Shown: one piece after another, positions 1-56,980 of the stretch
Layout: every line of letters starts with the position of its first letter
Position numbering within the stretch: the first letter of the stretch is position 1
Virus record (IMG/VR): IMGVR_UViG_3300028024_000012
Coordinates: 1-56,980 of that record
Direction: 5' to 3' (one strand)
Origin: a virus
Lineage: Duplodnaviria > Caudoviricetes
Length of the DNA stretch: 56,980 nucleotides
Notes under the pieces: model-generated
Databases searched by the model: none
What the model was told of the DNA's origin: nothing
Seen by the model: the letters and a program-made list of their open reading frames with translations, nothing else
Made by a program: the position numbers and the translations under genes

Positions 1-3
1 CCA

Positions 4-411
4 TCATGACATGTCTGTCGGACGATCCTGCGGATGAGATGCCGACACGGATTTAATGCGTGGCATCCAGCTCTCGCGCCTCGTCGTCCAGATTTCGTAA
101 GTCGGCTTGAATAAATCGGCCTGATCGAAGGCCCCAATCGGAATCTCAATCTCCGAGTTATCCCTGTCGCTTTCATAGACTGGCGCGCCGCAATCTTTGC
201 AACGATAGCGGCGCCCCTCGGCGGAGGTCGCATGCTCCGAAACGTTGCCACTCACCCTCACCGCATCGCGGGGATAAATCGCAAACATAGCAAAGGGAGA
301 GCCGGTGAATTTTCGGCAGGTGAAACAATGACAAATACCGACGCGATCAGGCGCTCCCATCGCCTCAAACCGGACTTGGCCGCATAAACAACTACCGGAG
401 AAAACGTCCAT
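4..411 (-). CDS. GFA (glutathione-dependent formaldehyde-activating / CENP-V) family protein, host side
   Basis: GSCLCG, CHCFTCRK and CKDCG Cys motifs; start set at MDVFSG. Confidence 0.85.
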   Translation of the reverse strand: MDVFSGSCLCGQVRFEAMGAPDRVGICHCFTCRKFTGSPFAMFAIYPRDAVRVSGNVSEHATSAEGRRYRCKDCGAPVYESDRDNSEIEIPIGAFDQADLFKPTYEIWTTRRESWMPRIKSVSASHPQDRPTDMS

Positions 412-637
412 ATCATTCTCCCTTGCTTGGCCGGGTCGGCTCCGCAAGGCCGCCTCTGCCCGCAGATCCTCAATGCCGGAACAATCGTATCAGAGCCTTT
501 TCCCTGCAGACTGTGACCTTGCCTGCCACGCAGCCTAGCGGCTTGCGCCAATGGACCCTGACAACCGGGGTTGGCACGCGGGAAAACCTCGACCTGTTCA
601 GTAAGTATTTAATTTTATGGAGAGAAATGAAAGTTAT

Positions 638-658
638 TGGCGGAGGGAGGGGGATTCG
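638..658 (+). repeat. Left att core (tggcggagggagggggattcg), duplicate of tRNA-Ser 3' end
   Basis: Exact match to 53683..53703. Confidence 0.95.
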
Positions 659-712
659 CTCAATACCCCCTGATGCAATGGTCCTTCAAATTGCTGCTTT
701 AAGCCGCGAAGG

Positions 713-784
713 GTGATGGTAGCAGCGGAGGGATTTGTTCAGTACCACCCGATTCCCAACTGGTCCATCCGCATCCGGTGTTGA
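713..784 (+). repeat. Second att-like / integrase C-terminal cassette (tRNA-Met-like 3' end)
   Basis: gtgatggtagcagcggagggatttgttcagtac parallels gtgatggcggagggagggggattcgctcaatac; encodes MVAAEGFVQYHPIPNWSIRIRC. Confidence 0.6.
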
Positions 785-898
785 TCTTATGCTGGCACGA
801 ACGCTATATCGAGCGGTTCTTCGCGGATGACTCTACTTGAAGGTGTATAATAGCGACACCAGATATGCCGGACACCAACTCAACCTGGAGAAACTACC

Positions 899-1150
899 AT
901 GTTTGACGATCCTAACGATCCACGGGTGATGCAGCATCAAATCCGGGAGCTGCATCAGCAGTCTATAAAGAGTGTCGCTAATAATGTAGCCCTGGCCTCG
1001 ATTCTTGCTGCTATCGCCACCAAACTCGATATCAGCATTGACGACGTCACCAAAGAAATGTCACGGGTTTATCCCAGTAGGCCGAACCAACCGATCGTGA
1101 CCGACGACGCCACGAAAATCGTCCAATTAATTTTGAATCGCGGACGTTAA
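899..1150 (+). CDS. Hypothetical moron protein (83 aa)
   Basis: GGAG RBS, TATAAT at 846..851, downstream hairpin, lower GC. Confidence 0.7.
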   Translation: MFDDPNDPRVMQHQIRELHQQSIKSVANNVALASILAAIATKLDISIDDVTKEMSRVYPSRPNQPIVTDDATKIVQLILNRGR

Positions 1151-1170
1151 CGCTGCAACTCTGAGGTTGC

Positions 1171-1194
1171 ATCCCGGCCCCGAAGGGCCGGGAT
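1171..1194. terminator. GC hairpin between convergent genes, probable terminator
   Basis: atcccggccc-cgaa-gggccgggat, 10-bp perfect stem; no clear U tract. Confidence 0.6.
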
Positions 1195-1211
1195 CTAAGT
1201 AGGACCTAATT

Positions 1212-1406
1212 CTATGCGTGCGACTCTACAAGTTGGAACTGCTCAGGGCAGTATCGCAGTTGCGTTAGGTCGCACTGCAGGGTCTGGGGAATGTCGCGGT
1301 ACTGCAAAACGACAAACTCGCCGGAGATTTCGATGATTGTGGCGGGGGTCCACCGCTTCGCGAGCTGCGAATAGACGTTCCAGATTTGGCCTACTTCGAT
1401 CAGCAT
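1212..1406 (-). CDS. Small hypothetical protein (64 aa, possibly SH3/Tudor-like beta fold)
   Basis: GGAGA RBS, protein-like composition. Confidence 0.6.
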   Translation of the reverse strand: MLIEVGQIWNVYSQLAKRWTPATIIEISGEFVVLQYRDIPQTLQCDLTQLRYCPEQFQLVESHA

Positions 1407-1527
1407 GGTGTTTCTCCATCGGTTGGGAATGTGCCGTCATCGCGACGGGACGATCTCAATATAAACCAGCAACATATTGTGCCAAAGCGGAAACAATGAG
1501 CCCCTATCTTGGGGTGCCATCTTGCAT

Positions 1528-1563
1528 TTGACTCTTATCTAAAAATGAGAACATTTAAGGAAC
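1528..1563 (+). promoter_or_regulatory. Promoter (-35 TTGACT) overlapped by an alphaproteobacterial LexA box
   Basis: GAAC-atttaag-GAAC at 1549..1563, 30 bp before ATG 1593. Confidence 0.75.
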
Positions 1564-1592
1564 ATGCGAGGTAAAGCCGGGAGGCCGACGCC

Positions 1593-2045
1593 ATGGCAAT
1601 CGAGCCGGAATTCTATGAATTTGCCAGTCATGAGATCGCCCGCCGCGGGGACCGCGCCCTGGGATTCGCCCGGGAGCAGCGCGACGCATGGCACCAGGGC
1701 CAGAGCGCCGAGGATCAGGCGCGACAGCTGGCTTTCTGGGACAAGGTTATCGCCGCGATCGAGGATCTGGAGCGCGCGACACCCAGCCCCGCCGTGCCGC
1801 CCTGCCTGCTCTGCGGATTCGTCGCGGAGAAAACGACGAGGCTGCCCGATGGTGGCATCGAGCAGTATTGCGCCGATTGCGGCTTGTTCCGGGTCGCCCA
1901 TCCGCTGGCTGGCGCCTGGGAAGCCGAACCCAAGGCCTGGCGCCTCGAGCCGGAAGTCGAGGCCTATCTCGACCGCTGCGCCGAGCGCGGCGAGATGCCC
2001 GTGCTGAGCGACTTCACCCTGCACCGCCTCAAAAGGAGTAGATAG
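1593..2045 (+). CDS. Hypothetical protein with CxxC...CxxC zinc ribbon, probably SOS-regulated
   Basis: GGAGG RBS; CLLC and CADC motifs. Confidence 0.75.
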   Translation: MAIEPEFYEFASHEIARRGDRALGFAREQRDAWHQGQSAEDQARQLAFWDKVIAAIEDLERATPSPAVPPCLLCGFVAEKTTRLPDGGIEQYCADCGLFRVAHPLAGAWEAEPKAWRLEPEVEAYLDRCAERGEMPVLSDFTLHRLKRSR

Positions 2046-2047
2046 CC

Positions 2048-2386
2048 ATGGATGAGGAAGCGACAGAACCGGTGCGTGACCTGCCCGTCCGGAACAGCCC
2101 CAGAAAGACGATCGAACTTGACCGCCTCACGCGCATCGATCCACAGGTCCTGAAGGACCTTGAATGGGACCTGGCGTTTGAATTGCAGAAGGTGCTGCGG
2201 CCGAGCGTGTTGCGGGAACTCACCAAGCGAGAACCCCAGGCGCCGCTCTGGGAGGAAAAATGGCCGAAGACGATCGCCGCGGCCCTGGTCGAGCGGATTC
2301 GGACGAGCAATTGGTACGTCACTAAGTTGCCACAAAGCCCATGGCACTCTGTTTCGCTCAATACGCGGGTTGATCGCGATGATTAG
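2048..2386 (+). CDS. Hypothetical protein (112 aa)
   Basis: AGGAG RBS, 2 bp after previous stop. Confidence 0.7.
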
Positions 2387-3039
2387 ACATCGCCATCCTT
2401 CTTCGCGCCGCGCGCCACGATCTTGAGCGCGCCATCCGGGAGCGGACGTTGCAGTTTCTTTGCTTCTTCCCACGGGGCCGCCATCCAGAGGTCGATTTCC
2501 TCGGGCAGGGTGAGGATGACGGGCATGGCCTTCGAATGGATGGCACCGACTTCCTTGTTCGGAGCGGACATCAAAAAGGCATAGAGGTTATTGGTGGTCT
2601 GGCCTTCCTTGACCTTGCGGACCGAGGTCCAGTTCGTCCAAAGGCCGGCAAAGAAGGCGAGAGGCCGCGTCTCATCCAACGCGAACCAGACCGGCGGCCT
2701 GGTGCTGTCGGGCAGCACCTCATTTTCGGCGAAGCTGGTGAAGGGCACCACGCAACGATGCTCGACCCCAAACCAACGCCGCCAATGTGCCGACTTCAAG
2801 TTGCGGATATTGGTGACACCCTTATCCGCGTTTTTGCCCACCAGGTATTTCGGCGGTGTCGGCATGCCCCAGCGGGCCATCGTCAGCTCGCGCCCGGCCG
2901 GCTGGTTGCGCACGATCGGCGCCGAATAATCGGGGAAGATGCCAGGCAGCGACGGCATATTGCCGGTGCGGTCGCTCATCGCGCGGGCGATGTCCAGGAT
3001 CGCTTTCTGGCCCTTGGTGATCGAATACAGATTGCACAT
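2383..3039 (-). CDS. SOS response-associated peptidase (SRAP/HMCES, YedK-like abasic-site protector)
   Basis: N-terminal MCN (catalytic Cys2), [27 protein letters not shown] motifs. Confidence 0.92.
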
Positions 3040-3071
3040 GGCACCCTCCCCGGACGGTCAGGATAGCCAGC

Positions 3072-3395
3072 ATGCGCGCTCCCGGCAAAGGCCCAATCGG
3101 CGGACGCCTGATCCTACGCCAAAAGGGCAAGATCGTGACGATCGGCCAGGCGGCCAGCCACTATCTCACCGCGATCTGCGGCAATTGCGAGCATTGGAAT
3201 GATGTGTCCCTTGACCGGCTGCGCGAAACCCATGGCGATCATTACCCGCTCACCGAGGTCTTCCGCCGGCTGAGATGCCGCCACTGCCGGCGGCAGGCAT
3301 ATGCTCTTGTGATAGACAGCTCTCGTCGGATGAAACGCTCGCGCGAGCCGCCAGCCGGCAACTTGGCAAAGTTCTGGTGGGAAGAGCGCTTTTGA
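3072..3395 (+). CDS. Hypothetical zinc-ribbon protein divergent from SRAP
   Basis: CGNC...LRCRHC; start uncertain. Confidence 0.6.
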   Translation: MRAPGKGPIGGRLILRQKGKIVTIGQAASHYLTAICGNCEHWNDVSLDRLRETHGDHYPLTEVFRRLRCRHCRRQAYALVIDSSRRMKRSREPPAGNLAKFWWEERF

Positions 3396-3399
3396 CGCG

Positions 3400-3948
3400 T
3401 CAATCCAGCTCGGAAAGGGCACCGCCGCTGCGCTTGACGTGACGATAGGGTTCCGAGACAGCCCGACGACTCTGCCAGTTGGCGAGATACTTTGCCGCCA
3501 GATCCGGGTTGCGGATCACCAGCAGGTTCTCCGCGTTCTTTTCCTGGGCCGCCTTGGTGAAATTGAAGCTGCCGGTGATGACGGTCTGGCCGTCGATCAC
3601 GATCACCTTGTTATGGGCGATCGCCACCTTGCTGTCGATCGTCACCGGCACGCCGGCATGCTGCAAATAGGTGGCACCAGTATATTTGGCGGTGGCCTGG
3701 CTCTTATCCAGGATGACCTGCACGTCGACGCCGCGGCGATAGGCATCGGCCAGGGCCTTGGCGATCGGCGCCGATGTGAAGCTATAGGCCTGCACCCGGA
3801 TCTGGTGCGACGCCCCGGCAATCGATTTCACAACCAGGTCGGTACAGTCACCGCCTGGCGTAAAGCAGACCGTTATGAGTGGCGCCGCTGTTGCCGGGGC
3901 GGCGACGGCCAGGAATAGGATAGCGAGGGTGATTCGGGCAAGACGCAT
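3400..3948 (-). CDS. Exported phospholipase D-family endonuclease (Nuc-like)
   Basis: Signal peptide; single HNKVIVID...GSFN (HKD) motif; NAEN. Confidence 0.9.
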   Translation of the reverse strand: MRLARITLAILFLAVAAPATAAPLITVCFTPGGDCTDLVVKSIAGASHQIRVQAYSFTSAPIAKALADAYRRGVDVQVILDKSQATAKYTGATYLQHAGVPVTIDSKVAIAHNKVIVIDGQTVITGSFNFTKAAQEKNAENLLVIRNPDLAAKYLANWQSRRAVSEPYRHVKRSGGALSELD

Positions 3949-4114
3949 GGCCGAGAATAGACCACAACTGAGCCCTGAGGAGGGAGGAGATTATTGCTGC
4001 GATGCGGCAAAAAAATTGATCGATAGCACCATTGTTTTTGATGGATCGTGCGCCCAGTTCCATTCTCGCACCCGCCGAAGAGCGGGTTATTTCTGGGACA
4101 TGGAAATTAGTATT

Positions 4115-4297
4115 ATGCCAGATGATAAGTCGAAAAGGGGCAAAGCTGATCGCGACAGAGTCAGCGCCAATGAGCCTTATGAAATCCGACGGGTCGCAAA
4201 AAGTGCCGACGTGTCGACGGAAAAAGCTCGCGAGGCCACCAAAGCGGCTGGCCCGATGAGGAAAAATATAATGAAGAAACTCGGTAAAAAGAAGTAG
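4115..4297 (+). CDS. DUF3606-like small protein
   Basis: MPDDKSKRGKADRDRVSANEPYE pattern. Confidence 0.7.
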   Translation: MPDDKSKRGKADRDRVSANEPYEIRRVAKSADVSTEKAREATKAAGPMRKNIMKKLGKKK

Positions 4298-4333
4298 CCG
4301 CAGTGCAGCTCGGCGTTTTGGGGGACGCCGAGC

Positions 4334-4771
4334 TTAGATCTGCATCAACAGCGAGATCCCGACCCCAATCAGGCAACCCAGACCGAACAGGCTGCCGGCG
4401 ACGAAAGCCGCCGCCTTATAGGCCCGCTGCTCATCGAGCCGCGCCCATTCCGAACCGACATTCTTCAGCCGGTGATACCAGCCTTCCTCACGCCAGGCGG
4501 CCAGCAGGCGGGACCAGCCCTCATCCGTCACCGGGACGGCACCGGCCGGCGCAGTTCCACCTGTGACCATCGCCACATAGGCCGGATCGGAGACCGTCTC
4601 CGGCCTGGTCAGGAGCAGCCGGCACCAGTGCTGATCCAGGAGCGCGTCGGTCCAGCCCCACCAGTTCTGGCGCCGATCGCGGTCCTGCTGATCCGAGGGA
4701 TGCAGCAGCGTTGTCAGCCAGGACCAGGCGCCGCCGGCGGCGACAACCGGAATCAGCATCTGTCGCTTCAT
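4334..4771 (-). CDS. Hypothetical membrane protein ending the late operon
   Basis: ATGA overlap with o-spanin; C-terminal hydrophobic helix. Confidence 0.6.
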   Translation of the reverse strand: MKRQMLIPVVAAGGAWSWLTTLLHPSDQQDRDRRQNWWGWTDALLDQHWCRLLLTRPETVSDPAYVAMVTGGTAPAGAVPVTDEGWSRLLAAWREEGWYHRLKNVGSEWARLDEQRAYKAAAFVAGSLFGLGCLIGVGISLLMQI

Positions 4772-5076
4772 GGCAGCGCGTCCTTTTGCGGATGGTTGGC
4801 GGTCGCAGCGTCATCGCGCCACTTCCTGATGCCTTCGATCTTGCTTCGGCAGTCATCCCCAGCCGACCAAAGATCGATCTTGTATTGGGCGTTATCGCCC
4901 TTCGTCGCGTTATCCGCCGGCGGCTCCGGATCGTCCTGGCAATGCAGGAATTCCTCTGGCGGGAACTGATATTGCACTTCCGTTTTGACGACTACGGGCG
5001 GCGGCGCGAAGATCCCGCAGCCGCTGATTGCCGTACAGCTCGACAGGATCAACAGCGTCCTGAGCACCCTTGACAT
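4768..5076 (-). CDS. o-spanin (Rz1-like lipoprotein)
   Basis: Lipobox ISGC, Pro-rich, overlaps 3' end of Rz-like gene. Confidence 0.75.
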   Translation of the reverse strand: MSRVLRTLLILSSCTAISGCGIFAPPPVVVKTEVQYQFPPEEFLHCQDDPEPPADNATKGDNAQYKIDLWSAGDDCRSKIEGIRKWRDDAATANHPQKDALP

Positions 5077-5419
5077 TTGCGATATCCCTTTTCACCTGAG
5101 ATGCCCTTACGGCCTTTTCCTGTGCATCAGCGATGGCCGCGGCCGTCACCTTGCGGTCGTATTCGGCCTGCCGGACTATGATGCGGATCGATCGCTGGGT
5201 TTCGGCGTTGGCGTCCACAACCACAGCCAGGCTCTTCTCTGCCGTTGCGACGCGCAGCTCGGCTGCCTCGAGGCGCGGGGCGACGATCAGCTTCCACATA
5301 CCGAATCCGGTACCGCCGGCTACTAGCCCGGCAACGATCACACAAGGAACCCAGACGGACGTGCCGCCGGAGAAGACGCCCGTAACAACGCCGAGACCTG
5401 TCTTGATGAAGCCGCTCAT
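4910..5419 (-). CDS. i-spanin (Rz-like)
   Basis: N-terminal TM helix then coiled coil; position in lysis cassette. Confidence 0.7.
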   Translation of the reverse strand: MSGFIKTGLGVVTGVFSGGTSVWVPCVIVAGLVAGGTGFGMWKLIVAPRLEAAELRVATAEKSLAVVVDANAETQRSIRIIVRQAEYDRKVTAAAIADAQEKAVRASQVKRDIANVKGAQDAVDPVELYGNQRLRDLRAAARSRQNGSAISVPARGIPALPGRSGAAGG

Positions 5420-5742
5420 GCCGCCACCCATTCGCCTTTGGTCAAGTAGCCATGCCATTCTCCGTCAGGACCGGTATTCTTGATGCTGGGTGTGATCGTC
5501 GGCGCATAGACATTCCCGTCCCACCGCCACCACTGGCTATCGGCGCTCTTGGTCACAACCAGTGCACCGCGACGGCCGTCCGGATCGTAGAAAGCGATGC
5601 GCAACTTTTCGCCATCGAGCACGGCGGCGGCATCCGCGAGCGGTTGATAGTCAATGTCCTGAAACTGCAAGCAGCCAGGCTGCGCGATATCGTCGATATC
5701 GATGCCGGCCTCGACGTGAATGCAGCGAAGCGTCCCGCTCAT
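5416..5742 (-). CDS. DUF6527-like protein
   Basis: WRWDGNVYAPTITPSI...WHGYLTKGEW motif; ATGA overlaps on both sides. Confidence 0.65.
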   Translation of the reverse strand: MSGTLRCIHVEAGIDIDDIAQPGCLQFQDIDYQPLADAAAVLDGEKLRIAFYDPDGRRGALVVTKSADSQWWRWDGNVYAPTITPSIKNTGPDGEWHGYLTKGEWVAA

Positions 5743-6323
5743 TGGCTCATCTCCTTCTGGTATCGGGCGATGCGATCGACATAGGTGATCGTTTCGACAG
5801 CGTTGCGGCCCGTCACCTGGGGGAGGCAAGCCTTGACCTGGGACCAGGCCAGGGCGTTGCCGCAGAGACGCGATGCCTTGCGGATATTGCCGGCGCCCGC
5901 ATTGTAGGAACCCTGCGCCAGGCGGTGCTTGTCGGGGTCGACGGCCGTCTTCCAGAACCTGCGCAGGCCCGCCATGTAGGAGGCGCCGACATCGATCGCG
6001 GCCGAGGGGTCGAGGACCGACCGGCCGGCATAACCGGCCTTCGGCGCCTCATCGGCCCAGGTCGGGTCCATGAACTGCGCCAGGCCCTTGGCGCCCGCCG
6101 GCGAGACGGCCAGCGGATCGAGCCTGGATTCCTGGCAGAGCTGCGCCTTCCAGCTGTAGAAGGCATCCCGCGCCGGGATATCCCGCCACCACCGCGCAAC
6201 GGCGGCGGCGATGCGGATATCGTAATCAGGCGAGGAGCAGGATGCCGAGGCCGATGATGCAGATGCCGATCCAGCGCAGGCCCAGATAAAGAGCGACAGC
6301 GCGATTGCCCTTAAGCATTTCAT
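5739..6323 (-). CDS. Endolysin, SLT-type lytic transglycosylase with N-terminal signal/SAR sequence
   Basis: QES, GAKGLAQFM, SYNAG motifs; start uncertain. Confidence 0.88.
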   Translation of the reverse strand: MKCLRAIALSLFIWACAGSASASSASASCSSPDYDIRIAAAVARWWRDIPARDAFYSWKAQLCQESRLDPLAVSPAGAKGLAQFMDPTWADEAPKAGYAGRSVLDPSAAIDVGASYMAGLRRFWKTAVDPDKHRLAQGSYNAGAGNIRKASRLCGNALAWSQVKACLPQVTGRNAVETITYVDRIARYQKEMSQ

Positions 6324-6549
6324 TCCACGAATCCTTGAAATTGATGCCTGCTCGACGGTCCAACCAGCGGGATTTCCAGACCAGGCCATAGACCACGATC
6401 ACCGCCAGCAGAAGCTTGACGATGTCGCGCTGCAGGTTGGCGTCGAGATAGCTGCCCACGTCACGCAGGATGAGGATGATCGCGGCGGCGACCAACAAGA
6501 ACAGCACAGGCGGCAGCGCCTTCAGCGCCGAGACGAGGTGTTTAAGCAT
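6226..6549 (-). CDS. Putative holin/antiholin (3 TM)
   Basis: Three hydrophobic helices, directly upstream of endolysin. Confidence 0.65.
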   Translation of the reverse strand: MLKHLVSALKALPPVLFLLVAAAIILILRDVGSYLDANLQRDIVKLLLAVIVVYGLVWKSRWLDRRAGINFKDSWNEMLKGNRAVALYLGLRWIGICIIGLGILLLA

Positions 6550-6550
6550 G

Positions 6551-6736
6551 TCACGATCCTTTGTCGGGAATCAGGGATTGCGGCGGACCCGGAATGAACC
6601 GCCGGATATCCTCGGTCAGTTGCCAGGCCTGGGCGGCCGGCAGGTTGAAGGTCTCTGGAAAGACGCCGTCATCGAAAGACAAGGCGACCCCCTCACCGGT
6701 CGGCTTCACCGACCAGGGCGCTTGCGTGATTCTCAT
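6551..6736 (-). CDS. Small hypothetical protein (61 aa)
   Basis: Fills gap in operon; MRITQAPWSVKP start. Confidence 0.5.
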   Translation of the reverse strand: MRITQAPWSVKPTGEGVALSFDDGVFPETFNLPAAQAWQLTEDIRRFIPGPPQSLIPDKGS

Positions 6737-6753
6737 GTGATTGTCCGGTAAGC

Positions 6754-7110
6754 CTACTTTTCGGCGACGCCGTAACGGTCGACCAGCCGCAGGATAATGG
6801 CCTCGATGCCGGCCGGCCCGAGATACGAGACCATGATGATGACGGCGATCGCGGCCTTGCCGTGCAGCGCGAAATAATCCGCGACGCCATCGGCGATGAA
6901 GCCGATCGCCAGGGCCGTCGGCACCTCCCAAAGCAGATGTGCCGACCAGAAGCTCCGTTGCCGTTTCTGGACCTGACGGATGTGATAGGTCATCCGGCCG
7001 ATCCAGGCCAACAGGAAGGTCAAGATGCCGCTCCAGAGCGCCTGCCGCAGATCAGGCGGCAACAATTGATCCATGCCATCGTCCCCCTCGATGCGGTTTT
7101 TGATATCCAC
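6754..7110 (-). CDS. Phage holin (LydA-like family)
   Basis: LLWEVPTALAIGFIA...VSYLGP pattern, 3 TM; start may be 7074. Confidence 0.75.
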   Translation of the reverse strand: MDIKNRIEGDDGMDQLLPPDLRQALWSGILTFLLAWIGRMTYHIRQVQKRQRSFWSAHLLWEVPTALAIGFIADGVADYFALHGKAAIAVIIMVSYLGPAGIEAIILRLVDRYGVAEK

Positions 7111-7116
7111 GCCACC

Positions 7117-7389
7117 CTATACGTCAGTTCGATCCGCAACAGCTGCGTCAATGACCGCCGCCGCATCGACCTGACCGAGATCAAGTGCACCGCTCTCGCT
7201 GATTTTCGTCGCGGCCCTCTGCGCAGCGATACCAAGCCGCACGAAGAACTCAGCGGCGACTTGCTCTGTAAACGTGACACCCGTCGATTTGCCATTTACC
7301 GTGGGCCGGTCAACCGCAATGCCCGCCCCATCGTTTCGATATTTTATCCGCATCGCAGATCCCATCATCAGTTGGTGGTTACGTCCCAT
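7117..7389 (-). CDS. Hypothetical protein
   Basis: Continuous with operon; start may be 7368/7365. Confidence 0.5.
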   Translation of the reverse strand: MGRNHQLMMGSAMRIKYRNDGAGIAVDRPTVNGKSTGVTFTEQVAAEFFVRLGIAAQRAATKISESGALDLGQVDAAAVIDAAVADRTDV

Positions 7390-9005
7390 CCCTTGGCTAT
7401 CAGGGAAGCCTTTGCAGCCGCGCCGACGGAGCCGGGTGCAGCGCTCGTACCGCCGCTCAGATCACAATAGCCGTTGATCGCGCCAGCGCCGTCAAGACTG
7501 CCCAGAATGGCATCGACGACATTCTCCGGAAGGGCCGCACCGGTGCATTCGCAATAAGTGAGCGTGGGGGTGGGCGGAATCACCAGACCAGTCGTAGATG
7601 TTGCTTCCTGCCAACTGAGCCATGCGAGGCCAGCGAATTGATGCAGGTCGAGATTCAAACCGTTCGTTCTGCTGAGGGTGAACTCAATGTCCGACGCCGT
7701 TGAAACCGCCGGCAAATTGAGCGTTTGCAAACCACCGGCTTGATACAGGCCCAGACCTTGAAGCCCCGATGCTGCGCTGATATCGATAGACTCCAGCATT
7801 TCATCAGCGTCGTCAAACTGGACGTTGAACAGCTGCAACGCCGGCGACGTCGACAGGGCTATCGAGGTGAGACCGTCATTTCCTCCGGCATGGCGAAAGA
7901 ACTCCACCAGACCAACCAAACCGGACAGCTCAACCGATGTCAGATTTGGACAACCGCTGATCTCAAGCGATTGGAGGTCGGATAAGTTGCCGAGCGTCAG
8001 AGTCGACAGCGTCGCTTGATAATTGCCGTCGAACAGGGAAAATTCTGTCAATTGGGTGAGTGCCGACAGATCCAATTCAGGTTGAAAGTAGGACCAGAGG
8101 TAAAGGTATTGGAGCCCTGTGCAATCGGTGAGGTCGAGGCTCGTGACATCGACATTTCCGAGGTCGAGATTGACGATGGCCGTGTCACCACTCACATCAA
8201 GACTGAACGCGCCATTGCCTGAAAATAGATAGATGTTGGTCAGAGACGTGCACCCTGACAGATTGATGGATGCCTCGGCTTGCTGCTGGTCTACCCAGAA
8301 CGAGACCAGGTTGGGACAATCGGACAGATCATATGATGTAAATGCCGCGTTCGACATGCCCCAAAATTGGATACCCGAATCACCGGACCGGCTATAATTG
8401 TGGCCCGCTGTCGCGCCCGTCCCATCAGTGAAATAGAACAGGCTTTCGCCACTGCCCGGCCCACGCACATTCACTGCATCAGCGATATCATCAACGAACC
8501 CTGCGATGCCGACATATTTGCCGGTCGCCGGCTTCACGCCGCCGCCGCCCGCCCAGTCCGCGATCTGCTGCACCCGTCGCTCACCATCAGCGACCAGGGC
8601 GAAGACCGGAGACCAGCCATTGACGCCGTTATCGCCTGCCGCGCCATCGGCGCCCGGATCGCCCTGGTCGCCTTTGTCACCCTTGGCGCCAGGTGCGCCA
8701 GCGGCGCCGGGTGCACCGTCCGCGCCAGGGAGGCCCTGTGCGCCTTGCTCACCCTGATCTCCCCTGTCGCCCTTCTCACCGGTTGCACCATTGGCACCGG
8801 GCTCGCCTTGATCGCCTTTTTCACCACGTTCACCTGGCACACCGGCCGCACCAGGCAGACCCTGTTCGCCGGGATCACCCTTGGCGCCAGGCGCGCCATC
8901 GGCACCGGGAATGCCGGGATCCCCCTTTTCGCCCCGCAAACCGCGCCGCAATTCGACCGTTCGCGAAACCTTCCTTTGAACCACGACGACGATGTTGCCG
9001 CTCAT
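7368..9005 (-). CDS. Collagen-like + leucine-rich-repeat tail fibre/adhesin
   Basis: About 35 Gly-X-Y triplets, then LxxLxLxx/DLSxCxxL repeats. Confidence 0.85.
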   Translation of the reverse strand: MSGNIVVVVQRKVSRTVELRRGLRGEKGDPGIPGADGAPGAKGDPGEQGLPGAAGVPGERGEKGDQGEPGANGATGEKGDRGDQGEQGAQGLPGADGAPGAAGAPGAKGDKGDQGDPGADGAAGDNGVNGWSPVFALVADGERRVQQIADWAGGGGVKPATGKYVGIAGFVDDIADAVNVRGPGSGESLFYFTDGTGATAGHNYSRSGDSGIQFWGMSNAAFTSYDLSDCPNLVSFWVDQQQAEASINLSGCTSLTNIYLFSGNGAFSLDVSGDTAIVNLDLGNVDVTSLDLTDCTGLQYLYLWSYFQPELDLSALTQLTEFSLFDGNYQATLSTLTLGNLSDLQSLEISGCPNLTSVELSGLVGLVEFFRHAGGNDGLTSIALSTSPALQLFNVQFDDADEMLESIDISAASGLQGLGLYQAGGLQTLNLPAVSTASDIEFTLSRTNGLNLDLHQFAGLAWLSWQEATSTTGLVIPPTPTLTYCECTGAALPENVVDAILGSLDGAGAINGYCDLSGGTSAAPGSVGAAAKASLIAKGWDVTTN

Positions 9006-9412
9006 CGCGTGACCTCCGCCGTCACGACGAAGAAGCCCCGCAACAGCGTGATCACCGCGCCGTCCGGGGCTGTCACTTCGAGGTCATAGACATAGTTGGA
9101 AACCACGGGAAAGCCGAAAGCCAGGCATGAGGCCGCGCGATCGATGTCGGATAGCGCAACCAAGCCACGTGTCTCTGCCGCCGACAGCGCCAGGCTGATC
9201 GTGCCCGTCGCGCCGCCCAGCGTGATCTTGCCATTGGCGGTCGACAGTTCCAGCAGGACGTCCGGCGATTGGAGCATGCTGCGGATCTGCATGCGCGCCG
9301 AATAACCGGTGAGGTCGAAGAGCGGCCCAGTTTCGGTGTCCTGATAGAGCAACAGGTCCTGATCGAAGCTGTCGCCCTGCTGGCAGTCCAGATTTTGCAG
9401 CGCCGGTGTCAT
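9002..9412 (-). CDS. Fibre-adaptor protein (BppU N-terminal-like)
   Basis: QGDSF...FDLTGYSARMQIR...YVYDLEV...LLRG pattern. Confidence 0.7.
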   Translation of the reverse strand: MTPALQNLDCQQGDSFDQDLLLYQDTETGPLFDLTGYSARMQIRSMLQSPDVLLELSTANGKITLGGATGTISLALSAAETRGLVALSDIDRAASCLAFGFPVVSNYVYDLEVTAPDGAVITLLRGFFVVTAEVTR

Positions 9413-9417
9413 ACAGA

Positions 9418-10059
9418 TCAGCCTTCCGCCGGCGGCTGCAGCGCGGCGGCGAAGGCCGCATCGATCGCCGCCGCCGTCGTCAGCTCCCCGCTGCCGATCC
9501 GCGCATCGATCGCTGCTTCGGCGGTGAAGCAGGACTGCACATGCGCGGCAACGGCGGTGAAGATACCGGTGATCTGCTCCTGGCCAAGCTCCACCCAGCC
9601 CTCCCCCGCCTTGAACTTGATGGTGAGGGTCTGGTTTGCGTCGAGATAGGCCTTGGTGCCGTTGATCAGTGCCTTGGACCGGTCATCGGTCGCGATCTGC
9701 ACGCCGCCAACCGTGATGCCGCCGGTCTCGATCTCCCACCGCTTATTGGCGGCATAGGCCAGGAGCTGATCCTGCGGCAGCGTGGGATTCGCAGCGTCGG
9801 CGATCTCCTGCGGCGTCAGCGGCCGGCTGGTCCAATGCCGCCGGACCACGCTGTCCAGCTTCTCATAGGTCTCACCCGTGACCAGGAAGGCCGCCGGGTC
9901 GGGTAACTCATCGCTTTCCATCGACCAGATGCCAAGCGCCAGGCGATCGGCGGTCGGCAGTGCATATGCCGCCAGCGACACCGGGGCACCCCGATCGTTG
10001 ACGAATTCGACGGGTACCAGCGAGGTGATCGCCGCGCCTTGTGCATCGAGATAGTACAT
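9418..10059 (-). CDS. DUF4376-type tail fibre assembly protein
   Basis: KRWEIETGGITVGG...TDDRS...HVQSCF pattern. Confidence 0.8.
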   Translation of the reverse strand: MYYLDAQGAAITSLVPVEFVNDRGAPVSLAAYALPTADRLALGIWSMESDELPDPAAFLVTGETYEKLDSVVRRHWTSRPLTPQEIADAANPTLPQDQLLAYAANKRWEIETGGITVGGVQIATDDRSKALINGTKAYLDANQTLTIKFKAGEGWVELGQEQITGIFTAVAAHVQSCFTAEAAIDARIGSGELTTAAAIDAAFAAALQPPAEG

Positions 10060-10068
10060 GTCAGTTCC

Positions 10069-11049
10069 TTATCCTTGGATGACCGCGACGGAATACGTGC
10101 TCGATGGAAAGAATGTGGTGACAGAGCCTGCGGCGTTGTTTCCGAAGACCGTAACGTAGTGATAGCCCTCGGACAGGCCAGGAATTGGTGCGCCAACATA
10201 TCCGCCGTTGGTTTGTGCGGCTGACGTGGTGGTACCACCGCTTCGTCCGGTCGATGCACCATCGACATAAAGAAACGTGTTGATCGACGACTGGGCAACC
10301 GGGTTGGCGGCATAACCGATTGCCAGATAGGGAATTGTGTCCGCCCAGAGGATGAATTCCGACCGAAGTTCGGTATGCAGTTCCACTGCCGTCGTACTCG
10401 ACAGTGTTCGATTTGCAGTTGCAACCGCAGAAATACCCTTTGGGCGCCGATTGAACCACGAGAGCACAAAGCATTGTGTCGCGCTATCGACCCAGGCCGG
10501 ACCGGCGCCGGGCCGGGCCATGCCGACCAATGTGCGCGTGGGATCGGCGCTCTTGATCGGAATGCCGGTGCCCGGCTGGATCGTATAGGCCGTGGTCGAG
10601 GCTTCCAGAGTCAGCACGCCAGCCGCCATATAGGCATAGATGTAATAGGTGGTGCCGGGGGTAAGGCCGGCCGGGGGCAGCGTCACGCCGGCAGCGGGGA
10701 TGATGGCATTGGCGCCGTTGATCCGCAGCCGGTTACCGTCATGCGGCGACAGCAGCAGATTCGCACCGGACTTGCTGAGATAGCATTGGCCGATCTCGCT
10801 GGCTGCTGCCGAGGCGATTAGCAGCTGGATCGCCGCGAACATCTGCTTGTCATCGGCCGGATTGAGCGCCATGGCCGCGCCTTCGATGACGCCCGCAATC
10901 TCTTCCTGCACGCGATTGAGGAATTCCGGCGTGCAGATCGTGCCGGCATGGCCGGCATTGGCGTCGCAACCCGTGAAGAAACCGGGCGTGCCGCCGGCCG
11001 GATAGTCCGGCTTGACGACGACGGCGGAGGAATCATCAATGCGATACAT
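10069..11049 (-). CDS. Tail fibre protein
   Basis: MYRID...GFFT...FLNRVQEEI N-terminus typical of Mu-like fibres. Confidence 0.8.
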   Translation of the reverse strand: MYRIDDSSAVVVKPDYPAGGTPGFFTGCDANAGHAGTICTPEFLNRVQEEIAGVIEGAAMALNPADDKQMFAAIQLLIASAAASEIGQCYLSKSGANLLLSPHDGNRLRINGANAIIPAAGVTLPPAGLTPGTTYYIYAYMAAGVLTLEASTTAYTIQPGTGIPIKSADPTRTLVGMARPGAGPAWVDSATQCFVLSWFNRRPKGISAVATANRTLSSTTAVELHTELRSEFILWADTIPYLAIGYAANPVAQSSINTFLYVDGASTGRSGGTTTSAAQTNGGYVGAPIPGLSEGYHYVTVFGNNAAGSVTTFFPSSTYSVAVIQG

Positions 11050-11052
11050 GCA

Positions 11053-11664
11053 TCACTCCAGTTCGAAGGTGACAATGGTATGGGCGGGGGCGGCGCGCAG
11101 GATGACGCAGCGCAGGACATCGAAATTCGGGATGGTGCAAAGCGGGTCGCCGGCGGCGAAGCACCCGGCCCTGGCCGGACTTACCGTCAGGCCCAGCACC
11201 TTGACGGTCCACCAATAGGGACAGGACCCGACCCTCATGCAGCCCGCCCGGGCGATCCCCACCCGGGACGGAAAGTGCTCGATGATCTCGATCTCGAATC
11301 CGGCCTGTTCGGCGATCGCGATGTAATAGGCCTTGGTCTGGCCGCCCCGGGCCGCCAGTTTCAGGCAGACCGCGCGCTGCCGCTCGGCCAAGGATTGGGC
11401 AGGAGGCGTGCATTCATCCGGCAGGCCGAGGACGCGCTCCCAATCGGGCAGCATTTCGATAGCCGTGCAGGGAAAGCTTTCCCGGTTCAGCAGATCGCAG
11501 CCGCGGGCATGCTGCCGCTCCATCTGGTCGCCGACGACCGACCAGTATTTGCTGAGCACCGTGCCGTCCTGGCGCGGCCAGGCCAGGCCCTGGGGCAACA
11601 GGTCGAGCGCCTGCTGCGTGAAGTCTTCCGCCGTCAGGCCGCAGAGCGCCTCGATTACCGCCAC
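11053..11664 (-). CDS. Baseplate wedge protein, YmfQ/DUF2313 (Mu gp48-like)
   Basis: LLPQGLAW, LPDWERVLGLP, PAHT motifs. Confidence 0.88.
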   Translation of the reverse strand: MAVIEALCGLTAEDFTQQALDLLPQGLAWPRQDGTVLSKYWSVVGDQMERQHARGCDLLNRESFPCTAIEMLPDWERVLGLPDECTPPAQSLAERQRAVCLKLAARGGQTKAYYIAIAEQAGFEIEIIEHFPSRVGIARAGCMRVGSCPYWWTVKVLGLTVSPARAGCFAAGDPLCTIPNFDVLRCVILRAAPAHTIVTFELE

Positions 11665-11676
11665 GATGCCGCCCCG

Positions 11677-12762
11677 TCAGACGAAGGTGACGGTGCCGAG
11701 CACCGGAATCTGCCCGACGCCCATCACGACGTCGGCGGCCGGCGCCTGGATCGTGTGGCTGCGCTCGCCCGAGGCCGTCGAAACCGCCGCCCAGAGCCAG
11801 GACTGGAAGATGGTGCCGCCCGGCACGGCATCGCGCAGGAACTCGTCCTTCAATTCGGCGATGACGGCGGCCTGAACCAATGCCGTGTTGGGTTGCAGAT
11901 TGGCGATCGTGATATCGACGGGCACGGCGACGGGCGCCGCGACATAAAGCTGCGCCGTCACGGGACGCAACGGCTCCAGATGCTGATAGACCGCCAGCAG
12001 GTCATCGCTATAGGCCGGCGCCGGATCGCCCTGGGGGATGCCGTCATGGTCGGCGCGGACGTCGTCCATCATGAAGCGCACCAGCACGGTCCCGCCGCCC
12101 AGTTCGTTGCCGGAGACCCAGACGCGGGTCACGCCAGGGACTTCGAGGGCCCAGCGGAAATAGTCGTCGCGATTGCCGCCATGGGCCGGCTTCTGGATTT
12201 CGAACAGCAGCCGATCCAAGAGTTCCGGATCGCTTTCCTCATCGGCGCCGCCCGCCATCTCGCCCTGCAGCGTCGCCGTCGAGACGACGCCGGGCACCGC
12301 ATTGACGAGATTCACAATCACGCCGCTGAGATTGTTGGCATCGGCGCCGGCATCGACCGCTTCGGCCGCGACGATGGCCTGGCCGCCGGCGATCAACCCG
12401 GCCGCTATGGTCCGATACGATGCCTGCAGATTGCCGCTTTGCACCACCGTGCCGATCGGTACCGGCGCGCCATCGGTGCCGGTGAACCTGATCGACCCCG
12501 TCGCCCGGGTGGCGCCCTTGCGCGTCAGGCCGAAGATGTCGCACCACCGCTCCAGGTATTGCGCCTCGGCCGAATCCGGAATGACCTGCTTCGACACCCA
12601 TTCGATACGGCCATAGGCCATGTGCAGGGCGCCGGAGATAACATCCGCCGAGACCCGGATATTGCTTTGCCGCAGCAGGCTGTCGGCACCCGGCAGACGC
12701 GCGGTGAAATCCTGGCGTGTCGAGTCGCGGAGCGCGCTGAGGGTCGGACGGTCAAACGGCAT
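11677..12762 (-). CDS. Baseplate J-like protein (Mu gp47)
   Basis: MPFDRPTL, GGADEESD, PAHGG...DY..WALEVPGV. Confidence 0.92.
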   Translation of the reverse strand: MPFDRPTLSALRDSTRQDFTARLPGADSLLRQSNIRVSADVISGALHMAYGRIEWVSKQVIPDSAEAQYLERWCDIFGLTRKGATRATGSIRFTGTDGAPVPIGTVVQSGNLQASYRTIAAGLIAGGQAIVAAEAVDAGADANNLSGVIVNLVNAVPGVVSTATLQGEMAGGADEESDPELLDRLLFEIQKPAHGGNRDDYFRWALEVPGVTRVWVSGNELGGGTVLVRFMMDDVRADHDGIPQGDPAPAYSDDLLAVYQHLEPLRPVTAQLYVAAPVAVPVDITIANLQPNTALVQAAVIAELKDEFLRDAVPGGTIFQSWLWAAVSTASGERSHTIQAPAADVVMGVGQIPVLGTVTFV

Positions 12763-13231
12763 TCTGCGCCCCAATCTGCTGCCAGGCCCAGTCGTAGCGC
12801 TGGTCCACCACCCGGCCGTCATTGCGGTAAATCGTGATCACCAAGTCGAGCCGATCCATGGCCTGGATATTCCACTCGGCCGAGACGTCGATGCGCTGGG
12901 CGACGCCGTCAGCGATCAGCCACTGCAAGGCTTCCTCGGCGTAGAATTCCGCCCGCTGCCGCGTGGCCTCGGTCCGCTTCTCCCGCGTGAGCAGCCAGAG
13001 CCGCGAGCCGATCGGCCCGTCGCTGTCGTTATCGGCCCACCAGCCGCGGCGATCCGGCGGCGTCGCACCCGTCGCATCGGGAATCACGTCATCGGCGGCG
13101 GCCAGACGGTCGCTGAACAGCGAAATGATGACGGCCGTCTTCAGATCGGCATCGGATTCCAGCGATGGCGGCGCAAGCATCCAGTCGCCCGACAAGTTGT
13201 CCGGCGACCAGACATGGACGAAATCGGTCAT
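12752..13231 (-). CDS. Mu gp46-like baseplate protein
   Basis: AVIISLFSD, RRGWWAD, IGSRLWLL, EALQWLI. Confidence 0.92.
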   Translation of the reverse strand: MTDFVHVWSPDNLSGDWMLAPPSLESDADLKTAVIISLFSDRLAAADDVIPDATGATPPDRRGWWADNDSDGPIGSRLWLLTREKRTEATRQRAEFYAEEALQWLIADGVAQRIDVSAEWNIQAMDRLDLVITIYRNDGRVVDQRYDWAWQQIGAQNAV

Positions 13232-13243
13232 GGGATGCCTTCG

Positions 13244-13522
13244 TTAAGGGCCGATGCGATACCAGGGGCGGCCGGTCGTTGCATGGCCGCAGGCGGCGTG
13301 ATGGCCGGCGTGACAGACCGGGATGCCGCCGACCCGATGCCAGCCCGAGCCCTCGACCATGGGCGGCGGCGGCGAATGTGGCGGCGGGCCGTGAGCCTCG
13401 ACCAGATCGCCGATCACCACGACGGGCTGACCCTCGATTCGGTACCAGGTGTTGACTTCGGTCTGCTGCGCGCCGCCGGCGGAATCAAGCTGATGCACCG
13501 CCACACCGAAAGTATCTGTCAT
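13244..13522 (-). CDS. PAAR-like spike tip protein
   Basis: G.PVVVIGD / G.PVCHAGH..CGH repeats, follows spike gene. Confidence 0.7.
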   Translation of the reverse strand: MTDTFGVAVHQLDSAGGAQQTEVNTWYRIEGQPVVVIGDLVEAHGPPPHSPPPPMVEGSGWHRVGGIPVCHAGHHAACGHATTGRPWYRIGP

Positions 13523-13992
13523 GCCCGTACTGCCTCGTAGTCAGGCGTCACCAACCTGATGCCTTCCGGCGTCATGGTCAGCGTGGATGCACCGGAGCCG
13601 ACATTGATGGTGAACTTCTTGCCGGCATGGACTTCGATCTCCTGCCCGCGCTTGAAGATGATGCGGTGCCCACCTTCCAGCTGGTCCTCATCGGTATAGA
13701 CGGCGACCTCGCCCTGCTCCAAAGCAGTGATCCGGTAACGCCGGTCGTCGATGCAGAGCACCACGCCATGGGAGCGGTTGCCCGACATGAACAGCGCCAC
13801 CGCTTCGGCGCCGGGATGAGGGTGTGCGGTGAAGCCGTAAGCCTGCAGATGCGGAACTTTGTCTTTCGTCTCGTCGCTCATGAGGCGGATCTGCACCGCC
13901 TGGATGCCCGCCCCGTCATTGACGCCGGATAGCACCACGCGGGCGATCATCATCCGGGTGCGCCGGGTCAGGTCCCGTAGCACATCGATCAT
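13519..13992 (-). CDS. Baseplate spike / assembly protein V (Mu gp45)
   Basis: YGFTAHP, GNRSH, DDRRYR, GEVAVY. Confidence 0.92.
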   Translation of the reverse strand: MIDVLRDLTRRTRMMIARVVLSGVNDGAGIQAVQIRLMSDETKDKVPHLQAYGFTAHPHPGAEAVALFMSGNRSHGVVLCIDDRRYRITALEQGEVAVYTDEDQLEGGHRIIFKRGQEIEVHAGKKFTINVGSGASTLTMTPEGIRLVTPDYEAVRA

Positions 13993-15092
13993 TGCTTGCC
14001 GCCTGACTTCAGATCCTGGTCGATGATGTTGTAGAGCCCGGACCCGCCCGACCCTAGGGCCTTGTCCGGGTCGATCGGTTCCGGCGTGAAGGCTTCGGGC
14101 GGCGACAGGCGCATGTCGCAGACTGTGCCGCCGCTATCCAGCTTGTAGGTCAGCCCGGCGATCAGCAGGTCGCGATCGACGCCCAGCCAATCCGAGGTCA
14201 CCCGCACCAGGGTATTCTTGCGCCACAGCGCGCCATTGCCCTGGCGCCAGCCCTGCACGCGGAGATTCACCTCGACGCCCTTGGCCGCGCGGGTCATGTG
14301 TTCCCACCTGGCCCGCTCCGCCGAGGTCGCTGTATCGGCCTGGTCTTCGGCAATGATCAGCTTCGGCCGGTAGCGCGTGACGCCCGGATCCTTGTCGGAA
14401 CCGATCACTTCAGTCGCCGATATCCCCGGGATATCGTCTGACGGAGCCTGTTGGGCTTTGACGATGTAGTCGCTGAAGCGGTCGGCGATGCTGAGATTGG
14501 CGCTGCCGCTGAGGATGTTCCTGCCCTGGGCAAGTGTGTCCGCAGCGCGTTGAGTGCCAACCCGGGTAAGGACGAGATTTCCCCCTTCATCGTCGCTGAC
14601 CAGAAGCGCGCGCAGGCGGGACAGCCTTTCGATGAGTTCAAAGATCGTCTCCCCCTGTTGCACCTGGACGTCCGGAAAGGCGGCGCCGATCGCGGCACCG
14701 ATTTTCACCCCGACATTGACTTGACGGCACAGGGCCTGCGCGATCTGCGCCAGGCTGTAGCCGGAGAACTGGCCGCTCGGCACCACGGCCGAGCAATCGA
14801 CTACGTCGCAGGTCTTCGACCGCCCGATGACCCGCACGTCATGGGCGGTCGCGGCCAATGACGGGCTGTAGGTGTCGACATAGCCGGTGATGACCAGATC
14901 GCCGTCCAGCTGCACCGTGCAGACACTGCCCGGCACGATCACCCAGGGCTTGTCCTGCACCCGTCCGTCGCTGCCGGCCCAGCGTTCGGTCAGGGAAATG
15001 TCGAAATTCGACACCGCCTGGTCGACCGCGGTCGAGACGGAAACCCCGGTCCAGCCCTCGTAACGCTGGCCGTTCACGGTCAAGGTCAGCAT
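13989..15092 (-). CDS. Baseplate hub protein (Mu gp44/P)
   Basis: YEGWT, ITGYVD, GRSKT.DVVDCS, RFSDY, GWRQ. Confidence 0.92.
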   Translation of the reverse strand: MLTLTVNGQRYEGWTGVSVSTAVDQAVSNFDISLTERWAGSDGRVQDKPWVIVPGSVCTVQLDGDLVITGYVDTYSPSLAATAHDVRVIGRSKTCDVVDCSAVVPSGQFSGYSLAQIAQALCRQVNVGVKIGAAIGAAFPDVQVQQGETIFELIERLSRLRALLVSDDEGGNLVLTRVGTQRAADTLAQGRNILSGSANLSIADRFSDYIVKAQQAPSDDIPGISATEVIGSDKDPGVTRYRPKLIIAEDQADTATSAERARWEHMTRAAKGVEVNLRVQGWRQGNGALWRKNTLVRVTSDWLGVDRDLLIAGLTYKLDSGGTVCDMRLSPPEAFTPEPIDPDKALGSGGSGLYNIIDQDLKSGGKQ

Positions 15093-15100
15093 CGCCGGGC

Positions 15101-16288
15101 CTATCGGGACAGAGCTTCGATGGTCACCGGCAGCCAGCCGGGATGCGGCGTGCCGTTGCGGGCCGCGATCTCGCCTTCACGACTGGAATCCTGATAGAGG
15201 CGCTGCGCCAGGACCAGGGCATTCATCGGCCGGCCCAAGCCGCGATAGACGATGCGGGCCAGGCTGGCGCCCCGGGCGGTCAGATCCGTCACGATGGCGG
15301 TCTTCATGTTGCCGGTTGCCGCGAAAACCGCATCATCGCCGCGATCGCCGGCCGAGACGATGACGGATTCCAGGTCATCGGTCATCGCATCACGGGCCGC
15401 GACCGCGTCGTCATAGCTGACGAAGTCGCGTGCCAGCAGCGCGCGGGCCTGTTCCGTGACCGCCAGGCCATGCACCAGGTCGTCGATCGCCGACAGATTC
15501 TCCAACTGGCTGGCGCGGTTGGCAGTCGGCACATAGATGCCGGGCCGTGTGGACGCGAAATCGCCCAGGGATCGTAGCCCGTTCTGGGCGGCCAGGGCAT
15601 CGGCGCTCGATTGGCGGAACAGCGACAGCACCTTGGCGATGGTCACCGGGATATCATCCGACCGGGCGAGATCCGGCGCGGCATCATAGAGCCCGTTGAC
15701 GGCATCGGTGAAGTCGCCCGCCAAAGCGCCGGATGCCGCGCGCCGCAGACCGGTCACCGCGGCGGCCACGTCCTGCAAGGCGGTCGCCGCGCTGTCGATG
15801 ATGTAGTCAGGCATGTTCCTGTGCTTGTAGCGGTCCAGGAAAGAGGCCGCGGCGGCATTGTAATTGAGCGCCGAGGTATCCAGTACCAGGGCCGAGGTAT
15901 TGGCCGTGGCCGCGGGAAAGGCATTGTTGCCGGCCTCGATAAACGAGATCTCGAAGGCGCATTTGCCGCCTTCCTCTTTGGTCTCGTTGGACCGCCAGGA
16001 TGGCACCGCGACCTGCATCTCGCCCATATAGGGATGCACCAGCGTGCCCGGGCCTTCTTCGTCCAGGGCGCGGATCAGCGCATCCCGCGCCGTCATGTAG
16101 TCCGGGCCGAGGACATAGGCGGTGAAGCTGGTCTTTTTCGCCGTGCGTCCCAGATCCTCGACATAGGGCAGGTCGCGCTGCGGATATTCGTGCACCGCCA
16201 GGCGCCGGCCGCCCTCAGTGCCGGTGCTATCGGTGAAGAATTCCACATTGCGGAAGCTGCCCTTGCGCAGCTGATCACGCCAGGCCAT
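15101..16288 (-). CDS. DNA circularization protein (Mu N/gp43-like)
   Basis: WRDQLRKGSFR, HEYPQRD, VEDLGR, GTLVHP. Confidence 0.92.
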   Translation of the reverse strand: MAWRDQLRKGSFRNVEFFTDSTGTEGGRRLAVHEYPQRDLPYVEDLGRTAKKTSFTAYVLGPDYMTARDALIRALDEEGPGTLVHPYMGEMQVAVPSWRSNETKEEGGKCAFEISFIEAGNNAFPAATANTSALVLDTSALNYNAAAASFLDRYKHRNMPDYIIDSAATALQDVAAAVTGLRRAASGALAGDFTDAVNGLYDAAPDLARSDDIPVTIAKVLSLFRQSSADALAAQNGLRSLGDFASTRPGIYVPTANRASQLENLSAIDDLVHGLAVTEQARALLARDFVSYDDAVAARDAMTDDLESVIVSAGDRGDDAVFAATGNMKTAIVTDLTARGASLARIVYRGLGRPMNALVLAQRLYQDSSREGEIAARNGTPHPGWLPVTIEALSR

Positions 16289-18012
16289 CAGAGAACCCCC
16301 TGCCGGGACTTGCCGACCTCGACATTGCCGATCGCCGGACCCTGGGTCGCGGTCGTCGCGGTCACGCCCTGGGGCATGTTTCGGAAATCTATCACCACAT
16401 TGACCTGACCGTTTGCCGGCGTGGCGGCATTGGCCGCCGGTGCCGTCATGCCGACGCGCGGCCCCAGGGGACCCCGGCCGCCGGCGAATTGACCGGGCAT
16501 GGTGCCGACCCCGCCGGCCGCGACAGGCTGCGTGCTGCCCAGATTGTCGGTGATCCAGCCGATGGTCGATTTGAAGGTGTCGATCAATCCGCCGAAGATG
16601 CCCTTCCAGAAATCGACGATCCCCTGCCCCAGCGCCTTCAAGCCGTCGAAGACACGGGTGAAATCAAGGGTGAAGACACCGGCCAGGAACTCACCGAAGC
16701 CGACGAAGACCTTCTTCACGTCTTCCCACAGCGCCGCGAACCAGGCCTTGATCGGTTCCCAGTTGCGATAGATGACATAGGCCAGGCCGGCGATCGCCGC
16801 CACCGCTGCTGTAATACCGATCACCAGCAAGCCGACAGGGTTTGCCGCCACCATGAGGTTGAAGGCCTGCATCACGCCGTAGCCCGCCCGCAGCGCGACA
16901 ACGAAGTCGCCCAGCATCGCGACCAAAGGCGCACCGAAAACCAGATAGAACTGCGCACTCATAACGGTCAGCGCCTTGCCGACATTGAGGAAGGCAGAAA
17001 TCATCTCGATATTCATCAGGGCGACCATGGCGCCGATGGCGACCTTCCAGCCAACGGTGTTCTCGATGAAGCCGACAATGGCATCCTTGATCGCAACGAT
17101 CTGCTTGCCGATGGCTGCCCAGTCAATTGCCCGAACTTGGGTGACAATGCTCTTGATGAAGTCACCTACCTTCGTCGCAATCAACTCGCGGTTTGCGATG
17201 ATCCAGTCCGTAAACATATCGATCAGCGGTTGCAAGGCAGGGATGATCGCCGAACCGATTGAATTCTGTAGCCCACTGAACGAACGTACCAGGCGCGTGA
17301 TGGAATCGCCGAACCGCTTTGCGGCGGAAGTCGCCTTTGTGTCGAGAACGAGGCCCAGCTTTTGTGCTTCTTCCGCATTGGCCTTGAGATCTGCGCTGCC
17401 ATTTTCGAGAAATGGGATCAGTTCTTCCCCCGCCTTTCCAAAGGCCATGGTGGCTAAGGTGCTTCTGGCAATTGGGCTATGCAGCTTCTGCATCGCGTCG
17501 GCGATATCCGGCATCAACTGCTCGGTGGTCTTTAGGTGACCATCGGCATCCTTCATTGAGATACCAAGATGCTGAAAGAGAATAGGCAGATCCTTGTTCT
17601 TTCCGCGCGCCACATCCGATAAAGCACGGTTCAGCCGCTTTACTCCAGTCAGAAGAGATTCCTGCGATACATCACTTTGCTCGGCAGCATAACTCCACTC
17701 ATAGAGTGATTTGGCGGCAGCTCCGTATTTCGAAGCCGTATCTGCCATTCCTCCGCCGTACTCGATGAAATGCTTGGCGGATTCGATGATACCGGCCACT
17801 GAAAACGCCGCCGTCAGCGCGCCGAGCGGTTTCGCCACATCGGCGAAGCTCGCGCCCAGCCGCTTGACGGAGTCGCCCACGCCACCGAAAGATTGGCCAA
17901 GACCGGCCAGCGGCTTGGTCAGATTTCGGAAGCGCGCCGCAATGACCGCGACCGGGCCGGCCGTGTCGTCCTTGACGCCGATTTCGGCTTGAACCGGAAT
18001 TTTCTCGGTCAT
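16288..18012 (-). CDS. Tape measure protein (574 aa)
   Basis: Helical Ala/Gly-rich, ANPVGL...IYRNWEPIKAWF repeats; synteny. Confidence 0.88.
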   Translation of the reverse strand: MTEKIPVQAEIGVKDDTAGPVAVIAARFRNLTKPLAGLGQSFGGVGDSVKRLGASFADVAKPLGALTAAFSVAGIIESAKHFIEYGGGMADTASKYGAAAKSLYEWSYAAEQSDVSQESLLTGVKRLNRALSDVARGKNKDLPILFQHLGISMKDADGHLKTTEQLMPDIADAMQKLHSPIARSTLATMAFGKAGEELIPFLENGSADLKANAEEAQKLGLVLDTKATSAAKRFGDSITRLVRSFSGLQNSIGSAIIPALQPLIDMFTDWIIANRELIATKVGDFIKSIVTQVRAIDWAAIGKQIVAIKDAIVGFIENTVGWKVAIGAMVALMNIEMISAFLNVGKALTVMSAQFYLVFGAPLVAMLGDFVVALRAGYGVMQAFNLMVAANPVGLLVIGITAAVAAIAGLAYVIYRNWEPIKAWFAALWEDVKKVFVGFGEFLAGVFTLDFTRVFDGLKALGQGIVDFWKGIFGGLIDTFKSTIGWITDNLGSTQPVAAGGVGTMPGQFAGGRGPLGPRVGMTAPAANAATPANGQVNVVIDFRNMPQGVTATTATQGPAIGNVEVGKSRQGVL

Positions 18013-18188
18013 CGCTGCACACCCATAAAGGTTGGGGTCGGATAGGCTTCAAGGATGCGATCGGCCTGCTCAAGCCAGAACAGAATTTCGTCCAGCGTCA
18101 TGGCCCAACACTCGGATGGCTGAAAGCGGAAGAAATAGGCGATATCAGCTATGCGTTCGCGCCAGTCCGGCGGCCAAGCTGCAAAAAA
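18009..18188 (-). CDS. -1 frameshift extension of tail chaperone (P2 gpE'-like)
   Basis: Slippery TTTTTTG at 18188..18182; -1 frame reads ADIAYFFRFQPSECWAMTLDEILFWLEQA and stops on the tape measure ATGA. Confidence 0.8.
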   Translation of the reverse strand, partial: FFAAWPPDWRERIADIAYFFRFQPSECWAMTLDEILFWLEQADRILEAYPTPTFMGVQR

Positions 18189-18460
18189 TCGTCAAGCTCC
18201 ACCGCAATTTTCTCGATGTCCGCGGCGTCGATTTCCCGCACCAGTTTCGGTGTGATCGGCATGTCCGGATCGTCAGGATTGGACGCCAGCCGCTCGATCA
18301 TCTTCAGAACCTTCGCGGCATCGCCCTTGGTGTTGTCGAACGTCTCGACGTCACTGCCTTTGGCGCGGCGAAATTCCAGGCGGCTCACTTCGGTCGATCC
18401 GACTTTCAGAGGAAAATCGAAATCGACGATATGCGTGCGGGCTTTCGGTGCGTCGCTCAT
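18149..18460 (-). CDS. Tail assembly chaperone (Mu gp41 / P2 gpE-like)
   Basis: LEFRRAKGSD...IDAADI; between tube and tape measure. Confidence 0.82.
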   Translation of the reverse strand: MSDAPKARTHIVDFDFPLKVGSTEVSRLEFRRAKGSDVETFDNTKGDAAKVLKMIERLASNPDDPDMPITPKLVREIDAADIEKIAVELDDFLQLGRRTGANA

Positions 18461-18822
18461 TTCACTTCCTCACCCTTCATGCCCTCGAACTTCACCGCGA
18501 TCGTGCCTTCTGCGGCATTCAGTTCGTGGGCGTCCGCCGTCCAGGCATTGCGGAGAAGATAGGACTTGCCGTTGGCCAGTTCCGCCATGACGGTTGCATC
18601 CTCGATCGCCCGCAGCTCCGTCAGCGAGAGACCCGCCGAATCCGAGATATCGCCGCTGATGAAGGGCACGCGCTGCGTTTCCGTGAAGCCGTGCACGCCA
18701 TCCTGCCCGGCGACTCCCGCGCGTTCGAACAGATCGATGGAGACGGTGAGATTGCCCCGCAGGGCATATTGGTTGCCGTCGACGCGCAGATAGGCGACGC
18801 CGGCAATGCGATTTCCAGCCAT
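18457..18822 (-). CDS. Tail tube protein (Mu M-like)
   Basis: IAGVAYLRVDG, GQDGVHG, ELANGK.Y.L..AW, FEG. Confidence 0.9.
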   Translation of the reverse strand: MAGNRIAGVAYLRVDGNQYALRGNLTVSIDLFERAGVAGQDGVHGFTETQRVPFISGDISDSAGLSLTELRAIEDATVMAELANGKSYLLRNAWTADAHELNAAEGTIAVKFEGMKGEEVK

Positions 18823-18877
18823 TGGATTGTCCTTTCAGAGGGGGCACCGAGGCGCGGCCTAAACCGCGCCGCCGGCG

Positions 18878-20377
18878 TCAGGCTGCGGTTGCCGGGTATT
18901 GCAGCCGGAACTGCGCCAGCACGGCGAAGGTACGGAGCTGGTTGACCAGATCAGGCGGGTACAGGATGTCCAGCCGGTTGGGATCTCCTTCTGGGCGTTC
19001 CACGATCAAATTAGCCTTGAACGCATCGATGTTCTCGACCAGCCCCTGACTCTCAAGCGCCGAGTATTGCGCGATGAGTTCCGTCCTGACGATCTTCGGC
19101 GTGACGATTGCCTGGCCGGCGCCAAAGCGGGTGCCGTCATCGGCCAGCTTATGACGGCCGAATTTTGTGGTGATCGCCTGTCGCATGTAGCGCAGCACAT
19201 AAGCCAGGGTGAACAGCGTTTCAACGTCGAGATAGGACGGATCGGGCTGACCCCAGACATTCTGCTGATACGAGGTAATCGAGCGCTGAATCCGCACGGT
19301 TCCGTCGGTACCTACATAATGAGTGGCAATACCCGAGAAGAGCAGCGTTTGAGCCTCGGTCACCAGGAACCGAGACGGCAAGGGAGCCGGCAGGATGCCC
19401 ACCAGCGGCAGGCTTTGCAGCGGACGAGCCGGATCAATGCGCAAAGAGGTCGCCGCCTGGGCTGCCCAGGAAGAGGCCCATTGCCAGGTCGGCGACGGCG
19501 AGTCGTTCACCCCGATAAAGGTGGCGTGCTGGTTGTTGTTGCCGACGCCGAAAGTCTGCAGCGCCGCGACGTTCCCGCGCTTGGCCGAGAAGACATGGCC
19601 ATAGAGCTGGCGCAGGTAGGACCAGCGGCCCGTGACGTCGTCCCAGGCCGCGCGGATCGCGCCGAGGGAGGTTGCATCAGTGTAGGGAATGGCCGCGAAA
19701 TCGAATTCCTGATCGGCCAGATTGGCGAAGGCGCTGGCGAGATCGACCGTGCCGACACCGCCAGACATGGCCACGACTGCAACGGCGACGCCGGCCGGCA
19801 GAACCTCGCCCGCCGTCAGGCCGTAATAGTTCAGCCGCACATCGATATCATTGCCGATGATGCCGCCATGCCGCGCGGTCAAGGTGACGACCGCACCCAC
19901 CACCGCCGAGACGACCGGCAGGCCCGCGACGGCATTGACCGCGGCATTAATCGCCGCGGCGATCGTGGCCGCCGTGTCGGTCTGCGTCACGACGACCTCG
20001 ACGAGGCGCCCCGTGATGTAGAGCGAAATCGCGCCGGGTGCTGTCGGGGCACCAGAGACGGTAAGGGTGGCCGTCGCCTTGGTCGCGGCGGCGGGATCTG
20101 CCAGCGGCAGGCACCACACCTCACCGAAGGCATCGCTCTTACGATAGGTCGCCATCATATCGGCCAGCATCGATCCGACGCCGAACTGTGCCTTGGCCTG
20201 ATCGACCGTCGAAACCAGGATCGGGATTCCGGCGATGGCGGTGCCCGCCGCCAGCATCTGGCCGACCAGCAAGGCGCGCTGCTGCTGCACGAAATAGCCG
20301 GCCTGGCTGGCATCCACTTCCGCCCAGAAGAACGGTACGCGGATATTGGCCGGAATATTGTTGAAGGAAACGCTCAT
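18878..20377 (-). CDS. Tail sheath protein (Mu L-like)
   Basis: FNNIPANIRVP, FGVGSML, DPARPLQ, DPNRLD, PDLVNQL. Confidence 0.95.
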   Translation of the reverse strand: MSVSFNNIPANIRVPFFWAEVDASQAGYFVQQQRALLVGQMLAAGTAIAGIPILVSTVDQAKAQFGVGSMLADMMATYRKSDAFGEVWCLPLADPAAATKATATLTVSGAPTAPGAISLYITGRLVEVVVTQTDTAATIAAAINAAVNAVAGLPVVSAVVGAVVTLTARHGGIIGNDIDVRLNYYGLTAGEVLPAGVAVAVVAMSGGVGTVDLASAFANLADQEFDFAAIPYTDATSLGAIRAAWDDVTGRWSYLRQLYGHVFSAKRGNVAALQTFGVGNNNQHATFIGVNDSPSPTWQWASSWAAQAATSLRIDPARPLQSLPLVGILPAPLPSRFLVTEAQTLLFSGIATHYVGTDGTVRIQRSITSYQQNVWGQPDPSYLDVETLFTLAYVLRYMRQAITTKFGRHKLADDGTRFGAGQAIVTPKIVRTELIAQYSALESQGLVENIDAFKANLIVERPEGDPNRLDILYPPDLVNQLRTFAVLAQFRLQYPATAA

Positions 20378-20379
20378 GA

Positions 20380-20595
20380 TCAGGCCTCCGTGGGCATGGC
20401 GGGATCGGCCGTTGCGACGGGATCAGACGGCGCGGCGGGCGGTGTGGCCTCGACGACCCCGCCCTCAGCGAGGCGGCGGCGCCAATAATCGGTGAGTTCG
20501 ACCTCTCGGCCTTCCGCCGGCAGATAGGCCGCCGGGCCTTGGGACAGGCGTGCGGGATCGACCACCTGCATGCCGGGTGCCGGTTTGATGTACAT
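20380..20595 (-). CDS. DUF2635 protein (Mu gp38-like)
   Basis: KPAPG..V.DP...LPAEG...YWRRRLAEG. Confidence 0.85.
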   Translation of the reverse strand: MYIKPAPGMQVVDPARLSQGPAAYLPAEGREVELTDYWRRRLAEGGVVEATPPAAPSDPVATADPAMPTEA

Positions 20596-20626
20596 GAAGT
20601 GCTCCTATGGTCAGGGAGGCGGCCGG

Positions 20627-21202
20627 TCAGTCTTCCGGCGACAGGTTCTCGATACGCAGTTCGGCTTCGATGCGGCCATCCGGACCCGGATAGTGCAGGT
20701 TCGGATCGGCGATCGGGTCGATGACATCGACCTTGATCCGCACCGATTTCAGATCGTCAGGGACGCGCGGCTGATAGATCGCCCGCACCGTCACATCCAT
20801 CTTGATCGTGCCGATCGCGGTCCGCTTGTCGGTGAGGGCATTGGTCTGGATGGTGGTGACGACCGACTTGATGCCCTGGATCGGCCGCAACCAGGCGGAA
20901 TCCGAGAGCAGCCACTCCTTGACGGCATCGCATTTGTCGTCGAGGTCGCTAATCAGCTGCCCGTCCGACTTGCCGTCCATCGCCACTTCGATCGTCAGGT
21001 CAACCGAGGCGGTGAAATCGAGGTCCGTCATGAACGGATCCTGCCCTTCTTCGCTCGATGTCAGCGTCGAGACGGCGATCGCCGGCAGTTCGTTCCGCTC
21101 CAGCGGGGTCTCCAGTGTGTCGAAGAAATGCTTTTCCGGCACGAATTGCCCCGCCTTCAAGGCCGCGATCGTGCTCAGACGAAGGTCCCGGCGGGCGCCC
21201 AT
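20627..21202 (-). CDS. Tail completion/terminator protein
   Basis: Synteny, ELPAIAV motif. Confidence 0.6.
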   Translation of the reverse strand: MGARRDLRLSTIAALKAGQFVPEKHFFDTLETPLERNELPAIAVSTLTSSEEGQDPFMTDLDFTASVDLTIEVAMDGKSDGQLISDLDDKCDAVKEWLLSDSAWLRPIQGIKSVVTTIQTNALTDKRTAIGTIKMDVTVRAIYQPRVPDDLKSVRIKVDVIDPIADPNLHYPGPDGRIEAELRIENLSPED

Positions 21203-21522
21203 TACGCCACCACCAGGTGAACCTGAACATCACCCTCCGAATCCGGTTCGGCGGCGGTCACCTCGTAAGTGACGCATTTGACCACGACGGTATCGCCGCG
21301 GCTGGGGCGGGCCAGCCCCATCGCCGCCAGATCCGTCTGACGGAAGCCGAGAACCGGCGCCCTGCCCTGCACCACCATTTCACCGCCGCTATCCACGGCG
21401 GCGAAATCCGATTTGAAGATGGCCTTCATCGGATAGGACGGGCCATCCTTCGGCGTGAAGACGATCGGCACGGCGAAGGTTTCCTGGCATGGCCGCAGCA
21501 CAAGGGCGTCGAAATCGATCAT
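21202..21522 (-). CDS. Head-tail joining protein (FII-like)
   Basis: PSRGDTV...YEV...PDSEG pattern; synteny. Confidence 0.7.
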   Translation of the reverse strand: MIDFDALVLRPCQETFAVPIVFTPKDGPSYPMKAIFKSDFAAVDSGGEMVVQGRAPVLGFRQTDLAAMGLARPSRGDTVVVKCVTYEVTAAEPDSEGDVQVHLVVA

Positions 21523-22112
21523 GCTGCCGCCTTTTCAAATCGTTTGGCCGCCTGGCCTGACAGACTGACCTTGCCGGAGAGGACTCGGAGGCGGCGCTGC
21601 AACTGGCGGGCGACGTTGACCGGCAGCTTCTGCCGGATGAATGCTTCGATCTGCGATCGCGTCGGCTCGCGGCCGAAGGCGTGGCCGATGCTGGGTTCGA
21701 ACAGTTCCTTGATCGGCAAACGGGTGGCACCCACGCGCTTGAAGACGCCGACATGGCCGCCCGGCATCATCGCAATGAAGGTACCGCGATAGAGCTTCCG
21801 CTTGCCCCATGCCGTCGCGCTGACACCGCGCTTCGTCTGCCGGGCCTTGTACGCATAGAGAGGTATCGCCCGGCCAGATGGCCGGATGATCGCCAGCAGG
21901 TTTGATTTGGTGGCGCGGATCACCGTCATCTTGGCCCGCACATCACCAACCTTCAGGCCGAGATCCTTAGCCACCAGCCGGGTGGCGAAACTGGTCGTCT
22001 GTCGCGCCGTCTCATTCACGGCCACGACAGACGCTGCCCGCGCTTGCGCGGGCTTCAGCGCGTCGAGCGCCGCCATGAAGCGCGACGCATCAACCCTGAT
22101 GGTCGGCCTCAT
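21519..22112 (-). CDS. Minor tail protein Z-like
   Basis: Basic; FIA.M..GH.GVFKR...RLPIKEL motif. Confidence 0.8.
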   Translation of the reverse strand: MRPTIRVDASRFMAALDALKPAQARAASVVAVNETARQTTSFATRLVAKDLGLKVGDVRAKMTVIRATKSNLLAIIRPSGRAIPLYAYKARQTKRGVSATAWGKRKLYRGTFIAMMPGGHVGVFKRVGATRLPIKELFEPSIGHAFGREPTRSQIEAFIRQKLPVNVARQLQRRLRVLSGKVSLSGQAAKRFEKAAA

Positions 22113-22140
22113 GCCGTGCCCTCGCCTGACTCTGGACTGA

Positions 22141-23190
22141 TCAGCTCTTGGTCAGCCGGCGCAGCGAGCGCGGGCGGACACAGAGCGTCAGCGGGTTCGA
22201 TTGCGCCTCCACCACCGCGCGGCGGATCGTCTGACGTTCCGGCGGCATGATGGCGTGAACCGGCAAGCCCTTGGAATTGGTCTGCCCCATGATATCCGGG
22301 GGGCCAAACAGCATCTGGAAGAGACCGGGCACGCCCATGGCAAAGAGGCGCGCTTCGTCGGCACCAATGCCGACTTTGCCGTCCTTTGTGCCACGGTAGT
22401 TGACCCAGTTGATTCCGCCATATTCGAAGGATTTGAACGCCTTGTTTTCGCTGAAGACATCCGAATCCCGGCCGGTATCACGGGTCTTGCGGGCGGCCTT
22501 GACTTCCTTGTTGGAATATACTTGGTCAAAATAATTGTCGCCGCACAGGGTTACCGGCACCAGCGAGGTCACCGGCAAACCCTCCAATTCCCTCACCATA
22601 TCGCGCACGATCGCGGTGCATTCCACTTCAAAGGCCGCGCCGTCCGCGGTCAGCGCGCCGAAATTGGTATTGTGGTCCGCCAGCGCATTGATCCCGAAAA
22701 AGTCGAACCAGTTGTAGAGCACCGTGTCATCGGCATCGAGCACGATGCCTTGGATGCCGCCAAGTCGATGATACTCGTGCGTCAGTTCCAACTGAGCCCG
22801 CAGACCGAAGGGGCCATTCAGGCGGTCTTCGATCAACCCCTGTGCGGTCGCAAGCTGAGCCGTGCCATTGACCATGCCGTCGGCAAAGGCGTTCTGGACT
22901 TCGTCGGCGTTGACGTAGGCTTCCTTGACAATATGCGCCACGGTCGCCTTGCGGATATCCCGCTTTGGAATGTCGCTTTGCTGCGGCGGCGAGCCGCGTT
23001 CGCTGGTCTGGATGATCTCCAAGGCACCGTTGCGCTGCATGACGGCGATATCCGTGGTGCGAACACCGTCTACCGCATAGAGGCCAATCGACCCCAGAAG
23101 CTGCGGGCTATACGGTACATTGTTGATCTGGGTCGTGAGAGTGATCGCCGAGAAGGCATCACCTGTAAACACGTTGGGAATTTCCCACAT
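22141..23190 (-). CDS. Major capsid protein (lambda E family)
   Basis: FTGDAFS...LT..IN, THEYHRLG, EAQSNPL..C.RP. Confidence 0.9.
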   Translation of the reverse strand: MWEIPNVFTGDAFSAITLTTQINNVPYSPQLLGSIGLYAVDGVRTTDIAVMQRNGALEIIQTSERGSPPQQSDIPKRDIRKATVAHIVKEAYVNADEVQNAFADGMVNGTAQLATAQGLIEDRLNGPFGLRAQLELTHEYHRLGGIQGIVLDADDTVLYNWFDFFGINALADHNTNFGALTADGAAFEVECTAIVRDMVRELEGLPVTSLVPVTLCGDNYFDQVYSNKEVKAARKTRDTGRDSDVFSENKAFKSFEYGGINWVNYRGTKDGKVGIGADEARLFAMGVPGLFQMLFGPPDIMGQTNSKGLPVHAIMPPERQTIRRAVVEAQSNPLTLCVRPRSLRRLTKS

Positions 23191-23246
23191 ATCTGAAATC
23201 TCCTAGATGAGGGAGGTGGTGCCGAGGCGGTGACGCCGGGCGGGAC

Positions 23247-23897
23247 TTATCGAACGATGATGCTGCGCTTGGCCAGATGCACTGCGGCAGCCGCCTTGTC
23301 AGCCGGAGCCGCACCGGCAAAATATTCCAGCACGAAGTTGTTCACTTCGGCCTCGCGGGCAATGATAACAGCCGGATGATCGGCGGCACTGGCGTCCACG
23401 TTGGCGTACAGAATCGCCGTGGCGACCTGCGAACCATCGTTATTAGCGGGGTTCCATTGTTTATACTTGGCGATGCCTCCGCTCACCTTGATCGAGAAGG
23501 TGTCACCGACCGCGAAGTCAGTAGCGCCGTCCGCCAGTGTGAAGGCCAAGCCACCGCCCGCGAAGGCGACCGCAACCTTGCCGGCCCCGATCTCGACACC
23601 GTCGGGACCTTCCAACACGAAGTTGCCACCATTCGCTGCCGCAGCGACAATGGTCAGCATATAAGTCCCGTTCTTCGCAGGTCCGGTGACCGCAATCGCG
23701 CCCATCGCGCCATTACCGACGTTGCCAGCCGCAGCAACGGCAGCAGCGACACCGCCCACCAACGTCTGACCCAGAACAGATCCGGCTTTCAGATTTTGCC
23801 CGGACAGCAAGGTCACTTGCTCGCGGCTCAGCGAACCGTTGGCTTCAGATGCAAGGAATTCGGCCGTGCGACGGCCTTCGGTGATAACAGTCGGCAT
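23247..23897 (-). CDS. Head decoration protein (lambda D-like) with internal insertion
   Basis: EFLASEANGSLSRE, GSVLG, DGSQVATAILY. Confidence 0.85.
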   Translation of the reverse strand: MPTVITEGRRTAEFLASEANGSLSREQVTLLSGQNLKAGSVLGQTLVGGVAAAVAAAGNVGNGAMGAIAVTGPAKNGTYMLTIVAAAANGGNFVLEGPDGVEIGAGKVAVAFAGGGLAFTLADGATDFAVGDTFSIKVSGGIAKYKQWNPANNDGSQVATAILYANVDASAADHPAVIIAREAEVNNFVLEYFAGAAPADKAAAAVHLAKRSIIVR

Positions 23898-23956
23898 GGC
23901 TTAGCTCCTCTTTGATGCCGGGCGAGGCGATCAGTGACCGCTTCAGTTTCTGGCGG

Positions 23957-24490
23957 TTACTTACCGCGCGGGTTATTCATGCGCTCATAGATGGCGCGAG
24001 CATCGGGCCGAACCTGCCCGGTCTTTTTGCTGCCATCGGCGCCGACGGCTGGGCTGCCGAATTTCGCCATGGCGGCAGCAAGGCCACTGCCGGTTGCTGC
24101 AGCACCGCTCGGCGCCTTCTTCATGATCGCAACAGCAGACTTGACGCTGAGATTGCTGTTGAACGCCAGCTGGCAGGCAAGGCCAATGCGACCCTCGGCA
24201 GCGGGTGAGGCAAAGATACCGGCGCAGCGTTGACGCTCTTTCTTGCGAGCCGCTTTGGCGCTGGCCTCTTCCTCGCCGTCTTCCTCATCGTCGTCGTCAC
24301 CTTCGCCATCGTTGGCCTCGGTGTCGTCGCCACCTTCATCGTCGGATTCGGCGGAACCCTCGCCGCCCTCATCTTCCTCTTCGTCTTCCTGCTCGGCCGC
24401 CGCAAGCCGCTGGCTTGCATCCTGCGCAGCAAGTTCTACCGGTGCCGGCACAAGGCCGATCAAATGGCGAAAGCTGAATTTCTTCATCAT
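23957..24490 (-). CDS. Acidic putative capsid scaffolding protein
   Basis: D/E tract, ERQRCAGIFAS.AA.GR motif, between protease and decoration genes. Confidence 0.65.
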   Translation of the reverse strand: MMKKFSFRHLIGLVPAPVELAAQDASQRLAAAEQEDEEEDEGGEGSAESDDEGGDDTEANDGEGDDDDEEDGEEEASAKAARKKERQRCAGIFASPAAEGRIGLACQLAFNSNLSVKSAVAIMKKAPSGAAATGSGLAAAMAKFGSPAVGADGSKKTGQVRPDARAIYERMNNPRGK

Positions 24491-24541
24491 CGTTCTCCGT
24501 TGCATGGATGGGCAGCAGCCCAGCTTATCGACCGTCGACCG

Positions 24542-25408
24542 TCAGGCCGCGTCGCTTGATACGGCCTGCACCAGCTGAGCGAAGGCCTCGGACGGTGCCA
24601 ACATGGCATCCGCCAACCCCAATGTGATTGCCTGGGCAACGCCGGCGGGGCCGCTGTAGACGCGCGCCTCGGTTGCCAGCAGGTCTTTTGCGGTGATCTT
24701 GGTGCCGGCAGCCTGGCGGCCACGGGCGACCGTGTCGCAAAACAACTTGCGAATATCCTCGCACTCGGCTTGCCATGTGTCGCGGACGTCATCCGGCAAC
24801 GGTGTCACTGGATTTCCGTCGACCTTGTGCGCGCCCGCGTGGATATAGGTCAGCGTGATGCCGAAATCCTCGTACATCTTCGAGAAATCGGCATGCAACA
24901 TCACGACACCGACCGAGCCGATATAGCCGGTGCGCGGAACCGAAATGCTGTCCGCGACCGAGGCAATCGCATAAGCGGCGCTGCAGGCGCTTTCACTGAG
25001 GATGGCGACCACCGGTTTCTTGGCAGCCGACTTCGCTGAAGCAATCCAGTCGACCAGGTCGAAGCAACCGGAGACGGCGCCGCCGCCGCTATCGATGTCG
25101 AGCACGATCGCTTTGACGTCGGGGTCCGCAAAGGCCTGCGCGAACTGACACTGCAATGCGTCATAGCCGGTCGCAAAGCTCCAGCCCACATAGCAGAACT
25201 TGGGCAGCAATACGCCGGAAACCGCGATGATGGCGATGCCAGCATGAACGGGATACAGGCGCCGTGTGCCATCGCCGTCCGATATGGACATGGCCGCCTT
25301 AGGTACTTGTCGGCCGCCGCCACCGAGTGCCATGGCACTGGCGTAATCTGCAAGCGCCACGCGCGCCGGGGCGATCAGTGCCAATTCCATCTTCGGAGAT
25401 ATCGTCAT
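24542..25408 (-). CDS. S49 (SppA-type) prohead protease
   Basis: LDIDSGGG, ACSAAYAIAS, GSVGV, GAHKVDGNP. Confidence 0.92.
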   Translation of the reverse strand: MTISPKMELALIAPARVALADYASAMALGGGGRQVPKAAMSISDGDGTRRLYPVHAGIAIIAVSGVLLPKFCYVGWSFATGYDALQCQFAQAFADPDVKAIVLDIDSGGGAVSGCFDLVDWIASAKSAAKKPVVAILSESACSAAYAIASVADSISVPRTGYIGSVGVVMLHADFSKMYEDFGITLTYIHAGAHKVDGNPVTPLPDDVRDTWQAECEDIRKLFCDTVARGRQAAGTKITAKDLLATEARVYSGPAGVAQAITLGLADAMLAPSEAFAQLVQAVSSDAA

Positions 25409-27018
25409 TGGCCCACGTCCTCACCGCGGCGCTCGGCATCGTTATTGCCGCCCATCGCCGCATGGAGCTGTTGATAGTCGCGCTGAGCCGGGTGCAACAC
25501 ACCCATGCCATTCATCTCTTGAATCTCGCGGCGCAGCTGGGCAAGAACCTCTTGATAGTCCTTGCCCTGCTCGGCGCATTCAGATTCAAGGTCCGACATG
25601 GCACCATTGATCCCGATCAGTGCACCTTGCTTCTCTTTCACCGGATCGACCCAACCACGACCAGGCCCGATCCATCTGCATTGCGTGTAAGCCGGACGGG
25701 CATCGAGGAAGCTGGGCGCACCGTCCGGAATGGTCAACGCGCCGGCATCGATCGCCTCCTCGAGGAAAGCCATATAGATCGGCGTGCAGAAATTCCGGGC
25801 GAAGGAGTCGCGACGGGTGAGCAGTGTTTTCCAGGTTTCCAAAAGGGAGGCCCGAGCCGAGGAATAGTTGGACTGGGACCAATCCTTGCTCAGTTGCTCG
25901 TAGCTCATGCCGGTGCCGGCAGCGATGTTGCGCAATGTGGCCCGCTCAAAATCCGCGAATGCGGTGTTGGGCCGCGCTGCCGTTTGAAAACCGATCTTCT
26001 CGCCAGGGAACAGAGAGGGAATGCGGACACCACCAAGACGCACATCGCGCCTTTCGTGGAACTCCGCCCGCGCATCCTGATAACCACCCAGCTTGTCGCC
26101 GTTACCGCCTTCGATAATCTCCTGCAGCAGGTTGTGATCGAAAGGGCTTTCGATGAAGGCAGCCAGGATGGCATTCAACACCGCAGCCTGGAGCTCGACC
26201 TTGTCGTATTTGCTGAGCATCTTCAGCTTTTCAAGAACCGGCGTCAGGCGCCCGACGCCGCGGGACAGGCCGTCGCGGTCCTTGTCGTAGTGATGAATCA
26301 GAACGGGACGCCCCCAGGGCGTTTCGCGAGGGATCCGCTCCCAGGTGAAGGCGTCGGTGATGACGGCGCCAACATCGGCCGGATGACGCTTGCGGATATG
26401 ATAGGCGGTCGCCGCCGTGTTCTCGTCGAGCTCTACACCTCCGCGCAGGCGGTCCGTGTCCATCATGTTGTCGGGGTTCGACATCCGATCCGGATCGATG
26501 ACCCGTACTGCAGTTGCCCAACGACTGCCGCGATTCGGAAGCCACATCACCGCACCGAGGGCATCGCCATCGATGATGTAGTGCCGATAGGCAAGGCCAA
26601 ACACGCCGCCCATCGTAGAATTTCGGGTGGCATCGCTATACTTGCCGGGATCATTGGCAAATTCGCGCCACAACGCCTCAGCCAGCGTACCCCATTCATG
26701 GGCCCATTCGGGCTTCTGGCCCAGCCTGCGCCAGTCAGGTTTCGACGACAGTCGCAACCCACTGCCGATAACGTTGTCAATCTCTCGGCTGACAATACCG
26801 GCAGCCCAACCGTCATTCTTGACCAGGTCGCGAATCCGCGCCGTGATCTGATCACGCTCATAGAGCAGGTCTGCATCAGCCGAGGCCAGGCGCGGATGCC
26901 AGCCACCGAGGTCCTGGCTAATGGGATCGGCGGCCTGATAGGCGGTCTGATGATGCCAATGCGATTTCTTCGCCGGCACCATCGGCGTGCCATCGGCGTT
27001 GAGCAGGCGATTGGACAT
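25405..27018 (-). CDS. Portal protein, lambda family
   Basis: RIRDLVKND, YEQLSKDWSQSNYSSARAS, GWVDPVKE. Confidence 0.95.
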   Translation of the reverse strand: MSNRLLNADGTPMVPAKKSHWHHQTAYQAADPISQDLGGWHPRLASADADLLYERDQITARIRDLVKNDGWAAGIVSREIDNVIGSGLRLSSKPDWRRLGQKPEWAHEWGTLAEALWREFANDPGKYSDATRNSTMGGVFGLAYRHYIIDGDALGAVMWLPNRGSRWATAVRVIDPDRMSNPDNMMDTDRLRGGVELDENTAATAYHIRKRHPADVGAVITDAFTWERIPRETPWGRPVLIHHYDKDRDGLSRGVGRLTPVLEKLKMLSKYDKVELQAAVLNAILAAFIESPFDHNLLQEIIEGGNGDKLGGYQDARAEFHERRDVRLGGVRIPSLFPGEKIGFQTAARPNTAFADFERATLRNIAAGTGMSYEQLSKDWSQSNYSSARASLLETWKTLLTRRDSFARNFCTPIYMAFLEEAIDAGALTIPDGAPSFLDARPAYTQCRWIGPGRGWVDPVKEKQGALIGINGAMSDLESECAEQGKDYQEVLAQLRREIQEMNGMGVLHPAQRDYQQLHAAMGGNNDAERRGEDVGQ

Positions 27019-27035
27019 GGTGATCTCCGAGCGCC

Positions 27036-27263
27036 TTACCGATGACCGAAAGAGACGCCGATCGCGCGGCGACGAGAGAGACCGAGCTGACCTTGAATTT
27101 CCATGATCCGCATCTGGATCTTCGTCTCGTCGCCCGGCTTGTAGTCGACCTTGCGATTGTCATACTGGACCGAGACGATCGCTTTGCCGATCAGCAACTG
27201 ATGCCGCGCAGCCTGCAGCTCGGCCAGCTGCCGTTCCAGCGAGGCACGTTCGGTTGCATCCAT
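27036..27263 (-). CDS. gpW head-tail joining protein
   Basis: ARHQLLIGK..VSV...RKVDY. Confidence 0.85.
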   Translation of the reverse strand: MDATERASLERQLAELQAARHQLLIGKAIVSVQYDNRKVDYKPGDETKIQMRIMEIQGQLGLSRRRAIGVSFGHR

Positions 27264-27265
27264 GA

Positions 27266-29191
27266 TCAGGCCAATCTGCGGCTAAGGCTTGTGGGTTTCT
27301 TCGGTTCGCTCGGTGAAGCAGCTGCCGCCGCGGGCCCCGCAAACAGGTCTTCCATGTCGGTCTGACCGCTCACGCTTTGCACTTCAAGTTCAGCTTCCAG
27401 ACGGTCCCAGGCATCGTCACTCATGCTGCGCCAGCCGAGACGAACAGCGGCTGCCTCGGCGTAGAGCGAGGTATCGAGCACTTCGTTTCGCTGCGCCGGA
27501 TCCTTGGTCCACTGATACTCGACGAAGCCATCCTTGCGCTTCTTCGGCATCCGGCGCTCGGCGCAGAGCTGTTGGTAGTAGTCATCATCAAAGCCGACGG
27601 GGAAACCGCAATAGCCGCGAGCCAGCGGGTCGGTCTTCTGCAGGTTCTTGTACAGCGCCATCTTCATGCCGGAGACGCCGACGTTGAAGAAACGGCCGGC
27701 ATATTTGAGCGACTTGCCTTCCTTGTTCTTCTCGCGTTTCACCTTGACCAATGCCGGCGCCATGTCGGATTTCGCACCGCGTACCATCATCACCTTGCTA
27801 GAAGGATGGCGCTTCGCCCAATCGAACACATCCTCGGTCCAGGCATTGCCGTCGATCGCCACCATGTCGAGTTTGCGGCGATTGCCGAAAGTATCCGGCC
27901 AAGTTTGCGCAATCAGCGCATCTAACTTCTTCCGCGTCTCAGTGTCCGAGATATGGCCCTCGATCACCCCGTACTGAACGGGCCAGCGTCGCAGGTCGCG
28001 GCCGAAGGCGGTCAGGTTCCACTCGACGCGGTCGCCCTGGCAGTCGAGACCCATCGTCAGTCGGAGACCGCCAACGGGCACGACACCGATCTTCATTTCA
28101 CTTTGCGCGGCACGGTCCCGGATCGATTCCCAGGGTGGGCTCTCGCCGGCCGCCTTGTATGCCCGGCCCACCGTGTCATTCAAGAAGGCCTGCTCCTTGG
28201 CGGGATCTCCCTTCGCCGCAAACCATGCATCACGGATGCTGGAAAAGCTTTCGAGAGGCGAATAGGCCGACCAGAGATAGAAGCCGATGTTCCTGGCATT
28301 CGTGTTGTAGGCCACCCAGTCACCGCGGCGATTGAACTCGTTGCGGTGATGCTGCTCGATCAAGCCACCGCAGGCCGGGCAGACGAAGCAAGGATCGTCT
28401 TCCGGATGGGTCTCGATGAAGGACTGCAGGTTCTCCCATTCCAGCGCATGGAAGTGATCGCAATGCGGACAGGGTACATGGTAGTGCTCCTGTGTCGACT
28501 GCTTGAAAACCCTGGTGATCCGGCAATTGTCCTCGATCAGTGGCGTGCCGATCTTCAGGATCTTCGCCCAGGCAAAGGCTTTACTACGGCTGTCGGCCTG
28601 TGTCTCCGGGTCGCCGGCGTTGTTCAACTCCCATTTCGACAGATCGTCCTGGACCTGCTTCTTGGCGCTGAGCATTGACAGGCTGGCTTCGGAATTCGCT
28701 CCGCTGATCTGCAGGAAGCCGCGCCCATCCTTCCGCTCTTGATAGAGCATGCTGTTCGATGCATCGCGCGACTTGGCATCTGCAAAGAGGTTCGACAGCG
28801 CCGTGGATTGCCGCAACATCGGCTTCCACTTCGTCTTCGACCAGCGGATCGCATTGCCGTCAGTCGGATGCGCGTACATGAAACCGCACGGGTCCATGTC
28901 CATCGACCCGCCGAGGAAGATTTGCGCCAAGACAGTGCCGCCCAGCTGTGCCGATTTCTTGAACACGACGACACGGGCCGGGTGCTCAGGTCCCAGGACC
29001 TCCAGGGGACGCTTGAAAAATGGAAACAGATCGGCGTTGTACGGCCCTGGGAAAGGGCTTTCTGAACCGAACCGGACGTTGTCACGCGCCCAAAGGTTCA
29101 GATCCAGCGGCGGTGGCGGTGTGATGACCTCAGCGACGATGCTCGCCGCCAAATGTGCGGGGTTGGCGAGGAAGGCGCCGCCATCAGGCAT
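27266..29191 (-). CDS. Terminase large subunit (lambda gpA family)
   Basis: KSAQLGGT Walker A, VPCPHC, GLDCQGDR, RNEVLD. Confidence 0.95.
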   Translation of the reverse strand: MPDGGAFLANPAHLAASIVAEVITPPPPLDLNLWARDNVRFGSESPFPGPYNADLFPFFKRPLEVLGPEHPARVVVFKKSAQLGGTVLAQIFLGGSMDMDPCGFMYAHPTDGNAIRWSKTKWKPMLRQSTALSNLFADAKSRDASNSMLYQERKDGRGFLQISGANSEASLSMLSAKKQVQDDLSKWELNNAGDPETQADSRSKAFAWAKILKIGTPLIEDNCRITRVFKQSTQEHYHVPCPHCDHFHALEWENLQSFIETHPEDDPCFVCPACGGLIEQHHRNEFNRRGDWVAYNTNARNIGFYLWSAYSPLESFSSIRDAWFAAKGDPAKEQAFLNDTVGRAYKAAGESPPWESIRDRAAQSEMKIGVVPVGGLRLTMGLDCQGDRVEWNLTAFGRDLRRWPVQYGVIEGHISDTETRKKLDALIAQTWPDTFGNRRKLDMVAIDGNAWTEDVFDWAKRHPSSKVMMVRGAKSDMAPALVKVKREKNKEGKSLKYAGRFFNVGVSGMKMALYKNLQKTDPLARGYCGFPVGFDDDYYQQLCAERRMPKKRKDGFVEYQWTKDPAQRNEVLDTSLYAEAAAVRLGWRSMSDDAWDRLEAELEVQSVSGQTDMEDLFAGPAAAAASPSEPKKPTSLSRRLA

Positions 29192-29849
29192 CGCCGGTTT
29201 CCTCTTCGTCAACCAGCTTGGGCTCCCTGTCGGCAATCTGCCGGGCAGCGGTCGATTGTCGTTCGCGCCAGGCGCGCAGCTGGCGGCGCAAAATTACGGT
29301 TGCAGCCTTGCCATCAATTTTCAATTCGGCCGCCAGGGCGTCGCCCAGCGTCGGCATTAACTCTTCGATGCTCGACATTACCTCTGTCAGCACCTTGCTG
29401 AACTCCCGACGCGCATCCTCGGTGCGGATATAGACGCCTTGCTGGGCTTCCTCTTCCCGCCGGGCCTGGCGGGCATTGATCTCGGCCTGCTCTGCACGAG
29501 CGAGCAGCGTGCGTTGCTGCGCATCGTTGAAGGCCGGCGGTGTTGGTAGCTCTGCACCCGCGGGACGAGCCGGCTGCGGTATCGGCCTCGCCTGGGCTGA
29601 AAGCTGGATGGCATCCAACGTGACGCCCAGTTGCTGGCAGGCCAGGTCGACATCGATCAGTGCAGTCCGGCCCTCGCCGACAATGGCATCGCCGCTGATC
29701 TGTCCGGCGGCGATCCATTGCGAGACGCGGCCCGGTGTGACGCCGCGCAGTTGAGCGAAATCGCCCTTGCGCACCAGGTTGCGATGCGGCGGCGAGCCGC
29801 CGTCAAGCAGCGGCGCCGGCGCGGCCATCTCGCCTTGCACCGTCTGCAT
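29184..29849 (-). CDS. Terminase small subunit (Nu1-like)
   Basis: wHTH KGDFAQLRGVTPGRVSQW; directly upstream of TerL. Confidence 0.8.
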   Translation of the reverse strand: MQTVQGEMAAPAPLLDGGSPPHRNLVRKGDFAQLRGVTPGRVSQWIAAGQISGDAIVGEGRTALIDVDLACQQLGVTLDAIQLSAQARPIPQPARPAGAELPTPPAFNDAQQRTLLARAEQAEINARQARREEEAQQGVYIRTEDARREFSKVLTEVMSSIEELMPTLGDALAAELKIDGKAATVILRRQLRAWRERQSTAARQIADREPKLVDEEETGDA

Positions 29850-29871
29850 AGCTCAACTCATTCAATTGCGG

Positions 29872-29966
29872 CTAAAGGCCTAAATTTAGGCTCTCAATTT
29901 ACCGTCACACTGGCGGATTCCCGCGGCTGCGTTGCCCGTGTCGGGGGTGGGGTCGTGGAAGGACCC
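29872..29966 (-). promoter_or_regulatory. Lambda-like cos site (cosQ GGGTCCT, cosN GGGCAACGCAGC, cosB-like ctaaa/tttag repeats)
   Basis: Minus strand GGGTCCT-22 nt-GGGCAACGCAGC-CGCGGG versus lambda GGGTCCT-23 nt-GGGCGGCGACCT-CGCGGG. Confidence 0.7.
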
Positions 29967-30034
29967 GCGATGGTGGGGGTGCCCCCCCTGCCTCAGGGTT
30001 ACATGGCAGCCTCCCTGTGCAGGGATGAGCCTGG

Positions 30035-30073
30035 AAACGAAAGCGCCCGCCGAATCGGATGATCGGCGGGCGC
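30035..30073 (-). terminator. Intrinsic terminator in late leader (tR'-like)
   Basis: 11-bp stem gcgcccgccga/tcggcgggcgc followed by TTTCGTTT on minus strand. Confidence 0.75.
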
Positions 30074-30094
30074 ACTTCTCGAAACTAAGGAGGG

Positions 30095-30124
30095 ACGCTA
30101 TATCGAGCGCATGGTCGAAGTCAA
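30095..30124 (-). promoter_or_regulatory. Putative late promoter (pR'-like)
   Basis: TTGACT-N18-TAGCGT overlapping the stop of the DUF6456-like gene. Confidence 0.5.
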
Positions 30125-30750
30125 TAGCCATAGTGGTGGGCCAAGGTCTCGATCGCTGCCTTGAACAGGGTCATCGAAACGATCTCGGCTTGGCGTCCCC
30201 GCTTACGTGACCATTCGCTGATGGGCTTATCATCGCAAACAACATGTTGCAGGATGGGCGCCAGCAATGGACCGACAGCGGCAAGGGCCGAGGCCATGCG
30301 TTGCCGAGCGGCAATTGCCCGGTCACTCATCTCGCCTTTGCCCCCAGGCAGATCATTGAGGGTCGAGATCACACGGGGTTCCATGCCGGCGAGATAGAAG
30401 TCCGCCCGCAGCCGATCGCCCGCATTCCACAGGCGCTCATGGTCACCGTCTTTTTCGAAGGCGAGGTTTTTGCGATTGCGCATGGTATCGAGTAGGGTCG
30501 CGGTCGTCACACGCGCATGCGGCTTTGTCTTGTCGCCTTCCAACTCGACCCGATCATGGGCGCGACGCTCTTTCGTGCCGAAATCATCATTCGACGGTGC
30601 GATGACCAGACCCGTCTTGCGGTCGCGCAGGAGATGGGATGGATCGGTTTTGAACTGCGACGGCTTTTTGGCATAGCCGTTGATCTGCTCACGGATCGAC
30701 TTCCGTCGTGCCGGGTCGATGTTCCGCCGCTTGGCCCTCAGCTTACTCAT
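30121..30750 (-). CDS. DUF6456-like protein, probable late gene regulator (Q position)
   Basis: AGDRLRADF..AG, ARQR...AL.AVG, L.HVVC, LAHHYG. Confidence 0.75.
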   Translation of the reverse strand: MSKLRAKRRNIDPARRKSIREQINGYAKKPSQFKTDPSHLLRDRKTGLVIAPSNDDFGTKERRAHDRVELEGDKTKPHARVTTATLLDTMRNRKNLAFEKDGDHERLWNAGDRLRADFYLAGMEPRVISTLNDLPGGKGEMSDRAIAARQRMASALAAVGPLLAPILQHVVCDDKPISEWSRKRGRQAEIVSMTLFKAAIETLAHHYGY

Positions 30751-30764
30751 GTCAGTTCCCTCAT

Positions 30765-31030
30765 TTGGATACTTGGAGGGTTTGGATAGTTTGGAGAGTC
30801 ATTTCTATATATAAACGCACATGCAAAGCGCATACGTGGTGCGGGGAAACCCTCCAACCTTCCAAACCCTCCATGGCTTCAATCAAATCAAACGCTTAGT
30901 GCCGGACAGTTGCCGGATGGTTGGAGGGTTTAAGGCCCATTTTCAGCGCTCATCGGGCAATCCTCCGCCGTCCGGCGCGCCGTCAGCGCCCGAACCACCC
31001 TTCGAACTCTCCAACCCTCCAAACTCTTCC
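30765..31030. repeat. Iteron cluster / putative replication origin
   Basis: TTGGA at 30765, 30773, 30782, 30791; inverted TCCA at 30853, 30861, 30870; AT-rich spacer; IHF consensus 30886..30898. Confidence 0.7.
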
Positions 31031-32535
31031 TGGGTGATCGCGATGCCGGTGTAGTACATCACGCCCATCTTTTCCTTGTGGTAGCCGAGGTCGGAGAGGC
31101 GCCGACCGAAGGACGTGCCGCTGACCGGGCTAATGCCGTTCGCGCCCGCCCATTTGGTGTATATCTGGTAGAGCCGCGTCGCCTGGACGCTGCCGCCGGT
31201 CTCGCGCACTGTCGCCGTGCGCATGAATTCGCCGACCGGGTCGCTCTCGGTCCGGTATTCCTCGGTCGCGCGTTTCACGCTCTCCGGCAGCACCAGGCCG
31301 CGCTCCCGCCAGAGGCGATAGCCGTCCAAAAGCCAGTTCAGGATGCCGGATGCCTCAGCCTTCAATTTTTCCGCCAAGCGCTTGTCGCGCTCCTCAGGGG
31401 GAATGTACTGGTCGAACGGCACCAGCAGGATGCGGCGCCAGATGCCTTCATCCTGGCCCCGGATGTTGGGCTTGATGTTGACCGAGAGCACCAGCTTGAA
31501 ACTCGGCATGAACTCGAAAAAGCTTTCATGCAGGTTTCGCGCCGTCATCTTCTCCCCGCCCGTGATCTGCTTCACCACCGATTCCGAGAGGCGCTGCCCG
31601 ACCTCCGGTTCGCTCGCGGTGACGAGCCTGCCGCCAGGCAGCCGTGCGAGATCCGGCGTGGCGTCGCCGCCGCGCCGTCGCTCATCGAACATGAAAGTCT
31701 GGATGGGCAGCGTCAGGCCGTAATCGCCCATGATGTACTGGATCGTATCCATCATGGTGGATTTGCCGTTGGCGCCCTTGCCGTGCGCGATCAGCATCTG
31801 CTGTTCGCCGGTATCGCCGGTCAGCACATAGCCGAACCAGGTCTGCAGGAAGAGCTGCGTGGGGTGGTCCGGGATGATGCGGGCGATGAAGGCATTCCAC
31901 AGGGGGCATGTGGCTTCGGCGTCATACACGACTTCGGCACAGCGCGTCTTCAGGTCGCTATGGAGATGCGGCCGCAACGTGATATCGCCATCGATCAGCG
32001 AACGCGTGCCGTTGTCATTGGCGGCGACCTTGGTCGGCAATTCCAGCGTGCCGTTCAGCACGTTCAGCAGGAACGGCCTGTCGTCCAATTCGCGCGGCGG
32101 GCGCCTCAGATAAGGCATGGCGCTGCGCAGCATCGCGTCGACCTTGGCCGAATTGCCGCTTGCGGCCTGCCACTTGAAATGGTTCTCGACCCTCTTTTGC
32201 CATTCCGCCGCATCGAAACCCGGCGGCGGATCTTTCATCAAGCGGTCGAATTCCACTTCCAGGGCCTTGACCTCGCCCGAGATCGCCTCTGCCGTGCGAT
32301 GCGCACATTTCATGGCCTCGGCATCGCCGGCTTCGCCCTGCCAGCGCCGGCCGTCCCAGACATACCAGCGAGCGCCATCGACCCACATCAGGTTGTTGCC
32401 ATAGCGCGCGATCAAACGGCGCGCATTGCCGAGATCGTTGCGCGGCTCCCGCGCAAGATGCAGATCATCGGCCGGCTGCTCCGCCTCATCGACAGCCGCA
32501 AAGATCGACTTCATGGCCTCTTGTTCATTACTCAT
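30943..32535 (-). CDS. P4-family/D5-like SF3 helicase (phage/plasmid primase, P4 family)
   Basis: D5_N region (WYVWDGRRW, LNVLNG), GKGANGKST Walker A, KQITGG, IWRR. Confidence 0.92.
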   Translation of the reverse strand: MSNEQEAMKSIFAAVDEAEQPADDLHLAREPRNDLGNARRLIARYGNNLMWVDGARWYVWDGRRWQGEAGDAEAMKCAHRTAEAISGEVKALEVEFDRLMKDPPPGFDAAEWQKRVENHFKWQAASGNSAKVDAMLRSAMPYLRRPPRELDDRPFLLNVLNGTLELPTKVAANDNGTRSLIDGDITLRPHLHSDLKTRCAEVVYDAEATCPLWNAFIARIIPDHPTQLFLQTWFGYVLTGDTGEQQMLIAHGKGANGKSTMMDTIQYIMGDYGLTLPIQTFMFDERRRGGDATPDLARLPGGRLVTASEPEVGQRLSESVVKQITGGEKMTARNLHESFFEFMPSFKLVLSVNIKPNIRGQDEGIWRRILLVPFDQYIPPEERDKRLAEKLKAEASGILNWLLDGYRLWRERGLVLPESVKRATEEYRTESDPVGEFMRTATVRETGGSVQATRLYQIYTKWAGANGISPVSGTSFGRRLSDLGYHKEKMGVMYYTGIAITQEEFGGLESSKGGSGADGAPDGGGLPDER

Positions 32536-33653
32536 CCTTCGGCCGCACCCTTCAGCATGTCATTGAAGTCCTTCCCCGGCGCCGCCCATGCAACGCGTAC
32601 CGTCAAACCCATATGTTGAAATCGACGCCGGGCGCAGTCGACCAGCGCCCGCGTGATGAACGGATCGCTATCGCCATCCCCCAGGATGATCAGCTCCCGC
32701 GCTTGCGCCGGCGGCACGAAGCCCGGCCGCGACAGATCCGGCCAAGGTGGCGGGATCATGACGCCAGGTCTGGTCGGGTGCTCCCGCTCCGCCTTGCAGC
32801 GGCACCGATGCGTATCACCGGTACCGGCGATATTGCCGAGGCTGAGTGCGGCCCAAACCGGCGTCATGTCGCCATTGAGGCGCAGGGCCTGCATCACCGA
32901 CAGGCAGGTCTCAATGCCCTCGCCGATGACCAGCCTTTCCCCGGCGGCGGCGAAGCGTGCGCAGCCGCCCCAGCATTGTCCCAGCATCTTCTTGGCCTGC
33001 TTGCCGATCGGCGCCTTGGCCTCGCCCGTGCGATCGAGAAAGGTGCGGTGGATGCCGCGTACCTTGCCGTCGACATCCTGTACGCCGGCCACCATGGCGG
33101 GGAATGATGGGCTGCCAGGCTCGGAATCGCTCGGCAGGTTGGGATGAAAGCGCAGGCTGGGCGGCATGCCGCCGATCATCGCGACATCGATGCCGCGCTT
33201 GGCAAGATAGCTCTCGACCAATGTGCCGGCCGCCGGCTTGGACTCCCGCCAGATGCCGATCGCCCACTCTTGGATGAAAGCTTTGCGCGCCGCATCGCGG
33301 GCCTCGGAAAAGCTGGCCTTGATCGGCGCTGCGAAGACCTGCCGCGGTTCCACCTTGCTCGCTTCCTCACTGGGCAGCAGCCCCGCGCGCGCGGCCAATT
33401 CTCGGATGGCGGTCTTGTCGTCGACCCCATGGATATCGCGATAGAAGCGGATCACGTCGCCAGCGGCGCCGCAGCCATAGCATCGATAGAGGTTCTTGCC
33501 GGCATGGACATAGAAGCTCGGCGACTTCTCCCGGTGAAAGGGACAGAGGCCGACCAGTTCCCGCCCCGCCCGTTTCAGCGCGACCTTTTCCGCCACGACC
33601 TCATACAGGGTTATGGCGCGTTTCAGGTCGGTGATGGAGATCCGGCCGGTCAT
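32532..33653 (-). CDS. DNA primase: CHC2 zinc finger + Toprim
   Basis: CPFH.EKSPSF...CYGC, IHRTFL, GEGIET, GDGD, DFND. Confidence 0.9.
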   Translation of the reverse strand: MTGRISITDLKRAITLYEVVAEKVALKRAGRELVGLCPFHREKSPSFYVHAGKNLYRCYGCGAAGDVIRFYRDIHGVDDKTAIRELAARAGLLPSEEASKVEPRQVFAAPIKASFSEARDAARKAFIQEWAIGIWRESKPAAGTLVESYLAKRGIDVAMIGGMPPSLRFHPNLPSDSEPGSPSFPAMVAGVQDVDGKVRGIHRTFLDRTGEAKAPIGKQAKKMLGQCWGGCARFAAAGERLVIGEGIETCLSVMQALRLNGDMTPVWAALSLGNIAGTGDTHRCRCKAEREHPTRPGVMIPPPWPDLSRPGFVPPAQARELIILGDGDSDPFITRALVDCARRRFQHMGLTVRVAWAAPGKDFNDMLKGAAEG

Positions 33654-33670
33654 ACCACCACCCGGGGCAC

Positions 33671-33725
33671 TAGGGCATTTTTGTCCCTTCCGCCCTTGAC
33701 GTAGGACAATTTTGTCCTATATCTT
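33671..33725 (+). promoter_or_regulatory. hicAB promoter with palindromic operator(s)
   Basis: TTGACG 33696, TATCTT 33720; TAGGACAA-TT-TTGTCCTA 33702..33719 plus degenerate copy 33671..33688. Confidence 0.8.
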
Positions 33726-33748
33726 CTTTCGTAACGACGGGGGAAGCG

Positions 33749-33967
33749 ATGAAGGGGAAGGAACTGCTGAAGCTGCTGAAGCGCTATGCCGGCCAGAAGG
33801 ACATCCCGTTCAACTATGACGGCGGCCACGGCAAGGGCGGACATGGCCGGGTCTATGTGGGGGACAAATTCACCACCATCCCCAGCCTGCACCAGGAACT
33901 GAAAACCGGCCTGACGCTCGCGATCATCAAGCAGCTCGGCATCGACAAACGGGACCTCGGCCTCTAA
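33749..33967 (+). CDS. hicA: HicA family toxin
   Basis: GKGGH catalytic His motif, ELKTGL..AIIKQLGI. Confidence 0.9.
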   Translation: MKGKELLKLLKRYAGQKDIPFNYDGGHGKGGHGRVYVGDKFTTIPSLHQELKTGLTLAIIKQLGIDKRDLGL

Positions 33968-34000
33968 GGCCGGGGTCGCCGAACCGACGGTAAGAAAGGA

Positions 34001-34498
34001 ATGCAAGTCATGGAAACCATCTCTCTCGCCTATCCGGCCAAGCTGACCCCCGATGACGGCGGCTTTATCGTCACCTTCCGCGATGTGCCGGAGGCGCTGA
34101 CCCAGGGCGATGACGAGGCGGAGGCCCTGGCCCAAGCGGCGGATGCGTTGAGCGTGGCCCTGGCGGGTTATGTCAAGGCCGGCCGCGATCTGCCGGCGCC
34201 GACCGAAGCGAAGCGCGGCGAGACGATCGTGCATGCCGACCCGACGCTGGCGGCCAAGGTGGCGCTGCGGCGCATGATGTTCGACATGGCGATCAACACA
34301 TCCCAACTCGCCCGACGCCTCGATGTCGATGTGAAGGAAGCCCGCCGCCTGCTCGACCCCGACCATCCCAGCAAGCTGAACGGCCTCGACCAGGCCTTGC
34401 GCGCGTTGGGGCATCGCGCGGTGCTGCATGTCATGCCGCTGCAGCGCGATCTGCCGGTGCGCAACGCTAAGCCGGCGCCGAAGAAGAAGGTAGGCTAG
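34001..34498 (+). CDS. hicB: HicB family antitoxin with C-terminal HTH
   Basis: YPA.L...GGFIVTFRDVPEALTQGDD..EAL..A.DAL; ARRLLDP.H.SK; start may be 34010. Confidence 0.92.
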   Translation: MQVMETISLAYPAKLTPDDGGFIVTFRDVPEALTQGDDEAEALAQAADALSVALAGYVKAGRDLPAPTEAKRGETIVHADPTLAAKVALRRMMFDMAINTSQLARRLDVDVKEARRLLDPDHPSKLNGLDQALRALGHRAVLHVMPLQRDLPVRNAKPAPKKKVG

Positions 34499-34501
34499 AG
34501 C

Positions 34502-35239
34502 ATGATCGACCTGCAGATCGGCGGACCTCACTTTGGCGCATGGCAATGGGCTTACGACTTTCAAACACTGATCACGGGCCTTTTTGCCCTCGTAGCCGGA
34601 ATTTCGGCCTTCGTCTCGTCGCTCATCATGGCGAAAGCCGCGGAGACAGCGGCCAATAAACAAGCCGCTGCGGTACTTACTCAGGTGGAAGTAGATCGCA
34701 TCGCGCGGGATGCAGATATCGAACGAACAGACGTAGAGAAGCGTAACAGGGATACGGCACGCGTGGCCGCTGCGTCGTTGCTGTTGGAGATACCAACGCG
34801 AGCAAGCGCAGGGGCAGTTTGGTATGTTATCGAATCCTACGAGTTGCTGATTGACGCCTCCGCTACTGGAGAGGTGGCAGACAGCAAAGCACTCGTAACC
34901 TCGCAGGTGCGCGACATGGATCAGAGTATTGTCGCTTTGGACGAGGCGCTTGCCTGGGCACGAGCAATTCTGGTTGACCTCCCACCTCAGCATCAACGTG
35001 GTCTCGCAACGCAGATGTGGCACATTCATAGGATATGTGGAGATGTCAAACTCAATCGAAACGCTATCTGTGACAGCCTCGCCAATCATGCGCTTATTGA
35101 CGCAGCCAACATCTCGCTGATGAAAGCTCGCCATCAGCGATTGGTAACCTGTGCCGATATTCTGCTCGCCGCTTCCGTTGATGGGTCTTTTGACAACGCG
35201 GCGGCCCGTTTCCATTTCGGGGTACAATTGCTCCAATAG
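34502..35239 (+). CDS. Hypothetical protein with N-terminal TM helix, co-transcribed with hicAB
   Basis: 3 bp after hicB; YDFQTLITGLFAL TM segment; lower GC. Confidence 0.75.
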   Translation: MIDLQIGGPHFGAWQWAYDFQTLITGLFALVAGISAFVSSLIMAKAAETAANKQAAAVLTQVEVDRIARDADIERTDVEKRNRDTARVAAASLLLEIPTRASAGAVWYVIESYELLIDASATGEVADSKALVTSQVRDMDQSIVALDEALAWARAILVDLPPQHQRGLATQMWHIHRICGDVKLNRNAICDSLANHALIDAANISLMKARHQRLVTCADILLAASVDGSFDNAAARFHFGVQLLQ

Positions 35240-35253
35240 CGACGGCCTAGCCA

Positions 35254-36621
35254 TTACGCTACCTCGAGAGAGTTGAAGCCCGACAGCAACGAGCCCTGAC
35301 GCAATGCTGGCTCGATCCGGTTGCGTGCGATATTGACGGAATCCGGATTGAGTTCGATCAACACAGCGCTGCGGTTAAGTTCCGCAGCGACTAGGCCCGT
35401 GGTTCCAGCGCCACCGAACGGATCGAGCACGATTGCAGGCACAGGCGATTGCCTCGAGCAGGAACAGCTAGGTTCCCACGCCACCGTCTGATGCGAGACC
35501 GAGCCGCGTTGCGAGCCTTTCCAACGGCAGGTCTCATCATGCTGATCTTCACGCCGGACGGCGGACTCAATCGAGACACCCGGCTGCGGGGTGAACGACT
35601 TCGTGGTGACGCGTCGCCACTGTGCGCCGCAATTCGGGCAGCACCCCTTTTCCGACGTGCCCGCCATGATGCAGGGCCGTACTAATCCTGGAGGGAAGGT
35701 CGCGAAATGGGCTTCCTTGAATGGCTTCGTTGCGATGGTCCAGACATTGCGCAGATTGGCACCGCCGGCCATCTGTTCTTCGACCGGCATCTGATCCCAG
35801 AGGTCATTAAACCCCGCATGACGCCGACCATGGCCGCGCTGCTTCTCCGTCTTGGCGCCTTTCTCCCGCCCGTTCGGATGGAATGAACCGTGCGCGCCAG
35901 GCTCGGTGTTCCAGCCATCGGGCATCTTATAGGCGCCTCGTCCCTTGGCGTCTGTGCGCACCGCTACCGCGTCATAGAAATAGCGCTCGCTCTTCGTGAA
36001 GAGGAACATCTTTTCATGCGACGTTGCGGGCCGATCACTGATGGATTCCGGCATCGGGTTTGGCTTATGCCAGATTACCTCCGATCTGACCCACCAACCG
36101 AAGTCCTGCATCGCGATCGCGAAGCGGTTCGGCACCATGCAGAGGTCTTTCGGCTTCAGCGTGCCGCCGGCGACGACACGTCCTCCATGGGCGCCTGCGA
36201 GATTGCCGCCATTACCACTGGTGCCGACGCGCGAGGTCTTTTCATAGTCGGGCACGTAGATCGGCCCCACCGTCGAAAACGGCTTATCTCGGAACGTGCG
36301 GTCATCGGTCTTCAGGCGCTTGACCTCATCGGCCCGGCGGCCATTGGGCGAGGTCGCATAGCAATCGCCGTAGTTCACCCAACAGGTGCCATCCGGCCGC
36401 AGAACACGCCAGACCTCGGCAAAGACCTCATTGACCATGACGTCGAGATGTTCGCCCAGGGTCGGCTCACAGCCGATTTCCTTGGCCTTGTCCGGGTGAC
36501 CGTCAGGCAGGTAAGAGCGCAGGCCCCAATAGGGCGGTGAGGTCACCGCGCAATGTACCGAATTGTCCGGCAACTCGCGGAGCTTCTCGCGGACCTCGCC
36601 GAGGAGGATGCGGATCGTCAT
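35254..36621 (-). CDS. DNA methyltransferase, N4-C/N6-A beta class
   Basis: VTSPPY, WHKPNPMPES, HFATFP, LDPFGGAGTTG. Confidence 0.93.
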   Translation of the reverse strand: MTIRILLGEVREKLRELPDNSVHCAVTSPPYWGLRSYLPDGHPDKAKEIGCEPTLGEHLDVMVNEVFAEVWRVLRPDGTCWVNYGDCYATSPNGRRADEVKRLKTDDRTFRDKPFSTVGPIYVPDYEKTSRVGTSGNGGNLAGAHGGRVVAGGTLKPKDLCMVPNRFAIAMQDFGWWVRSEVIWHKPNPMPESISDRPATSHEKMFLFTKSERYFYDAVAVRTDAKGRGAYKMPDGWNTEPGAHGSFHPNGREKGAKTEKQRGHGRRHAGFNDLWDQMPVEEQMAGGANLRNVWTIATKPFKEAHFATFPPGLVRPCIMAGTSEKGCCPNCGAQWRRVTTKSFTPQPGVSIESAVRREDQHDETCRWKGSQRGSVSHQTVAWEPSCSCSRQSPVPAIVLDPFGGAGTTGLVAAELNRSAVLIELNPDSVNIARNRIEPALRQGSLLSGFNSLEVA

Positions 36622-36794
36622 CGCGCACCCGCGCCAGGCGCCAGCAACGCCTTCACTTCGGCCTCGGTCAGACACATGGCAGTTGCGACTTCGGCGATAG
36701 ACGATCCGCGTCGCTTCAGCGACCGTGCCATCTTCATCCTGATCGGCATCAGGATGTCGTCTGGTTTCGGCATGTCGCCTAGCTTGCCGCGCAT
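36618..36794 (-). CDS. Small HTH-like hypothetical protein
   Basis: RRGSSIAEVATAM.LT..EV; overlaps neighbours (TGATG/ATGA). Confidence 0.55.
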   Translation of the reverse strand: MRGKLGDMPKPDDILMPIRMKMARSLKRRGSSIAEVATAMCLTEAEVKALLAPGAGAR

Positions 36795-36985
36795 CACAGC
36801 AGACTCCCCTGTCGCGCCGTCTTCGCTGCATCCGAGGAGGCCAGCCGCTCCTCCCGTGCCTTCTGCACCTCGGCACGGTGCTCCGAGCAGGCCCAGATCA
36901 CCGGCCCCGGCGGCAGGCCGAAGCCGTAACAGGCGAGCCCGGTGCATGCTTCGCGGACGCATTGATGGACCTCAGGATCGCTCAT
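36794..36985 (-). CDS. Small Cys/His protein
   Basis: HQC...C...ACYGFG...WAC.EH; coupled overlaps. Confidence 0.6.
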   Translation of the reverse strand: MSDPEVHQCVREACTGLACYGFGLPPGPVIWACSEHRAEVQKAREERLASSDAAKTARQGSLL

Positions 36986-37227
36986 GCCGCTTGATCCGTC
37001 CGTCTTGACCTCGCGGGCGCGTGATCCTGGACCTTGACGCCAAGGCGATGCAGCTTCAGCCGCACAGCGCTATGCGTGCGCACCAGCTTGTCGGCAATCC
37101 ACTTCGTCTGATAACCCGCCCTGCGCAGCCGGATCAGTTCGGCTATTTCCACCTCGGTCCAATCGACACCGCAGCCGCGCGCATGGGTCGGTGCCGTCAC
37201 GGTTTCACGGGAAACTGTTTCACTCAT
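36982..37227 (-). CDS. GcrA N-terminal-like HTH protein
   Basis: WTEVEIAELIRLRRAG....IA..L.RT.SAV..KLHRLG. Confidence 0.65.
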   Translation of the reverse strand: MSETVSRETVTAPTHARGCGVDWTEVEIAELIRLRRAGYQTKWIADKLVRTHSAVRLKLHRLGVKVQDHAPARSRRTDQAA

Positions 37228-37493
37228 CCCCGGCTCCCTGCCCTGGGTTTCTCGACCAGGCCGCGCCGGTCGTCATTGGTGATGCTGCGCGCCACGGCCT
37301 GAGACAGGTCGCTCAACAGCTCCAGCGCGCGGCGATTGGTGATCGGCACCACGACGGACTTCCCCTCCGCCATCGAGACGATCTCGATCGGTGCGCCCGG
37401 TTCCTCATGACGGATACAGGCGCCGCGTGGCATCTGCATCGATGCCGGCGCCGCGTTGCGGTGCCGAGGCGGGCCATCCGATTTGCGCTGCAT
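37224..37493 (-). CDS. Hypothetical protein (89 aa)
   Basis: GGGGA RBS, ATGA overlap downstream. Confidence 0.55.
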   Translation of the reverse strand: MQRKSDGPPRHRNAAPASMQMPRGACIRHEEPGAPIEIVSMAEGKSVVVPITNRRALELLSDLSQAVARSITNDDRRGLVEKPRAGSRG

Positions 37494-37533
37494 TGATATC
37501 CCCCATGCGAAACGGCCGATGGCCGGATTAAGT

Positions 37534-37642
37534 CAGAGCGGGCCGGGCTTGATACCGGCTGGGGTGCTCGTGCTCTTAACAACCGAGCTTCCCGATCTCA
37601 TGGAGATTGACGGTTAGCGTGTCCTTCCACGCCGCCGCTCTG
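37534..37642 (-). ncRNA. tRNA-like cloverleaf RNA with non-canonical central arm
   Basis: CAGAGCGG/CCGCTCTG closing stem, GCGTG-GAAGGA-CACGC D-like arm, GCCGG-TATCAAGC-CCGGC T-like arm. Confidence 0.6.
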
Positions 37643-37961
37643 GTGGATGACCTCACGCTGCCGGATGGCGTCTGGCAGCCGATGGAGATGAGGTCATCCG
37701 CCGGAAAGGCGGGCGTTGGGCGGCGGTCTTCAGGGCGGCGCACTGATCCGCCCTTACTAGTTCCGCCGCCCACCAATCCCGATCGATTGGCTGCTCCGAT
37801 TCCGGGAAAACCGGCTTCACTGCTCGGAACACACAGCGGACGCATCACCGCGGATGGTCACGCCAGGGTCGCAGCTCCGTCGCTATCTTCACCGGGCCAA
37901 TGTTGCCGCGCCCGGTTGCCTTCACGACATCAGCGCCGCTTCCCCGCTCAGGGTTCGCTAT

Positions 37962-38450
37962 TCACTTCGTCTCCTCGCGCATCATGGTGCGACACACGGC
38001 GATGACATGGCCGAGCGCGCCGATGACCGGCATCGCTTTTCCGTGGATGCGCGCCGCTTCGCGCGGCTGGATGCCGCCGTCTTCCATCGCCTTGGCGAAT
38101 TGCTCGAACAGCTTGGCGGCGGCGGCGCCCACCTTGGCCATATGGATCGGCAGCGACTTGCCGTTGGTGGCGTGCATCGGCACCAGGGCAAAGCCCGATT
38201 CCGCCGCCAGGAACTCGGTGACGATCGGCTGGCCGCAGGCCATTTCCAGCGTGCGGATCTGCGACGGGCGCATTTCCGTGTCGGACATCGGGTCGGTGTA
38301 ACGCTGCGCCTGGGACTGGCTGAGGCCGAGCAGGTCAGCGACGCGGGTCGTGCCGCCGCAGGCATAGACCAGCCGCGCGATTGCCTCTTTCAGCGTCCCT
38401 TCCGGACGCGGCTTGTTCAGTTTCTGACGCGGTCTGCCGGGGAGTGTCAT
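37962..38450 (-). CDS. CII-like phage regulatory protein
   Basis: LKEA..RLV.ACGG...A.LLG, LE..CG.PIVT..LA; follows cro. Confidence 0.7.
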   Translation of the reverse strand: MTLPGRPRQKLNKPRPEGTLKEAIARLVYACGGTTRVADLLGLSQSQAQRYTDPMSDTEMRPSQIRTLEMACGQPIVTEFLAAESGFALVPMHATNGKSLPIHMAKVGAAAAKLFEQFAKAMEDGGIQPREAARIHGKAMPVIGALGHVIAVCRTMMREETK

Positions 38451-38514
38451 GCCGTCACCTCTTTTGTGACGGCACTGACAAGCGATGCAATGCGGGAGCG
38501 ACAACGGGTAACCA

Positions 38515-38859
38515 CTAGTCAGTTACCCCTCGAAAAGCGCGGATCTCTGGCGCAAGTAAGGTGTTGTTAACTTTCACGGATGCCGCGCTGTGAGCATCGT
38601 TGTCATTCACCGCGACGAGGTCGGCAGCATCGAAGAAGTCGGCCGGCTCAAGCGGAACACCAACAGCGCGAGCGTTGCGCATGATGATGCCCTGATACTG
38701 CGTCGGCACGCGGCCACCCGTGCCGCGGCGATCCACAGGGTAGGTCCAGCGGTAAACCGTCGCCGGGCGCAGGTTGCACCACGAGCAGATAGCCAGGAGA
38801 CCCGCTCGAAAGCCCCCATCGGCGCCACACTTGGAGATGACATGTTCGGCAACGTTCAT
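38515..38859 (-). CDS. cro: Cro-like repressor
   Basis: TVYRWTYP...GTGG.VP...L.PADFF; divergent from cI. Confidence 0.75.
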   Translation of the reverse strand: MNVAEHVISKCGADGGFRAGLLAICSWCNLRPATVYRWTYPVDRRGTGGRVPTQYQGIIMRNARAVGVPLEPADFFDAADLVAVNDNDAHSAASVKVNNTLLAPEIRAFRGVTD

Positions 38860-38870
38860 AACGCCAACTA

Positions 38871-38963
38871 TTACGACAATCGTAACATCGTCGCAAGGCA
38901 GAATATTACGAAAGTCGTAGATGTGCGGCCGCGATCTTCAGACCATAATTACGAGATGCGTAA
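38871..38963. promoter_or_regulatory. Three 15-bp operators TTACGA-N3-TCGTAA (OR-like)
   Basis: 38871..38885, 38906..38920, 38949..38963. Confidence 0.85.
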
Positions 38964-39666
38964 TAAGTGGCTGAAAGATCGACTAAAAGAACTCAGGAAA
39001 ACTCAATCCGCGCTGGCGACGCAGATGGGTTTGCCCACGCCGCGCATTTCCGAGATCATTGCCGGCGATCGGCGCATCGCGTCACACGAGGTGCCGGTTA
39101 TCGCCGCCTTCCTGGAATGGCCGGAATCGCTGGTGCTGCAGAACATCACGGAAGTGGCCGGGGGTGCCTTCACGCCAAATGCGGAAGCTACCGACATGCA
39201 GATGCTGGCCGTCACGGTCGTCGGCGAAGTCGCAGCGGGTGTTTTCCGCGAATCGCTTGAATTGCCGCCGGAGGACCAGTTCCAGATTTATGCGTTGCTC
39301 GACCCCAGGTTTCGAGGCATGCCCCATTTCGGTTTGCGGGTGAGAGGCCCGTCCATGAATCAGCTGTATCCCGAGGGCAGTTTCGTCGTCTGCGTGCCGC
39401 TGATCCACCTTGGTGAGGGTTTCATGCCGAAAAGCGGCAACCGGGTGGTTGTCGAGCGGCGCAACAAGCTCGGCGAAGTGGAAGCCACCATCAAGGAGAT
39501 GGTCTACGACAAGGACGGCCAGCCCTGGCTATGGCCGCGATCGGATCACCCCGAGTTCCAGACGCCCTGGCCGCTGCCCACCGGCAATAACGGGCACGGC
39601 CTGGATGATCACGAAGATATCCGGATCTCCGCTTTGGTCGTCTTCAGCGTCCGCCCGGAGGTCTGA
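38956..39666 (+). CDS. cI: CI repressor (XRE HTH + S24 autopeptidase)
   Basis: TQSALATQMG...RISEII.G; VAAG cleavage site; GPSMN Ser; TIKE Lys. Confidence 0.9.
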   Translation: MRNKWLKDRLKELRKTQSALATQMGLPTPRISEIIAGDRRIASHEVPVIAAFLEWPESLVLQNITEVAGGAFTPNAEATDMQMLAVTVVGEVAAGVFRESLELPPEDQFQIYALLDPRFRGMPHFGLRVRGPSMNQLYPEGSFVVCVPLIHLGEGFMPKSGNRVVVERRNKLGEVEATIKEMVYDKDGQPWLWPRSDHPEFQTPWPLPTGNNGHGLDDHEDIRISALVVFSVRPEV

Positions 39667-39693
39667 GGCCGAGATCCCCGGCCGGTTCCGGCG

Positions 39694-40452
39694 TTAGCTG
39701 CCGGAGGGCCTCAGCTTGGAAAACCGCAGGATATAAGCCGGTTCCGTCATCGAACCGTCCAGCGTCACGCTGGATTCATAGGCGCAATCAGCCTCGCTCC
39801 TGAAGAGATTGCCCGAGAAGACGACCGTATCGCCTTCCTTCATTTGCACCGCGCGCTGATAGACTTCCGAGGCCGGATCGATCAGCGTTTTGTATTCCGC
39901 GTCTGAAAATTCGTTGTTCAGCGTCGAGATCGACGCATGCTCGGCAATGGAAATTACCAGCACGCCTTTGCCGTCCGTATTCGACGAGAGCTTGGCGATC
40001 TGACCGACCCAGTCTTTGACGACGCCCTTGCCTGACTTCAAGGCCGCGCAGACGGCGCCCTTGCGCCCTACCCTCGCCGCACCCTTCGCCATGTCATTTG
40101 CCGCGCCGCCATATACTGCCCTGGCATCGTTGATGGCAGCGATGAAGGCCGCCTCATCCGCCGGCAGCGGCGGCAATGCCACTGCCGCGGTCGCCGACTG
40201 GATGGCTTGCGGCGCCTGGCTGGCAGATCCGGCCGCCAGATGCGCCTTGTCGCCCTTCGGGGCAGTGATGCCGACAGCGATGCCGACGGCGACGAAGACC
40301 AGCAAATAGAACCCGAAGGCTTTGGCGCGGCTGGGCGACTTCATCCAGGAGGCCACCCAACGGGGCTGGATCAGCGCCAGGATCATTGCGACCAGCGCGA
40401 AAAGCGAGACGAAGCCCAAAACCGTCGCAAGAGCCTGCATAGCTACCCCCAT
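39694..40452 (-). CDS. Membrane-anchored periplasmic protein (2 TM + OB-like domain), immunity-region moron
   Basis: Two N-terminal TM helices, soluble C-terminal domain. Confidence 0.75.
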   Translation of the reverse strand: MGVAMQALATVLGFVSLFALVAMILALIQPRWVASWMKSPSRAKAFGFYLLVFVAVGIAVGITAPKGDKAHLAAGSASQAPQAIQSATAAVALPPLPADEAAFIAAINDARAVYGGAANDMAKGAARVGRKGAVCAALKSGKGVVKDWVGQIAKLSSNTDGKGVLVISIAEHASISTLNNEFSDAEYKTLIDPASEVYQRAVQMKEGDTVVFSGNLFRSEADCAYESSVTLDGSMTEPAYILRFSKLRPSGS

Positions 40453-40562
40453 AGATTGCAGATTAAGCCCCGAATCTATCGGAATGGCACCCAGACGGCA
40501 ATGTCAGGTTGTCGAAATTTTCATCAGGATTTCAATCCGATCCGTAATTTTGTGCCGAATAA

Positions 40563-40616
40563 TTACGAAAGTCGTAACTTTTCGTTTGACGCTGAAGTTA
40601 CGATTATCGTATCAAT
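40563..40616 (+). promoter_or_regulatory. Early promoter (pL-like) with two operators
   Basis: TTACGAAAGTCGTAA 40563, TTACGATTATCGTAT 40598, TTGACG 40586. Confidence 0.82.
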
Positions 40617-40702
40617 TGCTCATCCCGGACGGTTAAGCCCCTGACACGCCGGCCGGGATCGCCTTCTCAGTCATGAGGCGTTTCCTCCCAGGAAGCACTT
40701 TA

Positions 40703-40756
40703 CCGGGCGGGGTTCGGTATCAACCCAAGGGACAGCGATCCCCGCCCGGCCTTTCT
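40703..40756 (+). terminator. Leader hairpin/terminator after pL-like promoter
   Basis: ccgggcgggg...ccccgcccgg followed by cctttct. Confidence 0.5.
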
Positions 40757-40786
40757 GGGACCCGTTGCAACCGAGCGGAGCCAGAT

Positions 40787-41092
40787 ATGTCGCGCAGCAA
40801 CCTGACCTCGAATTTCCCCAAACCCTCGCCGCCGCTTTACGCCACACCCATCGACCGCAAGCGGGCCATCGCGCCGCAAATGGCCAAAGCCATCGTCGCG
40901 ATCGCCATGGAGCGCGGCAGCTGCAGCACCCGGCAATTGATCGGCCTGGGCTTCACCCCCTTCGAAGTCGCCCGCTGGGGCGGCACGGCCCGCACGCAGG
41001 CGGTCGCGTTGCGCCCCGACCTCGCCCATGACGGCGATCGCGCGCATGCCGCCAACGACCACACGGCCAAGTCGGCCGGGTGCGTGGCGTGA
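40787..41092 (+). CDS. Hypothetical early protein
   Basis: GGAG RBS before MSRSNL. Confidence 0.6.
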   Translation: MSRSNLTSNFPKPSPPLYATPIDRKRAIAPQMAKAIVAIAMERGSCSTRQLIGLGFTPFEVARWGGTARTQAVALRPDLAHDGDRAHAANDHTAKSAGCVA

Positions 41093-41250
41093 TGGATACC
41101 TGCGCCGGCTGCGGCTGTGACATGGCCCATCAAATCGGCAGACCGCTCATGCGCGGCCGCACGCCTATCGTGACCTCTTCGCTCCCTACAATCGCGGCGG
41201 AGCTGGCGCCAAGGATTATCACCACCGCCTCACCGGCAGCCGTCCCATGA
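41092..41250 (+). CDS. Small hypothetical protein (52 aa, not in ORF track)
   Basis: TGATG overlap upstream, ATGA overlap downstream. Confidence 0.45.
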   Translation: MDTCAGCGCDMAHQIGRPLMRGRTPIVTSSLPTIAAELAPRIITTASPAAVP

Positions 41251-41360
41251 GCCGTTCCAGCTATCCCAAGCCGCGCGACGCCGCCGGCCGGAAGGATTGG
41301 CATGCCGACAACCGCCAGGAACGCAAGCAGCGGTGGTCCGCCATGATGCGCGCCGCCTAG
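41247..41360 (+). CDS. Small basic peptide (37 aa, not in ORF track)
   Basis: ATGA coupled; MSRSSYPKPRDAAGRKDW... Confidence 0.45.
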   Translation: MSRSSYPKPRDAAGRKDWHADNRQERKQRWSAMMRAA

Positions 41361-41403
41361 CGCCGCCTCACCCGTTTCCCAACCGCCACAGAAAGGATCT
41401 GAC

Positions 41404-41673
41404 ATGGCGACCAAGACCAGGCTTAAAGCGTTGAACAGCCGTTCGGCGCGCAAGGCCACAAAGCCGAGGGCACAACAGCCGGAACCCCGGATCATCGTGC
41501 CGCAGCCCACCGATGCGTCCCTCGCCAGCGACCTGCACCGCTGGACCGATGGCTACAACACCGCGCTGCGGGCATGCCTCGACGCCGGATTGCGCGTCAC
41601 CGCCCGGTCGGACGGTGCGGATGCGACGCCCGGTGAAGTCGAGCTGATCAACATCTCGCGCGAATACCTTTGA
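41404..41673 (+). CDS. Hypothetical protein
   Basis: AAGGA RBS. Confidence 0.65.
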   Translation: MATKTRLKALNSRSARKATKPRAQQPEPRIIVPQPTDASLASDLHRWTDGYNTALRACLDAGLRVTARSDGADATPGEVELINISREYL

Positions 41674-41762
41674 GCATTGTCGAGCATATCGGCTTTGGCG
41701 CGGCCCTCTCGGGGCCGCGCTGATGCTGATCTGCCTGCTGCCGCGCATCCTGGAGGTCATTC

Positions 41763-42107
41763 ATGGCTGATTTGTCGACGCGCACCGAACTGCTGCTGGC
41801 CGCATTTTACTATGTGCATGGACGGCCGGACTCGGCCCCCCGCGACAAGGCCCGCTTACAGGCCGCCGTGGATGGTGTCGACGTCGCCGATCTCTCGGGC
41901 CGCTTCGATCTCCAGCTGCTCACCGCCTGCCATCGCGGGCTCATCTGCCTGCCGGTCCAGATCGGCGCGTCGAAAACCGGCATCAACGAAGTGCTGACCC
42001 TGGCCTGCGCCGATCGCGGCGCCGCCGGCAGTGACGATGCCGTGTTGCGCCTGGCCGTCTACCGGCAGCCGGATCTCAGCTGGCAGCAACGCGCGGATCT
42101 GAGGTGA
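41763..42107 (+). CDS. Hypothetical protein
   Basis: GGAGG RBS; C-terminal WQQRADL. Confidence 0.65.
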   Translation: MADLSTRTELLLAAFYYVHGRPDSAPRDKARLQAAVDGVDVADLSGRFDLQLLTACHRGLICLPVQIGASKTGINEVLTLACADRGAAGSDDAVLRLAVYRQPDLSWQQRADLR

Positions 42108-42108
42108 C

Positions 42109-42447
42109 ATGATGAGCGCCGCCGTCATCACCCTGCCCGCTTCCTTCTTCGACCGCCCGGAGCGCTATAACCGCCCGCCTCAGCCGGCGCCGATCATCGA
42201 CCTGCTGGCGACCGGAGACGGCATCCGAGCCGCCCGCGCGACCGGCCAGGACGTGACGCCGCTGATCCCGGCGCAGATCACCGTGCGCATCGGCGATTGG
42301 GTCTATGACGACCGCAGCAAGTTCAGCGGCTTCCTCTGCCGGTACCTCCACCGGGACGGTCATACCAAGGCCGTCATCAATGTCATGGGGCTGGCGATCG
42401 TCGCCCAGCTGCCTGACCTCCGCACCGTTCTTACACCCCATCATTAA
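42109..42447 (+). CDS. Hypothetical protein
   Basis: GAGG RBS, operon continuity. Confidence 0.6.
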   Translation: MMSAAVITLPASFFDRPERYNRPPQPAPIIDLLATGDGIRAARATGQDVTPLIPAQITVRIGDWVYDDRSKFSGFLCRYLHRDGHTKAVINVMGLAIVAQLPDLRTVLTPHH

Positions 42448-42456
42448 GAGGCGTCC

Positions 42457-42840
42457 ATGTCCGACCAACCAAGCCATCCGAGTGCCCGCACCTTCGTCGA
42501 TTTCGTCCGCATGCTGGAGCATGGCGAACTGGACCAGAAGCTCAGTGACGAGCTGCGCAATATCGAGGCCCATCTGAGCAACCACGCCCACGAATTCGGC
42601 GGCGGCAAGGCCAAGGGCAAGCTGACGCTGACGGTCGATTTCGAATTGAAGGGCGGCGTTTATGAACTGCAGGCCGACTTCAAGGTCAAGCTGCCGGAAC
42701 TGAAGCGCCCGCGCACCATCGCCTGGGCTACGCCCAACAACAACTTCACTCCCCAGGACCCCAAGCAGCTCACCATGTTCGGTGGTCCGCGCAAGGTCCA
42801 GGACGGCTATGGCGGCGACATCAAAGTGATGGACGCCTAA
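42457..42840 (+). CDS. Conserved prophage protein preceding DUF2303 (YfdP-like)
   Basis: KGKLTLTVDF...KVKLP...DPKQL pattern; synteny. Confidence 0.75.
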   Translation: MSDQPSHPSARTFVDFVRMLEHGELDQKLSDELRNIEAHLSNHAHEFGGGKAKGKLTLTVDFELKGGVYELQADFKVKLPELKRPRTIAWATPNNNFTPQDPKQLTMFGGPRKVQDGYGGDIKVMDA

Positions 42841-42880
42841 GCAGCCGCGTTTCCCTCAACCTCCAAAAGGACTTTGGAAC

Positions 42881-43882
42881 ATGGATACCTTGGAACAAGT
42901 CGCCGGCAAAAACATCGCTGACTCGCTTAGTGATATTTTGAAGGACAATCACACGCCAAAGCTAATCACCGTCGGCAAGACACCGAAGGGCGACGACATC
43001 AAGGCGCTGCAGGCGCCGAAGAATGTCGAGCTGAAGAGCGTCAAATCCCTGGTCGACGAATATGCGATCCAACCGGTGCGCCGGCGGGGCACCCATATCG
43101 TGACCTCTCTCGACAGTTTCATTGACCTGACGAACCGTTTCAAGGATGCCGATTCGGTGATCTTCGCTGATAGCAACATCCAGAATCCCGGACTGACGGC
43201 GGTGCTGAATTTCCACATCCATGGCGGCGATCTCGACAGCCCCGAAGATAACCTGGCCCGCTATGGCGATCATAAGGTGGACTACAAGCTTGCCCTGTCC
43301 AAGGAATGGCAGGCCTGGAAGGCGAAGGACGCACAGGTCATGAGCCAGGGCGACTTCGCCGCCTTCATCGAGGATCGCATCAGCGATGTATTGATGCCGG
43401 ATCCCGGCATGGTCGGCGATATCAGCGATGCCGCGACCGGCGGCGATTTCGGCGACCGGTCACCGGTCGAGCAGTTGGCCTATCTGGCGAAACTGCTGGG
43501 CGGCAGCTTCGCCACGCCTTCCAAGCTGCTGGAACTGTCGCGCGGCCTGGCGGTGCGGGACAACCTAGCCGTCAAAGAGGCCGCCAACCTGCAGACCGGT
43601 GAAGGCAAGATCCAGTGGCAGAGCCAGCACACCGATGAAGACGGCGTGCCGCTGATCATCCCGAACCTGTTCCTGATCGCCATCCCGATCTTCGAGAATA
43701 CGGGCGTCAATTGGCGGATGGCCGTGCGCCTCCGGTACCGCCTAGTCTCCGGTAAGATCATCTGGTTCTACCAGATCTATCGCGCCGAGTTGATCTTCGA
43801 CGCCGCCATCAAAGGCGCCAGCGAAAAGGCTCAGGTCGCGACGGAACTGCCGCTCTTCCTCGGCAAGCCCGCCAGCGCGTAA
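42881..43882 (+). CDS. DUF2303 (YfdQ) family protein
   Basis: SLDSFI, SKEWQAW, MSQGDFAAFIED, IPIFE, RLRYR. Confidence 0.88.
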   Translation: MDTLEQVAGKNIADSLSDILKDNHTPKLITVGKTPKGDDIKALQAPKNVELKSVKSLVDEYAIQPVRRRGTHIVTSLDSFIDLTNRFKDADSVIFADSNIQNPGLTAVLNFHIHGGDLDSPEDNLARYGDHKVDYKLALSKEWQAWKAKDAQVMSQGDFAAFIEDRISDVLMPDPGMVGDISDAATGGDFGDRSPVEQLAYLAKLLGGSFATPSKLLELSRGLAVRDNLAVKEAANLQTGEGKIQWQSQHTDEDGVPLIIPNLFLIAIPIFENTGVNWRMAVRLRYRLVSGKIIWFYQIYRAELIFDAAIKGASEKAQVATELPLFLGKPASA

Positions 43883-43890
43883 CCGCAGCC

Positions 43891-44139
43891 ATGCCTGCCG
43901 GCAATCTGTCGGCAGGCATCGACGGAGCGATGGAGAATTTGATGAGCGTCAACCATAACCCAGCGCAGATCACGCCGAAACGGCTGAATTGGCTGCGTAA
44001 GAACACGCCCCATTTCGCCGACACCTTTGACGGCGTCCGCGTGCCGATCGAGCAGGCCAATGCCGAAGCGGTCCGCATCTGGGAAGCGACGCCGCCGGAG
44101 ATGCGCTGCGGCGAGGCACCAATCGGAGCCAAATCATGA
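43891..44139 (+). CDS. Hypothetical protein
   Basis: ATGA overlap downstream; start probably 43930. Confidence 0.5.
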   Translation: MPAGNLSAGIDGAMENLMSVNHNPAQITPKRLNWLRKNTPHFADTFDGVRVPIEQANAEAVRIWEATPPEMRCGEAPIGAKS

Positions 44140-44639
44140 GCCAGCCATTGCTTGCCCCCCCGCCCCTGATCACTCTGCCGACCGACGCTATTCTGGCATC
44201 GGCCCGCAACCGGGCACCCGATTTCGTCGTCAAACGGTCGGACGGCGAATATCTGCGGCGGTGGTGGATCGTGCCGCGCAATGACCAGTTCAATATCTAC
44301 CTGCATCAGTTCGTCCAGGATGACGACGATCGTGCCCTGCACGACCACCCATGGCATAGCGCGTCAATCGGGCAGATCGGCGGCTATGACGAGCTGCTGC
44401 CCAACGACATGACCGTAACGCGCCTGCCCGGCGACTTGATCTATCGCGAGCCGGAACATGCTCACCGCGTTCGATTGTTCCGCGATGCGCAGGGTCAGCC
44501 GATCGAGGCGTGGACGCTATTCATCACCGGCCCTCGTGTCCGCCAGTGGGGTTTCCACTGTCCGAAAGGCTGGGTGCATTGGGAACAGTTCACCGCCGCC
44601 AACGATCCCGGCGCCGTCGGCAAGGGGTGTGGGGAATGA
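44136..44639 (+). CDS. Cupin-like phage protein
   Basis: YLHQF...D.DRALHDHPW, HRV.L, WTLFITG.R...WGF. Confidence 0.8.
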   Translation: MSQPLLAPPPLITLPTDAILASARNRAPDFVVKRSDGEYLRRWWIVPRNDQFNIYLHQFVQDDDDRALHDHPWHSASIGQIGGYDELLPNDMTVTRLPGDLIYREPEHAHRVRLFRDAQGQPIEAWTLFITGPRVRQWGFHCPKGWVHWEQFTAANDPGAVGKGCGE

Positions 44640-44839
44640 GTGCCCGATTGGCAAAAAGTTACGAAAAGCAGTTTCACGAGCTGCGGCAGGCTAGGCATGA
44701 CTTGGAAGCGACTGAGCGCAAGCTGCGCCAGATTCACCAGATCGCAATCACACGCCATACCTTCACCTCGCCTGCAGATCACGCTGAAAAGCTGACTCTG
44801 ACTCTGGGGCAGATCGCCAAGCTCTCGGAGGAACCATGA
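44636..44839 (+). CDS. Small coiled-coil hypothetical protein
   Basis: ATGA overlaps at both ends. Confidence 0.55.
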   Translation: MSARLAKSYEKQFHELRQARHDLEATERKLRQIHQIAITRHTFTSPADHAEKLTLTLGQIAKLSEEP

Positions 44840-45354
44840 GCGGTGCACGCGAATATTGGCCGGAGGCCTATTGCGACGAGATGATGCCTGCGAGCCGGCC
44901 GAATCCTGACGCCTGGATCGAGCGGCTGCCGAACGGCGACTTCCAATTGGCGGACTACAACGAAGATGAGGACGGCCAACCGGTGCGGCACGGCGATGGC
45001 ATCGTCATTCAGAACGGCCAGGTGATCGAGTTTTGCTGGTGCCAGCCGACGCCGGATATCGAGATCACCGTCAATCCGGATGGCAGCTTCGAACAACACA
45101 GTAAGGTCGATCCGAACAGCACGCATTTCTGGCTGTCCGGCGATCCGGACACGCTCGATTATTCGCTGGCTGAGTTCGCGCGCCATTATGCGCAGAACGA
45201 CGTCTTTCCCGCATCGCTCCCGGAACAGATGACCGTCCGCACTGCCTGTTGGGGTGATGAATGCTACCGTTTCGTCGTCCTGGACACGACGGCGCGCTTC
45301 GAGCTTGCGACACCGGACGCCGCGACCGCTGAACCGGTGAAGCATGAGCGATAA
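44836..45354 (+). CDS. Hypothetical acidic protein
   Basis: GGAGG RBS, coupled. Confidence 0.65.
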   Translation: MSGAREYWPEAYCDEMMPASRPNPDAWIERLPNGDFQLADYNEDEDGQPVRHGDGIVIQNGQVIEFCWCQPTPDIEITVNPDGSFEQHSKVDPNSTHFWLSGDPDTLDYSLAEFARHYAQNDVFPASLPEQMTVRTACWGDECYRFVVLDTTARFELATPDAATAEPVKHER

Positions 45355-46447
45355 ATCCAACATCGAATGGACGGACGCGACCTGGAATCCGATCCGGGGG
45401 TGCTCGCGTGTCTCAGAAGGGTGCCGAGGCTGCTATGCAGAGCGCGTCGCGGCCCGCTTCGCGGATGACGAGCAGGCATATGCCGGGCTAGCGCATTATG
45501 TGAAGCGACAGGATGGCACGCGCGAGGCGCGATGGACTGGTGAACTGACCTTTGGCCACAACCTCGATCAGCCGCTGACATGGCGACGACCCAGGCACAT
45601 CTTCGTCAACTCGATGTCTGACCTGTTCCATGAGAAACTATCGATAGACGAGATCGCCACGGTGTTTGCGATCTGTGTCGCGGCTCACCATCTCAACGGC
45701 CACATTCTTCAGATCCTCACCAAGCGGTCGGTGCGGCTGTTCGGAATCCTGCATAAGCCGGAATTCTGGGAGCAGGTGAATATCGAAGCCGGACTGCACG
45801 TCATGGAAGGCACAGATCCACTTGCCCGCCGCAGCGACGATGCACGCGCTACGCTAGAGGAGTATGGCCCGGACAATCCGCCGCCCGGGATTTGGCTCGG
45901 CGTTTCCGTCGAGAACCAAGAGGCTGCGGATGACCGAATTCCGGACCTGCTTGGCACGCCGGCGGCGAAGCGTTTCATCAGCGCCGAGCCATTGCTGGGG
46001 ACGATCGATTTGGATTCGTCACTCGGTGGTACGCAGTGGATTGGTGGGCAGCGCGGCTGCGAGGGCACACACTGCGGGGCCGGCACGCCGGATTGTCCGA
46101 AGGAGCCGCACCACCACCACGATGAACGCTGCAATCGAGGACTGGATTGGGTGATCGTCGGAGGCGAGAGCGGCCCCAAGGCCCGACCGATGCATCCCGA
46201 CTGGGCACGGACTTTGCGCGACCAGTGCCAGGCGGCCGGTGTGCCGTTCTTTTTCAAGCAGTGGGGCGAGTGGGCACGACTCACCAGCGACATCATCGGT
46301 CCGAATGGTTCGGTGAAAACGTCGCCGCGTGGCAGCGTTAACTGGCGAGCATACCAGCCGGACTCGATTGGTGGAATGTTCCGCGTTGGCAAGAAAGCTG
46401 CCGGCCGGCTGCTGGATGGCCGTACATGGGATGAGGTGCCGGCATGA
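45344..46447 (+). CDS. Phage Gp37/Gp68 (DUF5131) radical-SAM-like protein
   Basis: IEWTDATWNP..GC..VS.GC..CYA, FVNSMSDLFH, VGGESG, PFFFKQWG. Confidence 0.92.
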   Translation: MSDKSNIEWTDATWNPIRGCSRVSEGCRGCYAERVAARFADDEQAYAGLAHYVKRQDGTREARWTGELTFGHNLDQPLTWRRPRHIFVNSMSDLFHEKLSIDEIATVFAICVAAHHLNGHILQILTKRSVRLFGILHKPEFWEQVNIEAGLHVMEGTDPLARRSDDARATLEEYGPDNPPPGIWLGVSVENQEAADDRIPDLLGTPAAKRFISAEPLLGTIDLDSSLGGTQWIGGQRGCEGTHCGAGTPDCPKEPHHHHDERCNRGLDWVIVGGESGPKARPMHPDWARTLRDQCQAAGVPFFFKQWGEWARLTSDIIGPNGSVKTSPRGSVNWRAYQPDSIGGMFRVGKKAAGRLLDGRTWDEVPA

Positions 46448-46485
46448 CCGCAGTCACACCGGCACCTCATTTGGCAGAGACTGGG

Positions 46486-46719
46486 TTACCCCGCCAAATC
46501 GATGCTATCGCGCAGCGGAGCGATGACCTTGCGCTCCAGATCAGCGGCCATTTCGGCGGGCAGACTGGGTTCGATCGCTTCGATCTCCCAGTTGCATCCG
46601 TGACGCGGTTCGGAGAGTCGCCGGACCCTTACATTGTGAATGAGTCCAGGGGCTTGATCGCCAATTTTAATGAGCAGGTACCGCTCAAGCGGCTCGCGGA
46701 ACATGGAGGCCTTTGCCAT
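46486..46719 (-). CDS. Small antisense moron protein (77 aa)
   Basis: GGAGG RBS; CNWEI...IAPLR...DL; TTGACA upstream at 46786..46781. Confidence 0.6.
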   Translation of the reverse strand: MAKASMFREPLERYLLIKIGDQAPGLIHNVRVRRLSEPRHGCNWEIEAIEPSLPAEMAADLERKVIAPLRDSIDLAG

Positions 46720-46845
46720 TCGACTACCCTCCAGCCCAAAGGACTGATGAACAGTCATCATCCCTGTAGTTGCGAACAAGTGTCAATCCGCTCCTTTGTA
46801 AAAGTTTATTCATCTTTCCGCGGGGCGGTACCGGCAGCGATCACC

Positions 46846-47178
46846 TCACAGCCCGGCCAGATCAGCCTCGTTAAAGAACACGATGCCCCCAGACTTGGCG
46901 CGGGCCGTATCTCGGATCGCGGCATTAATGCGGTCTTCAACAGCAGACCGGCGCGTATCGATGGCCGCGATGCACTGCGAAACCGTCGCAAAGGGCAAAT
47001 CGAGGGTGATCTGAACCGCGATTTTCGTCATGCCGACGGCTGCGAGGCCATTGTCGCCACCTTCGATTTTGAAAATGAACAGCCCATTCGAATCATTCCA
47101 GCAGCCATTGGAAATGATCTTCAGACGGTTAGCGATGCGCTTTGCTGCACTGGCGGGGACTTCCTGGCGTTCCATCAT
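46846..47178 (-). CDS. Small antisense moron protein (110 aa)
   Basis: GGAGG RBS before MMERQ; protein-like composition, lower GC. Confidence 0.55.
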   Translation of the reverse strand: MMERQEVPASAAKRIANRLKIISNGCWNDSNGLFIFKIEGGDNGLAAVGMTKIAVQITLDLPFATVSQCIAAIDTRRSAVEDRINAAIRDTARAKSGGIVFFNEADLAGL

Positions 47179-47435
47179 GCCTCCCAAAAAGGGACGCGAG
47201 ATACCGGTCAAGCCTTGGGGGTTCCTGAACCGGCACCTCGCGCGGCTGGTCATCGACGAATGACGTCTCCCAGCGACGTCGTTCTGCCGGCCGCCAACGG
47301 GGGTTGCGGATACCGTGCGAAACGCCGCCTTAGCCTTAGGATAAGTCGCTTCGCGGGTAACATCCTCATCCAAATAGAGGAGAGCAAGGCGCCACACAGA
47401 AACGTGACATCGCCGTCGTCGAAGGTGGTGGCGGC

Positions 47436-49286
47436 ATGATCCGCCCTGACGAGCTAATCATCGACAACTTCGCCGGCGGCGGCGGTGCCAGCACGGGGAT
47501 CGAGATGGCGCTTGGCCGGCCGGTGGACGTAGCCATCAATCACGACCCCGAAGCCGTGGCGATGCACCAGGCGAACCACCCGCACACGCTGCACTATTGC
47601 CAATCGGTCTGGAAGGCTGATCCCCGCGACGTCGTGATGGCGGCATCCCGCCGGCGTGGCAGCGATGCGCCGCTGCCGGTGGGACTGGCCTGGTTCTCCC
47701 CGGACTGCAAGCACTTCAGCAAGGCCAAGGGCGGCAGGCCGGTGGAAAACCACATCCGGGATCTGGCCTGGGTCGTGGTGCATTGGGCAAAGCTTGTGAA
47801 GCCGCGCGTCATCATGCTGGAGAACGTCGAGGAGTTCCGGACCTGGGCACCTCTGCGGGTGCGCAAATGGCCCAATGGAACAGATATGTTCGACCTGCAT
47901 GGAAACGCGGTGCTGGAGCCGGACCCTGCTCGGGCCGGCCAGACGTTCTGGCGCTGGATCCGGCAGCTGCGCAGCCATGGGTATACGGACATTCAATGGC
48001 GCGAAGTGCGCGCGATGACCAGCGACGCCCCGACGATCCGCAAACGACTAATTATTAAAGCTGTCCGGGCTGGCGAGAAGGTCCGCTGGGCGAAGCCGAC
48101 ACATGGTCCCGCAAAGGGACTGAAGCCCTACCGGACGGCGGCCGAATGCATCGATTGGTCGCTGCCCTGTCCATCGATCTTCCTCACCAAGGAAGAAGCG
48201 CGAAAGGTCGGTGCAAAACGCCCGCTGGTCGAGAATACCGAACGCCGCATCGCCGCCGGCACCCGCAGATTCGTTCTCCAGGCCGCGAAGCCATTCATCA
48301 TCCCGATCACCCATGCCGGCGACAGCCGCACGCACGATATCGACGAGCCGATGCGGACGCAGACTACGGCCAATCGGGGCGAGCATGCCTTGATTGTGCC
48401 GACCTTCGTCGGTTGCGGGGGGCGCGCAGGCCAATCAAGGCCTCGTAGCGGCGATGAACCATTCGCCACCGCCACTGCGAAGCCGGATACCTGCGTCGTT
48501 GCGGCCCACATTACCAAGTTCCGCAGCAATGCCATCGGCAGCGACATGACTGAGCCGATGCCGACCGTCACCGCCAACAGCTTTATCAAGCGGCCCGGCG
48601 GCAGTGCACCTGTGGGCCTGGTGACCGCCTATTTGGCCCAGCACAATACGGGCGTCATCGGCCGCGCCGCGAACGAGCCGCTTTCGACCGTTACGAAGGC
48701 TGGCGCGCAGCAGCAGATCGTCACAAGCCACTTGGTCAAGCTGCGCAATAACCAAGATGGTCAAAGTGTCGAGACACCGATGCCGACTCTGACGAGCGGC
48801 GGCGGTCATGTGGGCGAGATACGTTGCTTCCTCGTCAAATATTACGGCTCCGGCGGACAGGACCAGGCGGTCACAGAGCCGATGCACACCCTCACGGCCA
48901 AGCCCAGAATGGGCCTGGTACAGGCCGAGCTGGTCGAGGTGCAGACCGACCTGCCGGATGATCTCCGCTATGCGGCATGGTGGGTTGCGCGTTTCCTGGA
49001 AAAGTACGATCCGGAACCTAAACCTCTGATCGTGGGGCCGAGGGCCTCTGCTGTTGGCACTGGCGGGTACGTGCTGACCGATATCGGCATGCGGATGCTG
49101 ACCCCACGCGAACGGTTCCGAGCGCAGGGTTTCCCGGACAGCTACATCATCGACCCGATCTACAACGGTAAACCGCTCAGCGAAACCGCCCAGGGCCGCA
49201 TGTGTGGGAACTCGGTCTGCCCCGACATGGCGGCGGCAGAGGTGGCGGCACAGTTCGGACCGATCGAGTTGGCGGAGGTCGCATGA
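47436..49286 (+). CDS. DNA (cytosine-5) methyltransferase with repeated variable region
   Basis: FAGGGG, SPDC, ENV, RKR, AQGFP, GNSV. Confidence 0.93.
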   Translation: MIRPDELIIDNFAGGGGASTGIEMALGRPVDVAINHDPEAVAMHQANHPHTLHYCQSVWKADPRDVVMAASRRRGSDAPLPVGLAWFSPDCKHFSKAKGGRPVENHIRDLAWVVVHWAKLVKPRVIMLENVEEFRTWAPLRVRKWPNGTDMFDLHGNAVLEPDPARAGQTFWRWIRQLRSHGYTDIQWREVRAMTSDAPTIRKRLIIKAVRAGEKVRWAKPTHGPAKGLKPYRTAAECIDWSLPCPSIFLTKEEARKVGAKRPLVENTERRIAAGTRRFVLQAAKPFIIPITHAGDSRTHDIDEPMRTQTTANRGEHALIVPTFVGCGGRAGQSRPRSGDEPFATATAKPDTCVVAAHITKFRSNAIGSDMTEPMPTVTANSFIKRPGGSAPVGLVTAYLAQHNTGVIGRAANEPLSTVTKAGAQQQIVTSHLVKLRNNQDGQSVETPMPTLTSGGGHVGEIRCFLVKYYGSGGQDQAVTEPMHTLTAKPRMGLVQAELVEVQTDLPDDLRYAAWWVARFLEKYDPEPKPLIVGPRASAVGTGGYVLTDIGMRMLTPRERFRAQGFPDSYIIDPIYNGKPLSETAQGRMCGNSVCPDMAAAEVAAQFGPIELAEVA

Positions 49287-49387
49287 CGTTCCAATCGGCA
49301 ATCCAGTTCCTGCTTTGGTGGCCGTTGGCTTCGATCATAACCCTTGCAGCCTATGTGATTGCGGCAACGCGCTGGAGGCGGGGCTGA
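49283..49387 (+). CDS. Small membrane peptide (34 aa)
   Basis: GGAGG RBS, coupled at both ends, one TM. Confidence 0.5.
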   Translation: MTFQSAIQFLLWWPLASIITLAAYVIAATRWRRG

Positions 49388-49617
49388 TGACGCATCATTG
49401 CCACGCGAAGGGCTGCCAGGCAGCGGTCCCACCCAAGATGTTCATGTGCAAGAAACACTGGTACGCGCTGCCGAAGCCGATGCGCGATGCCATCTGGGCG
49501 GTCTATCGGCCCGGCCAGGAGCAAGACAAGAATCCGTCGCGCGCCTATATCGAGACCGCCAATGAGGCGATCGCATGGTTGGCAGCGAAGGAAAACCGGC
49601 AAGGAGCACTGCTATGA
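49387..49617 (+). CDS. Small Zn-binding hypothetical protein
   Basis: HHCHAKGC...MC..HW..LP. Confidence 0.7.
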   Translation: MTHHCHAKGCQAAVPPKMFMCKKHWYALPKPMRDAIWAVYRPGQEQDKNPSRAYIETANEAIAWLAAKENRQGALL

Positions 49618-49805
49618 CGTCGCCCGGCGGAGAACCCATGTTCAAGCGGCACATCAATGCTGCCTTCAAGCGCGGCAAAAAGGTCGGCACGCTGAAAGGG
49701 CGGGACGGCATGAAGGCCGATATCCTCGCGCTGATCCAGCGCGTGGATGGCTTGCCTCAGAAGTGTGAAGAAATGCTGGTGCAGCAGATCTCGGACCTGA
49801 AGTAG
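49614..49805 (+). CDS. Small hypothetical protein
   Basis: AAGGAG RBS, ATGA overlap. Confidence 0.55.
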   Translation: MTSPGGEPMFKRHINAAFKRGKKVGTLKGRDGMKADILALIQRVDGLPQKCEEMLVQQISDLK

Positions 49806-49820
49806 CGGAGAGAGCGGGAC

Positions 49821-50276
49821 ATGAAAGCCCTTACCATCTGGCAGCCATGGGCGAGTCTGATCATGATCGGCGCCAAGGCCTTCGAATTCCGTTGTTGGCC
49901 CGCACCGAAATTCGTCCGGGGTCAGCGCATCGTCATCCATGCCGGCGCGCGCAAGGTCAAGCGCGGCGAGATTGCCGAGCTGCTGAACGATCCGAGCCGG
50001 TTGCGCGGCAGCACTGGCGGCGACGATCGGCAGATGTCGCTTGCACTCGATCTGCTGGAGAAGACCATGACGAGCCCCGGCCGTCTGCCGCTGGCCATGG
50101 GCCTTGGAACCGTCCTGCTCGGCGAACCGAAGCGAGCGACCGAGCTATTCGCCGCCACCATGGACCCGGAAGAGATCAATCCGGATATGTGGGGCTGGCC
50201 GGTCAGCGAGGTACAGAGCTTCGAGATGCCCGTGCCGGCGAAGGGGATGCAGGGCTTATGGGACTGGAAGGACTGA
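49821..50276 (+). CDS. ASCH domain protein
   Basis: MKALTIWQPWASLI..GAK..E.R.W, IHAG, PAKG.QGLW. Confidence 0.9.
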   Translation: MKALTIWQPWASLIMIGAKAFEFRCWPAPKFVRGQRIVIHAGARKVKRGEIAELLNDPSRLRGSTGGDDRQMSLALDLLEKTMTSPGRLPLAMGLGTVLLGEPKRATELFAATMDPEEINPDMWGWPVSEVQSFEMPVPAKGMQGLWDWKD

Positions 50277-50280
50277 CAGC

Positions 50281-50457
50281 ATGAAGACCTTCCGTCACTT
50301 CCTCCGCGGCATCAACAGCATGCAGCGCGGGCCGATCGACAGCAGCGAGCACTGGAAGGTCCGCGAAGAGATTGCGAAGGCCGGCCGGGAGCGGGCCAAG
50401 CTGAAGGAGGACCGGGCAACTCAACGGTACAACGAGGCACGGAAGGTGAAGCTATGA
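50281..50457 (+). CDS. Small hypothetical protein
   Basis: AAGGA RBS, ATGA overlap downstream. Confidence 0.55.
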   Translation: MKTFRHFLRGINSMQRGPIDSSEHWKVREEIAKAGRERAKLKEDRATQRYNEARKVKL

Positions 50458-50882
50458 GCGAGACGAAGATATTGACCGATGCGCAACGCGATGAATTGGC
50501 CGAGAAGCTGAAAATGATCGACGCAGCCATCGCGCCATTGCGCGCCGCCGTGAAGCCGTTCGAGGACGCCTTGGCATCGCTCAATGAGTTCCGCGAGACG
50601 GTGCTAGAGGAGTATGGCGCCGAGATCCTCGACACCTGCATCGGCTGCGAGAAGCTCATACTGGTGGGCGATCTCGGCCACTATTGCGCCGATGGCCCGC
50701 ATTGCTGCGTCGAGTGCGCACCGACCTGGGGCCAAACGAAAGAGCAATATGAGGAAATCGCCGCCGATGGGTGCGAGGGGTCGGAACTGGAGCCAGAGGA
50801 CATCGAGGCCGGCTTGAAGGCGGTACAGGCGCATCTCGACGCCGGCGGCAGTCTCGACGACAAGCACGTGTGGAAACTGTGA
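50454..50882 (+). CDS. Hypothetical protein with CxxC...CxxC
   Basis: CIGC, CVEC. Confidence 0.7.
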   Translation: MSETKILTDAQRDELAEKLKMIDAAIAPLRAAVKPFEDALASLNEFRETVLEEYGAEILDTCIGCEKLILVGDLGHYCADGPHCCVECAPTWGQTKEQYEEIAADGCEGSELEPEDIEAGLKAVQAHLDAGGSLDDKHVWKL

Positions 50883-50886
50883 GGGT

Positions 50887-51612
50887 GTGATGGCGGACGA
50901 ACAGAAGACGGCCGAGATGTGGGCCGCGTTGATAGAGCGCTTGCAGGATAGCCAGGCGCGCATCGCCAGGATGTGCTCAGAGGCCCGGCCTCCGAAGATG
51001 TCTATTCCGGCAGACCCCGTGCGCGATGATGACCTCGTGATTTGCGCCGCTATCCGTGACGCCATCGCAGCCCTCCGACAGCCGCCAGCGTCGGAAGCAA
51101 GACCGGTTGATATGCTGCTGTTCTGCCCCAAGTGCGGCACACAGCACGTGGATGCGCCGGACGGCAAGGGTTGGGACAACCCGCCGCACCGCTCGCATCT
51201 CTGCCACGCCTGCGGCTGTGTCTGGCGGCCGGCAGACGTGCCGACCAATGGCGTCGCGGAGATCAAGACCAAGGGTTCCGTCGATAACCATCCAGCCAAG
51301 CCGAGCACGCCCACGGCCGGCGATCGGCCGACCGTCATCGTGAACGTCTTCAAAGGCGAATGGATCAACTGCATGTTCACCGATGAGGTAAGAGTTCTGA
51401 TGATCGACGAAAGCAGCCCGCGCGATCGCGTCTATGAGCTGACGATCACTAGCACACCGGAGGAGATCGCCAAGGCAATCGGCGACAGCCCGGTCGGCAA
51501 TGATCGCGACGGTATGCTGACCGAGAGCCAGCGGCGCGGCATCATCGCCGCCGAGGCCCGCGAGCGTGGCGAGACACTGGTCCTCGTCAAAGCGGAGGAT
51601 TCGGACCAATGA
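50887..51612 (+). CDS. Composite hypothetical protein with Zn-finger module
   Basis: LFCPKCG.QHVD...NPPHRSHLC..CG..WRPAD. Confidence 0.75.
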   Translation: MMADEQKTAEMWAALIERLQDSQARIARMCSEARPPKMSIPADPVRDDDLVICAAIRDAIAALRQPPASEARPVDMLLFCPKCGTQHVDAPDGKGWDNPPHRSHLCHACGCVWRPADVPTNGVAEIKTKGSVDNHPAKPSTPTAGDRPTVIVNVFKGEWINCMFTDEVRVLMIDESSPRDRVYELTITSTPEEIAKAIGDSPVGNDRDGMLTESQRRGIIAAEARERGETLVLVKAEDSDQ

Positions 51613-51953
51613 CCAAGCCCGTCCGTATCCAGCCGCAGCGCACCAAGGGCTGGCGGATGCCACCCAACACGGTGAAGGTTGATCGCTCAACACGATGGGG
51701 TAACCCCTGCAAGATCGGCCAATTCGAGGGTTACAGCGCGGACGAAGCCGTCCGCGATTTCCGTCTCTGGATTGAGCGAGACCCAACCGTACGCAGCTTC
51801 GAGAATGCCCATGGCAAACCGCCAAGCATCGCAGAGATCCACCAGCAGCTTGCCGGCCAGAATCTGGCCTGCTGGTGCAAACCCGGCGCGCCGTGTCATG
51901 CCGACGTGCTGCTGGAGATGGCGAATCGAGAGGATGTCCCATGCAGAAACTGA
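51609..51953 (+). CDS. DUF4326 family protein
   Basis: KGWRMP.NTVKVDR..RWGNP, L.G.NLACWC, CHADVL. Confidence 0.88.
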   Translation: MTKPVRIQPQRTKGWRMPPNTVKVDRSTRWGNPCKIGQFEGYSADEAVRDFRLWIERDPTVRSFENAHGKPPSIAEIHQQLAGQNLACWCKPGAPCHADVLLEMANREDVPCRN

Positions 51954-52111
51954 AGGCTCAAACCCCACCGCCGGCACAGCCGTCACACCCGACAGTGATC
52001 GCCCTGGCGCAGCTGCTTGCCCGGGTCGCCCTCGCGGCGCACAATGGCGCCGCACCGGAAGAGACACCGACCAATGACAATGATCCGCGCCGCCATCTAC
52101 GCCAGGTATAG
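51941..52111 (+). CDS. Small helical protein upstream of integrase, candidate directionality factor
   Basis: GAGGA RBS; ALAQLLARVA helix; overlaps integrase start. Confidence 0.5.
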   Translation: MQKLKAQTPPPAQPSHPTVIALAQLLARVALAAHNGAAPEETPTNDNDPRRHLRQV

Positions 52112-53723
52112 CTCCGACCTGCAATCCGCGAATTCGATCGAGGACCAGCTGAGCCTCTGCCGCGACAGGGTCGCGCAGCTCGGCGCCGAGACGGTCGAGA
52201 TCTATACCGACGCGGCAATCAGCGGCGCCCAGATCATGACGCGGGCGGCGGTGCGGAAGCTGCTGGCCGATGCTCGCGCCGGCCGGTTCGATATCCTGCT
52301 GACCGAAGCGCTCGACCGGCTGTCCCGCAGCCAGGCCGATATCGCCACCATCTTCGAGCGCCTGAGCCATGCCGGCATCCGGATCATCACTTTGTCCGAG
52401 GGCGAGGTCAGCGAACTGCATATCGGCCTGAAAGGCACGATGAACGCCCTGTTCCTGAAGGACCTGGCCGCCAAGGTGCGCCGGGGCCAGCGCGGCATGG
52501 TCGATCGCGGCAAGGCCTCCGGCGGCCTCGCCTATGGCTATCGCGTGGTGCGGCGCATCGGGCCGGACGGCGAGGTCGAGACCGGCCTGCGCGAGATCCA
52601 TCCGGACCAGGCCGAGGTCATCCGGCGCATCTTCCGGGAGTTCATCGACGGCCGGTCCAGCCTGAAGATCGCCAGCGGCCTCAACAGCGACGGCATCCCT
52701 GCGCCGCGCGGCGGGCTGTGGAACCGCAGCAGCATCAGCGGCAATCGCGGCCGGGCGGGCGGCATCCTGCACAACCGCCTCTATATCGGCCGGATCACCT
52801 ATGGGCGCCTGACCTTCCGCAAGGACCCGGATACCGGCAGGAAGCGCGGCACCGCCATGCCCGAAAGCGGCTGGACAACCCAGACCAACGAAGCGATGCG
52901 CATCATCGACGACGAGACGTGGCACCAGGCGCAGAAGGCCCTCAGCGCCTATGACGGCCTCGCCACCGCCAAATGCCGCCGGCCGAAGCGGCTGCTCTCT
53001 GGCCTGGTCACCTGCGGCTGCTGCGGGGCGGCCTATATCGTCATCGACAAGGAGCGCATGGGCTGCTCGTCCAACAAAGAGGGGCGCGGCTGCACCAATG
53101 GAAGGCGGGTGCATTCCGACATGCTCGAACGGCGGACCTTGGACGGGCTGCGCAACCAGATGCTCGCACCGGATGCCATCTCAGCCTTTGTCCGGGAATA
53201 CCACGCCATCTGGAAGCAGCAGCGGGCCGATTCCCTGGGCGACCGTAGCCGGATCGAGCGCAGCCTGAAAGAGGTCGAGGGGAAGATCGGCCGGATCGTC
53301 ACTGCGATCGCCGAGGGCACCGACGTGCCGGCGATGCGGACAACCCTGAAGGATCTGGAGGGGCAGCGCGCGGGGCTGGCACGGCGCCTGGCCGATATGC
53401 TGGACCCGACCGTCATCCCCATGCAGCCGAACCTGACAGAGACGTACCAGCGCCTGGTGGACGATCTGGCCGCCACGCTGAACGCCGCCACCGAGGACCG
53501 CACCCGGGCTTTCGGCCTGCTGCGCGGGCTGATCGACCGGATCGTGCTGCATCCGACCGAGAAGCGGGCCGGATTCGAAATGGAGATTTTCGGGCAATTG
53601 GCAGGGATTCTGCGGCTTGCAAGCGGTCAAGAGGTGGAATGTTCTCCGACCGTTCTCAATGCGAGCAATCAGGGGTTAGTGATGGCGGAGGGAGGGGGAT
53701 TCGAACCCCCGATAGGGATTTAA
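52074..53723 (+). CDS. int: Large serine recombinase (integrase)
   Basis: YARYS catalytic Ser, DRLSR, YGY, recombinase domain, LLSGLVTCGCCG Zn ribbon, coiled coil. Confidence 0.96.
   Translation: MTMIRAAIYARYSSDLQSANSIEDQLSLCRDRVAQLGAETVEIYTDAAISGAQIMTRAAVRKLLADARAGRFDILLTEALDRLSRSQADIATIFERLSHAGIRIITLSEGEVSELHIGLKGTMNALFLKDLAAKVRRGQRGMVDRGKASGGLAYGYRVVRRIGPDGEVETGLREIHPDQAEVIRRIFREFIDGRSSLKIASGLNSDGIPAPRGGLWNRSSISGNRGRAGGILHNRLYIGRITYGRLTFRKDPDTGRKRGTAMPESGWTTQTNEAMRIIDDETWHQAQKALSAYDGLATAKCRRPKRLLSGLVTCGCCGAAYIVIDKERMGCSSNKEGRGCTNGRRVHSDMLERRTLDGLRNQMLAPDAISAFVREYHAIWKQQRADSLGDRSRIERSLKEVEGKIGRIVTAIAEGTDVPAMRTTLKDLEGQRAGLARRLADMLDPTVIPMQPNLTETYQRLVDDLAATLNAATEDRTRAFGLLRGLIDRIVLHPTEKRAGFEMEIFGQLAGILRLASGQEVECSPTVLNASNQGLVMAEGGGFEPPIGI
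53641..53655 (+). promoter_or_regulatory. LexA box inside int, next to right att
   Basis: GTTC-tccgacc-GTTC in context aatGTTC...GTTCtc. Confidence 0.55.
53683..53703 (+). repeat. Right att core
   Basis: Exact match to 638..658. Confidence 0.95.
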
Positions 53724-53776
53724 GTCCCTATAACGGTTTAGCAAACCGCCGCCTTCAGCCGCTCGGCCACCCCTCC
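53683..53776 (-). tRNA. tRNA-Ser(GCT)
   Basis: GGAGGGG...GCGGT-TTGCTAA-ACCGT, long variable arm, GGTTCGAATCC, encoded CCA. Confidence 0.97.
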
Positions 53777-53916
53777 GCACGTGAGCAGCTTGCCACACGG
53801 CGTATGTGGGGCCTTTCCTAACGGCGGCAGGAGCAAAAGTCAAATGCCGGGTCGGGCTTTGGGCCGGTCTTTTAAACTTTTCCCGGAGATCCCCGCCTCG
53901 GCAAAAAGCCCGGGGA

Positions 53917-54624
53917 TCAGCGACGCTTATATTGCTCGTCGCCGAACAGGATACGGCGCTGTTCGGCACTGAAGGACTGGGTGCTGGTATATTGTTCCAG
54001 CACCTTAAGTCCGCGCTGCACCGCCGGGCGCCCGTCAATCTCCTGGAACCAGCGCTTCACATTCGTCAAGGCATTGAGATCGACACCCTGACGCTCCCAG
54101 TATCGGATCCAGGGCCAGGTCGCCATGTCGGCGATGCTGTATTCCTCGCCGGCCAGGAAACGCGCTTCACCGAGACGCTTATCCATCACGCCATAGAGCC
54201 GCTTGGCCTCATTGGTATAGCGATCGATCGCATAGGGAATTTTCTCTGGCGCATAGAGACGGAAGTGATGCGCCTGCCCCAGCATGGGGCCGATGCTGCT
54301 CATCTGAAACATCAGCCATTGCAAGACGGCGTAACGTTGCGCCCCTGTCGCCGGCAGGAACTGCTTGGTCTTTTCCGCAAGATAAATCAGCATGGCGCCG
54401 GATTCGAACAAGGCAATCGGCTTGCCCCCCGGGCCGTCGGGATCGACCATCGCCGGCACCTTGTTATTGGGGCTGATTTTCAGAAAAGCCGGATCGAACT
54501 GCGCGCCCGCACCGATGTCTACACCATGCGCAATGTAAGGCAGTCCCATTTCTTCCAGGGCGATATGTATTTTATGGCCGTTCGGCGTCGGCCAGGAATA
54601 CATATCAATGGTCTTCTCCGTCAT
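53917..54624 (-). CDS. Glutathione S-transferase, YfcG/YghU (Nu) class
   Basis: TPNGHK, ISPNNKVPA, FESGA, YSIAD. Confidence 0.93.
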   Translation of the reverse strand: MTEKTIDMYSWPTPNGHKIHIALEEMGLPYIAHGVDIGAGAQFDPAFLKISPNNKVPAMVDPDGPGGKPIALFESGAMLIYLAEKTKQFLPATGAQRYAVLQWLMFQMSSIGPMLGQAHHFRLYAPEKIPYAIDRYTNEAKRLYGVMDKRLGEARFLAGEEYSIADMATWPWIRYWERQGVDLNALTNVKRWFQEIDGRPAVQRGLKVLEQYTSTQSFSAEQRRILFGDEQYKRR

Positions 54625-54644
54625 CGCTGTCTCCAGCTCGCAAT

Positions 54645-54689
54645 CTCGTTCTAGTCCGGCTCGTTCTTATCCGGCTCGTCCTAATCCAG
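54645..54689. repeat. 3 x 15-bp degenerate tandem repeat between the GST genes
   Basis: ctcgttctagtccgg / ctcgttcttatccgg / ctcgtcctaatccag. Confidence 0.6.
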
Positions 54690-55298
54690 CAGCTTCAGCG
54701 CGCGCTGGACGGCCGGCCGCGAACCAATGGCTTTTTTCCAGCGATAGATCGCCGGGAAATCGGCGAAGTCGTAACCGAAATTGCCGAGGCCCTTGACCCA
54801 GGGCCAACAGGCGATATCCGCGATCGAATAGTCGCCTGCAAGATACGGCACCTCCGCGAGACGCTTCTCCATGACCCCGGCCAATCGGCCAACTTCATTG
54901 GTATAGCGATCGATCGCATAGGGAATGCGTTCCGGCGCGGCGCTGCGAAAGTGATAGCATTGTCCGAACATCGGGCCTATGCCGCCCATCTGGAACATCA
55001 GCCATTGCAAGGTGATGTTTCTGTCATGCGGATCTTGCGACAGAAATTTGCCTGTCTTTTCTGCCAAATAGATCAGAATGGCACCGGATTCGAAGATCGA
55101 GATCGGCTTGCCATCCGGTCCGTCGGAATCGACGATGGCCGGGATCTTGTTGTTCGGACTGATCCGCAGGAAGGCAGGGTCAAATTGCTGACCGGCGCCG
55201 ATATCCACCTTATGCAAGCGGATGGGGAGGCCGGTTTCCTCGACCATGATATGGATCTTGTGGCCGTTCGGTGTGCCCCAGGTATAAAGATCGATCAT
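54681..55298 (-). CDS. Glutathione S-transferase, YfcG-like
   Basis: MIDLYTWGTPNGHK, ISPNNKIPA, FESGAIL. Confidence 0.93.
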   Translation of the reverse strand: MIDLYTWGTPNGHKIHIMVEETGLPIRLHKVDIGAGQQFDPAFLRISPNNKIPAIVDSDGPDGKPISIFESGAILIYLAEKTGKFLSQDPHDRNITLQWLMFQMGGIGPMFGQCYHFRSAAPERIPYAIDRYTNEVGRLAGVMEKRLAEVPYLAGDYSIADIACWPWVKGLGNFGYDFADFPAIYRWKKAIGSRPAVQRALKLLD

Positions 55299-55429
55299 TA
55301 TATCCCTTCAAAATCTGCGGGATTAGCCTACGACGGAAGCCGCAGTCTTGGCGATTTCGCTTGTGCTGGCAAGAACGACCTAACATCATCCCCACCGTTA
55401 TATACGGCCAGGGACGGAAACCTGCGAAA

Positions 55430-55864
55430 ATGCTTTCGCCAGATCTCGAAGAGAATAGCCTCAGCGGATACAGCAAACTAATCCAATATCGCCTTCACCG
55501 GGCCGATCGGGGCTATGCGGAAGTGATCTTGTCGGTCGGCCCCGAGCATCTGAACCGCTTGGGTGTGGTGCATGGCGGCGTCCTCGCAACCCTGCTGGAT
55601 TCAGCGACCGGCTATGCCGTCGCCTTTGCGTCTTCTGCTACAAAAATGCAACCTGCCGTCACGTTGTCACTCAATACGCATTTTCTGGGACAAGCCCGAG
55701 GCGGCGACCGTCTGATCGCCGTGGGTCGGCATATCGGTGGGGGCAAGACCATCGCTTATGCGGCGGCCGAAGTGAAAACCGATGACGGGCGGCTCATCGC
55801 GCGCGGTGATGCGGTCTACCGCTTCCTCGACGAACGCAAAGTCGGCAATGGCGGCGGCCCCTGA
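55430..55864 (+). CDS. PaaI family thioesterase
   Basis: HLNRLGVVHGGVLATLLD. Confidence 0.88.
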   Translation: MLSPDLEENSLSGYSKLIQYRLHRADRGYAEVILSVGPEHLNRLGVVHGGVLATLLDSATGYAVAFASSATKMQPAVTLSLNTHFLGQARGGDRLIAVGRHIGGGKTIAYAAAEVKTDDGRLIARGDAVYRFLDERKVGNGGGP

Positions 55865-55868
55865 TCGT

Positions 55869-56255
55869 TCATAACATATTCGGCTTGGCCATCGCCCTGG
55901 TTGGCCCCATCGCCTGCTCAAGACCGACCCGGATGAATTCGCGCCTCAATCTGCCTGTCGAGGCCAGCCAGCACATTTTGACATCGGCCATCGCTCCATA
56001 AAACGGATTGACCCCAATCAGCGGCTTGTTGTGTTCGATGACCCAATGGGAGCCGATCGCCAGGCAGTAGGCCCCGGCGATACCACCGACGGCAAACAGT
56101 ATTTCACCAACGATCGCTGCGACAATGCTGGAACCCATCCCCAGCACCGTTGCCGCATAATGACAAGCCCGCGTGCCAGGGCGCTGATGCGCCCGAAGAT
56201 AATGCGGCCAGAATTCACTGAACGACATCTGGAATCCGCCACGAAGTGTCGTCAT
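55869..56255 (-). CDS. DUF962 (Mpo1-like) membrane protein
   Basis: FSEFWPHYL.AH....R..H, SHWVIEHNKP; start may be 56228. Confidence 0.82.
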   Translation of the reverse strand: MTTLRGGFQMSFSEFWPHYLRAHQRPGTRACHYAATVLGMGSSIVAAIVGEILFAVGGIAGAYCLAIGSHWVIEHNKPLIGVNPFYGAMADVKMCWLASTGRLRREFIRVGLEQAMGPTRAMAKPNML

Positions 56256-56391
56256 GGACTGGTCCCCTTCTCCTCGCGTCCGGGGCTGCCGAACGCTCCT
56301 CACCCGTTTGACCCGGACAGGGTCCGGTAAACTTTTAAATAGCAGGCACCTGTTGTTCCGATCTGTCAACAGATCATCGCGGTAAAGCTGT

Positions 56392-56980
56392 TCAAGTGCC
56401 GGTAAAGTTCGGCTTTCGCTTGTCCAGAAAAGCCGAGATGCCCTCGCGATAATCGGCGGTTTCGCAGGCGGCATAGGCTTCGCGTATCTCCTCCGCGGGG
56501 ATCGGCGCAGGAAGCTGGCAACGCCGAGTCATCTTCTTGTGATTTCGGTGACTGACCGGCGAGCCGGCAGCAATGCGCCGGGCCAGCGCCGCGACAGCGG
56601 GTTCCAATTCCGCCGGTTTGCAAAGCCGTGTCACCAGCCCCTTCGCCAAGGCCCAATCCGCGTCATAGATGCTGCCCTCCAGCAGCATTTCCAGCACCGT
56701 TGCACGACCCAGCAGGGTCACGAGATCGGCAATTTCCGGATAGGGCATGGTGACGCCGATCTTCTGAATAGGAACGCCGAACTTGGCGGATTGCGCGGCC
56801 ACACGCAGATCGCACATGGCGGCGACTTCGAGTCCCGCGCCGACGCAATTCCCCTCGATGGCGGCAATGGTCGGATGACGGCAATCGCGCAACGCATGCA
56901 ATGTTTCCACCATCATGCGGCCATAGGCCGTGGCCTGGTCCGTGGTCCATCGTTGCTCGCGAAACTCGGCCAGATCGGCG
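56392..56980 (-). CDS. Enoyl-CoA hydratase/isomerase family protein (5' end outside window)
   Basis: IAAIEGNCVGAGLEVAAMCDLR, DYREGISAFLDKRKP. Confidence 0.9.
   Translation of the reverse strand, partial: ADLAEFREQRWTTDQATAYGRMMVETLHALRDCRHPTIAAIEGNCVGAGLEVAAMCDLRVAAQSAKFGVPIQKIGVTMPYPEIADLVTLLGRATVLEMLLEGSIYDADWALAKGLVTRLCKPAELEPAVAALARRIAAGSPVSHRNHKKMTRRCQLPAPIPAEEIREAYAACETADYREGISAFLDKRKPNFTGT

What the first reader, a model, noticed from the sequence alone, without database searches (positions are those of the whole stretch)
637..784. Tandem 'att + integrase C-terminus' cassettes: possible target-switching integrase
Seen: the left end holds two ~79-bp paralogous units. Unit 1 is the tRNA-Ser 3'-end core and reads (M)AEGGGFAQYPLMQWSFKLLL*. 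Unit 2 starts gtgatgg, exactly as int does just before attR, and reads MVAAEGFVQYHPIPNWSIRIRC*. The GF.QY...WS pattern is shared. Unit 2's core (reverse complement AATCCCTCCGCTGCTACCA) looks like the 3' end of a different tRNA, resembling alphaproteobacterial tRNA-Met ends as I recall them. Inference: the phage stores a spare attP with a matched integrase tail. Recombination at gtgatgg would swap both the target tRNA and the C-terminal peptide. A simple relic of an earlier integration site is the alternative.
Basis: partly seen in the sequence, partly recalled or inferred. Interest (0 to 1): 0.9.

Follow-up and report, generated by a model that had tools for sequence, protein, structure and literature searches.

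The report
Second, unused tRNA-Met attachment site in prophage
A soil prophage that integrates into a tRNA-Ser gene with a serine integrase carries, 79 bases further in, a complete second attachment module for a tRNA-Met gene. It is most likely a leftover of a change of integration target, which makes such target changes testable.

Summary
The window holds a 53-kb prophage bounded by a 21-bp repeat of the tRNA-Ser(GCT) 3' end (638-658 and 53683-53703). Its only integrase is a large serine recombinase (LSR) whose reading frame runs into the tRNA. An independent soil run shows the empty site breaking exactly at 658, so unit 2 is phage DNA.

Unit 2 (713-784) holds GTGA, then 21 nt identical to the 3' end of a tRNA-Met(CAT). 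That tRNA occurs in all five genomes closest to the host. Next comes a tail homologous to the phage-side arm of real tRNA-Met junctions in that host family. The tails are coding: four have 22 codons and stop at the same codon.

Homologous LSRs target fMet, Met, Phe, Thr, Glu or Ser tRNAs, so targets change often. Of 32 attP/attL-type sites examined, only the window has a second unit. No junction using unit 2 was found.

Best reading (0.6): a former or spare attP(Met), left by an in-frame 79-bp insertion of the Ser module. A working second attP remains possible (about 0.2). Programmed cassette switching is unsupported.

This scan's earlier notes concern this window only.

The parts
1..637 (.). 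Host DNA downstream of tRNA-Ser (GFA-like ORF 4..447 on the minus strand)
   Evidence: A contig of the independent soil run X2 covers 1-658 with 2 differences, then continues as tRNA-Ser. ORF; the GFA-like label is recalled from the CxC motifs and was not searched.
638..658 (.). attL core: 21 bp identical to the 3' end of tRNA-Ser(GCT), left copy of the prophage direct repeat
   Evidence: The empty-site contig breaks exactly after 658.
659..702 (+). Tail 1: phage-side (P') arm of attP(Ser). In the excised circle it supplies the last 14 codons and the TAA stop of the integrase (..GF|AQYPLMQWSFKLLL*).
   Evidence: Homologous to tail 2 and to other tails.
703..712 (.). 10-nt spacer between the units (GCCGCGAAGG)
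713..719 (+). GTGATGG, a 7-bp direct repeat of the integrase end at 53679-53685. Its last three bases are the CCA end of the Met core.
   Evidence: Met-type integrase relics end ..GGGGTAGTGA|TGG.
717..737 (-). Unit-2 core: 21 nt identical to the 3' end (T-loop to CCA) of a 75-nt tRNA-Met(CAT). Identity stops at the same T-loop position as in unit 1.
738..784 (+). Tail 2: P' arm of an attP(Met), with an intact 15-codon tail and TGA stop (VQYHPIPNWSIRIRC*)
   Evidence: tblastx gives 70.8% identity over 24 aa to the attL-type junction in G411. Codon comparison. It keeps all positions shared by at least 6 of 8 P' arms.
52017..53723 (+). Large serine recombinase (integrase). Its frame runs 41 nt into the antisense strand of tRNA-Ser.
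   Evidence: Pfam Resolvase 3e-21, Recombinase 1.8e-21, Zn_ribbon_recom 1.3e-07. It is the only Resolvase hit, and there is no Phage_integrase hit in the record.
53683..53703 (.). attR core: right copy of the 21-bp repeat, forming the 3' end of the intact tRNA-Ser
53683..53776 (-). tRNA-Ser(GCT), the integration target
   Evidence: ARAGORN.

Best explanation
Unit 2 is a genuine second attP-type module carried by the phage. It comprises the last four bases of an integrase gene (GTGA), the 21-nt 3' end of the host lineage's tRNA-Met(CAT), and the phage-side arm that also encodes the integrase's last 15 residues.

The phage belongs to a clade of large serine recombinases. In this clade attP overlaps the 3' end of int, and the target is the T-loop-to-CCA end of a tRNA. 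The clade has changed target tRNA repeatedly.

The most likely history (inferred) has three steps. An int/attP(Met) junction of the type ..CAGGGGnTAGTGA|TGG-Met core-tail received a 79-bp in-frame insertion (Ser core, tail 1, 10-nt spacer, GTGA), with GTGATGG as microhomology. The integrase frame was thereby redirected into a new attP(Ser). The old attP(Met) was left 79 bp downstream, out of the reading frame of int.

Integration now runs through unit 1 (shown: 21-bp repeats and the empty site). Unit 2 is not needed for this. It is either idle or at most a secondary site.
For: Shown:
1. Borders and enzyme. There are 21-bp repeats at 638-658 and 53683-53703. The empty attB is seen in the independent run X2, breaking at 658. 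The record has one LSR and no tyrosine integrase.
2. The unit-2 core equals the tRNA-Met 3' end 21/21 in L023. It is also exact in all 5 genomes closest to the host flank and in 8 of 83 family genomes.
3. Tail 2 is homologous to real junctions at tRNA-Met in the host family: the G411 attL-type site, G451 and L159. It keeps every position shared by at least 6 of 8 P' arms.
4. The tails are coding. Four tails have 22 codons and stop at the same codon, using TGA, TAG, TAA and TAG. Unit 2 against the G411 relic gives 4 identical, 7 synonymous and 5 non-synonymous codons.
5. Targets change often. In a starred 22-row clade the integrases sit at fMet, Met-type, Phe, Thr, Glu and Ser tRNAs, and the window is sister to a Glu(TTC) integrase (99*).
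6. The tandem is not a family feature: 1 of 32 attP/attL-type sites.
7. Direction of the event. The window integrase's last 13 nt before TGG match 12/13 those before the Met core in relic elements of the same family (L158, L168). Unit 2 keeps only GTGA.
Against: - By the integrase body, the nearest relatives target Glu and Thr, not Met.
- The one Met-type relic with a scorable body (L155) is only 37% identical over residues 217-496. The 'ancestral Met' direction therefore needs a mosaic 3' end and rests on a 16-nt in-register match that BLAST alone does not call significant (E 2.9).
- Unit 2 shows no decay. Its core is exact, its tail frame has the full family length, and all conserved arm positions are kept. 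A long-idle relic should have drifted, so this fits a recent event or continued use.
- No closer relative (above 55% integrase identity) was found, so conservation of unit 2 could not be tested.
Confidence: 0.6

Rival explanations
1. Working second attP. The same integrase uses either attP1 with tRNA-Ser or attP2 with tRNA-Met. The phage then has two landing sites in one host, or a fallback when one is occupied or differs in a new host.
For: - Unit 2 is complete for about 23 bp left and at least 45 bp right of the identity end.
- Its tRNA is present and exact in the host's closest relatives.
- The inner arms of the Ser and Met sites are nearly the same, GGGATTYG|AACCCCCGA.
- The P' arms are alike.
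- The module shows no decay.
Against: - The only observed integration uses unit 1.
- No unit-2 junction was seen in viral contigs or among 7 metagenome hits.
- No relative has two units (0 of 31).
- Left of GTGA the arm differs from Met-type integrase ends.
- Whether this integrase binds the outer Met arm is untested.
Confidence: 0.22
2. Stored cassette for target switching. Recombination at GTGATGG replaces the attP and the integrase tail together, as a regular part of the phage's biology.
For: - A 7-bp direct repeat lies in frame at both units.
- Deleting the 79 bp would fuse int to an intact Met core and a full-length tail.
- The clade changes targets often.
Against: - The repeats are direct, so the event is an irreversible deletion.
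- The window holds no second recombinase.
- The tails are not target-specific: the same motif follows Met, Thr and Glu cores.
- 0 of 31 relatives store a cassette.
- No deleted form was found.
Confidence: 0.05
3. Extra integrase-binding site without strand exchange, for example a site that titrates or positions Int near attP/attL and so tunes integration or excision.
For: An attP-like site lies 79 bp from the working one, in the same orientation, with conserved arm positions.
Against: - Accessory sites are not a known feature of large serine recombinases (recalled knowledge).
- Such a site is absent from 31 relatives.
- An exact match to a tRNA end is not needed for mere binding.
Confidence: 0.08
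4. Chance resemblance, host DNA or assembly artefact.
For: The tails alone are only weakly alike (28 of 2000 shuffles reach the score). The record is a metagenome-derived virus contig.
Against: - The core is an exact 21/21 match, and the tail is homologous to real junctions.
- The empty site shows that 659 onward is not host DNA.
- A Logan contig of run X1 spans 1-3000 with no differences, though X1 may be the source sample.
Confidence: 0.02

Closest known systems
Paracoccus phage vB_PamS_Pami6 (phiPam-6): serine recombinase with integration in a tRNA-Met gene (PMC6536676, passages read)
   Same: A temperate alphaproteobacterial siphovirus whose integration module is a serine recombinase and whose site is a tRNA-Met(CAT) gene. 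This fits the large fMet-targeting part of the family found here.
   Different: One site only is reported. No overlap of int with attP and no second attP appears in the passages I read. Its supplementary table and figure, which may show the att sequence, were closed. I did not compare sequences.
Model large serine integrases (phiC31, Bxb1, A118, TP901-1)
   Same: Same three-domain build: Resolvase, Recombinase, Zn ribbon. A single integrase lies next to a short attP, and integration needs no arm-type sites (recalled).
   Different: The model enzymes target protein-coding or intergenic sites and share only a few bases between attP and attB (recalled). Here attP carries 21 nt of a tRNA end so that the tRNA is rebuilt, attP lies inside the int frame, and a second attP-type module follows.
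Myxophage Mx8 intP/attP (recalled, not read here)
   Same: attP lies within the integrase coding sequence, so integration gives the prophage integrase a different C-terminus. The target is a tRNA gene.
   Different: Mx8 Int is a tyrosine recombinase. No tandem heterologous attP is known to me.
SSV-type 'suicidal' tyrosine integrases of Thermococcales (PMC7253208, abstract and passages read)
   Same: attP lies inside the int frame and the targets are the conserved 3' ends of various tRNA genes. Closely related integrases have switched target, and the att-encoded protein segment tolerates the change. A model of switching through successive integrations and recombination between int pieces is proposed.
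   Different: These are archaeal tyrosine recombinases in which integration splits the gene in the middle. Here a bacterial serine recombinase changes only its last 6-15 residues, and both the old and the new attP stand side by side in one genome.
Tandem arrays of integrative elements at one tRNA gene
   Same: Several direct repeats of a tRNA 3' end with int-end/core/P'-arm hybrids are seen here at tRNA-Glu of G004 and in L159.
   Different: Those repeats are all of the same tRNA and lie kilobases apart, with elements between them. The window's two units are of different tRNAs, 79 bp apart, and both lie inside one phage.

Membership tests
Large serine recombinase (phage-type serine integrase) | N-terminal resolvase catalytic domain, recombinase domain and zinc-ribbon domain in one protein of about 450-700 aa | tested here: met
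   PF00239 3e-21, PF07508 1.8e-21, PF13408 1.3e-07 in a 568-aa frame.
Large serine recombinase (phage-type serine integrase) | Catalytic serine motif near the N-terminus | tested here: inconclusive
   The translation reads ..AAIYARYSSDLQ... This resembles the Y-x-R-x-S motif as I recall it. No alignment to characterised enzymes was made.
Large serine recombinase (phage-type serine integrase) | Catalyses attP x attB recombination at a central dinucleotide; excision needs a directionality factor | not testable with these tools
   Only the products (attL, attR) and the empty attB are seen. The crossover can lie anywhere in the 21 bp. No directionality factor was sought.
tRNA-targeting integrative element that rebuilds its target | Direct repeats equal to the tRNA 3' end at both borders, an intact tRNA at one border, and an empty site in other DNA | tested here: met
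   21-bp repeats, intact tRNA-Ser(GCT), and an empty site in run X2 breaking at 658.
Integrases with attP inside their own reading frame (Mx8 IntP type; SSV type) | The int frame crosses the crossover region, so the integrated and excised forms differ at the C-terminus | tested here: met
   The frame ends ..GF|EPPIGI* in the prophage and would end ..GF|AQYPLMQWSFKLLL* on the circle. Tails of relatives keep length and motif. Any effect on the protein is untested.
Programmed C-terminal cassette switching (shufflon/Rci, Gin/Cin/Min invertible tail-fibre segments) | Alternative 3' cassettes bounded by specific recombination sites in inverted orientation, so that switching is reversible | tested here: not met
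   The units are direct repeats 79 bp apart. Only a 7-bp direct repeat is shared beyond the tRNA-like cores. There is one recombinase in the record.
Programmed C-terminal cassette switching (shufflon/Rci, Gin/Cin/Min invertible tail-fibre segments) | The cassette store is conserved among relatives | tested here: not met
   A second unit is found at 1 of 32 attP/attL-type sites, the window only.
Functional attP of a serine integrase (for unit 2) | Two half-sites of about 20-25 bp around the crossover that the integrase binds, plus a matching attB in the host | tested here: inconclusive
   The sequence is complete for about 23 bp on the left and well beyond on the right, with conserved arm positions kept. 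The matching tRNA-Met is present in the 5 nearest host relatives. Binding and recombination are not testable here.

The most novel reading that the evidence does not exclude
One serine integrase serves two tandem attP modules. The phage could integrate at tRNA-Ser or at tRNA-Met of the same host. Alternatively, a single in-frame 79-bp deletion between the GTGATGG repeats could convert it into a tRNA-Met phage with a full-length alternative integrase tail. Either way this would be a natural, modular way of carrying and exchanging integration targets, and a source of serine integrases with reprogrammable attP modules.
Probability: 0.2. Interest if true: 0.8.

Novelty: new variant of a known kind. 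Interest (0 to 1): 0.55.

Why it matters
How site-specific integrases acquire new targets is an old open question, and intermediates are rarely seen. Here the new (Ser) and the presumed old (Met) attachment modules lie side by side in one phage. Both are complete, and both match tRNAs of the host lineage. The surrounding clade of serine integrases has moved among at least six tRNA targets.

This gives a concrete model that can be tested at the bench: exchange of a module of about 80 bp at the int/attP junction. The test is one integrase against two attP and two attB sites.

It also draws attention to a large, little-described group of alphaproteobacterial serine integrases that target tRNA 3' ends and whose last residues change on integration. 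If the integrase uses both sites, it would be a natural dual-target serine integrase, which is of interest for genome engineering.

Tried and rejected
- Exact searches for the unit-2 and unit-1 junction strings in viral contigs found nothing. The same genome may be left out of those scans.
- blastn of 600-1200 against the phage collection found no match.
- The metagenome scan for GTGATGG plus the Met core gave 7 loci. None was preceded by unit 1 or followed by tail 2. Three of them (L156, L160, L161) were plain tRNA-Met genes with an unrelated hairpin upstream.
- I asked whether the window integrase's last 45 residues are specifically Met-type. They are not. The best tblastn hits are spread over fMet, Glu, Thr and Phe types, so I dropped a mosaic-C-terminus claim at the protein level. 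Only the last 13 nt are kept as a lead.
- I looked for other Ser-type junctions in the host family. No Ser core followed by non-tRNA sequence was seen in the loci examined (L170-L204). Hits listed without a locus were not examined, apart from the five stretches fetched.
- No integrase lies between the two Met cores of G411. That region is a selenocysteine island, so it gives an attL-type scar only, not a working Met-type element.
- The first version of the second-unit scan was wrong: the probe overlapped the target and a regular expression failed. It was redone, where L016 could not be anchored and is left out.
- Runs X5 and X6 gave only short, low-identity pieces and no information on the site. 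Their partial cover is not used as evidence.
- Literature searches for natural tandem, dual, second or alternative attP and for serine integrases at tRNA genes listed engineered dual-attP constructs, the Paracoccus virome paper and the archaeal switching paper. None of the papers listed or read described a natural tandem heterologous attP. Most listed papers were seen as listing rows only.
- I did not determine whether the CAT tRNA is elongator Met or lysidine-modified Ile2.
- Structure and complex prediction were not used, because they would not decide site use.
- The 83-genome family sample includes G449 and the class sample includes G244, both marked unpublished. No specific claim rests on either; they only count in denominators.

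Full report
**What is at the coordinates.** The left end of the window reads as follows:
- host flank
- TGGCGGAGGGAGGGGGATTCG (638-658)
- a 44-nt tail ending in TAA (659-702)
- a 10-nt spacer (703-712)
- GTGA (713-716)
- TGGTAGCAGCGGAGGGATTTG (717-737)
- a 47-nt tail ending in TGA (738-784)

The two units are 79 bp apart. A three-way alignment with the integrase end at attR shows the shared GTGATGG and the common GGGATTYG block.

**The mobile element and its enzyme.**
- ARAGORN finds one tRNA, Ser(GCT), at 53683-53776 on the minus strand. Its last 21 nt (53683-53703) repeat at 638-658.
- The frame 52017-53723 is a large serine recombinase: Resolvase, Recombinase and Zn_ribbon_recom. It runs into the antisense strand of the tRNA.
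- The record holds no Phage_integrase-family match and only this one Resolvase match.
- A 747-nt contig of an independent soil run (X2, another study) lies on 1-658 with two differences. It then continues with AACCCCCGATAGGGATTTAAGTCCCTATAA, which is the window's 53704-53733. This is the empty attB.
- It fixes the left border at or before 658. Everything from 659 on, unit 2 included, therefore travels with the phage.

**Unit 2 copies a real tRNA of the host lineage.**
- The host genome is not held, because G000 is the virus record itself.
- The right flank is most like genomes of the family that holds two Dongia MAGs. The best match is G432 at 79% nucleotide identity, followed by G425, G446, G439 and G411.
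- All five carry a 75-nt tRNA-Met(CAT) whose last 21 nt equal 717-737 exactly.
- Across the 83 family genomes the exact 21-mer occurs in 8, and a one-mismatch form in 4 more. The module therefore fits the host's own subclade, not alphaproteobacteria in general.
- Identity to the tRNA ends after GATTTG. That is the same T-loop position at which unit 1 leaves tRNA-Ser (GATTCG).

**Unit 2 has a real phage-side arm, and the arms are coding.**
- In G411 a second copy of the Met core lies 14 kb from the tRNA. It is followed by ttcaatatcacccgttttccatttggtc.., which tblastx aligns to 713-784 at 70.8% over 24 residues.
- G451 has a further attL-type copy.
- Metagenome locus L159 has an int end plus Met core plus P' arm.
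- I read each tail in the integrase frame. The window's unit 2, the G411 Met scar, the attL of a 52-kb tRNA-Thr prophage in G411 and one attL at tRNA-Glu in G004 each have 22 codons. They stop at the same codon with TGA, TAG, TAA and TAG, and share ..HP..WS[IV]RI[KR]x*.
- Unit 2 against the G411 scar shows 4 identical, 7 synonymous and 5 non-synonymous codons.
- So the phage-side arm encodes the C-terminus that the integrase has in the excised state. The same tail type goes with Met, Thr and Glu cores, so it is not target-specific.
- Unit 2 keeps every position shared by at least 6 of 8 arms.

**The integrase family.**
- A scan of species-representative genomes gave 574 confirmed relatives among 600 candidate stretches, and the best 80 were kept.
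- In 38 of these 80, ARAGORN calls a tRNA overlapping the int 3' end. There are 34 with anticodon CAT (32 with the initiator-type end CCCCGCAACCA, 2 with the elongator-like end), 2 Glu(CTC) and 2 Phe(GAA).
- Many other loci are attP forms that carry 14 to about 48 nt of tRNA-fMet.
- In the host family, 14 of 83 genomes have a relative at E <= 1e-80. The closest are 50-54% identical and sit at Glu(TTC), Thr(CGT) and Glu(CTC).
- I built a FastTree of 100 integrases and labelled targets with my own regular expressions. Most of the family is at fMet.
- A starred clade of 22 rows holds fMet, an elongator-like CAT tRNA, Phe, Thr, Glu and Ser targets. The window is sister to a Glu(TTC) integrase (99*), although two long branches meet there.
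- Target change is therefore frequent in this clade.

**Is a stored second unit a family trait?** No. I probed 32 attP/attL-type sites (the window and 31 relatives) with their own unit against the next 450 nt. Only the window gave a clear second unit (z 4.9, 0 of 300 shuffles). The next best were 11-13-nt matches with z up to 2.9. This probe finds only second units that resemble the first.

**Origin.**
- The window integrase ends CAGGGGTTAGTGA|TGG. Relic integrase ends next to tRNA-Met in the same family (G451/L168, L158) read CAGGGGGTAGTGA|TGG, which is 12 of 13 in register.
- Unit 2 keeps only GTGA of this.
- The simplest reading is that a Met-type int/attP junction received a 79-bp in-frame insertion: Ser core, tail 1, spacer and GTGA, flanked by GTGATGG.
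- This is inference. BLAST alone gives the 16-nt match E 2.9.
- The protein-level C-terminus is not specifically Met-type, and the integrase body groups with Glu and Thr types. A mosaic 3' end, or the reverse order of events, is therefore not excluded.

**Function.**
- Integration through unit 1 is shown.
- For unit 2 nothing is shown. No junction to tRNA-Met and no form lacking unit 1 turned up.
- On the other hand, the module is undecayed and its target is present in the host lineage.
- My estimates: idle former or spare attP 0.6, working second attP 0.22, binding site without exchange 0.08, programmed cassette switch 0.05, artefact or chance 0.02.

**Known relatives in print.**
- A Paracoccus virome paper lists one active phage, Pami6, with a serine recombinase and a tRNA-Met site. 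It says sites of the other serine-recombinase prophages were not identified (PMC6536676, passages).
- Archaeal SSV-type tyrosine integrases with attP inside int switch among tRNA 3' ends (PMC7253208, abstract and passages).
- Five searches found no natural tandem heterologous attP among the papers listed or read.
- Mx8 intP/attP and the properties of phiC31, Bxb1 and A118 are recalled, not read here.

**Limits.**
- The host genome and close phage relatives are missing.
- Run data were contigs only.
- Supplements were closed.
- The CAT tRNA may be elongator Met or Ile2.

Noticed in passing
L123 (G411:C3:65000-84000), 2510-16497: Two exact copies of the 21-nt tRNA-Met 3' end lie 14 kb apart. They enclose a SelD-like protein, an FDH-like molybdopterin oxidoreductase, SelA, SelB and tRNA-SeC. 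No match to the window integrase lies between them. The distal copy carries an LSR-type P' tail. A whole selenocysteine-trait island thus sits in a serine-integrase att scar.
   Followed up: partly
window 52017-53723 with 659-702: Integration rewrites the integrase C-terminus..GF|EPPIGI* in the prophage and ..GF|AQYPLMQWSFKLLL* on the circle. In relatives the excised-form tail keeps its length (22 codons from the CCA-end codon) and the motif HP..WS[IV]RI[KR]x*, with many synonymous changes. This points to a protein-level role.
   Followed up: partly
G004:C21 (L151-L154), three repeats of the tRNA-Glu(CTC) end: A tandem array: the attR at tRNA-Glu plus two further core copies 10.5 kb and 17.4 kb away. 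The middle one is preceded by an int-end-like ..tatcgg. This suggests two elements stacked at one tRNA.
   Followed up: no
L058, L066, L068, L073, L081, L084, L097, L098: A subgroup of the integrases ends in GTTGCGGG(C)CCCCGCAACCA, which is the tRNA-fMet acceptor end in the opposite orientation forming a hairpin. In L074 and L098 a tRNA-like sequence follows on the other strand. The geometry of site use appears to differ here.
   Followed up: no
L155, L157, L158, L168 (next to tRNA-Met): Decayed integrase remnants. Only residues of about 217-496, or the last 45, are still alignable, and stops lie upstream. They remain fused to tRNA-Met in several soil metagenomes and in G451, so relic attR sites persist in this host group.
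   Followed up: partly
window 2383-3039 (minus strand): A 218-aa ORF beginning MCNLYS.. looks like an SRAP/HMCES-type protein (recalled motif). It was not searched here.
   Followed up: no

Follow-up and report, generated by a model that had tools for sequence, protein, structure and literature searches.

How can genes that face backwards be accommodated inside an early phage operon, and why does the operon strand opposite them hold one uninterrupted reading frame of 534 codons? The window (the whole stretch of 56,980 nt that was analysed, a DNA phage record with integrated operon architecture) is from a temperate phage whose early operon lies on the minus strand, running from the CI/CII switch near 38.5 kb through a methyltransferase and a primase to helicase genes. 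A CI-like repressor (38590-39666, plus strand) and a CII-like activator (37962-38504, minus strand) place the region in an early operon. The true start of the methyltransferase probably lies further inside the longest ORF, 2812 relatives of the primase were found, and the start of the D5-type primase/helicase overlaps the primase stop by 4 nt. Between methyltransferase and primase sits the cassette hicA-hicB-ORF245, facing backwards and with its own promoter-like site (Table 1). A simple consensus scan of 33400-35500, the hicA-primase interval included, found no operon-strand promoter-like site, and no convincing operon-strand terminator was seen there, the sole minus-strand match being weak; with no such sites between them, methyltransferase and primase are likely to share one transcript.

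Table 1. Coordinates of the bridge frame, its junctions and the neighbouring features in the window
Feature	Position	Strand	Remarks
D5-type primase/helicase gene	30943..32535	-	Pfam D5_N and Pox_D5
Primase gene	32532..33653	-	CHC2 zinc finger, DUF7146 and Toprim domains (Pfam)
Bridge end junction ATGA	33650..33653	-	primase ATG 33653-33651 overlaps bridge TGA 33652-33650
Bridge frame	33650..35254	-	534 codons, stop-free on operon strand; antisense to ORF245, hicB and hicA
Cassette promoter-like site	33696..33725	+	sigma-70-like; sole such site found; lies in hicA-primase spacer
Palindrome in cassette promoter region	33701-33720		in hicA-primase spacer
hicA-like toxin gene	33749..33967	+	PHROG 353 'toxin', E 8e-8; GC3 0.85
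hicB antitoxin gene	34001..34498	+	PHROG 497, E 1e-29; GC3 0.84
ORF245, orphan cargo gene	34502..35239	+	public gene caller took plus strand (P0121)
Bridge start junction TAATG	35252..35265	-	ATG 35254-35252 shares one base with methyltransferase TAA 35256-35254
N6/N4 DNA methyltransferase gene	35254..36876	-	Pfam PF01555, E 2e-33; longest ORF given

The first two cargo genes form a toxin-first pair, as fits HicAB. The hicA product scores 19.5 bits against Pfam HicA_toxin (PF07927) and the hicB product 24 bits against PF15919, both below the cut-off of 27. A profile built from four homologues aligns almost end to end with two solved HicB chains, 6u0i and 6hpb (E 1e-26), and on predicted fold and sequence the antitoxin is assigned to HicB. 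Like the HicAB type II modules carried by prophages as morons, the cassette has a hicA-like gene followed by hicB, a promoter-like site of its own and a palindrome that resembles an operator; the palindrome is probably the HicB operator, and a TTTGTCC-like motif recurs at the equivalent place in relatives. Unlike the usual HicAB morons, this subfamily is typically inserted backwards amid tightly packed co-oriented phage genes, and the copy in the window adds an orphan third gene. ORF245 is low in GC (0.55; GC3 0.57), has four relatives, all weak, among 1.84 billion representatives, and begins with a hydrophobic segment; its Atlas model (pLDDT 0.74) resembles a foldable, membrane-anchored helical protein. 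Codon usage scores 3.8 over the plus strand of ORF245 vs 10.8 over the antisense, so composition leaves the coding strand unsettled.

The frame on the operon strand, termed a bridge here, is codon-aligned to the forward genes along the whole length of those genes, and it overlaps the stop of the gene upstream with its start and the start of the gene downstream with its stop. Its ATG is the earliest start codon in the frame after the upstream stop, and a GAGG (35265-35262) lies 7 nt ahead. All three cargo starts are congruent to 2 mod 3, the register of the minus-strand codons, and the bridge also spans the two intergenic spacers (33 and 3 nt), the hicA promoter region and the divergent 96-nt spacer between hicA and the primase. 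By codon position its GC content is 0.69/0.43/0.67, a shadow-like pattern. The sequence-only reading had given these coordinates, ends, register and spacers and a stop-free crossing of the hicAB promoter; all were confirmed from the sequence, the promoter-like site lying inside the frame.

The same reading had cautioned that length alone means little, a caution borne out by five other antisense shadow ORFs in the window (629, 572, 529, 513 and 475 aa). Antisense frames over sets of co-directional genes with their spacers, 1400-1800 nt in loci of GC 0.58-0.66, were fully open in 5 of 128 controls. In simulations that preserved the three proteins, sampled synonymous codons according to phage usage and shuffled the spacers, the 1601-nt span stayed open in 0.4% of 1000 trials (P 0.004). 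The contributions are uneven: the chance that its own part stays open is 0.60 for hicA and 0.23 for hicB. ORF245 has no shortage of codons ending in A (28 of 88 at four-fold sites, 14 of 28 for Q/K/E), yet the three codons that would place a stop on the opposite strand are absent: CTA from 20 CTN, TCA from 10 TCN and TTA from 6 TTR codons, or 0/36 (P about 1.6e-7). The depletion of TTA, CTA and TCA that had been proposed is therefore strong in this gene.

Relatives carrying the same HicAB family show the same openness. Both genes were present in 32 of the 35 viral loci examined, and the operon-strand frame was open across both in 30. With bacterial loci drawn from 401 genomes included, and with lineages grouped at <60% HicB identity rather than by tree, the frame was open in 15 of 18 embedded lineages vs 2 of 17 non-embedded loci (Fisher p 3e-5); neighbours were called by a crude codon-usage caller and downstream start codons were inferred. 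As an empirical control, antisense frames over co-directional genes of the same loci were open in 22/113 cases at 500-800 nt and in 6/105 at 800-1100 nt. Bridge frames remain open across AT-richer promoter spacers. In 19 related viral loci hicA and hicB lie in different registers, and in 17 of these the frame is still open, crossing hicA out of register; the shared register that had been read as a signal is thus present in the window and is not required. In four high-GC loci (L265, L271, L242 and L084) the probability of an open frame is 0.2-0.4, and they are individually uninformative. Three embedded cassettes (L246, L279 and L294), of which L246 is viral with spacers of 30 and 41 nt, have no bridge and carry 3-9 stops in every operon-strand frame, so that a bridge is not obligatory.

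Coupling at both ends, the other proposed signal, recurs across lineages. An in-frame ATG overlapping the upstream stop (ATGA or TAATG/TGATG) was found in 12 of 21 open-frame lineages against an expected rate of about 0.10 (P = 1e-7); that baseline is contaminated by small genes that went uncalled, the pattern occurring at 215 of 700 'uncoupled' gene ends before the one-third frame factor is applied. The bridge TGA lies within a downstream-start ATGA in 11 of the 21. Three open frames (L242, L284 and L285) are uncoupled at their end, and that of L284 is without a start codon. Among close co-directional gene pairs of the studied loci, stop and start overlap in 201 of 313. Translational coupling by overlapping stop and start codons (ATGA, TGATG) is a familiar device of phage operons, and both bridge junctions are of this overlap type; the difference is that the coupled unit is no conventional gene.

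Different cargo can occupy the slot upstream of related primases. Open coupled frames span a canonical HicA/HicB pair (Pfam; L084), a HigBA-like pair of a Gp49/HigB-like toxin and an HI1420-type antidote (L124), a DUF4145 protein at GC 0.52 (L100/L105) and the cargo of three further loci (L135, L101 and L110), and bridge content and length (238 to 628 codons) depend on which cargo is spanned. The comparison suggested by the sequence-only reading, namely whether an open, doubly coupled frame persists over different cargo while its protein is not conserved, was run and came out positive. Open coupled frames over varied cargo, together with the codon depletion in ORF245, support the conclusion that selection maintains the open bridge frame for a reason other than its product. 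The earlier interpretation is partly supported: its core, a frame selected to stay open, stands; translation of the frame, a common transcript for methyltransferase and primase and any part for Rho are inferences; and neither the shared register nor, given the bridge-less embedded cassettes, a bridge as such is required.

The selected frame is probably best read as a spacer whose translation keeps ribosomes on the early mRNA. Ribosomes ending the methyltransferase would restart on the overlapping ATG, which the GAGG precedes, read 534 meaningless codons, terminate in the primase ATGA and restart on the primase. Occupancy rather than product would then matter, and it would couple transcription to translation over 1.6 kb that would otherwise go untranslated. 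The benefit would be a shield from Rho-dependent polarity and the delivery of ribosomes to the coupled primase start, with purifying selection removing TTA, CTA and TCA from the cargo and stops from the spacers.

The locus would instead be one of true dual coding if the minus-strand ORF specified a working protein, either as a whole or at minimum in the initial 250 codons that face ORF245. Both frames are open over 34502-35239 beyond expectation, at the P value given above for the plus frame and at 2.8e-4 in the mirror test; ORF245 is itself an orphan, the junction and its GAGG are gene-like, and codon usage slightly favours the minus frame, so that a real protein may lie within those initial 250 codons. 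Against this, the bridge product matches no family in Pfam, NCBIfam or PHROGs, and tblastn with it returned 0 HSPs at E <= 1e-5 in 240 loci; HicB gave 3e-41 on L082. The median score over 105 pairs was 37 bits for bridges vs 89 bits for HicB, and no similarity to the bridges of relatives was detectable beyond that imposed by antisense HicAB. Four-fold-site identity is 0.47 in hicAB (at 70-89% amino-acid identity) vs 0.46-0.51 in flanking genes, indicating no extra constraint at cargo four-fold sites in a small flank sample of 3 pairs. Composition also counts against it (6.1% Cys and a basic pI of 8.7 opposite ORF245; pI 10.8 and 13% Arg opposite hicAB), the shift in length and content with cargo and the out-of-register crossing of hicA in 17 loci do not suit a conserved protein, and ORF245 looks like the foldable partner. 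Dual coding is accordingly improbable.

Two transcription units would also explain the arrangement, with a primase promoter in or beside the cassette and the open frame a relic of a gene invaded by cargo. The divergent hicA-primase spacer could house such a promoter, and the existence of embedded cassettes that lack a bridge implies that some loci have another means of expressing the downstream genes. The simple consensus scan of 33400-35500 for operon-strand promoters was nevertheless negative, a relic cannot account for 1.5 kb of inserted cargo being stop-free on the opposite strand, just 5 bridge codons precede the cargo and 32 lie between hicA and the primase start, and the design recurs with unrelated cargo; this account is quite unlikely. 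A compositional shadow, in which the codon-aligned antisense of GC3-rich genes is stop-poor and the junctions coincide by chance, draws on the five other shadows, the high GC3 and chance openness of hicA and hicB and the 19% of 500-800-nt control spans that are fully open, but is strongly disfavoured, to the point of being very unlikely, by the critical codons missing from a gene of modest GC3, the whole-span simulation, the excess of openness in embedded lineages, the open AT-richer spacers and out-of-register crossings and the recurrent coupling at both ends.

Known systems offer partial parallels to the translated spacer. Long antisense ORFs of bacteria are reportedly represented by laoB, an antisense overlapping gene, and shadow or antisense ORFs are said to be treated in a bioRxiv paper entitled 'Long antiparallel ORFs...'. 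The bridge resembles both in being a long ORF codon-aligned antisense to annotated genes. Shadows are neutral by-products and overlapping genes are claimed to code for protein, whereas the openness of the bridge is selected and its product unconserved. It was thus placed neither among neutral shadows, given the P values for the span and ORF245 and the lineage contrast, nor among antisense overlapping protein-coding genes, the product being unconserved and synonymous sites showing no extra constraint in the small flank sample.

Phage P4 is said to use translation-dependent control of termination at its nested genes kil and eta (Forti et al. in 1999). As in suppression of Rho polarity, an ORF would be translated so that ribosomes trail RNA polymerase and downstream operon genes are expressed. 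Cases on record are leader or nested ORFs, short and co-directional, and include leader or upstream ORFs that act on termination through their translation and not their product; bridges are about 240-630 codons long and, unlike leader ORFs, are written behind functional antisense genes, constraining the codon choice of the cargo. In the available text of one source, translation shields intragenic Rut sites and uncoupling leads to polarity on downstream genes (PMC12360218).

A further parallel lies outside bacteria. A literature search found no description of the bridge design in DNA phages. Ambigrammatic narnaviruses are reportedly the subject of DeRisi et al. in 2019 and of 'Polymorphism of genetic ambigrams'. 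For the narnavirus reverse ORF over the RdRp gene, translation itself rather than the product is proposed to matter in the available text of Retallack et al. (2021, PMC8316113). As far as that text goes, the two share a long stop-free frame opposite real genes that is selected and lacks homology to known proteins; in the bridge, too, openness is kept across relatives beyond chance while the product is not conserved. Narnaviruses, however, infect eukaryotes; their RNA genome of ~3 kb has a single gene, and the reverse ORF extends across the entire segment. The bridge belongs to a bacterial DNA phage, extends over backward cargo alone within an operon and has start-to-stop junctions with the genes on either side, and its presumed benefit for transcription-translation coupling has no narnavirus counterpart. 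With a DNA genome in place of RNA, it is an analogue and not a member of the narnavirus ambigrams.

A wider design rule is slightly favoured, by which early/replication operons of temperate phages of Proteobacteria must stay translationally continuous and backward cargo must be recoded stop-free and joined stop-to-start to both neighbours. The slot upstream of this primase family would then be a hotspot, with at least four unrelated kinds of cargo conforming to the rule. The cargo kinds that such a rule covers are toxin-antitoxin pairs, defence genes and orphans. If it holds, bridges would be the bacterial, DNA-phage counterpart of narnavirus ambigrammatic coding. Bridge frames would then serve as a sequence-only marker of transcription units, an open coupled frame being a simple test for co-transcription of the flanking genes, and would flag recently acquired cargo. 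They would also reveal a hidden codon-usage constraint on horizontally moving defence genes, with the opposite strand limiting which codons morons and defence genes can use. With a stop that is silent in the cargo, transcription-translation coupling in phages could be probed cleanly by experiment, and gene callers would be overlooking or mis-annotating bridge ORFs. If ribosomes must indeed cross backward cargo, phage operons would hold long selected ORFs that code for nothing, and polarity would be a barrier shaping where mobile cargo can insert.

In the window, the bridge frame, a stop-free operon-strand ORF running from the methyltransferase to the primase across the backward-facing hicA, hicB and ORF245, has the anatomy that the sequence-only reading had described: the minus-strand ORF, its couplings at both ends, the register and the spacers are all found as claimed when read from the sequence. 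The three cargo genes occupy a single common register, codon-aligned to the bridge frame, and are separated by 33 and 3 nt. The frame's earliest start codon, counted among the results beyond chance, is the ATG that overlaps the methyltransferase stop; a GAGG precedes this ATG by 7 nt. A relic of a split gene is rejected as the origin of the frame, since just 5 and 32 bridge codons extend beyond the cargo.

Because CI-like and CII-like genes lie just upstream, the cassette of this 56,980-base virus record is placed within the early/replication operon that a temperate phage carries on the minus strand. These two genes represent the lysogeny switch of the window; the repressor gene (38590-39666) is itself an antisense island without a bridge frame, as expected at an operon boundary. 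The HicB identity of the 34001-34498 product is secure on sequence comparison, a four-homologue profile matching solved HicB chains (E 1e-26) and PHROG 497 (1e-29). The putative HicA is the weaker assignment, with a PHROG 353 match of 8e-8 and a Pfam score under the cut-off. ORF245 belongs to no Pfam, NCBIfam or PHROGs family and has four weak matches among 1.84 billion representatives, making it an orphan; its Atlas model is confidently predicted to be helical, and the look-alikes are unnamed clusters. Codon usage over ORF245 fits either strand as coding.

Features of the bridge frame, its neighbours, cargo at related loci (L-numbers) and long shadow ORFs
Feature	Location	Strand	Remarks
Bridge frame	33650..35254	-	534 aa
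Start junction TAATG	bridge ATG 35254-35252	-	one base common to ATG and methyltransferase TAA
End junction ATGA	bridge TGA 33652-33650	-	within primase start ATGA
Methyltransferase	upstream neighbour of bridge	-	N6/N4 DNA methyltransferase
Primase	downstream neighbour of bridge	-	CHC2/DUF7146/Toprim (Pfam)
hicA	33749-33967	+	
hicB	34001-34498	+	
ORF245	34502-35239	+	
Sigma-70-like site	33696-33725	+	in 96-nt hicA-primase spacer; only one in 33400-35500
Palindrome	33701-33720		in 96-nt hicA-primase spacer
CI-like repressor	38590-39666	+	just upstream
CII-like activator	37962-38504	-	just upstream
Long shadow ORFs	10948-12837, 25327-27045, 18899-20488, 31078-32619	+	opposite GC3-rich genes
Long shadow ORF	51687-53114	-	opposite GC3-rich gene
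TTTGTCC-like motif	window 33660-33748; L082 7900-7960; L097 7810-7870; several L24x-L27x loci		
Small gene, presumably DUF4031-like	L160 9131-9478	+	between primase and backward hicAB; starts on primase stop (ATGA)
Canonical HicA/HicB	L084		backward; Pfam E 1e-22 and 1e-27; open coupled frame
Gp49/HigB-like toxin and HI1420-type antidote	L124		backward; family match; open frame, TGATG both ends
DUF4145 protein	L100/L105		backward; GC 0.52; family match; open frame, start ATGA
HTH protein	L135		backward; family match; open coupled frame
Cargo unassigned to family	L101		backward; frame end ATGA
Cargo without family	L110/L114		backward; coding strand uncertain, weak cases; fit open-frame pattern

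The first alternative to be weighed is chance. As the sequence-only reading had cautioned, length alone means little: shadow ORFs (open antisense frames) of 629, 572, 529, 513 and 475 aa stand opposite ordinary genes of the window, and some control frames are fully open as well. The long shadows lie on the strand opposite to the operon and thus have no co-oriented neighbours for coupling; they are useful negative examples. Control antisense frames, taken over co-directional gene sets and their spacers in 110 loci, were fully open at GC 0.58-0.66 in 22 of 113 cases at 500-800 nt, 6 of 105 at 800-1100 nt and 5 of 128 at 1400-1800 nt. When the three proteins of the window were held fixed, synonymous codons redrawn from phage usage and the spacers shuffled, the 1601-nt span was open in just 0.4% of 1000 trials. 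Codons that would place a stop in the antisense frame are missing from ORF245 (CTA in 0 of 20 CTN, TCA in 0 of 10 TCN and TTA in 0 of 6 TTR; P = 1.6e-7); hicA and hicB taken singly carry no signal (P 0.60 and 0.23). The depletion of TTA, CTA and TCA, proposed earlier as a check on the cargo genes, is borne out by ORF245, and it is not attributable to avoidance of rare codons, since ORF245 (GC3 0.57) freely uses A-ending codons (28 of 88 four-fold sites and 14 of 28 Q/K/E codons) and non-embedded homologues carry 1-11 of the depleted ones.

No close relative of the window was recovered by blastn with the 30900-37300 segment as query against 50,697 phage records, which returned only short methyltransferase or primase pieces, or by a single-protein primase scan of viral contigs. 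The three nearest primases (P0002-P0004) are 66-69% identical. When metagenomes and genomes were scanned with the primase alignment, most matches were partial and fell on the N-terminal zinc finger of the query (residues about 7-160, read as DnaG-like), and these loci served only as codon-usage training background and in a 240-locus tblastn scan. Among primase relatives in viral contigs, a backward hicA-hicB pair lies in the replication module of L082, L097 and L160, with an open operon-strand frame over each. L082 repeats the window's order of methyltransferase, backward hicAB and primase, its frame starting at TGATG and stopping 5 nt past the primase ATG. At L160 the frame overlaps the 3' half of the small gene that we take to be DUF4031-like from its motif; the start of that gene was rejected as part of the bridge, the gene being separate and in another frame.

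An alignment search with HicB gave 35 viral loci, nearly all of them backward cassettes with co-oriented genes tight on both flanks. The operon-strand frame is open over both hicA and hicB in 30 of the 32 two-gene viral loci, comprising 13/13 in which the two genes are in a common register and 17/19 in which their registers differ. Thirty more HicB loci, mostly in other contexts, came from 401 bacterial genomes. With loci grouped into lineages at <60% HicB identity (gene calls and lineage counts are rough and rest on our own calling), an open frame spans the cassette in 15 of 18 embedded lineages, in which the cassette lies backward between co-oriented phage genes, versus 2 of 17 non-embedded loci (Fisher p = 3e-5; p = 2e-4 with 14 non-embedded clusters as the comparison), and the aligned frame in non-embedded homologues contains 1-11 stops. 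Per-locus resampling gave a probability of openness of 0.006-0.05 for most embedded loci of GC 0.56-0.66, and of 0.1-0.25 at higher GC; the high-GC loci add little weight. Three embedded lineages (L246, L279 and L294) are without a bridge. A third cassette gene also lies under the frame in the window and at L269 and L265.

The sequence-only reading had proposed a comparison with relatives bearing different cargo, and an open coupled frame is indeed found over unrelated backward cargo upstream of related primases (see table). The slot just ahead of the primase in L081-L160 (upstream by about 1 kb, at locus coordinates about 7000-8000) is a cargo hotspot whose occupants all face backward: two HicAB families, a HigBA-like pair, DUF4145, an HTH protein and unknowns. 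A general survey of antisense islands with our own gene caller (80 islands, 32 open) was set aside as evidence, since a mis-called shadow turns a real gene into an apparent bridge; only island cases whose cargo has a family match were kept.

Junctions were counted over 21 open-frame lineages, 15 of which carry HicAB-family cargo and 6 another cargo. In 12 of them the upstream stop is overlapped by an in-frame ATG, as ATGA or as TAATG/TGATG (baseline ~0.10, P = 1e-7), and 2 more have GTGA; the bridge TGA falls inside the downstream ORF's start ATGA in 11 and within 10 nt of the start in most others. At L242, L284 and L285 the frame is open and the end uncoupled. Bridges thus behave as ordinary operon members, since 201 of 313 real close co-directional gene pairs in the same loci overlap likewise. 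In two loci where the bridge start is off the upstream stop (L247 5544-5919 and L248 3240-3362, oriented loci), a short operon-strand ORF that overlaps or begins on that stop fills the gap, ending 10 nt before the bridge start in L247 and overlapping it by 22 nt in L248, which suggests relays of several coupled ORFs.

The product of the frame is not similarly maintained. The window bridge protein found no match at 1e-5 by tblastn of 240 loci (HicB gave 3e-41), its translation has no family in Pfam, NCBIfam or PHROGs, and the median score over 105 pairs is 37 bits for bridge translations versus 89 for HicB. The register of the frame over hicA differs between lineages, and four-fold-site identity at 70-89% amino-acid identity is 0.47 for hicAB and 0.46-0.51 for flanking genes (few pairs). 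The window product is basic, with 6.1% Cys opposite ORF245.

The TTTGTCC-like motif, often a repeat or palindrome, recurs in the gap separating hicA from the next operon gene downstream; it is probably the HicB operator, and bridge frames read through it. Two further frames occur in the window. The plus-strand frame 46444-47439 (331 codons) has 4-nt overlaps with the preceding stop (46447) and following start (47436) and covers two codon-aligned minus-strand ORFs (46486-46779 and 46846-47397); no PHROG family matches any of the three, and composition fits either strand. The two candidate readings of the frame are an orphan gene and another bridge. The minus-strand gene 2383-3039 (PHROG 1599, E 3e-37) lies between plus-strand genes under an open plus-strand frame, 2383-3066, that ends 5 nt before the next plus-strand gene (3072) and has its first start codon 63 nt past the upstream stop; this openness may be due to chance, because the gene has a GC3 of 0.80.

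Together, the results show selection for a stop-free frame with both ends coupled and a product free to vary: the bridge is a real, selected feature. The literature searched (mainly open-access, main texts) yielded no account of frames free of stops across antisense cargo in DNA phages. The mechanism classes concerned, in which translation suppresses polarity and a stop is coupled to a start, are textbook knowledge. Translation is described as shielding Rut sites, with uncoupling silencing downstream genes (PMC12360218). Ribosomes would translate the bridge frame and so stay coupled to RNA polymerase over 1.6 kb of early mRNA that would otherwise go untranslated, guarding it against Rho-dependent polarity, and would be handed on to the primase start. 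The benefit to the phage may be anti-polarity, a pure translational relay or RNA protection.
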